A DNA stretch of 32,000 nt from Telmatocola sphagniphila. Its GTDB lineage: Bacteria > Planctomycetota > Planctomycetia > Gemmatales > Gemmataceae. Position 1 is the first letter of the stretch, and every line of letters starts with the position of its first letter. The notes under the pieces were generated by a model, which was not told where the DNA came from, did no database searches, and saw only the letters and a program-made list of their open reading frames with translations. Below, piece by piece: positions 1 to 32,000 of the stretch. The stretch lies in contig NZ_CP074694.1 of the NCBI RefSeq assembly GCF_018398935.1, positions 5,190,001-5,222,000 of the forward strand. The letters run 5' to 3'. Made by a program: the position numbers and the translations under genes.

Positions 1-470
1 AAACTTACCCAACTCTCGGGAAGCCATGACAGGAAATTCTGAAGACGGGCCGCAGCTTCCTTTATGCTCATGTTTTCCGCTGAGGAATCGTCTTCGTGTG
101 CCCAACGATTGCGTACCCTTCGAACCGCCTGAGCATTAGCTCGGATCGACGCCGAAATTCCCTGCCCTCTCCGGCCACCGATCGAATCGATCAACACGGC
201 TGCGTCTTCGCGACGGGTCGAGTCGTTATGTCTGGCCCGGTCGAATGACCTCAGACCAGCTTCAAACGCTGCGAACAATCTTACGAGGTAAGTGCCTTCG
301 AGGTTTTCGTAGGCAGTCCGAAGGCTCGAGCGGACGGACTCGCTCTCAACGAGAATAGATGGATTTTTGGCAACTTCGTTCAGAAGGCGGTCCACCGCGA
401 ATTGGGCAGCTCTGTATTCGCGCTCGACCTCCTTGAGATGTTCGTGCCAGTCAAACCGAAGGTGTGGCAT
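1..470 (-). CDS. HEPN-like domain protein, partial (3' end runs off the window)
   Basis: Absent from the ORF track because no stop lies in the window. My reverse-complement translation from the ATG at 470-468 reads MPHLRFDWHEHLKEVEREYRAAQFAVDRLL...AQAVRRVRNRWAHEDDSSAENMSIKEAAARLQNFLSWLPESWVS, open to position 1. It contains RNRWAH, which matches the HEPN Rx4-6H (RNxxAH) motif, and the composition looks helical. Its start overlaps the stop of the upstream ORF by 20 nt. Confidence 0.45.
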   Translation of the reverse strand, partial: MPHLRFDWHEHLKEVEREYRAAQFAVDRLLNEVAKNPSILVESESVRSSLRTAYENLEGTYLVRLFAAFEAGLRSFDRARHNDSTRREDAAVLIDSIGGRRGQGISASIRANAQAVRRVRNRWAHEDDSSAENMSIKEAAARLQNFLSWLPESWVS

Positions 471-870
471 GGGCGGCGATGGAGTCGAGGACGCGGACCA
501 GAGATTTCTCATCCAAAGAAAGAGTGTCGGGTTCGTTGAAAGACTCAGCAAGCGTATCGTCCGAGAAGGAGTAATGGATCATCCATTGATTTTCGCGGAA
601 ATACAAACTGGCCAAGTCTTCGTAGGTCGGCATCAAATAAAGGTCGACTGCTGCATCAGCTCCCGGGACGTCATACGCGACCGGGTCGAGCAGCACGCGG
701 GTCGGACCCTTTTGCAGATAGAGTGCGGAGATTTCAAAAATGGAACGATCTGATGCCCGCATTCGCTTGGGATAAAGCTTTGTCGTCCAACCGACGGGCT
801 CGGCCCAGGTTTTCACGTTCTCAATAAGATCGTCTACGAGCCGTATAAATTGAGTCTGCGTATTCGACAT
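451..870 (-). CDS. Hypothetical protein, promoter-proximal partner of the HEPN-like ORF
   Basis: 139-aa ORF (MSNTQTQFIRLVDDLIENVKTW...) whose last 20 nt overlap the downstream HEPN-like ORF, suggesting translational coupling. An AT-rich region lies upstream (871-1060). I recognise no family motif, and no nucleotidyltransferase GSxxRG...D.D signature. Confidence 0.6.
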   Translation of the reverse strand: MSNTQTQFIRLVDDLIENVKTWAEPVGWTTKLYPKRMRASDRSIFEISALYLQKGPTRVLLDPVAYDVPGADAAVDLYLMPTYEDLASLYFRENQWMIHYSFSDDTLAESFNEPDTLSLDEKSLVRVLDSIAAHATPSV

Positions 871-1067
871 GGGCGCTCTCCGATAATTCCCAAGGGCACA
901 ATATACTTTAATAATTATATCAAGCCTTAGCCTGAGACGCGTCTGGAGAGTCTTCTGAGCTCCAAAATTGGCAAGATAGAAGCTTAATAACTTTCCTCGC
1001 CCAGATTACCGAACAGGAACTGGCACCTGCGGCGCCATTCTCTGTACGCTTTTGTTCGTGAAAGTAC

Positions 1068-1391
1068 TCAATCCTTCTTCTTCCCGCCTACGACAATCTT
1101 GGTCACCACTTCCTTGCCGTCCCGCGTGTCCGTGAAGATCGTGGCTTCGACCCCTTCCTTTACCGATTTCAAGCCATCGGGCAGCTCAGGCGTTTTAGCC
1201 CCTTTGCCTTTCTTATGAAAGGTCGCAGTCTTATCGACACTCAGAACCTTCTGCTTGCCGTCCACGGTGATAGTGATCGTACTGTCTTCACCGTCGCGCT
1301 TGATCTTGCTGATTTTGGAGGTGTACTCCTCCGCCGAGATCAGACTGATGAAGACGAACAGGGCGACAAAAGGGGCCAGCATTCTTCGCAT
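1068..1391 (-). CDS. Small secreted Lys-rich protein (hypothetical)
   Basis: 107 aa with an N-terminal signal peptide (MRRMLAPFVALFVFISLISAEE). The mature part is K/T/G/D-rich and ends GGKKKD. Confidence 0.6.
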   Translation of the reverse strand: MRRMLAPFVALFVFISLISAEEYTSKISKIKRDGEDSTITITVDGKQKVLSVDKTATFHKKGKGAKTPELPDGLKSVKEGVEATIFTDTRDGKEVVTKIVVGGKKKD

Positions 1392-1602
1392 CGCAATAAT
1401 CTCCTGATTTCGGCTAAGAACTCGTTAGGGAATTGAACCCGAACCCACCCGGCCGGTTTCGAATACTCGCTTATCCCCACATTCCCAAGAGTATCAAACC
1501 CTATTTTAGCTTAAAAAGCTCATATATTCTTATGTTTGATCTTGCATTAGCTCGAATTGCCCGTTATTCGCAGTAAATTATCCGAATAACTGGAATCGAA
1601 TT

Positions 1603-2079
1603 ATGCCTCGTTCACGAATTTCGATTGCTCTATTGGTGGGACTATTCTCGATTGGTTGTGCCTCGCTGACTTCCACCCCTTTGTCCTCGGAATCTGTCGA
1701 GATTGCACCTCAAGTGCCCCGAGTTGAAGAGTCGGAAACGCAAAATACTTACTGGGGCGGCCTGACGGGGCAACTGAGTCAGGCCGGGCACTGGGTCCAG
1801 TCCAACGTCAGTTTTAATACGGCCCTGATCTATTGCAATAATGGCCAGCACTGGCTGCAGGAAAACGAATCGGTGAAAATCGGCCTCGAATATATGTCTC
1901 AAGCGAAATCGTGGGTCGTTGAAAATGTCTCGGTAAAGACCGTGATGCTTCAGGTCGACAAAGTCGATCGCTGGATGGAAGACAAGGAAACGCTGAAGAA
2001 GAGCTTGTACGGCGTGGAATTAATGGCGCAAGTTGTAGGTGTTGTCGGCGGCGTTGCTGCGAAAGTGGCGCTGCACTAA
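1603..2079 (+). CDS. Putative lipoprotein (hypothetical)
   Basis: 158 aa. The signal peptide has a lipobox-like end, LVGLFSIGC. The body contains an internal repeated motif: WVQSNVSFNT / WLQENESVKI / WVVENVSVKT. Confidence 0.6.
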   Translation: MPRSRISIALLVGLFSIGCASLTSTPLSSESVEIAPQVPRVEESETQNTYWGGLTGQLSQAGHWVQSNVSFNTALIYCNNGQHWLQENESVKIGLEYMSQAKSWVVENVSVKTVMLQVDKVDRWMEDKETLKKSLYGVELMAQVVGVVGGVAAKVALH

Positions 2080-2120
2080 TTGAAGTCAAATCTTTCAGTT
2101 TTTTTCGAGCGATTGAAATC

Positions 2121-2477
2121 ATGATCTACCGTAGCCCCATATCCCTTTCCGCGATCCTCGGCCTGCTCTTGAGCGGCTGCACTTTTTCTAAGCCCCAACC
2201 GGATGGCAGCGTCAAGTACACGCCGTATGGTAAGTTGGTTCGCTGGTCGGATCGCCATCCTTTACTTCCATCCAAAGAACAGGCTACCGCATTAGCCGTG
2301 GTGGGAGTGGCCGCCGTGGGGTTGGGCTACCTTGCGCTTCACGAGATAGAAAAAGGTCGCCTCAACCTCGATTTCCTTTCGGAAGATGACAACACCACTT
2401 CGGACAACACACAGAATCAAAACGCGACTCAAGCTCCAAGCCCGCCTCCTCCACCTCCTAAAGCTCGCTCCCATTGA
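2121..2477 (+). CDS. Putative lipoprotein with a hydrophobic segment and a Pro-rich tail
   Basis: 118 aa with a canonical lipobox LLLSGC. It has a hydrophobic stretch (ALAVVGVAAVGLGYLAL) and a C-terminal SPPPPPPK. Confidence 0.6.
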   Translation: MIYRSPISLSAILGLLLSGCTFSKPQPDGSVKYTPYGKLVRWSDRHPLLPSKEQATALAVVGVAAVGLGYLALHEIEKGRLNLDFLSEDDNTTSDNTQNQNATQAPSPPPPPPKARSH

Positions 2478-2532
2478 TTCGAAATTTCCCGAGATTCAAC
2501 ACCCGGCCGATTCCGAGACCTAGAATAAAGGA

Positions 2533-2814
2533 ATGAGCAGCGAGACAATCACCTGCCCGGATCGCCCGATGTTAATCCGGATACTCGAGGGAAAAGCCCC
2601 ACCAGAAGAAGGGGAAGCGCTGGCTCAGCACGTCGAAAACTGTCCCCAGTGTTCGGCTCAAATCCTTCGCCTCCGGGAAGAATCAACTCCAGTTCCCTTA
2701 TCCGTACCCCCACAACTGCAGCGCCCCTGGAAAGCGTTCTGGATGTTCGCGGCCACCCTGCTGATCGTTTCCATAGCCATCTACTGCGTAGTGCAGCAGG
2801 TACATCGCCCGTAA
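2533..2814 (+). CDS. Small zf-HC2 (ZAS-type) anti-sigma-like membrane protein
   Basis: 93 aa. It contains HVENCPQC, which is the H-x3-C-x2-C motif of zinc-binding anti-sigma factors, and a single C-terminal TM helix (FWMFAATLLIVSIAIYCVV). There is no adjacent sigma factor gene. Confidence 0.55.
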   Translation: MSSETITCPDRPMLIRILEGKAPPEEGEALAQHVENCPQCSAQILRLREESTPVPLSVPPQLQRPWKAFWMFAATLLIVSIAIYCVVQQVHRP

Positions 2815-2896
2815 CTGCCTGTTCCGAGCTTTTGGCACATCGCTTGCGTTATTCAGCGTCAAAATTTCAGTCCCGCGGGCGGCACAAGAGTTTTCG

Positions 2897-3955
2897 ATGA
2901 AAGTCTTCCATTGCGATCACTGTGAGTCTCTGGTCTTCTACGAGAATTCGCAGTGCATGAATTGCGGCAACACTCTGGCTTACCTGCCCGATGTCGGGGA
3001 GGTCTGTTCGCTCGATCAGGGGCAGGATCAGCTCTGGACCTCTCCGAACGATCGGGCGAAGGGGAAGAAGTATCGACTTTGCTCCAACTACTGCAATGCC
3101 AATGTTTGTAACTGGGCCGTTTCTGCCGAGCAGGATAACGAGTTCTGTCGATGTTGCCGGCTGACGCGGGTCATCCCCGATCTCTCGATCGCCGGGAACG
3201 ACCGGGCCTGGTACAAACTTGAAATCGCCAAACGGCGCTTGATCTATGATCTGCTCCGATTGCAACTGCCGGTGCAGAGCAAACAAGAAGATCCCGAGCA
3301 GGGACTGGCCTTCGAATTTCTCGGCAACACCACTCAGACCATACTTACCGGCCACGAAAATGGCGTCATCACCATCAATATTGCCGAGGCCGACGATACG
3401 GAACGTGAGCGACGCCGTTCCCAGTTGCACGAACCCGTACGCACACTGCTGGGTCATTTTCGGCACGAAATCGGTCATTACTATTGGGATCGGTTGATCG
3501 CCAACGGCCATCGGCTGCTCGAGTTTCGCCAGCTCTTCGGCGATGAACGACAAGACTATTCCGCCGCCTTGCAGAGGCACTATCAGGAAGGACCGCCGGC
3601 CGACTGGACCGAGAGTTACGTCAGCGCCTACGCCAGCTCGCATCCCTGGGAAGACTGGTCGGAAACCTGGGCCCATTATCTGATGATTGGCGATTCTCTG
3701 GAAACGGCCGGGGCCTGCGGTTTGAGCTTGAAACCCCGCCGACGTGATGAGCCGACGCTCAAATCGGCTCCTTCGACGAACAATTCTTTCGACAAATTAA
3801 TCGAAGCCTGGTTCCCGCTGACTTACGCGCTCAACAATCTGAACCGGGGCTTGGGTCATTCCGATGCTTATCCCTTCGTTTTATCGTCTCGAACCGTCGA
3901 AAAATTGCGATTCGTACACCAAACCATTTATTTGAATGAGGAAAGTCAAAAATAA
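2897..3955 (+). CDS. Zinc-ribbon plus HExxH putative zinc metallopeptidase-like protein
   Basis: 352 aa. The N-terminal double CxxC zinc ribbon reads CDHCESLVFYENSQCMNCG. An HExxH motif sits in HFRHEIGHYYW. This architecture matches the zinc_ribbon/DUF2248 plus putative zinc-binding metallopeptidase family as I remember it. Confidence 0.8.
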   Translation: MKVFHCDHCESLVFYENSQCMNCGNTLAYLPDVGEVCSLDQGQDQLWTSPNDRAKGKKYRLCSNYCNANVCNWAVSAEQDNEFCRCCRLTRVIPDLSIAGNDRAWYKLEIAKRRLIYDLLRLQLPVQSKQEDPEQGLAFEFLGNTTQTILTGHENGVITINIAEADDTERERRRSQLHEPVRTLLGHFRHEIGHYYWDRLIANGHRLLEFRQLFGDERQDYSAALQRHYQEGPPADWTESYVSAYASSHPWEDWSETWAHYLMIGDSLETAGACGLSLKPRRRDEPTLKSAPSTNNSFDKLIEAWFPLTYALNNLNRGLGHSDAYPFVLSSRTVEKLRFVHQTIYLNEESQK

Positions 3956-4261
3956 GCCGCAGTTAATGAATATCTCGAACGAGTGTTTGAGCGATTTCAT
4001 TTGTGATTTTATCCGCTTATGCGCCACGAACGAACCAATTGGCGCTTTCCGAACTGTTTAGGCGATTTCGCTACACTCCGCAGAGAGTATTTGTTTGCTA
4101 AATACCCCCTAATCCGCGAAAATTCCAACATCAAAGAGCCACCTGGTGCCGAACCCGGCTGGTTGCCGGATTATAAGGGTTTACCTATAATCACACTCTT
4201 TGAAAATTCGGCATTAATTAAATGCTGATTGGAATGTTAAAGAGTTGGATAGGAAGGACTC

Positions 4262-4750
4262 ATGCGTTTCAACCTGGTCGATCGCATTGTGGCGTGGGAA
4301 CCGGGCAAGACGCTGAATGCGGAAAAATATCTGACGCTGGGTGAAGAGTATCTGCGCGATCATTTCCCGACGTTTCCAGTTATGCCGGGTGTGTTGATGC
4401 TGCAGAGCGTGGTCGAAGCCAGTAGCTGGCTTTGGCGCATATCTCGAGATTTCGACAGTACCGTGATTGCACTGCGGGAAGCCCGAAACGTAAAATACGG
4501 CACCTTCATGGAGCCGGGACGGATAATGGAAATAGCGGTTGAGCTCATCAAGACGGATGGTTCGACCGCGACCTTTCGGGGCAAGGGAAATATTAAAGGG
4601 GGAGCGCAAACCGTCAGCGCTCAGATCGTTCTGACCGCATATAACGTGTCGGAGAAGAGTCCCCACGGCGAGATTTTAGACGAAAAACTCAATCGGCACT
4701 GGCGGGAACGCTTCGCCTGGCTGAGTGGGGAGTTTCAAAAGGCTAATTAG
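4262..4750 (+). CDS. FabZ/FabA-like hotdog-fold 3-hydroxyacyl-ACP dehydratase homolog (catalytic Glu position is Gln)
   Basis: 162 aa. The DHFPTFPVMPGVLMLQSVVEAS block aligns to the FabZ GHFPxxPxxPGVLxxEAxAQ block. His is retained. The Glu position reads Gln, and a Glu sits four residues later. Confidence 0.8.
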   Translation: MRFNLVDRIVAWEPGKTLNAEKYLTLGEEYLRDHFPTFPVMPGVLMLQSVVEASSWLWRISRDFDSTVIALREARNVKYGTFMEPGRIMEIAVELIKTDGSTATFRGKGNIKGGAQTVSAQIVLTAYNVSEKSPHGEILDEKLNRHWRERFAWLSGEFQKAN

Positions 4751-4780
4751 GCGGGTAGCGAAAGCGACCTGAGGATATAC

Positions 4781-5545
4781 ATGCTTTTGAAGGATCAAAT
4801 AGCTCTGGTAACCGGCGGGAGCCGGGGTATCGGCCGCGGCATAGTACTGGCTCTGGCAAAAGAAGGAGCCAAGGTTTGCTTCGTCTACAAAGGCAGCGAA
4901 GCGGCCGCCAAGGCTCTGGAAGTCGAAGTCCAGACGGCCGGGGGTACGGCATTGGCCATCCAGGGCGACGTTTCCAAGTCGGACGAAGCCAATCGAATCG
5001 TCGAGAAGGTTCTGGCCGAGCAGGGCCGGATTGACATCCTGGTCAACAACGCCGGGGTGATTCGCGATGGCCTGTTTTTGCGCATGAGCGAAGAGGACTG
5101 GAATACGGTAATAAACACTAACCTCGGCGGGGTTTTCAACTTCTGCCGTGCAGTTTCCGCACAAATGGCGCTGAAACAAAGGTCGGGGCGCATTATCAAT
5201 ATAAGTAGCGTGGCGGCCGAGCATGTGAATGCCGGTCAGGCCAACTACGCCGCCAGTAAGGGAGCTGTGAATAGCTTTACTAAAGTACTGGCTGTGGAAC
5301 TGGGCAGCCGGGGCGTGACCGTGAATGCGGTGGCCCCCGGATTTATTGAGACCGATATGAGTGAAGCGGTTCGCAATAAAGCGGGCGACTTCATTGCCAA
5401 AAAATTGGTGCCCCTGCGCCGGCTCGGCAAGCCGGAAGACATTGCCAGTGTGGTGGTGTTCCTGGCCAGCCCGGCGGCGAGTTATGTGACCGGGCAGGTT
5501 ATCACGGTGGACGGCGGCCTGTGTCTGGGTGCCGTTTCCGGTTGA
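4781..5545 (+). CDS. FabG-family 3-oxoacyl-ACP reductase (SDR)
   Basis: 254 aa. It has the Rossmann motif TGGSRGIGRG, an NNAG motif, and the Ser...YxxxK catalytic set (ISSVAA...YAASKGAV). It lies 30 nt after the preceding gene. Confidence 0.9.
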   Translation: MLLKDQIALVTGGSRGIGRGIVLALAKEGAKVCFVYKGSEAAAKALEVEVQTAGGTALAIQGDVSKSDEANRIVEKVLAEQGRIDILVNNAGVIRDGLFLRMSEEDWNTVINTNLGGVFNFCRAVSAQMALKQRSGRIINISSVAAEHVNAGQANYAASKGAVNSFTKVLAVELGSRGVTVNAVAPGFIETDMSEAVRNKAGDFIAKKLVPLRRLGKPEDIASVVVFLASPAASYVTGQVITVDGGLCLGAVSG

Positions 5546-5591
5546 CCCGAATTTCAGCGGTTGGCGATAGGAATTTCAGGAGATTGTTTCC

Positions 5592-5981
5592 ATGACTAAG
5601 GAAGAGATATTCGACAAGGTGAAGGCGACCCTCGTAGATTCGCTCAACGTGGATGACGCCGAAGTCACCCCCAAGTCGACTCTTCAGGGCGATTTGAATG
5701 CCGAGTCGATCGACTTCCTCGATATCGTCTTCCGTCTCGAACGCGAATTCGGCATCAAAATCGACCGCGGCGAACTCTTCCCCGAATCGATTTTTCAGAG
5801 CGACAGCGAGTTCGTCAAGGATGGCAAAGTCACCGAAAAAGGCATCGAAGAACTGAAAGCGAAAATGCCTTTCGCCGACCTGAGCGACTTCATCAAGAAT
5901 CCGACGCTGGAAGCCATCAGCAATCTGTTCACCGTCGAATCGATCGTGAACTTCATCGATATGAAGCTGAAGGCCAAATAG
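5592..5981 (+). CDS. Acyl carrier protein with a roughly 45-aa internal insertion
   Basis: 129 aa. The phosphopantetheine-site helix-II block LQGDLNAESIDFLDIVFRLEREFGIKI aligns to GADSLDxVELVMxLEExFxIxI. The terminal helix reads TVESIVNFID. The intervening segment is far longer than in a ~78-aa AcpP. Confidence 0.8.
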   Translation: MTKEEIFDKVKATLVDSLNVDDAEVTPKSTLQGDLNAESIDFLDIVFRLEREFGIKIDRGELFPESIFQSDSEFVKDGKVTEKGIEELKAKMPFADLSDFIKNPTLEAISNLFTVESIVNFIDMKLKAK

Positions 5982-6037
5982 TTTCCGGTACCGGTTCACG
6001 GTGTCCCAACCGGCTCGCGAAGAACGGATGACTCTCT

Positions 6038-6544
6038 ATGCGTTGGGTCTGGATCGATCGATTTGTGGAGTTTCAATCGCGCCAGCGGGCAGTGGCCGTT
6101 AAAAATCTCAGCATGGCTGAGGAATTTTTCGACGAACACTTTCCCGGCTACCCGGTTATGCCGGCGGCCTTGTTTCTGGAAGGTTTGGCCCAGACCGGCG
6201 GTATACTTGTAGGTGAAGCGAATGACTTTAAAGAAAAGGTCGTTCTCGCTAAAATCCCGACGGCAAAGTTTCATCGCGAAGTCTTTCCGGGGGAACAGCT
6301 TACGTACACCACGGAAGTGCTGATTCTTCGCGAAGAGGGAGCTTCGGTCCGCGGCACGATCCATGCCGGGGCGGAGCTAGTCGCCGAAGCGGAAATTTTC
6401 TTTGCCCATCTGGATCAGGCTCGCAGCAAGCAAATGTTCGGGGATTCGAACTTTGTTTTCACTGGCGAATTGAAAAATCTGCTGGGACTCGCCCGTCTGG
6501 CAGCGAACGGCTCGTCAAACACCGAGGAGGGTGCCAAGGCGTAA
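6038..6544 (+). CDS. FabZ/FabA-like hotdog-fold dehydratase (canonical His/Glu)
   Basis: 168 aa. EHFPGYPVMPAALFLEGLAQTGG retains both the His and the Glu of the FabZ dyad block. Confidence 0.8.
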   Translation: MRWVWIDRFVEFQSRQRAVAVKNLSMAEEFFDEHFPGYPVMPAALFLEGLAQTGGILVGEANDFKEKVVLAKIPTAKFHREVFPGEQLTYTTEVLILREEGASVRGTIHAGAELVAEAEIFFAHLDQARSKQMFGDSNFVFTGELKNLLGLARLAANGSSNTEEGAKA

Positions 6545-6640
6545 CGCCGGGATGTCCTTTAAGTTTTTGCCGGCTTGCAACAACGGCAACGGATCGCGCA
6601 GGAGCGCGAACACCTGATTATTACCCCGGAGACTTACACC

Positions 6641-7915
6641 ATGGCTGCCAGCACAAGAAGATCGGTGATTACCGGTATCGGCGTGCTCTCCGCCGTCGGC
6701 ACCAACCCCGCGACTTTCTGGGAAAATCTCAGCGCTGGCCGAACCGGCATCAAACGGATCCAGCACGTCGATCCCGAACAGCTTCCCTTTCGCGTGGCTG
6801 CCTACATCTCCGACTTCGACGCCAAAAAACAGATCGACAAGAAAATGCGGAAAGCGCTGAACGTCATGGCGCGCACCGTGCAGCTGGGAGTCGTCGCCGC
6901 ACAACTGGCGATGGAAAATGCCAAGATGGGGGAAGGGCAACTCGATCCCGCCCGCTTCGGCATCGAATTCGGCGCCTCGATGATCGCTTCCGATCTCGAC
7001 GATATCGCCCGCGCTTCCAAAATCAGCACCAACTGCAAGCCCGGCTTCGTCGATTACGAAATCTGGGGCGCACAAGGCCTGTCGCAGATTCCTCCCTTGT
7101 GGATGTTGAAGTATCTGCCGAACATGCCCGCCTGCCACGTTTCCATCCAGCACAATGCCCAGGGGCCCAACAACACCATGACGGCCAGCGACGTGGCCGG
7201 GATTCTCGCGCTGGGTGAAGCCTTCCGAATCAGCGAACGGGGCACCGCCGACTTCTTCCTGGTCGGCGCCACCGAGAGCAAGATGAACCCGCTCTCGCTT
7301 TCCCGGCATGCGACCTTCCAGCAGCTTTCCCGAAAATTCGAACACCCCGAGAAAGTGCTTCGTCCGTTCGATCAGGGCCGCGATGGCACGGTCATGGGAG
7401 AAGGCGCCGGCGTGCTTGGTCTGGAAGATCTGGAACATGCCACCAAACGCGGTGCGAAAATTTACGCCGAACTCCTCGGCTTCGCTTCCGGCTTTGACCG
7501 CAAAAAAGACGGCGAAGTCCTGGGTAAGATCATCCTCAAGGCTTTGAAAGAGGCCCGCGTTTCTCCTGAGGAAATCGACCACGTCAATGCCCACGGGATC
7601 GGCACACCCTCCGCCGATATCATGGAGGCCCGCGGCATCGCTAATGTTTTCGGCACCAAAACACCTGTGGTCGCTTACAAACCCAATTTCGGCACTATGG
7701 GAGCGGCCGGCGGATTGGTGGAACTCACGGCCAGTATTCTCGCCTTGGAAAACGGACTGCTGCCGCCCACTCTGAATTGCGAGAATCAGGACCCGGCCTG
7801 TCCCATCCACATCCATAAAGAGGGACTGCGTCCTGTAACCAAACCTCACTTCGTGAAAATCAGTTTCACCGATATGGGGCAAGTAGCTGTAGCCGTCCTG
7901 AAAAAGCCGGAATGA
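6641..7915 (+). CDS. Beta-ketoacyl synthase-like protein with a degenerate active site (chain-length-factor-like partner)
   Basis: The thiolase-fold KS is alignable along its full length to FabF (RRSVITGIGVLSAVG..., GAKIYAELLGF, HVNAHGIGTP). The active-site TACxSG block reads TASDVAG (Cys to Ser). KSMTGH reads KPNFGT (second His to Thr). The terminal NSFGFGG reads ISFTDMG. I prefer the ATG at 6641 to the TTG at 6575 used in the track. Confidence 0.85.
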   Translation: MAASTRRSVITGIGVLSAVGTNPATFWENLSAGRTGIKRIQHVDPEQLPFRVAAYISDFDAKKQIDKKMRKALNVMARTVQLGVVAAQLAMENAKMGEGQLDPARFGIEFGASMIASDLDDIARASKISTNCKPGFVDYEIWGAQGLSQIPPLWMLKYLPNMPACHVSIQHNAQGPNNTMTASDVAGILALGEAFRISERGTADFFLVGATESKMNPLSLSRHATFQQLSRKFEHPEKVLRPFDQGRDGTVMGEGAGVLGLEDLEHATKRGAKIYAELLGFASGFDRKKDGEVLGKIILKALKEARVSPEEIDHVNAHGIGTPSADIMEARGIANVFGTKTPVVAYKPNFGTMGAAGGLVELTASILALENGLLPPTLNCENQDPACPIHIHKEGLRPVTKPHFVKISFTDMGQVAVAVLKKPE

Positions 7916-8055
7916 TCCCTCGATTTGAGGGGCTGTTGCGACAATCCCCACAATCGTATCGGCCGCTAGATTCCGGCCGCAATCCGGCAAGATTAGTCAT
8001 TCGATTTGCGCAAGTCGCGATCGATTGCGGGTACTGATATAGTAGGAGATGCAAC

Positions 8056-9348
8056 ATGGCTCGACGTCGGGTAGTGGTGACGGGTGTGGGGATGATTACC
8101 CCAATCGGTCATACGGTTGAAGAAACCTATCGCAACCTCTGTGAAGGCGTCAGCGGCGTCGATCTCATTAAGCACTTTGATGCAAAGACTTTTCCAACCA
8201 AATTTGCAGCCGAAGTAAAAAATTATGACCTCGGCAAATACGTCAAGGATGTCTCCAAGTACGATCAGTCGGGACTGAATACCCGGTTCGCACTCGGCTC
8301 GGCCTTTCAGGCTCTGTCGGATGCCAATTTAATCGACAATCATTCGATCGATCGGTTGGACATCGGCGTTTATCTCGGCTCGGGGGAAGGCAGCCACGAT
8401 TTTCATCATCTGGTGGAATCGACGGGGAAGTCGGTCGACGAATCGATGAAGCTGAACGTCCAGAACTATTTCCACTCCGCCCTTCAGACTCTGAAGGGGA
8501 AGCGCGAATACGAAATGGAAATGCACACCACGGCCGGTCATCTGGCGGAAGAGTTCGATCTGCAAGGTCCGAACTACACCTGCTTGACCGCTTGTGCTGC
8601 CAGTAGCCAGGCCGTCGGCGAGGCCACCGAGCTGATCCGTCGTGGCGATGCGAAAATCATGTTGAGCGGGGGTTCCCATTCCATGATCCATCCGTTCGGG
8701 GTCACGGGGTTCAACCTGCTCACGGCTCTTTCGACGCACAATACGGATCCCAAGAAGGCCAGCCGACCGTTCGATCTGACCCGGGATGGCTTCGTTTTGG
8801 GGGAAGGTTCCGGCATGGTGGTGCTGGAAGAACTCGAGCACGCCAAAAAACGCGGAGCTCCCATCTATGGCGAAATCACCGGATATGGTACGACGGGCGA
8901 TGCCTATCGCATGACTGATAGCCCGCCGGACGGCCGGGGAGCAGTGGCTAGCATTCGGATGGCATTGAAAGATTCGGGTTTTGGTTTGACTGACATCGAC
9001 TACATTAATGCTCACGGAACGAGCACTCAGGTAAACGATTCTTCAGAAACTATTGCCGTGAAGACGGTTTTTGGCGAACAAGCTTATAAAATACCGATGA
9101 GCAGCAACAAAAGTATGCACGGACATTTAATTGCTGCTACGGGCGTGGTAGAAATGATCTCGAGTTTGATGACGATCCGGCATGGCGTGCTGCCGCCGAC
9201 GATCAATTATCAGACCCCCGATCCGGAGTGCGATTTGGATTACGTGCCCAATGTGGCCCGGCAGAAGCCGGTGAAAAATGTTCTAAGTAACAGTTTCGGC
9301 TTCGGTGGTCAGAACATTACCTTGATCATCAGCCGATTCGATAAGTGA
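8056..9348 (+). CDS. Beta-ketoacyl-ACP synthase, FabF/KAS II-like, with an intact Cys-His-His triad
   Basis: 430 aa. Motifs present: RRVVVTGVGMITPIG, LTACAASSQAVGEA (Cys), YINAHGTSTQVND (His), NKSMHGHLIAATG (His), and NSFGFGGQN. Confidence 0.9.
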   Translation: MARRRVVVTGVGMITPIGHTVEETYRNLCEGVSGVDLIKHFDAKTFPTKFAAEVKNYDLGKYVKDVSKYDQSGLNTRFALGSAFQALSDANLIDNHSIDRLDIGVYLGSGEGSHDFHHLVESTGKSVDESMKLNVQNYFHSALQTLKGKREYEMEMHTTAGHLAEEFDLQGPNYTCLTACAASSQAVGEATELIRRGDAKIMLSGGSHSMIHPFGVTGFNLLTALSTHNTDPKKASRPFDLTRDGFVLGEGSGMVVLEELEHAKKRGAPIYGEITGYGTTGDAYRMTDSPPDGRGAVASIRMALKDSGFGLTDIDYINAHGTSTQVNDSSETIAVKTVFGEQAYKIPMSSNKSMHGHLIAATGVVEMISSLMTIRHGVLPPTINYQTPDPECDLDYVPNVARQKPVKNVLSNSFGFGGQNITLIISRFDK

Positions 9349-9599
9349 GGATCCTGCGGATAATTTGTATTGCGCGGAAAGGATAAAAGTCTTTCCATCA
9401 TTATGACAAGTAATACAAAGACAGAACGTAGACTTGGACTCTCGCGCATGTAAATTGTATAAAGTGAAGAATTCGGGGAGACGTTTTCTCATAAAGAGCC
9501 GACGTCTCCCGGTGAACCGCGTATGGACACCCACACACCTGGCCCACTTGACTCTCGCCGCAGGACGCGTTTCGCCGGTCTTTTTGGAGTGCTTAGCTG

Positions 9600-10619
9600 A
9601 TGAGTTTAGTCTGGTTGGGAATCATCATAGTTTTCGCACCACCCGCCGTGGCTTTTTTGCTCGTCATGGCGATGTTCTATTATGTGAAGACCAAATTCGA
9701 GGGTAAACTCCTACGCATATTCCAGGAAAAGCCTCTTTTCATCATCCCGCGCGGCGACCGGATTGATCGGGCCGAGCAAGTGAACATTCCCACGCAGGAT
9801 GGTGGCAACCTCTGTGGATGTTATCTTAAGAGCGAAGCTCCCGAGCGCAAGGGGGTAATTCTTTTTGGTCTGGAATACGGTTCGAATCGCTGGTCCTGCC
9901 TGCCCTATTGTGAAGAATTGCTCAAAAATGGGTACGATGTTTTCGCTTTCGAACCGCGCGGCCAGGGCGAAAGCTCTGCCATCGCCAACTACAAGCCGTT
10001 GCAATGGCTGACCCGCTATGAACTCGAAGACACCCTGCTCGCCATCGAATATCTCCAGGCCCGGCCCGACGCCGATCCCAACGGCATTGGCTTCTTCGGT
10101 ATTTCCAAGGGGGGAAGTGCCGGTTTGATGGCCGCTTCCCAGCACGCCTACATCCGTTGTGTTGTCACTGATGGGGCGTTCGCCACCGTCGGGACCATGA
10201 TTCCCTACATCCGAAAGTTCGCCAACATCTATAGCAACAACGATATGCTTAAGGACCTGCTGCCCGACTGGTTCTTCAGCATGTTCGCCAAGAGCGGCGT
10301 TCGTCAGCTCGGCAAAGTGCTGCAAGTCGAATACATGCACATCGAACCGGCCATGAAGAAGCTGAAACGGCCGCTGATGATGATTCATGGCGAGAAGGAC
10401 ACTTATATCCGCGTGTCGATGGCCGAAGACCTCTATCGTCGTGCGGCCCAGCCCAAGAAATTCTGGGTTGTTCCCGGGGCTAAGCACAATCAGGCTCTCA
10501 ATGTCGCCGGAGCGGAATATCGCGAAAACGTGAAGGCCTTCTTCGACTACCACCTCGCCGGTATCGAGCCGGGCTCCAAGCCGGTCTCGGTCGATTTGCC
10601 GGATAACGTGAGCTTGTAG
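9600..10619 (+). CDS. Membrane-anchored alpha/beta hydrolase
   Basis: 339 aa with an N-terminal TM helix (LVWLGIIIVFAPPAVAFLLVMAMFYYV). It has the nucleophile elbow GISKGG, then HGEKDTYI (Asp) and GAKHNQ (His) in the usual order. Confidence 0.75.
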   Translation: MSLVWLGIIIVFAPPAVAFLLVMAMFYYVKTKFEGKLLRIFQEKPLFIIPRGDRIDRAEQVNIPTQDGGNLCGCYLKSEAPERKGVILFGLEYGSNRWSCLPYCEELLKNGYDVFAFEPRGQGESSAIANYKPLQWLTRYELEDTLLAIEYLQARPDADPNGIGFFGISKGGSAGLMAASQHAYIRCVVTDGAFATVGTMIPYIRKFANIYSNNDMLKDLLPDWFFSMFAKSGVRQLGKVLQVEYMHIEPAMKKLKRPLMMIHGEKDTYIRVSMAEDLYRRAAQPKKFWVVPGAKHNQALNVAGAEYRENVKAFFDYHLAGIEPGSKPVSVDLPDNVSL

Positions 10620-10629
10620 GAAAGCGGTA

Positions 10630-10662
10630 AGCTATCAGCTATCAGCTATCAGCTATCAGCTA
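10630..10662. repeat. Perfect heptanucleotide tandem array (AGCTATC) x ~4.7
   Basis: Read directly: agctatc agctatc agctatc agctatc agcta. It starts 11 nt after the stop of the hydrolase gene. Confidence 0.95.
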
Positions 10663-10752
10663 GAAGATCGGGCTATCATTTTTTGTCCGCACGGCGGAAA
10701 TTAGTTCAAATTTTTACCAGCATGGCGTAGAGTAGTTCAAAATGGACTATCA

Positions 10753-10834
10753 AACGCTGAACGCTGAACGCTGAACGCTGAACGCTGAACGCTGAACGCT
10801 GAACGCTGAACGCTGAACGCTGAACGCTGAACGC
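10753..10834. repeat. Perfect heptanucleotide tandem array (AACGCTG) x 11 plus 5 nt
   Basis: I counted eleven exact copies with no degenerate unit. The array ends 20 nt upstream of the ATG at 10855. Confidence 0.95.
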
Positions 10835-10854
10835 CCCCAACTCCCTCTCCACCC

Positions 10855-12312
10855 ATGAAAATTCCACTTCCCAAAAATCGGTCCCTTCGCTGGGGACTGT
10901 TTTTTAGTCTCCTGTGTTTCGGTTTTTATCTAAGCCTGGCTCTGTACCGCTGGAAGATCGGGCGGGATTCGGCCCGGGAACTTCAGGAGATCGTCGAGCG
11001 ACTGAATCGCGAAGATCCGGGTTGGGATTGGGAGTCGTTCGTTAACCGGCCCTGGACGATCCCCGACGACAAAAACAGCTTCACCATTCTGAAACAAATC
11101 TTCATCGCTCCTAAGTTCAAAATCTTAGAAATCGACCCCAATATTCACGATTGGCGCATTCTTCCGGAGAAGATGCCACCGGAGGTCTGCGAGTGGGTCA
11201 GCACGTATCTGAATGATCGTAGGGAGGCTGTCGAGCTCTGTCGAAAGCTGGTGGATTATCCCGAAGGACGACATCGGATCCAGTATTCGGAAGATATCAT
11301 CAGCACCTTGTTACCCACGGTACAGGATACCCGGGTCGTAGCATCTCTCCTGCAGTGGGATATCCGCATGCAGTCCCAGCTGGGAAATTTCGACACCTGC
11401 GTGCAGGACTTGCGCGCGATGCGAAATGCGGCTCGCTCCTTCGGCGATGAAGGTTTCCTGATCGCCGCACTCGTTCGCATTGCCATCGATACCATTTTTT
11501 GTCAAAGCCTTCAGGAAATGCTCTCCCAGGGTGAAACGACGGAAGCGCAACTGGCGTTATTACAAAAGGAACTGGCCGAGGAATTGGCCGATGAATTCCC
11601 CTATCGTTCTTTGCGCTGCGAGCGGGCCATCATGTTTTACATGGTGAAATATTTCGGAGAAAATCTGGGATTGAACAAACAAAGTTTACGGGTACTCAAT
11701 GGCCTCGCTGGGCCTTCCCCCAATGAACCCAACCAATTCCAGTCGGCCTTGTTGACGTTCCGCTATCCCCCCTACGCCAAGGCGGATCAGGCTTATGCTT
11801 TAAAAATGATGACAGCGTATATGGAAGCCTACCGGCTGCCGTTAGAGCAGCGAAACCAAAAATTTGAGGAATTGGATGAGAGTTTCAAAGTCTCTCGAGG
11901 AATGTTTCAAGCCAAAACTTTGCTGACGAACTTACTGTTTCCCAGTGTCAGCAAAATTTATCAACGAAGTGAACCCCGGCGGAAAGCGCTGCTCCGTTGC
12001 ACCCTTCTGAGCATCGCCAGCGAAAGATTTCGTCTGGCCAACAAACGCTGGCCCAAGTCGCTCGAGGAACTTGTACCGAAATTCATTGAAAAAATCGATG
12101 TGGATCCTTACACCGAAACCCCTTTGAAATTTTTGACTCTTCGCGATGGAATCGTCATTTACAGTGTTGGGGAAGACCGCCTCGATGATGGGGGTGCGGT
12201 TTTACCGAATCAAAATCCCAATTTCGAGCGGGGCCAATATGCCCAGGGCAGCAACGGGCTCAGCAAAGATATCGGCTTCCGGTTGTGGAACACGGAGAAG
12301 CGGGGAAGATAG
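10855..12312 (+). CDS. Signal-anchored hypothetical protein with a pseudopilin-like C-terminal motif
   Basis: 485 aa with an N-terminal TM helix (WGLFFSLLCFGFYLSLALY). The C-terminus DPYTETPLKFLTLRDGIVIYSVGEDRLDDGG resembles, by eye, the DPW..P..Y....YS.G.DG..GG tail of GspG-like proteins. Confidence 0.7.
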   Translation: MKIPLPKNRSLRWGLFFSLLCFGFYLSLALYRWKIGRDSARELQEIVERLNREDPGWDWESFVNRPWTIPDDKNSFTILKQIFIAPKFKILEIDPNIHDWRILPEKMPPEVCEWVSTYLNDRREAVELCRKLVDYPEGRHRIQYSEDIISTLLPTVQDTRVVASLLQWDIRMQSQLGNFDTCVQDLRAMRNAARSFGDEGFLIAALVRIAIDTIFCQSLQEMLSQGETTEAQLALLQKELAEELADEFPYRSLRCERAIMFYMVKYFGENLGLNKQSLRVLNGLAGPSPNEPNQFQSALLTFRYPPYAKADQAYALKMMTAYMEAYRLPLEQRNQKFEELDESFKVSRGMFQAKTLLTNLLFPSVSKIYQRSEPRRKALLRCTLLSIASERFRLANKRWPKSLEELVPKFIEKIDVDPYTETPLKFLTLRDGIVIYSVGEDRLDDGGAVLPNQNPNFERGQYAQGSNGLSKDIGFRLWNTEKRGR

Positions 12313-12381
12313 TCACCCAGTTGGGCACTTCCAATTGTTCTCTTCTATATACTCTGCGCCTTAGTATTTTTTCAAATACAT

Positions 12382-12505
12382 TTAACCGCAGAGAACACAG
12401 AGGGCACAGAGCGAAATCCCTCAAATAAAACCAGCGCCGCTCTAACACTTAATTCTGATTTTATTCACGACTCCCCTCTGTGATCTCTGTGTGCTCTGCG
12501 GTTAA
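12382..12505. repeat. Imperfect 30-nt inverted repeat pair separated by 64 nt, between convergent genes
   Basis: Left arm, 12382-12411: ttaaccgcagagaacacagagggcacagag. Reverse complement of the right arm, 12476-12505: ttaaccgcagagcacacagagatcacagag. 27 of 30 positions match. Confidence 0.85.
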
Positions 12506-12530
12506 CTTATTTTGTAACTTTAGACGATTT

Positions 12531-13850
12531 TCAACGAGCATAATCACCCCGCATAAACCCGCTATCCTCCGGCGGATAATACGCAATATTTAAGTCTTCC
12601 ACCTTCTGCACCTGACCCGCTTTTGAACGCGATTCCAACGCATAATCGAGAATGCTGCCCGTCAGTTGCGTGCGCTGCACCGGATAAGTCGGCTTGCCGG
12701 TATCCATGAATTTTTCGACCTGAATCGCCAGAGCTTCCAGGAAGGCCGCGCCGGGAGGCGGTGGAAGCCAGAATAGCGTGCTGACAGGTTTCTCCTGCCC
12801 CGCGAGTTTGGCCGCGAAGGTTTCATCGGCCACATGGCCATCGAGTTGAAGAATCGTCGCTTTCAGGCCATCGTTATACTCGATCAGAAATACCACCGGG
12901 CTCTGATTCAGATCCTTATTGCGGAGGCCGGTCTTCATCCACTGCTGGCAGTTCTCCTTGATATCGCCATTATTTCGGCTACTACTTCGGCTCAGCGCGG
13001 CCTCCAGCAACTTCCAGGACCACTGCCCCGCATCGCCCGCTTTCCAGACCGCATCGCCGACCAGACATTGTACTTTTCGCACCCCCTGGTTCGGTGGGGT
13101 TTCCGCAGGACTCGAAAACCGGCGTTCGACCATGCACTGCAAAGCTTCCAGGGCGTGGATGCCGTAGATTTCCAGCTCGCCCCGCGAAGCGACTAGAGCT
13201 TCTTCCATTTTGGTTCCCAGCGGCAGATCCAGTTCCGGCCGGCGCCAGGTTACGGGCAGACTGCTACCGGCCAACATGGGGAATTTCAATTCCGCAGAGG
13301 TCGCCACCATCTTAGCCGCTTTGTGCCGGTCGTACGACAAGTGCTTGTCGCAGAAAACCGGCACGCTTCGGCCCGATTTGCGAAACACTTCAACAATTTT
13401 CTGAAACATCTCATAACGGGGATAGAGTTTCTGCTGCTTGCCGTTGTAAGGATACTCGCCATGCTCGCAGATCAGCAGCACCCCATCGACGGCCAGTTGC
13501 CCGGTGCCCAAGGTCAGGGCTTCTTCGATGGTCTTGGCCCGTCGGAATTGATGCTTCTTCGACAGATCCCCGCTTAAATCCTCGGCAGGAATCTGATCGA
13601 CGTAGCAACTGGCAATCCCACTACTCGGGAAGTGATACTGACCATCGGGCAGCAGATAGCCGTTGAGAAATCGGCCGCAAATGTGGTAACTGTGCGAAAG
13701 ATATTTATAAACCGAGGTAACCACGGCCAGTTTCTTCTGGGGAGCCTTGGTCCGTTGCGGCGGCTGGCTGCGCGGGGAATCCTCCGCGTGAAGGCCTATC
13801 GGCAGCGTGGTCAGCGAACCCAGGGTCTGCAAAAATGAGCGTCTGTTCAT
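12531..13850 (-). CDS. Tat-signal hypothetical protein
   Basis: Long ORF. I prefer the start at MNRRSFLQTLGSLTTLPIGLHA (a twin-arginine motif) to the upstream ATG at 13898. I recognise no catalytic motif. Confidence 0.7.
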   Translation of the reverse strand: MNRRSFLQTLGSLTTLPIGLHAEDSPRSQPPQRTKAPQKKLAVVTSVYKYLSHSYHICGRFLNGYLLPDGQYHFPSSGIASCYVDQIPAEDLSGDLSKKHQFRRAKTIEEALTLGTGQLAVDGVLLICEHGEYPYNGKQQKLYPRYEMFQKIVEVFRKSGRSVPVFCDKHLSYDRHKAAKMVATSAELKFPMLAGSSLPVTWRRPELDLPLGTKMEEALVASRGELEIYGIHALEALQCMVERRFSSPAETPPNQGVRKVQCLVGDAVWKAGDAGQWSWKLLEAALSRSSSRNNGDIKENCQQWMKTGLRNKDLNQSPVVFLIEYNDGLKATILQLDGHVADETFAAKLAGQEKPVSTLFWLPPPPGAAFLEALAIQVEKFMDTGKPTYPVQRTQLTGSILDYALESRSKAGQVQKVEDLNIAYYPPEDSGFMRGDYAR

Positions 13851-13999
13851 CGGAGAATTCCAATCGGAAGAAGCTTGGCAGGGCATCCATTGAACCAAAC
13901 TGAAGAATAATCTGCCAGCACAGAATCCTTTTGTGGTTCCATTCCATGTCGATTCTTAAAATAGCGACTCGTTATTCGATCACCGCAGGAATACACCCT

Positions 14000-16090
14000 A
14001 TGACGCGCTTCGCGGTTTTTACTCTGACACTTTTCGTGGGCTTAGGAGGCATCACGACCATGCCGGTTTATTCCGATGAAGGTATGTGGCTTTTGAACGA
14101 GCCCCCCACGAGCATTCTTCTGACGAAGTACAATTTTGAACTCACTCCCGAATGGTTGGAGAATGCCCGGCTTTCTTCGATCCGCTTCAACAACGGCGGC
14201 AGCGGTAGCTTTCTCTCGGCCGATGGTCTGATTATCACCAACCATCACATCGGGGCCGACGCCCTGCAGAAGTTGAGCAACAAGGACCGCAATCTGTTCC
14301 GCGACGGCTTCTACGCTAAAAAGCAGTCGGAGGAATTGAAATGCAACGACCTGGAATTGAACGTTCTGCAGGAAATTGTCGATGTCACTCAACAGGTGAA
14401 CGATGCGGTGAAGCCGAACATGAGTCCCGCGGAAGCCTCCGCCGCTCGCCGTGCAGCGATGTCGGCGATCGAAAAGGAATCGACCGAAAAGACCAAGCTT
14501 CGCAGCGATATCGTCACCTTGTATCAGGGCGGAGCTTATCACCTTTACCGCTACAAGAAGTACGTCGATGTCCGGCTGGTGTTCGCCCCGGAAGAGAACA
14601 TTGCCCACTTCGGCGGCGATGTCGATAATTTCGAGTACCCGCGGTTCTGCCTCGATATCTGCTTCTTCCGGGCCTATGAAAACGACAAGCCGGCCCAGGT
14701 CAAGAATTACTTCAAGTTCAATCCCAACGGACCGGTCGAGAACAGTCTGGTATTCGTCACCGGCCATCCGGGCACGACCAATCGTCTGGAAACCTACGAC
14801 AAGCTGATTCACCGCCGCGATGTCACCCTGCCCATCAACCTGTCCCGGCTTCGCATGATGGAAGCGACTTTAACCCAGTACAGCGAAAAAGGGCCGGACG
14901 AACGACGGCAAGCGAACAACGACTTGCGCCGGGTGGCCAATAGCCGCAAAGCGTTCTCCGGCCAGTATGCGGGTCTGCTCGATCCGACCGTTCTCGAAGA
15001 GAAAAAGAAGCAGGAGACCAATTTTCAGCTTCGCGTCAAGTTGGATCAGGGGGAAGAGGAACTCGATAAGTTCCTGAAAGCTCAGAAGCGGATCGCTGAT
15101 ATCCAGAAGGAATTCACAAAATTCGAGAAGGAATACTCGATGCTCGAACGGGGCGATGCATTCACCTCGGAGCTGTTCACTATCGCCCGTCATATCGTGC
15201 GGCTGGCGGAGGAAACGGCCAAGCCGAATTCCGAACGCCTGCGCGAGTATCGCGATTCCAACCTGGAATCGCTGAAGCTCCAGCTGTTCTCCCCCGCCCC
15301 GATCCACAAGGATCTGGAAATCCAGAAATTGACGGCCTCCTTGACCTTCTTCGCTGAAGTCTTCGGCCGGGATGCCCCGATCGTCCAAAAAATCCTCGGC
15401 GGCGCCAATCCGCAGAAGCGCGCCACTTCGATCATCAATCGGTGCAAGCTGTTCGATCCGGAATTCCGCAAAGAGTTGGTCAGTCAGGGAGTTCAGGGTC
15501 TGGATGTGACCAGCGACGATATGGTGCAGCTGGCCCGCATGGTCGATGCCGATGCCCGCACCTTCCGCACCCTGTACGAAGAGGAAGTGGAAGAGCCGGA
15601 ACGGCAGGCTTTCAGCGAACTCGCCAAACTGCGCTTCAAGGCGTTCGGCAAAACGGTCGCGCCCGATGCCACCTTCACACTGCGCATCGCCTTCGGCACT
15701 GTTAAAGGTTACGAAACCGACGCGAAAGAGAATATTCCGTTTCATACCACCTTCGAAGGGCTCTATTCGCGAGCCACTAAGCTGCAGAATCGCGAACCGT
15801 TCGAACTCCCCAAACGCTGGCTCGAAGGCAAATCCAAGCTCGATCTGAAGACTCCCTTCAATTTTGTCTCCACCGCTGATACCATCGGCGGCAATTCGGG
15901 CAGCCCCGTGCTGAACGAAAAAGGAGAGTTCATTGGCATCAACTTCGATCGCAACCGCTACGGTCTGGTTCGCAACTTCCTGTATACCGACGTGCAGGCC
16001 CGGCACATCGCCGTGCACTCGAAGGGAATTCTCGAAGCTTTGAAAAAGCTGTACGACTGCCAGGCGCTCGTCGACGAAATTACCCGTTAA
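14000..16090 (+). CDS. S46 family serine peptidase (DPP7/DPP11-like dipeptidyl-peptidase)
   Basis: After the signal peptide comes DEGMWLLNEPP, the hallmark N-terminus of S46 enzymes. GGSGSFLSADGLIITNHHIG carries the catalytic His, and GGNSGSPVLNEKGEFIGINFD carries the catalytic Ser. A helical insertion domain lies between them. I prefer the start at MTRFAVFTL. Confidence 0.9.
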   Translation: MTRFAVFTLTLFVGLGGITTMPVYSDEGMWLLNEPPTSILLTKYNFELTPEWLENARLSSIRFNNGGSGSFLSADGLIITNHHIGADALQKLSNKDRNLFRDGFYAKKQSEELKCNDLELNVLQEIVDVTQQVNDAVKPNMSPAEASAARRAAMSAIEKESTEKTKLRSDIVTLYQGGAYHLYRYKKYVDVRLVFAPEENIAHFGGDVDNFEYPRFCLDICFFRAYENDKPAQVKNYFKFNPNGPVENSLVFVTGHPGTTNRLETYDKLIHRRDVTLPINLSRLRMMEATLTQYSEKGPDERRQANNDLRRVANSRKAFSGQYAGLLDPTVLEEKKKQETNFQLRVKLDQGEEELDKFLKAQKRIADIQKEFTKFEKEYSMLERGDAFTSELFTIARHIVRLAEETAKPNSERLREYRDSNLESLKLQLFSPAPIHKDLEIQKLTASLTFFAEVFGRDAPIVQKILGGANPQKRATSIINRCKLFDPEFRKELVSQGVQGLDVTSDDMVQLARMVDADARTFRTLYEEEVEEPERQAFSELAKLRFKAFGKTVAPDATFTLRIAFGTVKGYETDAKENIPFHTTFEGLYSRATKLQNREPFELPKRWLEGKSKLDLKTPFNFVSTADTIGGNSGSPVLNEKGEFIGINFDRNRYGLVRNFLYTDVQARHIAVHSKGILEALKKLYDCQALVDEITR

Positions 16091-16213
16091 TTCGCCGTTT
16101 TGCTTCCGTCGCCCTTGAAAGGCCGCGGCCTCTCATTTAGGAAAAATACGATATAGACCGGGCAGAGTTTCTCCCGGCAGAACATCGCCTGATCAGGATC
16201 CGATTCTTAACCC

Positions 16214-17236
16214 ATGTCACGAACACCAGTTATTTTAATTACCGGGGCTTCCGGCGAAATTGGCCACGGTTTGATAGAGCGACTTTCAACCAGCCAGAAA
16301 AAACCGATTGTCACCCTCGACCTGGCGCCACTCGCCCCCGGGTTGAGTTCGAAAGTCCGGCAGCATTACATCGGGTCGATTCTCGATAGCACACTGCTCG
16401 ATCGCATCCTGGCCGAATTCGAAATCGATATGATTTTCCACCTGGCGGCCGTGCTTTCCACCGGGGGGGAATTCGCGCCGCTGGTGGCTCATAAGGTCAA
16501 CGTCGAAGGCACTTTGGCGATGCTGGAATTCGCCCAGCGCGAAGGAGAATCGCACGGCCGCCCCGTAGTGTTTCTTTATCCCTCTTCGATTGCCGCTTAC
16601 GGCATTCCCAATTTGAAAGCGAAGGCCGAAGCGGGTCGCGTTCGGGAAGAGCAGTTCAACACGCCCACCACCATGTACGGCTGCAATAAGCTCTATGGCG
16701 AACATCTGGGGATCTACTACGCCGGGCACTACAAGCAGCTCTCGGAAACTCCGCTGGCAGGTAAGGTCGATTTTCGGGGCATCCGATTTCCCGGTCTGAT
16801 CTCGGCCATCACCCTTCCTTCGGGTGGTACCTCCGACTTTGCACCGGAGATGATTCACGCGGCGGCGCAGGGCAAGCCCTATGCCTGCTTCGTCCGGCCC
16901 GATACTCGCATCCCCTTCATGGCCATGCCCGATGCGATTGAAGCCATGATCAAACTGGCCTTGGCCGATAAATCGAAGCTCTCCCGGCACGTTTACAATA
17001 TCGATGCGTTCAGCCCGACCGCCGAGGATGTCGCAGCCGTGGTTCGCAAGGCTTTTCCCAAAGCGGAACTGTCGACGGTCGTCGATACCAAACGACAGGG
17101 CATCGTCGATACCTGGCCAGCCGAGGTTGATGATTCAACGGCCCGACGCGACTGGGGTTTCGAACCGCGTTACAATTTCACCAAAGCTTTTGAAGAATAT
17201 TTGATTCCGACCATTCACCAGCGTTATGCTGAGTGA
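16214..17236 (+). CDS. NAD-dependent epimerase/dehydratase family protein (L-threonine 3-dehydrogenase-like)
   Basis: 340 aa. It has the Rossmann motif ILITGASGEIGHGL and YGCNKLYGEHLGIYY (YxxxK). Its overall layout resembles the extended-SDR TDH group. Confidence 0.8.
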   Translation: MSRTPVILITGASGEIGHGLIERLSTSQKKPIVTLDLAPLAPGLSSKVRQHYIGSILDSTLLDRILAEFEIDMIFHLAAVLSTGGEFAPLVAHKVNVEGTLAMLEFAQREGESHGRPVVFLYPSSIAAYGIPNLKAKAEAGRVREEQFNTPTTMYGCNKLYGEHLGIYYAGHYKQLSETPLAGKVDFRGIRFPGLISAITLPSGGTSDFAPEMIHAAAQGKPYACFVRPDTRIPFMAMPDAIEAMIKLALADKSKLSRHVYNIDAFSPTAEDVAAVVRKAFPKAELSTVVDTKRQGIVDTWPAEVDDSTARRDWGFEPRYNFTKAFEEYLIPTIHQRYAE

Positions 17237-17303
17237 AGTTGTTAATTGGTAGTGAGATTAAAAGCATACTTTATACTTCCGGTGGGAAGTGAGGGCATCG
17301 AAC

Positions 17304-17867
17304 ATGGATGATCTGAATCGCCGGGCGTTTCTGGCCGCGGGAGCGGCCGCCGTGACGATACCGAGTCTGGCAAACGCGGGCGAGGAACGCGATTATCCGG
17401 CTCCCAAGTATACTCCCAAGCGCGCTAAGCCGAGTTTGAAGCCGCAGCTCGTGGAAGATTTCGTGCTCTTTGGTCACTATGACCTGGAGATGGTGAAGAA
17501 GCTCCTGGAAAAAGAGCCGAAGTTGCTCAACGCCGCCATGGACTGGGGAGCTGGCGACTGGGAAACGGCCCTGGGTGGGGCTTCGCATCTGGGCAATCAC
17601 GAAATCGCCGAATTTCTGCTCTCCAAAGGAGCCCGAATCGATATTTTCGCGGCCACTTCTTTAGGTATGCTGGATGTTGTGAAAAGTATGATCACAATTT
17701 ATCCAGCGCTCATTGATGCCAAGGGGCCGCATGGCATCGATCTTTATATGCATGCCCGCATGGGTAAGGACCGGGCCAAGCTGGTGCTGGCATACTTGCA
17801 AAGCGTGAAACCGGAACCCCCAAAACCCGAAAAGAAAAAGGAAGAACCGGCCAAAAAGCCTATCTAA
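17304..17867 (+). CDS. Tat-signal ankyrin-repeat protein with a Lys/Pro-rich tail
   Basis: The N-terminus MDDLNRRAFLAAGAAAVTIPSLANA has RR, a hydrophobic stretch and AxA. Ankyrin-like repeats are present (GASHLGNHEIAEFLLSKGARIDIFAATSLGMLDVVKSMI...). The C-terminus reads PEPPKPEKKKEEPAKKPI. Confidence 0.75.
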   Translation: MDDLNRRAFLAAGAAAVTIPSLANAGEERDYPAPKYTPKRAKPSLKPQLVEDFVLFGHYDLEMVKKLLEKEPKLLNAAMDWGAGDWETALGGASHLGNHEIAEFLLSKGARIDIFAATSLGMLDVVKSMITIYPALIDAKGPHGIDLYMHARMGKDRAKLVLAYLQSVKPEPPKPEKKKEEPAKKPI

Positions 17868-18022
17868 AGTGCTTTCGACTAGCTATCATAGGGATTAATA
17901 CTTACCCGGTTTCGCCGGGCGTCCATCCAAGATAAGCTTTTAACGATCCAAATAACCTCTCTCTTTGGATGGATATGTGCGAATGCACATGTCAAATTCC
18001 ATTTGCTGCAGAGAGGGCTTCC

Positions 18023-18484
18023 GTGCAACTCACTCAGTTTTCGGACTATTCCCTTCGGACAACGCTGTATTTGATGGCTCACCCGGAACGTCTGGTTGCC
18101 GTGGAGGAGATCAGCAAGGCGTATTCCATCTCTCGCCATCATCTGGTGAAAGTGGTTCAACGGCTGGTCGAACTAGAATTTATTGTGGCTCTGCGTGGTC
18201 GCAACGGCGGCATGCGGTTGGCCAAAAAGCCGGAGGAGATTAATGTAGGTCAGATGGTGCGAGGCACCGAGCCGAATTTCAATCTCGTGGAATGCTTCGA
18301 TGAGGTGCACAATACCTGTCCTATTTCATCGGTCTGCGGATTGAAAGGGGCGCTCTATCAGGCGAGGGAAGCATTTCTGAAGGTGCTGGATAGCTACTCT
18401 CTGGCCGACTTCCAGAGTAACTCGTCGCAGTTGATCCCGTTGTGGGAACTCCGACTGCGGGATTCGGAGAAGGTGGTGGTGTAG
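18023..18484 (+). CDS. Rrf2 family transcriptional regulator (NsrR/IscR-like)
   Basis: VQLTQFSDYSLRTTLYLMAHPERLVAVEEISKAYSISRHHLVKVVQRLVELEFIVALRGRNGGMRLAK is a typical Rrf2 winged HTH. Three spaced Cys (ECF...NTCPISSVCG) could ligate an Fe-S cluster. I prefer the GTG at 18023. The track start at 17969 adds an atypical Cys-rich leader. Confidence 0.85.
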   Translation: MQLTQFSDYSLRTTLYLMAHPERLVAVEEISKAYSISRHHLVKVVQRLVELEFIVALRGRNGGMRLAKKPEEINVGQMVRGTEPNFNLVECFDEVHNTCPISSVCGLKGALYQAREAFLKVLDSYSLADFQSNSSQLIPLWELRLRDSEKVVV

Positions 18485-18835
18485 GGGGGTGCAGGGAAAA
18501 GAGGGTCGAACAGAGTTTGCGACCGTAGTCACAAGCCACATCCTATGGCTAGCTTTAACCCGTTATCCGGGCTTGCCTTGTCTGGAACTGGCTATCTGCC
18601 AGCGCAGATTCAAAATATCAGACCTCGCTATAACAGGGCAATCATCGATTTCATAATTTAACGCGAGATGAGGATTGAGGCCTTTTCAGATACCCGATCT
18701 TTCACTCGCTGGTAATTAGCCACGGGCACCCGACTGCTGGCAGGAAGTGTCGCTGGCGAAAGCAGCTGCGCCCTGAAAATTGAGCAAGATTGTTCGAGCG
18801 ATTTCTCCAGTAAACCTTCAAGTTGGGAGAAGGGC

Positions 18836-19084
18836 ATGAGTATCAAAGGTTACTTATACTTGGGTTGTGTCGTGGTCGCCGTGACGATGTCATCGAAGGT
18901 CGCGACGCGCGGCGGAGGTCCCGGCACGTGGAGTATCCTGCTCGCAGCTCTTGGTGGACTGACTCTTTTGCTCATCCTGGATCTTTGGGGATTTATTCAA
19001 CAGCAGGATTCCGACAAACGAACGGTTAGCAAGAGAAAAAGTCGCAAGCGTCGGATGAAGGATTCAGGTCAGAATTTTACCTGA
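18836..19084 (+). CDS. Small two-TM membrane protein with a basic tail (hypothetical)
   Basis: 82 aa with two hydrophobic helices and a KRKSRKRRMK tail. A purine-rich stretch (gggagaaggg) sits directly upstream of the ATG. Confidence 0.4.
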   Translation: MSIKGYLYLGCVVVAVTMSSKVATRGGGPGTWSILLAALGGLTLLLILDLWGFIQQQDSDKRTVSKRKSRKRRMKDSGQNFT

Positions 19085-19341
19085 AAATTTAGCGCTACTT
19101 ATGGGTGTTGATTAGACCGAGTTTTAAAACTGAAAATACACCCCTCTGAAGTAGGAAGTTGGAGATAACCGAATTCTTCTTTAAAAATCGAGGTCTAAAT
19201 CAGTCGGACAGGCCAGTTTATATTAACGAGCGCTTGTGGGTAAAAACAACGAAATTTGCCCGCTGGGGAATTAGTTAATTAGTACCTAAGTTAAAGTTAT
19301 TTGCCTTACAAACAACCAATTCGATTTTAGATAAATTATTA

Positions 19342-19370
19342 TTGACAATTAATAAAGCAAAGATTAAGCT
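19342..19370 (+). promoter_or_regulatory. Sigma-70-like promoter candidate (TTGACA-17-TAAGCT)
   Basis: It lies in a very AT-rich intergenic stretch about 30 nt upstream of the 19400 start. The -35 element is perfect and the -10 is weak. The promoter consensus for this lineage is unknown to me. Confidence 0.2.
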
Positions 19371-19399
19371 ACCAGAAATCAGTAATCTTAACCAGAAGA

Positions 19400-19858
19400 A
19401 TGCAGATGGTTCGCAAGGTTCTAGATTTTAGGTTGTCGCGCTCTGCTTTCCTTCTGATTATGGCTGTCGGGGGCGTAACAGTCGCGACTTCATTAAGCAA
19501 TTTTGCTAATGCGGGAGAAAAGACGCGACTTCCAGGTGTTCCATATAATCCTGGCACAGCGCCAAGTGGATGGGTTTGTAATCCCGCGGCAACAGTTCCA
19601 TGCGGTTGTGTGGATGTGTCCGGCAATCCTCCTGTGTCCTGCAAAAACCCAGATACTTCTCTTATTCTGATCTGGTGCACTGAAACCGAAACTACAACTC
19701 CTTGTACTAGCGCAGCTACATTCGACTGTCCCGGCGGGACGGATGGCAATAAATTCAAAGGTCTGTGCGGAGCTGATGGTGCAAGAAGTTTGAATCTTGC
19801 TTGTAATAATGTAACTGTGACGACTTGTTCAGGTTACACAGGTACAATCGGTAATTAA
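19400..19858 (+). CDS. Secreted Cys-rich (10 Cys) Thr/Gly/Pro/Asn-rich small protein
   Basis: 152 aa with a signal peptide ending SLSNFANA. The mature ~114 aa contains 10 Cys (WVC, PCGC, SC, WC, PC, DC, LC, AC, TC). I recognise no family. Confidence 0.65.
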   Translation: MQMVRKVLDFRLSRSAFLLIMAVGGVTVATSLSNFANAGEKTRLPGVPYNPGTAPSGWVCNPAATVPCGCVDVSGNPPVSCKNPDTSLILIWCTETETTTPCTSAATFDCPGGTDGNKFKGLCGADGARSLNLACNNVTVTTCSGYTGTIGN

Positions 19859-19860
19859 AA

Positions 19861-19890
19861 TCGATTTGATATATTTCCCGTTCAAATCGA
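19861..19890 (+). terminator. Hairpin directly after the stop of the Cys-rich protein gene
   Basis: 9-bp stem tcgatttga / tcaaatcga with a 12-nt loop, starting 3 nt after the stop. There is no clear U-tract, so this is a weak terminator call. Confidence 0.3.
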
Positions 19891-20012
19891 ATGACTTTGA
19901 GCTAGTTGATAAAAAATAATTCGCTGAGATATTTGCATCTCGGCCATTTCAAATTCGTGAAAAGATCGCTCTCTATCCCCACGGCATAAGTTATTGAGAA
20001 TAGGATCGGCTT

Positions 20013-21098
20013 ATGTTAGCAAAATTTATATTCGCAGTGACTTTGGTTTGTGCTATCGTGAATATCCATGCCAATGGACAAGACAAAAAAGAAGATTTGG
20101 TACAATTAGCCTGCGCTGGTAATCAGTCCGCGCTGGCCGCGATTGAGACCTACTATTCGAAGTGCCATTTAACTACGGAATCTCCCCTGGGTACGGGTAA
20201 AAATAACACGGAATATTGGCGCAAACCCGGTCAAATCCGGGTTCGCGAACCGCGTGCAGTGACGACACTCGACGTGAAAATTGAAAAAGGGAAACTATAT
20301 TCTGTTGTGACAGCCCCAAATCAAAAGGCGGATCGGAATATGGCTTATACCCATATCTACGATCCCAATTTTCACATGATCGATGCGGATCCCTGGGAAT
20401 ACAGTCTGTTCGCGCTCCCGATTGGGTTGATGAGCGACGACCCTCCACCCATTTTTACGCTTACCGAAGCTGTGAGTAGAAGCACCGTGAAAAAGGCCGA
20501 GTGGGTTGGAAAAACCCCGACGCGGCAAATTCATCTAATTCTAGACATCAATGGAGAACCGCGAAGTTATGAAGTATGGGTTGACCCTGCACATAATTGG
20601 CTCATCAGCCGGTGCGTGATGAAATATCGAACCTCAAATAAACGAAGGCCCGATTCCAAGGAGGTCGAACATAAACACGATTGGAAAGTTTCTGACTGGA
20701 TGGAGATTAAACCCTCCCTCTTTGTTCCAACTCGTTCGACATCCGTATCAGATTCCGGGGACGATTTCGTAATTACCAAGACTGTGGAAATTTCGAGCAT
20801 TCGAATCAACGAGCCCTTTTCTCCACCGCCTATGCCGCATGCACTCGCCGGGACATTGCTTTTTGACAAGATTGAGAATCGAATCTATCCCTTGGGTCCT
20901 AATGGCGTACCTCAGGGACGCGGACAGCGAGTTGGCGAACCTTTCTACCCAACAATGCCGACGCCCGATAAGCTCAATCCGAATCCCAATCGAGTCGATC
21001 GAAGTGCATCCTATCGCAAGTGGCTATTGCCAATCCTGGTAGTTGTTGCACTGGCTGGTGGTTTGTTTTTTGGAAGTCGATATTTGCGAAAGGCTTAA
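20013..21098 (+). CDS. Signal-peptide plus C-terminal TM-anchored protein, paralog A (hypothetical)
   Basis: 361 aa with an N-terminal signal peptide (MLAKFIFAVTLVCAIVNIHA). It has a Pro-rich linker and a C-terminal TM anchor, WLLPILVVVALAGGLFFGSRYLRKA. It is alignable along its full length to the next gene. Confidence 0.8.
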   Translation: MLAKFIFAVTLVCAIVNIHANGQDKKEDLVQLACAGNQSALAAIETYYSKCHLTTESPLGTGKNNTEYWRKPGQIRVREPRAVTTLDVKIEKGKLYSVVTAPNQKADRNMAYTHIYDPNFHMIDADPWEYSLFALPIGLMSDDPPPIFTLTEAVSRSTVKKAEWVGKTPTRQIHLILDINGEPRSYEVWVDPAHNWLISRCVMKYRTSNKRRPDSKEVEHKHDWKVSDWMEIKPSLFVPTRSTSVSDSGDDFVITKTVEISSIRINEPFSPPPMPHALAGTLLFDKIENRIYPLGPNGVPQGRGQRVGEPFYPTMPTPDKLNPNPNRVDRSASYRKWLLPILVVVALAGGLFFGSRYLRKA

Positions 21099-21106
21099 CG
21101 CCCTGA
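20853..21106 (+). repeat. 254-nt block identical to 22252-22505 (3' end of paralog A plus 8 nt past the stop)
   Basis: My base-by-base comparison of the two printed stretches found no mismatch. Identity begins at acattgct and ends at ccctga. Confidence 0.9.
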
Positions 21107-21411
21107 ACGGGCAAAATCGGCAATTGATCCTGATTCAGAATCTGAAGCAAAATGTCTATCTTAAGTAGATAAATAGAGCCAATTAATGTGAAAAAATTAT
21201 CTTGGCATAATTCTTTCAAAAGCACCCTCGATCAGGTTACAGATGTCGGTTGAAGAGTGCCGCGTTGTCTTTTCACGTAGCAATGTGAGCTTTATTTATT
21301 CAAAAGTCGAGCTAGTTTCATTTCAAAAAATCGAGTGGCTGCTGGGTAAGAATACTTCAGCAGCGATTCTTGGTCCAGCTTGGCATAAGTTTCTTACAAC
21401 GAGTCGGATTT

Positions 21412-22497
21412 ATGTATACAAAAAAATTGTTTTTTACACTCGCAAGTTGTCTTTTGCTCTGTTCGAACACCCATGCTCAAGACAAAAAAGAGGATCTGGT
21501 TCAATTAGCATGCGCGGGCAATCAATCCGCTCTGGCTGCTATCGAAACTTATTATTCTAAGTGCAATTTAACATGTGAATCCCCTGCAGGGATAGGAAAA
21601 AAAAATACAGAGTATTGGCGAAATTCCGCTCTAATCCGAATTCGTGAACCACATGCAATCACAACTCTCGATGTCAAAATTGAAAAAGGAAAGCTCTATT
21701 CAGTTCAGATAGCACCAAATCAAAAAGCGGATCGAAATATGGCTTATACCCACATTTATGATCCCAATTTCCGCATCTTGGATGCAAATCCCTGGGATTA
21801 CAGTCTGTTTGTGCTTCCCTTTGGTCTAATGTCCGACGAGGCCCCGCCTGTCTTCACACTCACCGAAGCCGTGAGTAGGAGTACAGTGAGAAAAGCGGAG
21901 TGGGTAGGTAAGCATCCTGCGCGACAAATTCACTTGATTTTAGACATCAATGGAGAACCTCGCAGTTATGAGGTCTGGGTCGATCCCAGCCGAAATTGGC
22001 TTATCAATCGGTGCGTGATGACATATCGATCAAAAAATAAAAGAAAACCGGATGCGAAGGAAGTCGAATGGAAATTCGATTGGAAAGTAACCGACTGGAC
22101 GGAGATCAAGCCCACGCTATTTGTTCCCACTCGTTCGACATCCGTATCGGACACTGGGGACGATTTTATAATCACTAAAACTGCGGAAATTACGAATATT
22201 CGAATCAATGAGCCCATTTCACCCCCCGCCATGCCGCACGCACCCGCCGGTACATTGCTTTTTGACAAGATTGAGAATCGAATCTATCCCTTGGGTCCTA
22301 ATGGCGTACCTCAGGGACGCGGACAGCGAGTTGGCGAACCTTTCTACCCAACAATGCCGACGCCCGATAAGCTCAATCCGAATCCCAATCGAGTCGATCG
22401 AAGTGCATCCTATCGCAAGTGGCTATTGCCAATCCTGGTAGTTGTTGCACTGGCTGGTGGTTTGTTTTTTGGAAGTCGATATTTGCGAAAGGCTTAA
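21412..22497 (+). CDS. Signal-peptide plus C-terminal TM-anchored protein, paralog B (hypothetical)
   Basis: I prefer the start at MYTKKLFFTLASCLLLCSNTHA. The track's TTG at 21370 adds 14 aa. About four-fifths of residues are identical to paralog A by eye, with many synonymous third-position differences upstream of the identical block. Confidence 0.8.
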   Translation: MYTKKLFFTLASCLLLCSNTHAQDKKEDLVQLACAGNQSALAAIETYYSKCNLTCESPAGIGKKNTEYWRNSALIRIREPHAITTLDVKIEKGKLYSVQIAPNQKADRNMAYTHIYDPNFRILDANPWDYSLFVLPFGLMSDEAPPVFTLTEAVSRSTVRKAEWVGKHPARQIHLILDINGEPRSYEVWVDPSRNWLINRCVMTYRSKNKRKPDAKEVEWKFDWKVTDWTEIKPTLFVPTRSTSVSDTGDDFIITKTAEITNIRINEPISPPAMPHAPAGTLLFDKIENRIYPLGPNGVPQGRGQRVGEPFYPTMPTPDKLNPNPNRVDRSASYRKWLLPILVVVALAGGLFFGSRYLRKA

Positions 22498-22505
22498 CGC
22501 CCTGA
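22252..22505 (+). repeat. 254-nt block identical to 20853-21106
   Basis: See the paired feature at 20853-21106. Confidence 0.9.
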
Positions 22506-22541
22506 CTCAAAAATAAGCAATTAACCAATTGAGGTTTAGTC

Positions 22542-23645
22542 ATGCCCAAAAGATTAGCGACCTTGCTGACGGCGATTGCCGGAACTGCATTGATTCTTTG
22601 GTTTGGGATTTTCCGACACGCTTCCACGCCAAACAGTACTTCTGAATCCCAGGTCGCGCCACAAAGTCCCATCTTAATGCCCGAACTCGTGGAAGCGGGA
22701 TCCGTTCAAAACAAGCATTTTATCGAAGTTCCCGTGGATCTAGAAAATCGCGGCGAATCGACGGCCACACTCGATGATTTTCACAGCGATTGTTCCTGCA
22801 TGAAAATTCTCAAAAGCGAAGGTGAATTGAAGAAGCAATTCGAAAAACTCGAACTTCTTCCCGGCGAAAAAGCCAGAGTCTACGCTCAATTGCGAGTGCA
22901 ATCCGATCCCGGCATTCGCCGAACCTCAGCCGTGTATTTTCGACTCGTCGCGGAGAAGCCCATCTTCCATCGCGTCTACATCAATTACACGCCTGTCGCC
23001 GAAATTTATTGTGTCCCCAATCGTCTGGGCTTTGGTGAAACTCTCCTGGATAGGGAAATGATTCAAAAGCTAGAAGTTCTCAGTGATGGAACCGCGGACG
23101 TTCCCCGAGGTAAAATCACTACTTCGCGGCCAGATACGTTCCAAGCCGCTTTTACACCATCCAGTGAATCGGATAGAGTAAAGTATACCCAAAAGGACGG
23201 GCAAATTTTACTGGGTCAACTAGAAATCCGATTCAAAACCCCGAAGCCGGGACGTTTCGACGATGAACTAGTGATCTACGACGACGGCAAACCCTACGTC
23301 CGATTTGGCGTGGTAGCGACATCCATCCCGGAATTTATTTTTACACCCGGTAGCCTTTTATTACCCAGGTCAAATCTTTCGTCCGATCCCGTATACGAAT
23401 CTCGAATCATTTGCCGATCGGCGGATGGAGAAAAATTCAAACTCGATTACATTCCATCAAAATCGATTCCCTTCCGAATTAATTGGATATCGGGGCGAGG
23501 AGAAGCAAATCAAGTGATTAATGTGGAATATATCGGTCCGAAATCCGCCAAGATTAACGAAACATTCGAACTGGAGTTTGCCGCGATTCGAGAGGGAGTC
23601 AGGAAGCAGCTCGCGTTCAAAGTCATCGTGCACAATGACCCATGA
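22542..23645 (+). CDS. Signal-anchored protein with a DUF1573-like beta-sandwich motif (hypothetical)
   Basis: 367 aa with an N-terminal TM helix (LATLLTAIAGTALILWFGIF). IEVPVDLENRGESTATLDDFHSDCSCMKI resembles the F.F.N.G...L.I..V..SCGCT signature of DUF1573 by eye. It starts 44 nt after paralog B. Confidence 0.6.
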   Translation: MPKRLATLLTAIAGTALILWFGIFRHASTPNSTSESQVAPQSPILMPELVEAGSVQNKHFIEVPVDLENRGESTATLDDFHSDCSCMKILKSEGELKKQFEKLELLPGEKARVYAQLRVQSDPGIRRTSAVYFRLVAEKPIFHRVYINYTPVAEIYCVPNRLGFGETLLDREMIQKLEVLSDGTADVPRGKITTSRPDTFQAAFTPSSESDRVKYTQKDGQILLGQLEIRFKTPKPGRFDDELVIYDDGKPYVRFGVVATSIPEFIFTPGSLLLPRSNLSSDPVYESRIICRSADGEKFKLDYIPSKSIPFRINWISGRGEANQVINVEYIGPKSAKINETFELEFAAIREGVRKQLAFKVIVHNDP

Positions 23646-23679
23646 TTTTAAAAGTCCGATTCCTACCGGGAGAACGATC

Positions 23680-24630
23680 ATGCCTAAATCTGGGTTGACG
23701 AATTTTCCAACTCGAAAAGGATATACTCTGGTTGAAGTACTGGTGGTTATAGCCATTATGGCGTTGTTGATTGGGCTTCTTCTGCCCGCGGTACAGAAAG
23801 TCCGCGCGGCCGTTGCCCGTTCGAGCTGCGCCAACAATCTGCGTCAATTGGGACTGGCCCTCCATAATCATCAGGCCGCGTTCGAAATATTTCCCCCCCG
23901 CTCTCCGATTTTTAACGGAACGGAAGGATCTCCCTTTACATACGAGGGCGTGGGATGGACGACATTCCTGCTACCTTACATAGAACGAGACGACCTCTGG
24001 AAACAGACGGAAATTGCCTATTCCCAGAACAGCCACCCCTGGAGTGCTCCTCACGAAAACCTTCGGCGATCTTTGGTTCGCGTTTATGCTTGTCCAGCCG
24101 ATGGTCGGATAAGTCGTTTGCAGACGAATAAACGTGGCCAGGAAGGGGCCTATACCTCTTACGTGGGTATGACTGGCTACACCGACGATTTTTTTTCGGG
24201 TATGTTCGGGAGAAGGCGAGGGGTCAGGCCCACGCAAATAACGGACGGGCTCAGTAACACGGTTGCAATCGGCGAGCGACCGCCTCCGGCTTCCTTCAGT
24301 ATGGGTTGGTGGTATACCACGAATCAACACGACAATCTTCAAGCGGCCACCGATTTTGAAGCTCCAGCGGACACCGGCATACCCCCCGGCCAAAGCCTTT
24401 GCGGCGGTCTGGAAACCAACTGGCCCGGACTGGGAATCGTCATCAACTACTCCTTTTCGCCGGGGACTTTCGAAAACGAATGCGATAAATACCACTATTG
24501 GAGTTTGCACGAAGGAGGTGCCAATTTCTTATTTGTTGATGGCTCGACGAAATTCTTAACTTACGCGGCCAGATTTCAACTTCGCTATCTGGCGACCATC
24601 GCAGCAGGTGATTCCTTCACATTTGACTAA
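23680..24630 (+). CDS. DUF1559-type protein with a prepilin-type N-terminal cleavage/methylation domain
   Basis: KGYTLVEVLVVIAIMALLIGLLLPAVQKVRAAVARSSCANNLRQLGLALHNHQ is the classic planctomycete DUF1559/pseudopilin N-terminus. The C-terminal H.GGANFLFVDGS block is also typical. I prefer the start MPKSG at 23680. ATGs at 23635 or 23521 would overlap the preceding gene. Confidence 0.85.
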   Translation: MPKSGLTNFPTRKGYTLVEVLVVIAIMALLIGLLLPAVQKVRAAVARSSCANNLRQLGLALHNHQAAFEIFPPRSPIFNGTEGSPFTYEGVGWTTFLLPYIERDDLWKQTEIAYSQNSHPWSAPHENLRRSLVRVYACPADGRISRLQTNKRGQEGAYTSYVGMTGYTDDFFSGMFGRRRGVRPTQITDGLSNTVAIGERPPPASFSMGWWYTTNQHDNLQAATDFEAPADTGIPPGQSLCGGLETNWPGLGIVINYSFSPGTFENECDKYHYWSLHEGGANFLFVDGSTKFLTYAARFQLRYLATIAAGDSFTFD

Positions 24631-24954
24631 TTTTAAAGGTTGTTCACCTGAGCAATCGAAATGTAAGAGTACACACCGTTACCTCGCATCGGTGAGCTTC
24701 CGCGCGTTAGCTGCCAAGCTCTTCCATTGGCAAATTTCCTTAAAAACTGAACGAAAATACCTTTTCTCGGCATTGTCCTTCCTCGCTCTTTCCCTTAGCG
24801 ACAAAAAACGGCTTTCACTCCTGGAAATCCGTGTCAGTCGCCGGAAGCTTCAACGGAAGGAGTGTCCATCGGACCCCGCTCGGGCCGGTATTTTGTAGAA
24901 TCTCCTTCGAGATCAACCAATTGAACGCTACTTCGAAATAAGGAATCCTCCCTG

Positions 24955-25827
24955 ATGACACGTTACATGCTTTTAGCGATGTGCCTGCTGTCTGTTCCCT
25001 CGGTTCCCTGGGTTGCTGCTGAGGAAGTGGCCGTCAAAACGGGCGACAAGATCGCATTTCTGGGAGATTCGATTTCCGAGGCCGGGGCGGGACATCCCGG
25101 CGGTTACGTGCAACTGGTGATCAGCGGTTTGAAGGCCAATCAGATCCAGGTGGAAATGATTCCCGCCGGGATCAGCGGTCATAAATCGAACGACATGCTC
25201 GCTCGGCTCGAACGGGATGTACTCAGTAAAAAACCGACCTGGATGACTCTCAGCTGTGGCGTCAACGATGTTTGGCACGGCGCTAATGGCGTTCCCCTGC
25301 CCGCTTACCAGAAAAATATCACCGAGATCGTCGACAAAGCGCAGGCGGCCGGAATCAAGGTAATGATCCTCACGTCCACCCTGATCGGGGAAGACGCCGC
25401 GAATGCCAACAACAAAAAATTGGACCAGTACAACGCCTTTCTTCATGAGTTGGCCAAGGAGAAAAAATGCCTGATCGCCGATTTGAACGCCGACATGAAG
25501 GCCGCTATCAAACCTGCCCCCTCGGGCAAAAAGCCGATTGACCGGCAGTTGACCTCGGACGGCGTCCACATGGGACCCTTGGGCGACCGCCTGATGGCCG
25601 TGGGGATCTTAAAAGGTTTCGGCTTGAATTCGGATCAGCTGAAGAAAGCCAACGATTACTGGCTCGACGTGAAGGACCTGGCACGAGTCGACGCGAATCG
25701 AGCGTTGACCTTGCGCCAGTACGAAAAGCTGTCGGCACTTGCTCACAGCCGGGGTCAGTCGGTCTCGGCGCTCGTTCATGACGCGCTACTTAAAGCGATT
25801 GACGATCTACTGGCTACTTCGCCGTGA
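24955..25827 (+). CDS. Secreted SGNH/GDSL hydrolase with a ribbon-helix-helix-like C-terminal tail
   Basis: A signal peptide is followed by IAFLGDSISEAG (block I, GDS). GISGHKSND, SCGVNDV and the DGVH block are also present. The last ~45 aa (ALTLRQYEKLSALAHSRGQSVSALVHDALLKAIDDLL) follow the strand-helix-helix pattern of CopG/Arc-type RHH modules. Confidence 0.85.
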   Translation: MTRYMLLAMCLLSVPSVPWVAAEEVAVKTGDKIAFLGDSISEAGAGHPGGYVQLVISGLKANQIQVEMIPAGISGHKSNDMLARLERDVLSKKPTWMTLSCGVNDVWHGANGVPLPAYQKNITEIVDKAQAAGIKVMILTSTLIGEDAANANNKKLDQYNAFLHELAKEKKCLIADLNADMKAAIKPAPSGKKPIDRQLTSDGVHMGPLGDRLMAVGILKGFGLNSDQLKKANDYWLDVKDLARVDANRALTLRQYEKLSALAHSRGQSVSALVHDALLKAIDDLLATSP

Positions 25828-25870
25828 GGTTTGCTTCGGAGGGGAGTTGAGGGATCACCCGTCTTATTTA

Positions 25871-26050
25871 CCCGACGCGTGAGCCAGGTCGAGTTAGCCC
25901 GACGCGTGAGCGAGGTCATGTTAACCCGACGCGTAAGCGAGGTCATGTTAACCCGACGCGTAAGCGAGGTCATGTTAGCCCGACGCGTGAGCGAGGTCAT
26001 GTTAACCCGACGCGTAAGCGAGGTCATGTTAACCCGACGCGTAAGCGAGG
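25871..26050. repeat. 27-bp tandem direct repeat, 6 full units plus an 18-nt partial unit
   Basis: The units cccgacgcgt[g/a]agcgaggtcatgtta[a/g] abut head-to-tail at 25871, 25898, 25925, 25952, 25979, 26006 and 26033. The first unit is the most divergent (gagccaggtcgagttag). Confidence 0.95.
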
Positions 26051-26166
26051 GCAATCGTAGTGAATCTTACCCGTTATCGAAACATTGGCTGGTAGGATTT
26101 CGAATCAGCGATCAATTGACATCGACGGGCATGTTTTTCAGTTGATGGGTGTGTATAGGATTCGTG

Positions 26167-26189
26167 CCCTCGCTGACGCGTCGGGCTAA
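26167..26189. repeat. Inverted partial copy of the 27-bp repeat unit
   Basis: ccctcgctgacgcgtcgggctaa is the reverse complement of ttagcccgacgcgtCagcgaggg. That differs by one base from the junction plus unit core of the array. Confidence 0.85.
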
Positions 26190-26706
26190 AAAGTGCTAAC
26201 AGAATGTTTGTTTAGCGGCTGATGGGTGTATATACGACTGGTATGTTTTCGCGAACGTTCACGAGTCGGGAAGGCCGTCGGCATCCATTCGCTTGCCCTG
26301 ACCCATTATTCTGTCTTGTTTTTGCGTGCCAGCTGCTAGCTCCCAGCGCGGCTTCAAGACTCCCAACTTTTATTGCGTTTTCCCTGCCAATTTGTTACAC
26401 TGGACGCAGGGAAGGAGGCTCTTCGCGGGCTTCTTTTACCCCTGGGCGAAAACATCGTTTTTCCCAAGGAATAGCCTAAGGTCATCAAAATCGCGTTTTC
26501 CACTATGTGAAAAATGATGATCTGATGACCTTTACTGGAAAGCCCTTAAAAAATGCTGCCTGGAAGGCCCTGGCAAAACAGGATCAGATCGCCTGTCCCA
26601 CCCCGCGAATCGCCAATAACGATCCGTGAAATTCCTTGAAACGCGTACCCATTTTTTCGAGGTGTCAATCCTGAGCCTTCCCGTGGTCTTCGACAATGCC
26701 TAGTCC

Positions 26707-26738
26707 AATAAAAAAGCCATCCGAAATTTCGGATGGCT
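26707..26738 (-). terminator. Rho-independent terminator of rpsA (also hairpin-forming on the + strand)
   Basis: Perfect palindrome agccatccgaaatttcggatggct at 26715-26738. On the minus strand it is followed by ttttttatt. It lies about 30 nt downstream of the rpsA stop. Confidence 0.85.
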
Positions 26739-26766
26739 TTGCTGTTTTCTAATCCGCTCAGAATGC

Positions 26767-28542
<1,776 letters not shown>

Positions 28543-28934
28543 AAAAAGTTAGGTTTCTCCACCCGCGAGAAGGGGCTGACCTGCCGCGGGAAAACAGGGT
28601 TGGAGGTTCATCCCAAGCGGTTCCGGCGAGCCAACAGCGGCTCACACTGCGGAAAAGTGGGAATCTTTCATTTTAAAAATTCCTTACGGATCGGCTACGG
28701 TACATAACTATTCTGACAAATTATTTCAGGTTCAGCCTTATCCACTCAAATAAGCGATTGGAATTACGCATCTTCGCAGTTTTCTGGCCTCTCCATCTCC
28801 ATGTTGTTAAGGTTCGGAGGAAAAAATTGGCAAATTACAGATCGCTTTGAATCCAAGGGTCGACTGCCAGCGAAAAGTTAGATGTCCTGAACGTCAGGAT
28901 TCAGTCGGCGAATCAAAATCACTTGGGAGTTTCT

Positions 28935-29735
28935 ATGAAAAGGTTCTATCTGGGAGTGGCAGTGTTGACCGGTCTGTTTTTCGCGTTCGTCAACGCTGTG
29001 CAGGCCAAGGACGAGAAGCAAACCTCGGAAAAGACGATTGTCGAAATCGCCGCCGGGAACAAGGATTTCAGCAAGCTGGTCGCTGCGGTAAAAGCAGCGG
29101 CACTGGTCGAGGCGTTAAGTGGCGAAGGCCCTTTCACTGTATTTGCTCCCACCGATAAGGCATTCGAAGCCTTGGGAGAGGAGACTCTGAAGGCCGTTCT
29201 CGCCGACAAGAAGAAGTTAACCGGCATCCTGACCTATCATGTGATCAAGGGAAAGGTCAAGGCCGCGGACGCCTTGGCTCTGGCCAAGGAAGAGAAGTCG
29301 GCCAAAACTTTGAACGGTGCGGAAATCAAACTGTCTATCAAAGACGGTAGCCTCTACCTGAATGGAGACACCAAGGTCATCAAGACGGACATCGTGGGAA
29401 AAAATGGTGTCATTCACGTCATCGATAAGGTGCTGCTTCCCCCCGCCCCAAGCGAGGCCCTACACCATGCCGCTAGAATGATCGAGCAGTCGATTGGTCG
29501 CGGCGTCGCCCTCTACAATGCCGGTTATCATCAGTCCTGTGCGGCCGTCTATCACGAAGCGGCGGTTAGCCTCTTGAAGATGGATAACGTTCTCACCGAG
29601 GAATCGAAAAAGAAGCTGTTAGTGGTTGTGGAATCGGTTAACGGCAGCCACTGCTACACAACCAATGCCTGGGCTCTGCGTCATGCTCTCAACGATATTT
29701 ATCAGCAAATGCCGCCGTTGCAGATGAACCGATAG
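28935..29735 (+). CDS. Secreted fasciclin (FAS1) domain protein with an extra helical C-terminal domain
   Basis: The signal peptide is MKRFYLGVAVLTGLFFAFVNAVQA. FAS1 motifs present: TIVEIAAGNKDFSKLVAAV, FTVFAPTDKAFEAL, LTYHVIKGKV and NGVIHVIDKVLLP. A further ~105 aa of helical sequence with two Cys follows. I prefer the ATG at 28935 to the track's TTG at 28923. Confidence 0.85.
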   Translation: MKRFYLGVAVLTGLFFAFVNAVQAKDEKQTSEKTIVEIAAGNKDFSKLVAAVKAAALVEALSGEGPFTVFAPTDKAFEALGEETLKAVLADKKKLTGILTYHVIKGKVKAADALALAKEEKSAKTLNGAEIKLSIKDGSLYLNGDTKVIKTDIVGKNGVIHVIDKVLLPPAPSEALHHAARMIEQSIGRGVALYNAGYHQSCAAVYHEAAVSLLKMDNVLTEESKKKLLVVVESVNGSHCYTTNAWALRHALNDIYQQMPPLQMNR

Positions 29736-29764
29736 AGCTTTGGACTGGATGCGAATAAAACCCT

Positions 29765-29800
29765 TCCATCCCCTTTCATGGCGATCGGGGATGGATTTTT
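29765..29800 (+). terminator. Rho-independent terminator after the fasciclin gene
   Basis: 9-bp stem tccatcccc / ggggatgga with a 13-nt loop, followed by ttttt. It lies 30 nt after the stop. Confidence 0.65.
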
Positions 29801-29868
29801 GCCGTTCGTAAGGCAGCAAACGCCAATAGCCGGGTAGGTTCCAATCCTCGGGATATCACGGATAGACG

Positions 29869-30459
29869 ATGGAAACGGAAGCAAGCAGCGAAAAATCGGA
29901 TTTGCTGGTCAGAATTGGACAAGGGGACCAGAGTGCCGTCCGATTATTTCTCGATCGGTACGGTGGCTGGATCTATGGTCTGGCCAAGCGCTATACGCGT
30001 CGGCCGGAAGATCTCGAAGATGCCGTGCAGGAGATCTTTCTCCATTTGTGGACCAACGCCCATCGTTTTAATCCCTCCCTCTCCTCCGAGATGACTTTTG
30101 TTACCATGCTGGCCCGGCGACGGTTGATTGATCGGCGGCGGCGAGAAGACCGGACGCCGGTCCTGGACCAATTTCCCGCCGACGTATGTGCTCCAGCCGT
30201 CGAATTATCGACAGTGTTGGAGCATGGGGAGGAAGTGAGTCGGGCCAGAGAGGCTCTCCAGTTTTTGTCGATGGATCAGAGAGAGACTTTGCAGATGGCG
30301 ATATTTCAGGGGATGACTCACGAGGAAATCGCACGAAAAACCAATTCTCCCCTGGGAACGGTGAAGACGCACTTGCGTCGCGGATTGATCCGACTGCGCG
30401 AAGTATTGGATGAAGCAGCGACCGGTCGGCGAGTGATTGCAGAAGGAGGTGCCTCATGA
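29869..30459 (+). CDS. ECF (group 4) RNA polymerase sigma factor
   Basis: 196 aa. Region 2 reads DLEDAVQEIFLHLWTNAHRFNP. The region 4 HTH reads MTHEEIARKTNSPLGTVKTHLRRGLIRLRE. Confidence 0.9.
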   Translation: METEASSEKSDLLVRIGQGDQSAVRLFLDRYGGWIYGLAKRYTRRPEDLEDAVQEIFLHLWTNAHRFNPSLSSEMTFVTMLARRRLIDRRRREDRTPVLDQFPADVCAPAVELSTVLEHGEEVSRAREALQFLSMDQRETLQMAIFQGMTHEEIARKTNSPLGTVKTHLRRGLIRLREVLDEAATGRRVIAEGGAS

Positions 30460-31259
30460 GCACAGCCGATGAAATGCGTTTGATGGATCTGCTGGCCGAC
30501 CGGGCCGTGGGAGAATTGAGTGTCGCCGAACAGGCTGAGTTAGCCGAATTACTGGCCCGGCATCCGGAATTCGATGAAAACTCCCTGGATCAGGCGGCGG
30601 CTCTATTTGCGAGTATTGCTATGCCGGAAACTCACGAGAGCATGCCAGAGGATCTGCGACGCCGGATTGAGGCGCAGGCTAACCGGATTGTACCTGCGAA
30701 TCGTGCGAAAAATTCCCTGGCCTTCCCAAGCTCCGCCGCGCGCGAAACAACTCGATCGCTCTTGGGTCGTTCTCTTTCTTGGGGTGGCTGGATTCTGGCA
30801 GCCGGGTTGTTGATTGGCATTAGCTTCCTGGGCCGCGAAAAAGGAAAGGGAACTTCGGAGAGTGCCGCTCGCAAACTGGAACAATTTCTGGCAACCGAGA
30901 AAGCGTATGTGCGAGCCGATGGGACAGCCCCGGATCTCAAGATTGCCGCCGGAGCCACCGGCTCGATTTATTGGAGCGGCGGTCAACGGCAGGAAGGCTA
31001 CATGAAGTTGAAGGGCGTGCCGGTGAACGATCCTGCGAGTAAGCAATACCAGCTTTGGATTTTCGACAAGGAACGAGATGAACGGTATCCGGTCGATGGC
31101 GGACTCTTCAACGTCGATTCCTCGGGAGAAGTGATCATTCCGATCACCCCGAAAATTCCCGTGAAGGAAGCCACGATGTTTGTGATTACGCGCGAGCCTC
31201 CGGGCGGTGTCGTGGTGTCCGATAGAAAGGAGATTGTTTTGGTGGCTTCGTTGAAGTAG
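30456..31259 (+). CDS. Anti-sigma factor with an RskA-like C-terminal domain
   Basis: Its ATGA start overlaps the sigma gene stop by 4 nt. It has a central TM helix (WGGWILAAGLLIGISFL). The C-terminus YQLWIFDKERDERYPVDGGLFNVDSSGEVIIPI...MFVITREPPGG matches the anti-sigma-K RskA domain pattern. Confidence 0.8.
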   Translation: MSTADEMRLMDLLADRAVGELSVAEQAELAELLARHPEFDENSLDQAAALFASIAMPETHESMPEDLRRRIEAQANRIVPANRAKNSLAFPSSAARETTRSLLGRSLSWGGWILAAGLLIGISFLGREKGKGTSESAARKLEQFLATEKAYVRADGTAPDLKIAAGATGSIYWSGGQRQEGYMKLKGVPVNDPASKQYQLWIFDKERDERYPVDGGLFNVDSSGEVIIPITPKIPVKEATMFVITREPPGGVVVSDRKEIVLVASLK

Positions 31260-31482
31260 CATTTCGATTGACGGGCCTTGCAGATGTTAAAGAGGGCCTG
31301 GATTTTCAATGAAAGTTCGAGCGAGCCGAGGGTGATGAACAACGCGACTTAGTGGGAATCCCCTTCGGAGAACTCGTTCGTCCATTCTTAGTCCGAAGTT
31401 ATCAGAGTTCATAACGAATTCATTGCCTTCCCTTCAATATTTCCATTTCGCTTGATCGGCCATCGGGTAAACTAGTTTCGCG

Positions 31483-32000
31483 ATGGAATTGCCCGCAAAT
31501 ATTTTCGGAATCAGAACCATGCGTTGGATATTCGCCGATCGAAAAGACTCCGAGGAAGCTCGCGAAATTGCAATGCTCGAATCCAAAATAGCGGACTGGT
31601 GGGAAGCCTTCACCAATAAGGCCCCCGAATTCGCGGAGGTATTTCAAGGGAAAGCGAATTGGGATCTTCCGGAGTGGATGATCAAGAATTTGAATCCGAT
31701 CCACGAAGAACTGATGTGGGAATTCGGAGCGGCTGTAAATGGCCCCGGCGATCGCCTGGTCATCACTCCCGAATCCCGCAAAGAGCTTCGACCCTTGGTT
31801 GAGAGCATTATTTCCGAAGCACCCGAGTTGCCCGGCTGGGAATTTTACACCTACCGTCTCGCGGAAGATCTGGCGATGACTGCTGAAACGGTCCGGTCTC
31901 GCGTGGGAACTTCAATCGAAGGCGTGGAAGTGGCCGTGGAGCGAGAAGAAGGCAATCGCATCGCTTTGAAATACGTTTCCGATAAATTTCGCGGGTCGGA
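31483..32000 (+). CDS. Hypothetical protein, partial (3' end runs off the window)
   Basis: Absent from the track because it has no stop. My translation from the ATG at 31483 (alternative ATG at 31519) reads MELPANIFGIRTMRWIFADRKDSEEAREIAMLESKIADWWEAFTNKAPEFAEVFQGKANWDLPEWMIKNLNPIHEELMWEFGAAVNGPGDRLVITPESRKELRPLVESIISEAPELPGWEFYTYRLAEDLAM..., open to position 32000. An in-frame TAA at 31468 bounds it upstream. Confidence 0.5.
   Translation, partial: MELPANIFGIRTMRWIFADRKDSEEAREIAMLESKIADWWEAFTNKAPEFAEVFQGKANWDLPEWMIKNLNPIHEELMWEFGAAVNGPGDRLVITPESRKELRPLVESIISEAPELPGWEFYTYRLAEDLAMTAETVRSRVGTSIEGVEVAVEREEGNRIALKYVSDKFRGS

What the first reader, a model, noticed from the sequence alone, without database searches (positions are those of the whole stretch)
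4262..9348. Compact enoyl-reductase-less type II FAS/PKS-like operon (DH, KR, ACP, DH, degenerate KS, KS)
Six co-directional genes are separated by only 30, 46, 56, 96 and 140 nt. They encode two hotdog dehydratases, a FabG-type ketoreductase, a non-canonical ACP, a KS lacking the active-site Cys, and an intact FabF-like KS.

The window has no enoyl reductase (FabI/K/L/V-like), no malonyl-CoA:ACP transacylase, and no FabH. The ACP is not AcpP-like. This argues for a dedicated secondary lipid pathway rather than housekeeping FAS II.

Iterative KS/KR/DH chemistry without an enoyl reductase predicts a polyunsaturated or hydroxylated acyl chain. The pairing of an active and an inactive KS, and of two different dehydratases, recalls the aryl-polyene type II PKS. 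As I remember the published reconstitution, KS:CLF and DH:DH hetero-complexes were reported there. However, the aryl-polyene accessory genes (adenylating enzyme, ammonia lyase/chorismatase, LolA/MMPL export, acyl- and glycosyltransferases) are absent from this window. This could therefore be a different, uncharacterised planctomycete lipid module.
Basis: partly seen in the sequence, partly recalled or inferred. Interest (0 to 1): 0.7.

Follow-up and report, generated by a model that had tools for sequence, protein, structure and literature searches.

The report
Dedicated planctomycete fatty-acyl synthesis operon
A conserved operon of the bog planctomycete Telmatocola sphagniphila encodes its own enlarged carrier protein, an active/inactive ketosynthase pair, a reductase, two dehydratases and a membrane hydrolase, which probably build and release a special lipid chain whose identity is still unknown.

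Summary
All six genes, their domains and the 30/46/56/96/140-nt gaps are real. One correction: the catalytic Cys of the inactive ketosynthase (KSb) aligns to Asp184, not Ser.

The window is Telmatocola sphagniphila (Gemmatales). The unit is larger than reported. A membrane-anchored Ser-Asp-His alpha/beta-hydrolase (9600-10619) follows in 51 of 60 related loci, and a GH3 acyl-acid amido synthetase follows that in 35 of 48. Telmatocola keeps this GH3 elsewhere in its genome.

The proteins score below the curated FabF/FabZ/AcpP cut-offs, yet they are closer to FAS II than to aryl-polyene, aromatic-PKS or anammox counterparts. The hydrolase is not OlsI-like, and the linked GH3s are only about 25% identical to an OlsH-like GH3. 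The ACP carries a confidently folded insertion of about 50 residues that no solved ACP has.

Best reading: a dedicated, self-contained acyl-chain module with a KS/CLF-like heterodimer. A hydrolase off-loads the chain and a GH3 amidates it, giving a secondary (amino)lipid. This is a new variant of a known kind. The product, and whether an enoyl reductase acts in trans, remain untested.

The parts
4163..4191 (+). Sigma-70-like promoter candidate (TTGCCG-17-TATAAT), about 70 nt upstream of DH1 in the 306-nt intergenic region
   Evidence: 10 of 12 matches. The region as a whole has no more such sites than shuffled sequence (6 found versus 4.7 expected), so this is weak evidence.
4262..4750 (+). 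DH1: FabZ-like hotdog dehydratase subunit (162 aa, QVL31267.1). The catalytic His is kept; the catalytic Glu position is Gln.
   Evidence: Pfam FabA 51 bits. FabZ equivalog models score 66-68 bits against cut-offs of 113-155. His34 is invariant. The Glu68-equivalent column is Q42/E17/H3 in 62 orthologues.
4781..5545 (+). KR: FabG-type 3-oxoacyl-ACP reductase (254 aa, QVL31268.1)
   Evidence: TIGR01830 scores 298.6 bits against a cut-off of 297.75. It is 48% identical to E. coli FabG versus 37% to ApeQ. Mean identity to Gemmatales orthologues is 70%.
5592..5981 (+). Long ACP (129 aa, QVL31269.1): a canonical helix I-II with Ser39 in an invariant AESIDFLD motif, plus an insertion of about 50 residues before helix IV
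   Evidence: PP-binding matches residues 8-63 only. ACP equivalog models are below cut-off. The alignment with E. coli AcpP shows the insertion. The AF2 model has pLDDT 95.4 with a folded insertion. No PDB ACP covers the insertion, TMq at most 0.54.
6038..6544 (+). DH2: FabZ-like dehydratase with complete His34/Glu48 (168 aa, QVL31270.1)
   Evidence: Pfam FabA 63.6 bits. FabZ models score 100-102 bits against cut-offs of 113-155. His and Glu are invariant in 74 orthologues.
6641..7915 (+). KSb: catalytically degenerate FabF-like ketosynthase partner (424 aa, QVL31271.1). Substitutions: Cys->Asp184, His2->Thr352, gate Phe->Asp411.
   Evidence: Both KS domains are present. TIGR03150 scores 295 bits against a cut-off of 494. 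The Cys column is D69/E11 in 80 orthologues, His1 is H in 51 of 80, and His2 is N in 60 of 80. Positions were mapped on E. coli FabF.
8056..9348 (+). KSa: active FabF-like ketosynthase (430 aa, QVL31272.1) with Cys180/His320/His357
   Evidence: TIGR03150 scores 477 bits against a cut-off of 493.75, and the subfamily model NF005589 scores 472 against 387. The triad is invariant in 66 orthologues. It is 41% identical to E. coli FabF. It lies immediately downstream of KSb in 66 of 66 loci.
9600..10619 (+). Membrane-anchored alpha/beta-hydrolase (339 aa, QVL31273.1) with an N-terminal hydrophobic helix and a Ser169/Asp267/His296 triad. Proposed chain off-loading enzyme.
   Evidence: Pfam Abhydrolase_1, Hydrolase_4, Peptidase_S9 and BAAT_C. 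S169, D267 and H296 are invariant in 30 homologues. The AF2 model has pLDDT 88.9 with helix 2-37. Foldseek neighbours are esterases, lipases and the thioesterases DcsB and GrgF. It follows KSa in 51 of 60 Gemmatales loci.

Best explanation
This is a dedicated, self-contained acyl-chain-building module of Gemmatales planctomycetes (here Telmatocola sphagniphila). It is not the housekeeping fatty-acid synthase and not an aryl-polyene cluster.

**Proposed mechanism.**
1. The active ketosynthase KSa pairs with the catalytically dead KSb as a KS/chain-length-factor-like heterodimer. This step is inferred by analogy with the anammox FabF pair and type II PKS.
2. The heterodimer extends a chain with malonyl units on the operon's own enlarged ACP.
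3. The FabG-like KR reduces each 3-keto intermediate.
4. A DH1/DH2 FabZ-like pair dehydrates it. DH2 is complete; DH1 keeps the His but usually has Gln at the Glu position.
5. The membrane-anchored Ser-Asp-His hydrolase, encoded last, takes the finished chain off the ACP, most simply as a thioesterase giving a free acid.
6. A GH3 acyl-acid amido synthetase then adenylates that acid and joins it to an amine, giving an N-acyl (amino-acid-type) lipid. This GH3 lies next to the hydrolase in most relatives and is unlinked in Telmatocola.

**Shown:** gene content, active-site states, conservation and synteny, the distinctness from FAS II, APE, amx and Ols proteins, the fold of the ACP insertion and of the hydrolase.

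**Inferred:** heterodimer formation, hydrolase substrate, GH3 coupling, the product, and whether an enoyl reductase acts in trans.
For: **Domains and active sites.**

**Synteny in 80 Gemmatales loci.**
- DH1-KR-ACP-DH2 upstream of KSb in 55 of 58 loci.
- KSa downstream in 66 of 66.
- Hydrolase next in 51 of 60.
- GH3 next in 35 of 48.
- No other conserved flanking gene.

**KSb is retained but non-catalytic.**
- It is 52% identical on average to its orthologues and never has Cys.
- An inactive FabF encoded just upstream of an active one forms a functional KS/CLF-like heterodimer in anammox planctomycetes (bioRxiv 10.64898/2026.05.19.726425).

**Specialised rather than housekeeping.**
- DH1, DH2, ACP and KSa all score below the curated FabZ/AcpP/FabF equivalog cut-offs.
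- K. stuttgartiensis has a canonical acpP/fabD/fabH/fabF/fabI set besides such paralogues.
- R. baltica has five FabB/F paralogues, two with Asp/Glu at the Cys position (PMC2649909).

**Hydrolase.** An invariant triad, an N-terminal membrane helix, and structural neighbours that include trans-acting polyketide thioesterases.

**GH3.**
- Telmatocola has an unlinked GH3 (P0483) that is 60-66% identical to the cluster-linked GH3s.
- It is homologous over its full length to plant acyl-acid amido synthetases.
- A planctomycete GH3 (OlsH) is experimentally an ATP-dependent enzyme that makes N-acyl ornithine from a free fatty acid (PMC12493201).
- Hydrolase-GH3 pairs stay together even when separated from the KS genes (L085; Zavarzinella formosa L099).
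Against: - No biochemical or genetic data exist for any of these proteins.
- Heterodimer formation was not modelled.
- In Telmatocola the GH3 is not in the 32-kb window and its locus could not be retrieved. The link is therefore by orthology and synteny in relatives only.
- A 251-nt gap separates KSa from the hydrolase in this window, so co-transcription is not assured.
- A Pirellulales version has DH1-KR-ACP-DH2-KSa with no adjacent KSb or hydrolase.
- Some genomes carry KSb-KSa pairs alone. The parts are therefore separable.
- Two divergent long ACPs sit alone among housekeeping genes. This leaves open a more general role for this ACP type.
- I could not test whether Telmatocola has a separate canonical FAS II.
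Confidence: 0.5

Rival explanations
1. The module makes the residually bound very-long-chain (omega-1)-hydroxy C26-C32 fatty acids typical of Gemmataceae. The logic is that of the rhizobial AcpXL system: a dedicated ACP, a FabZ-like DH and two FabF-like KS. The KSa/KSb pair would self-prime by malonyl-ACP decarboxylation. The KR would make 3-hydroxybutyryl-ACP, which is elongated without dehydration and so leaves the (omega-1)-OH. A housekeeping enoyl reductase would act in trans. The enlarged ACP would shield the long chain.
For: - Telmatocola and Zavarzinella contain bound (omega-1)OH C26-C32 acids (PMC3327967).
- Limnoglobus roseus and Fimbriiglobus ruber contain them too (PMC7397252).
- Telmatocola (the window), L. 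roseus (L024) and F. ruber (L087) carry the cluster. For Zavarzinella the cluster was seen only in a MAG labelled Zavarzinella sp. (L002). In Z. formosa itself only the hydrolase-GH3 pair was retrieved (L099).
- The ACP has an extra folded subdomain.
- The anammox FabF heterodimer decarboxylates malonyl-ACP to initiate synthesis.
- The AcpXL cluster architecture is from my own knowledge.
Against: - No LpxXL-type acyltransferase or ER sits in or near the cluster.
- The ACP is not specifically AcpXL-like: the R. palustris specialised ACP 2kw2 scores 33 bits against 49 for ordinary ACPs.
- Gemmata species carry the cluster (L027), but G. obscuriglobus lacks the (omega-1) series and has omega-OH C24:0 instead.
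- A GH3 amide-forming partner is not needed for lipid-A-type ester attachment.
Confidence: 0.17
2. The system is an enoyl-reductase-less, highly reducing type II PKS, working like aryl-polyene or ishigamide systems. Iterative KS/KR/DH cycles on the private ACP give a conjugated polyenoyl chain, which is then released and amidated.
For: - It has the same enzyme classes as APE and highly reducing type II PKS systems: an active KS with an inactive partner, a KR, a DH pair, a dedicated ACP, and no ER in cis.
- The operon encodes its own KR and DHs although FAS II copies presumably exist. This suggests the ACP is insulated from housekeeping enzymes.
- Orthologous DHs carry precomputed Pfam ApeI-like hits.
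- An adenylating enzyme (GH3) and a hydrolase are linked to it.
Against: - All proteins are closer to E. coli FAS II than to the Ape proteins. KSa scores 314 bits to FabF against 223 to ApeR and 139 to ApeO. KSb has no hit to ApeC. DH2 has no hit to ApeI or ApeP.
- They are also closer to FabF than to actinorhodin KS/CLF, Iga11 or AntD.
- The Cys replacement is Asp/Glu, not the Gln of a CLF.
- No LolA/MMPL, acyltransferase or glycosyltransferase genes are present.
- A related cluster lacks the KR (L083), so trans enzymes can serve this ACP.
- None of the papers I read here reports a polyene pigment from Gemmatales other than carotenoids. This is absence of a report, not a test.
Confidence: 0.15
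3. The module supplies free 3-hydroxy fatty acids, and possibly the acyl donor, for the abundant (trimethyl)ornithine lipids of Gemmataceae. The linked GH3 would act as the lyso-ornithine-lipid synthase and the hydrolase as thioesterase or O-acyltransferase. This would be a Gemmatales counterpart of OlsH/OlsI.
For: - Trimethylornithine lipid is the most abundant intact polar lipid of T. sphagniphila and is major in Limnoglobus, Fimbriiglobus and Frigoriglobus (PMC7828035).
- OlsH needs free (3-hydroxy) fatty acid, and the acyl donor of OlsI is unknown (PMC12493201).
- Telmatocola beta-OH acids are rich in iso/anteiso-C17, while bulk acids are straight 16:1/18:1. This hints at a separate route.
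- The hydrolase->GH3 order mirrors olsI->olsH.
Against: - The window hydrolase shows no real similarity to an OlsI-like protein from a Singulisphaera-type olsI-olsG-olsH operon (L090): 20.8 bits.
- The linked GH3s are only 25-26% identical to the OlsH-like GH3.
- The OlsH paper's Tuwongella homologue is VTR97332.1. The cluster-adjacent GH3 is VTR96604.1. Tuwongella therefore has another GH3 for ornithine lipids.
- No OlsG- or OlsI-type gene lies near the cluster in any locus.
- Two dehydratases are superfluous for a 3-hydroxy product.
Confidence: 0.1
4. The operon is simply the housekeeping FAS II elongation set (FabZ, FabG, AcpP, FabZ, FabF) of Gemmatales. FabD, FabH and FabI would be encoded elsewhere, and the inactive KS would be a decayed duplicate.
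For: - The cluster is conserved in almost every Gemmatales locus examined.
- The KR reaches the FabG equivalog cut-off, and KSa passes the FabF-II subfamily model.
- All proteins are closest to FAS II enzymes.
- Divergent long ACPs occur alone in housekeeping neighbourhoods.
Against: - KSa, ACP, DH1 and DH2 are below the curated equivalog cut-offs.
- KSb is not decaying. It is full length, 52% conserved, and has a conserved Asp/Glu at the Cys position in 80 of 80 orthologues.
- The cluster is consistently linked to a hydrolase and a GH3 rather than to plsX/fabH/fabD.
- Other planctomycetes have canonical FAS II plus such paralogues.
Confidence: 0.06

Closest known systems
Anammox 'Cluster I' FabF pair (amxFabFmut/amxFabF2 with amxACP and amxFabZ; bioRxiv 10.64898/2026.05.19.726425; PDB 9s5h)
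   Same: - Same phylum.
- A FabF homologue without the Cys-His-His triad is encoded immediately upstream of an intact one, next to a non-canonical ACP and a FabZ variant, with no ER in cis.
- The anammox pair was shown to form a KS/CLF-like heterodimer that decarboxylates malonyl-ACP.
   Different: - The pairs are not orthologous. KSa scores 294 bits to 9s5h_B against 375 bits to canonical FabF. KSb scores 167 and 132 bits to 9s5h_B and 9s5h_C against 230 bits to canonical FabF.
- The Cys replacement is Asp/Glu here and Val/Thr there.
- This cluster has a KR and a second DH, and is linked to a hydrolase and a GH3. It has no radical-SAM or phytoene-desaturase-like genes.
Atypical FabF paralogues of Rhodopirellula baltica (NP_865682, NP_866153) noted by Rattray et al. 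2009 (PMC2649909)
   Same: Both are non-anammox planctomycete FabF paralogues with Asp or Glu at the Cys163 position. NP_866153 also keeps His298 and Lys328 and has Asn333. This is the same signature as the KSb family here: D/E, mostly H, K, mostly N.
   Different: That paper only listed them as unexplained. No operon context, partner, ACP or linkage was described. I could not fetch their sequences, so orthology rests on the residue signature alone.
Aryl-polyene (APE) type II PKS, for example E. coli CFT073 apeA-S
   Same: The enzyme classes and logic match: KS plus an inactive partner, a KR, two hotdog DHs, dedicated ACP(s), no ER, an adenylating enzyme and a thioesterase.
   Different: - The sequences are closer to FAS II than to the Ape proteins, and KSb is unrelated to the short (240 aa) ApeC.
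- There are no LolA/MMPL, DUF3261, acyltransferase, glycosyltransferase or methyltransferase genes.
- The adenylating enzyme is GH3-type, not ApeH-type.
OlsH/OlsI ornithine-lipid pathway of Singulisphaera acidiphila (PMC12493201)
   Same: It is a planctomycete pathway that pairs an alpha/beta-hydrolase gene with a GH3 gene. OlsH shows that a bacterial GH3 can N-acylate an amino acid from a free fatty acid plus ATP.
   Different: - The hydrolases are unrelated beyond the fold: 20.8 bits.
- The GH3s are about 25% identical.
- No OlsG is nearby.
- The Sinac-type operon is not next to FAS-like genes (L090).
- The OlsH paper does not mention ketoacyl synthases or an acyl carrier protein gene context.
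Rhizobial acpXL-fabZXL-fabF2XL-fabF1XL-lpxXL very-long-chain fatty acid cluster (own knowledge; papers listed)
   Same: It has a dedicated ACP, a FabZ-like DH and two FabF-like KS. It borrows the remaining FAS II enzymes and makes an (omega-1)-hydroxy very-long-chain acid.
   Different: - There is no LpxXL acyltransferase here.
- The ACP here has an insertion of about 50 residues and is not specifically AcpXL-like.
- This cluster has its own KR and a second DH.
- I could not compare the FabFXL sequences directly.
Highly reducing type II PKS (ishigamide Iga10-16; PDB 6kxd)
   Same: A KS/CLF heterodimer, a KR, a DH and an ACP give a polyene acid that ends up as an amide (own knowledge; Iga11 and Iga12 are cited).
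   Different: The sequence relationship is weak. KSa scores 214 bits and KSb 144 bits to 6kxd_A, against 375 and 230 bits to FabF.

Membership tests
Housekeeping type II FAS (FabF, FabG, FabZ, AcpP equivalogs) | Proteins reach the curated NCBIfam/TIGRFAM equivalog cut-offs | tested here: not met
   
- KSa 477.1 against 493.75 (TIGR03150). It does pass the subfamily model NF005589.
- ACP 50.2 against 70.45.
- DH2 100.1 and DH1 65.9 against 155.15.
- KSb 295 against 493.75.
- Only the KR passes, marginally: 298.6 against 297.75.
Housekeeping type II FAS (FabF, FabG, FabZ, AcpP equivalogs) | Clustered with plsX/fabH/fabD, or the only KS/ACP set in the genome | tested here: inconclusive
   No fabH, fabD or plsX lies in the window or in the conserved flanks.
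Aryl-polyene (APE) biosynthetic gene cluster | ApeO/ApeR-type KS with an ApeC-type short chain-length factor | tested here: not met
   KSa scores 314 bits to FabF against 223 to ApeR and 139 to ApeO. KSb scores 193 bits to FabF against 148 and 68, with no hit to ApeC.
Aryl-polyene (APE) biosynthetic gene cluster | ApeI/ApeP dehydratase pair | tested here: inconclusive
   DH1 against ApeI gives 21.6 bits (E 0.08). DH2 has no hit to ApeI or ApeP. Both are closer to FabZ. The window proteins gave no ApeI-like Pfam hit, but orthologues carry precomputed PF22818 hits.
Aryl-polyene (APE) biosynthetic gene cluster | Accessory genes: ApeH-type adenylating enzyme, LolA/MMPL export, DUF3261, acyl- and glycosyltransferase, methyltransferase | tested here: not met
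   None is in the window or in the conserved flanks of related loci. The reference cluster is shown.
Aromatic type II PKS KS-alpha/KS-beta (CLF) | CLF with Gln at the KS Cys position; KS closest to PKS KS-alpha | tested here: not met
   The Cys column is Asp/Glu in 80 of 80 orthologues. Actinorhodin KS 1tqy_A scores 263 bits for KSa and 182 for KSb, below FabF at 375 and 230.
Anammox Cluster I (amxACP/amxFabZ/amxFabFmut/amxFabF2) | Inactive FabF encoded directly upstream of an active FabF, with a non-canonical ACP and a FabZ variant | tested here: met
   The gene order KSb->KSa holds in 66 of 66 loci.
Anammox Cluster I (amxACP/amxFabZ/amxFabFmut/amxFabF2) | Orthology to the amx proteins and presence of the B12-radical-SAM and phytoene-desaturase-like genes | tested here: not met
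   Both 9s5h chains score below canonical FabFs for both KS. The amxFabZ structures (8ay*) score no better than ordinary FabZ. No rSAM or PDH gene is in the window.
Anammox Cluster I (amxACP/amxFabZ/amxFabFmut/amxFabF2) | The two KS form an obligate heterodimer | not testable with these tools
   No multimer modelling or biochemistry was available.
OlsH/OlsI ornithine-lipid pathway | OlsI-type alpha/beta-hydrolase O-acyltransferase | tested here: not met
   The window hydrolase against the OlsI-like protein of L090 gives 20.8 bits and 20% identity over 127 residues. L090 was found with the Sinac_1601 N-terminus taken from a published primer.
OlsH/OlsI ornithine-lipid pathway | OlsH-type GH3 in an operon with OlsI (and OlsG) | tested here: not met
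   - No GH3 is in the window.
- Cluster-linked GH3s, including Telmatocola P0483, are 25-26% identical to the OlsH-like GH3.
- No OlsG- or OlsI-like gene lies near any cluster.
- The paper's Tuwongella homologue is a different protein.
GH3 acyl-acid amido synthetase family (for the linked or unlinked partner P0483) | Three GH3 domains and full-length homology to characterised plant enzymes | tested here: met
   Pfam GH3, GH3_M and GH3_C. PDB hits to GH3-1, JAR1, GH3.5, GH3.6 and GH3.12 at E 1e-30 to 1e-19 over residues of about 20-545.
Rhizobial AcpXL very-long-chain fatty acid system | AcpXL-type ACP and an LpxXL acyltransferase next to FabZXL/FabF1XL/FabF2XL | tested here: not met
   The specialised ACP 2kw2 scores 33.4 bits against 48.9 for ordinary ACPs. 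No LpxL-family gene is in the window or in conserved flanks. The FabFXL sequences were not compared directly.

The most novel reading that the evidence does not exclude
Gemmatales planctomycetes possess a previously unrecognised lipid pathway. A private FAS-like module with a KS/KS-dead heterodimer (conserved Asp/Glu in place of Cys) and a new, enlarged class of ACP builds a special chain. The leading candidate is the unexplained bound (omega-1)-hydroxy C26-C32 acids of Gemmataceae. A membrane hydrolase and a second GH3 lineage, distinct from OlsH, then attach that chain through an amide bond.
Probability: 0.2. Interest if true: 0.8.

Novelty: new variant of a known kind. Interest (0 to 1): 0.6.

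Why it matters
**Lipid biosynthesis.** Gemmataceae make unusual lipids for which no biosynthetic genes were assigned in the papers I could read here: bound (omega-1)-hydroxy C26-C32 acids and distinctive beta-hydroxy acids. This conserved module, together with its hydrolase and GH3, gives a concrete and testable gene set for one of them.

**Enzymology.**
- It is a second, independent example in Planctomycetota of a FabF-derived active/inactive ketosynthase pair. Here a conserved acidic residue sits at the nucleophile position.
- It introduces an ACP subclass with a folded insertion of about 50 residues. The subclass is widespread (664 representative clusters) and has no solved structure.
- It points to a second bacterial GH3 lineage tied to lipid synthesis, extending the recent OlsH discovery.

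**Genome mining.** The cluster scores as FAS II and carries none of the aryl-polyene accessory genes, so rule-based miners may overlook it (not tested; antiSMASH was not available).

Tried and rejected
1. **Aryl-polyene membership.** Rejected by direct BLASTP against the E. coli CFT073 ape proteins.
2. **Orthology with the anammox FabF heterodimer, amxFabZ and amxACP.** Rejected on PDB sequence scores.
3. **Hydrolase = OlsI and linked GH3 = OlsH.** This looked compelling at first. It was rejected after three findings:
   - The Tuwongella accession in the paper differs from the cluster-adjacent GH3.
   - A Singulisphaera-type olsI-olsG-olsH operon was recovered from metagenomes, using the OlsI N-terminus from a published primer.
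   - Comparison with that operon showed no or low similarity.
4. **Searching the fetched loci for the OlsI/OlsH terminal peptides.** Only chance matches.
5. **Conserved flanking genes beyond the unit.** None when Limnoglobus was used as reference. That reference happened to lack the adjacent GH3, which was later found from the Tuwongella context.
6. **RNA elements.** Rfam scan of 3800-10900: nothing. The promoter and terminator scans were not above background.
7. **Locus of the Telmatocola GH3.** Not on record.
8. **AFDB fold search for the ACP.** Library unavailable.
9. **Papers not held.** The OlsG paper and the Moore 2013 lipid paper.
10. **Legionella legionellol cluster as a GH3 precedent.** Weak, because the GH3 knockout had no effect there.

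Full report
**1. Observation**

The gaps of 30, 46, 56, 96 and 140 nt follow from these coordinates.

Exact look-ups show that the window is the chromosome of Telmatocola sphagniphila (Gemmatales). The products are QVL31267-QVL31272. The ATG at 6641 is the deposited start of the fifth gene.

Pfam and NCBIfam give these assignments:
- Two FabA/FabZ-like hotdog proteins (DH1, DH2).
- A FabG-type reductase (KR).
- A PP-binding ACP of 129 aa.
- Two complete ketosynthases (KSb, KSa).

KSa keeps Cys180/His320/His357, invariant in 66 orthologues.

KSb lacks the cysteine. I mapped it on E. coli FabF/FabB with ungapped anchors on both sides. The Cys column is Asp184, not the neighbouring Ser. The second His is Thr352 and the gate Phe is Asp411.

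Across 80 orthologues:
- The Cys column is Asp (69) or Glu (11), never Cys.
- The first His is kept in 51.
- The second His is Asn in 60.

DH2 has the full FabZ His/Glu pair. DH1 keeps the His, but the Glu position is Gln in 42 of 62 orthologues.

None of the other ORFs scanned in the window is FabI-, FabD- or FabH-like.

**2. It is conserved, and larger than reported**

A scan of one genome per species with KSb returned at least 576 relatives. The best 80 were all Gemmatales, at 47-58% identity.

In these loci:
- DH1-KR-ACP-DH2 precede KSb in 55 of 58 evaluable cases.
- KSa follows in 66 of 66.
- An alpha/beta-hydrolase homologous to window ORF 9600-10619 follows in 51 of 60.
- A GH3-family protein follows the hydrolase in 35 of 48.
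- No other flanking gene is conserved.

The window itself has no GH3. Telmatocola nevertheless encodes one elsewhere (P0483). It is 60-66% identical to the cluster-linked GH3s. It is homologous over its full length to plant acyl-acid amido synthetases.

Hydrolase-GH3 pairs stay together even when detached from the KS genes (L085; Zavarzinella formosa).

Variants show that the system is modular:
- A GC-rich lineage has DH1-ACP-DH2-like-KSb-KSa-hydrolase without a KR (L083).
- A Pirellulales MAG has DH1-KR-ACP-DH2-KSa without an adjacent KSb or hydrolase.
- Some Gemmataceae carry an extra KSb-KSa pair.

**3. The individual parts**

*Hydrolase.* It has an N-terminal hydrophobic helix, modelled as helix 2-37. 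The invariant triad is Ser169/Asp267/His296. Its structural neighbours are esterases and lipases. They also include the trans-acting polyketide thioesterases DcsB and GrgF. This is compatible with chain off-loading but does not prove it.

*ACP.* It has a normal helix I-II with an invariant AESIDFLD motif around Ser39. An insertion of about 50 residues follows before helix IV. AlphaFold models the whole protein at pLDDT 95.4. The insertion appears as a hairpin plus short helices. No solved ACP covers the insertion.

This long-ACP family is large: 664 representatives at E<=1e-10 in a 50%-clustered library. Two divergent members sit alone among housekeeping genes. I cannot explain that.

**4. What it is not**

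*Not demonstrably housekeeping FAS II.*
- KSa, ACP, DH1 and DH2 fall below the curated equivalog cut-offs. Only the KR passes, marginally.
- The operon is linked to a hydrolase and a GH3, not to plsX/fabH/fabD.
- In other planctomycetes such paralogues coexist with a canonical set.
- Rattray et al. listed two R. baltica FabF paralogues with Asp/Glu at Cys163. One has the His/Lys/Asn pattern seen here.
- I could not scan the Telmatocola genome for a second set, so this rival is not formally excluded.

*Not an aryl-polyene cluster.*
- In direct comparison with E. coli CFT073 Ape proteins, every window protein is closer to E. coli FabF/FabZ/FabG/AcpP.
- KSb has no similarity to ApeC, and DH2 has none to ApeI or ApeP.
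- The APE accessory genes are absent.

*Not orthologous to the anammox FabF heterodimer, and not an aromatic or highly reducing type II PKS pair.* Canonical FabFs outscore 9s5h, 1tqy, 6kxd, 6smo and 7f27 for both KS.

*Not the OlsH/OlsI ornithine-lipid pathway.*
- I recovered a Singulisphaera-type olsI-olsG-olsH operon from metagenomes, using the OlsI N-terminus from a published primer.
- The window hydrolase is unrelated to that OlsI-like protein beyond the fold.
- The linked GH3s are about 25% identical to the OlsH-like protein.
- No OlsG- or OlsI-like gene lies near any cluster.
- The OlsH paper's Tuwongella homologue (VTR97332.1) is a different protein from the cluster-adjacent GH3 (VTR96604.1).

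**5. How it most likely works**

*Shown:*
- Anatomy, active-site states and conservation.
- Linkage to the hydrolase and the GH3.

*Inferred:*
- KSa is the condensing enzyme.
- KSb is a retained, non-catalytic partner forming a KS/CLF-like heterodimer. This has been demonstrated for the analogous anammox pair, which also primes by decarboxylating malonyl-ACP.
- The chain grows on the private long ACP.
- KR and a DH1/DH2 pair process each cycle.
- The membrane hydrolase releases the chain.
- The GH3 adenylates the free acid and amidates it. This is the chemistry shown for the planctomycete GH3 OlsH.

The L083-type cluster lacks even a KR, so enzymes encoded elsewhere can act on this ACP. A housekeeping enoyl reductase could therefore act too.

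*Candidate products (none tested):*
- An N-acyl amino-acid lipid of unknown chain.
- The bound (omega-1)-hydroxy C26-C32 acids found in Telmatocola, Zavarzinella, Limnoglobus and Fimbriiglobus. The cluster was seen in the first, third and fourth. For Zavarzinella it was seen only in a MAG.
- 3-hydroxy acids for the abundant trimethylornithine lipids. The evidence in section 4 weakens this candidate.
- A polyene.

**6. Comparison and novelty**

The system works like a KS/CLF-containing secondary FAS or highly reducing type II PKS. Its closest functional analogue is the anammox Cluster I pair. It fails the membership tests for that family and for APE, aromatic type II PKS, AcpXL and OlsHI.

I found no paper describing this operon, its long ACP, or its linkage to a second GH3 lineage. 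The library searched is incomplete.

I rate it a new variant of a known kind, with interest 0.6. The anatomy is solid and the conserved Asp/Glu-KS, the enlarged ACP and the GH3 link are unexpected. The product and mechanism remain inferential.

Noticed in passing
window 5592-5981; L081 10001-10408; L084 10001-10411: The long ACP, with its folded insertion of about 50 residues, belongs to a large family: 664 representative clusters at E<=1e-10. Two divergent members (44-45% identity) sit alone among housekeeping genes (polA/ruvABC/udg; scpAB/mraY/ftsW/murG) with no KS or DH nearby. This ACP type may have a wider role than this operon.
   Followed up: partly
L046 and L056 (same MAG, CANLGS01); L063, L070; L077, L079: Some Gemmataceae genomes carry a second KSb-KSa pair. 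It occurs either alone or followed by hydrolase-GH3, without the DH/KR/ACP genes.
   Followed up: partly
L098 5763-9539 (Pirellulales MAG DATATN010000259.1): The Pirellulales version of the cluster is DH1-KR-ACP-DH2-KSa. The KSa is 58% identical to the window's and has an intact triad. No KSb or hydrolase is adjacent.
   Followed up: partly
L083 1891-6844 (GCA_053940405.1, GC 66%): A divergent version lacks the KR: DH1-ACP-degenerate DH2-KSb (386 aa, only the N-terminal KS domain is detectable)-KSa-hydrolase, followed by a TPR Ser/Thr kinase.
   Followed up: partly
L090 1127-4291 (- strand); also L088, L089: JGI metagenome contigs carry a Singulisphaera-type olsI-olsG-olsH operon. It was found with the OlsI N-terminal peptide from a published primer. 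Upstream lies a Ser/Thr kinase, not FAS-like genes.
   Followed up: yes
L099 16282-16965 (Zavarzinella formosa JH636441.1): A phosphopantetheinyl transferase (Pfam ACPS) lies about 4.5 kb downstream of the detached hydrolase-GH3 pair, on the same strand and after several ORFs without Pfam hits.
   Followed up: no
window 18000-24000: GC drops to 0.45-0.48 here, against 0.52-0.57 elsewhere. ORFs 19400-19858, 20013-21098 and 21370-22497 have no Pfam hit. The region ends with a DUF1559/N-methyl (type IV pilin-like) protein at 23521-24630. It may be an acquired island.
   Followed up: no
L008, L018, L073: These records are titled 'uncultured Alcaligenaceae bacterium' yet carry the planctomycete cluster at 53-57% KSb identity. 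The taxonomic labels are probably wrong.
   Followed up: no
window 2897-3955 and 10855-12312: The flanking genes are a zinc-ribbon plus Peptidase_Mx protein upstream and a 485-aa hypothetical protein downstream. Neither is conserved next to the cluster in relatives.
   Followed up: yes
window 6515-7990 (- strand) and similar: Long antisense ORFs, for example 491 aa opposite KSb, have no family support and overlap the conserved genes. I take them to be non-coding artefacts of the mechanical ORF call.
   Followed up: partly
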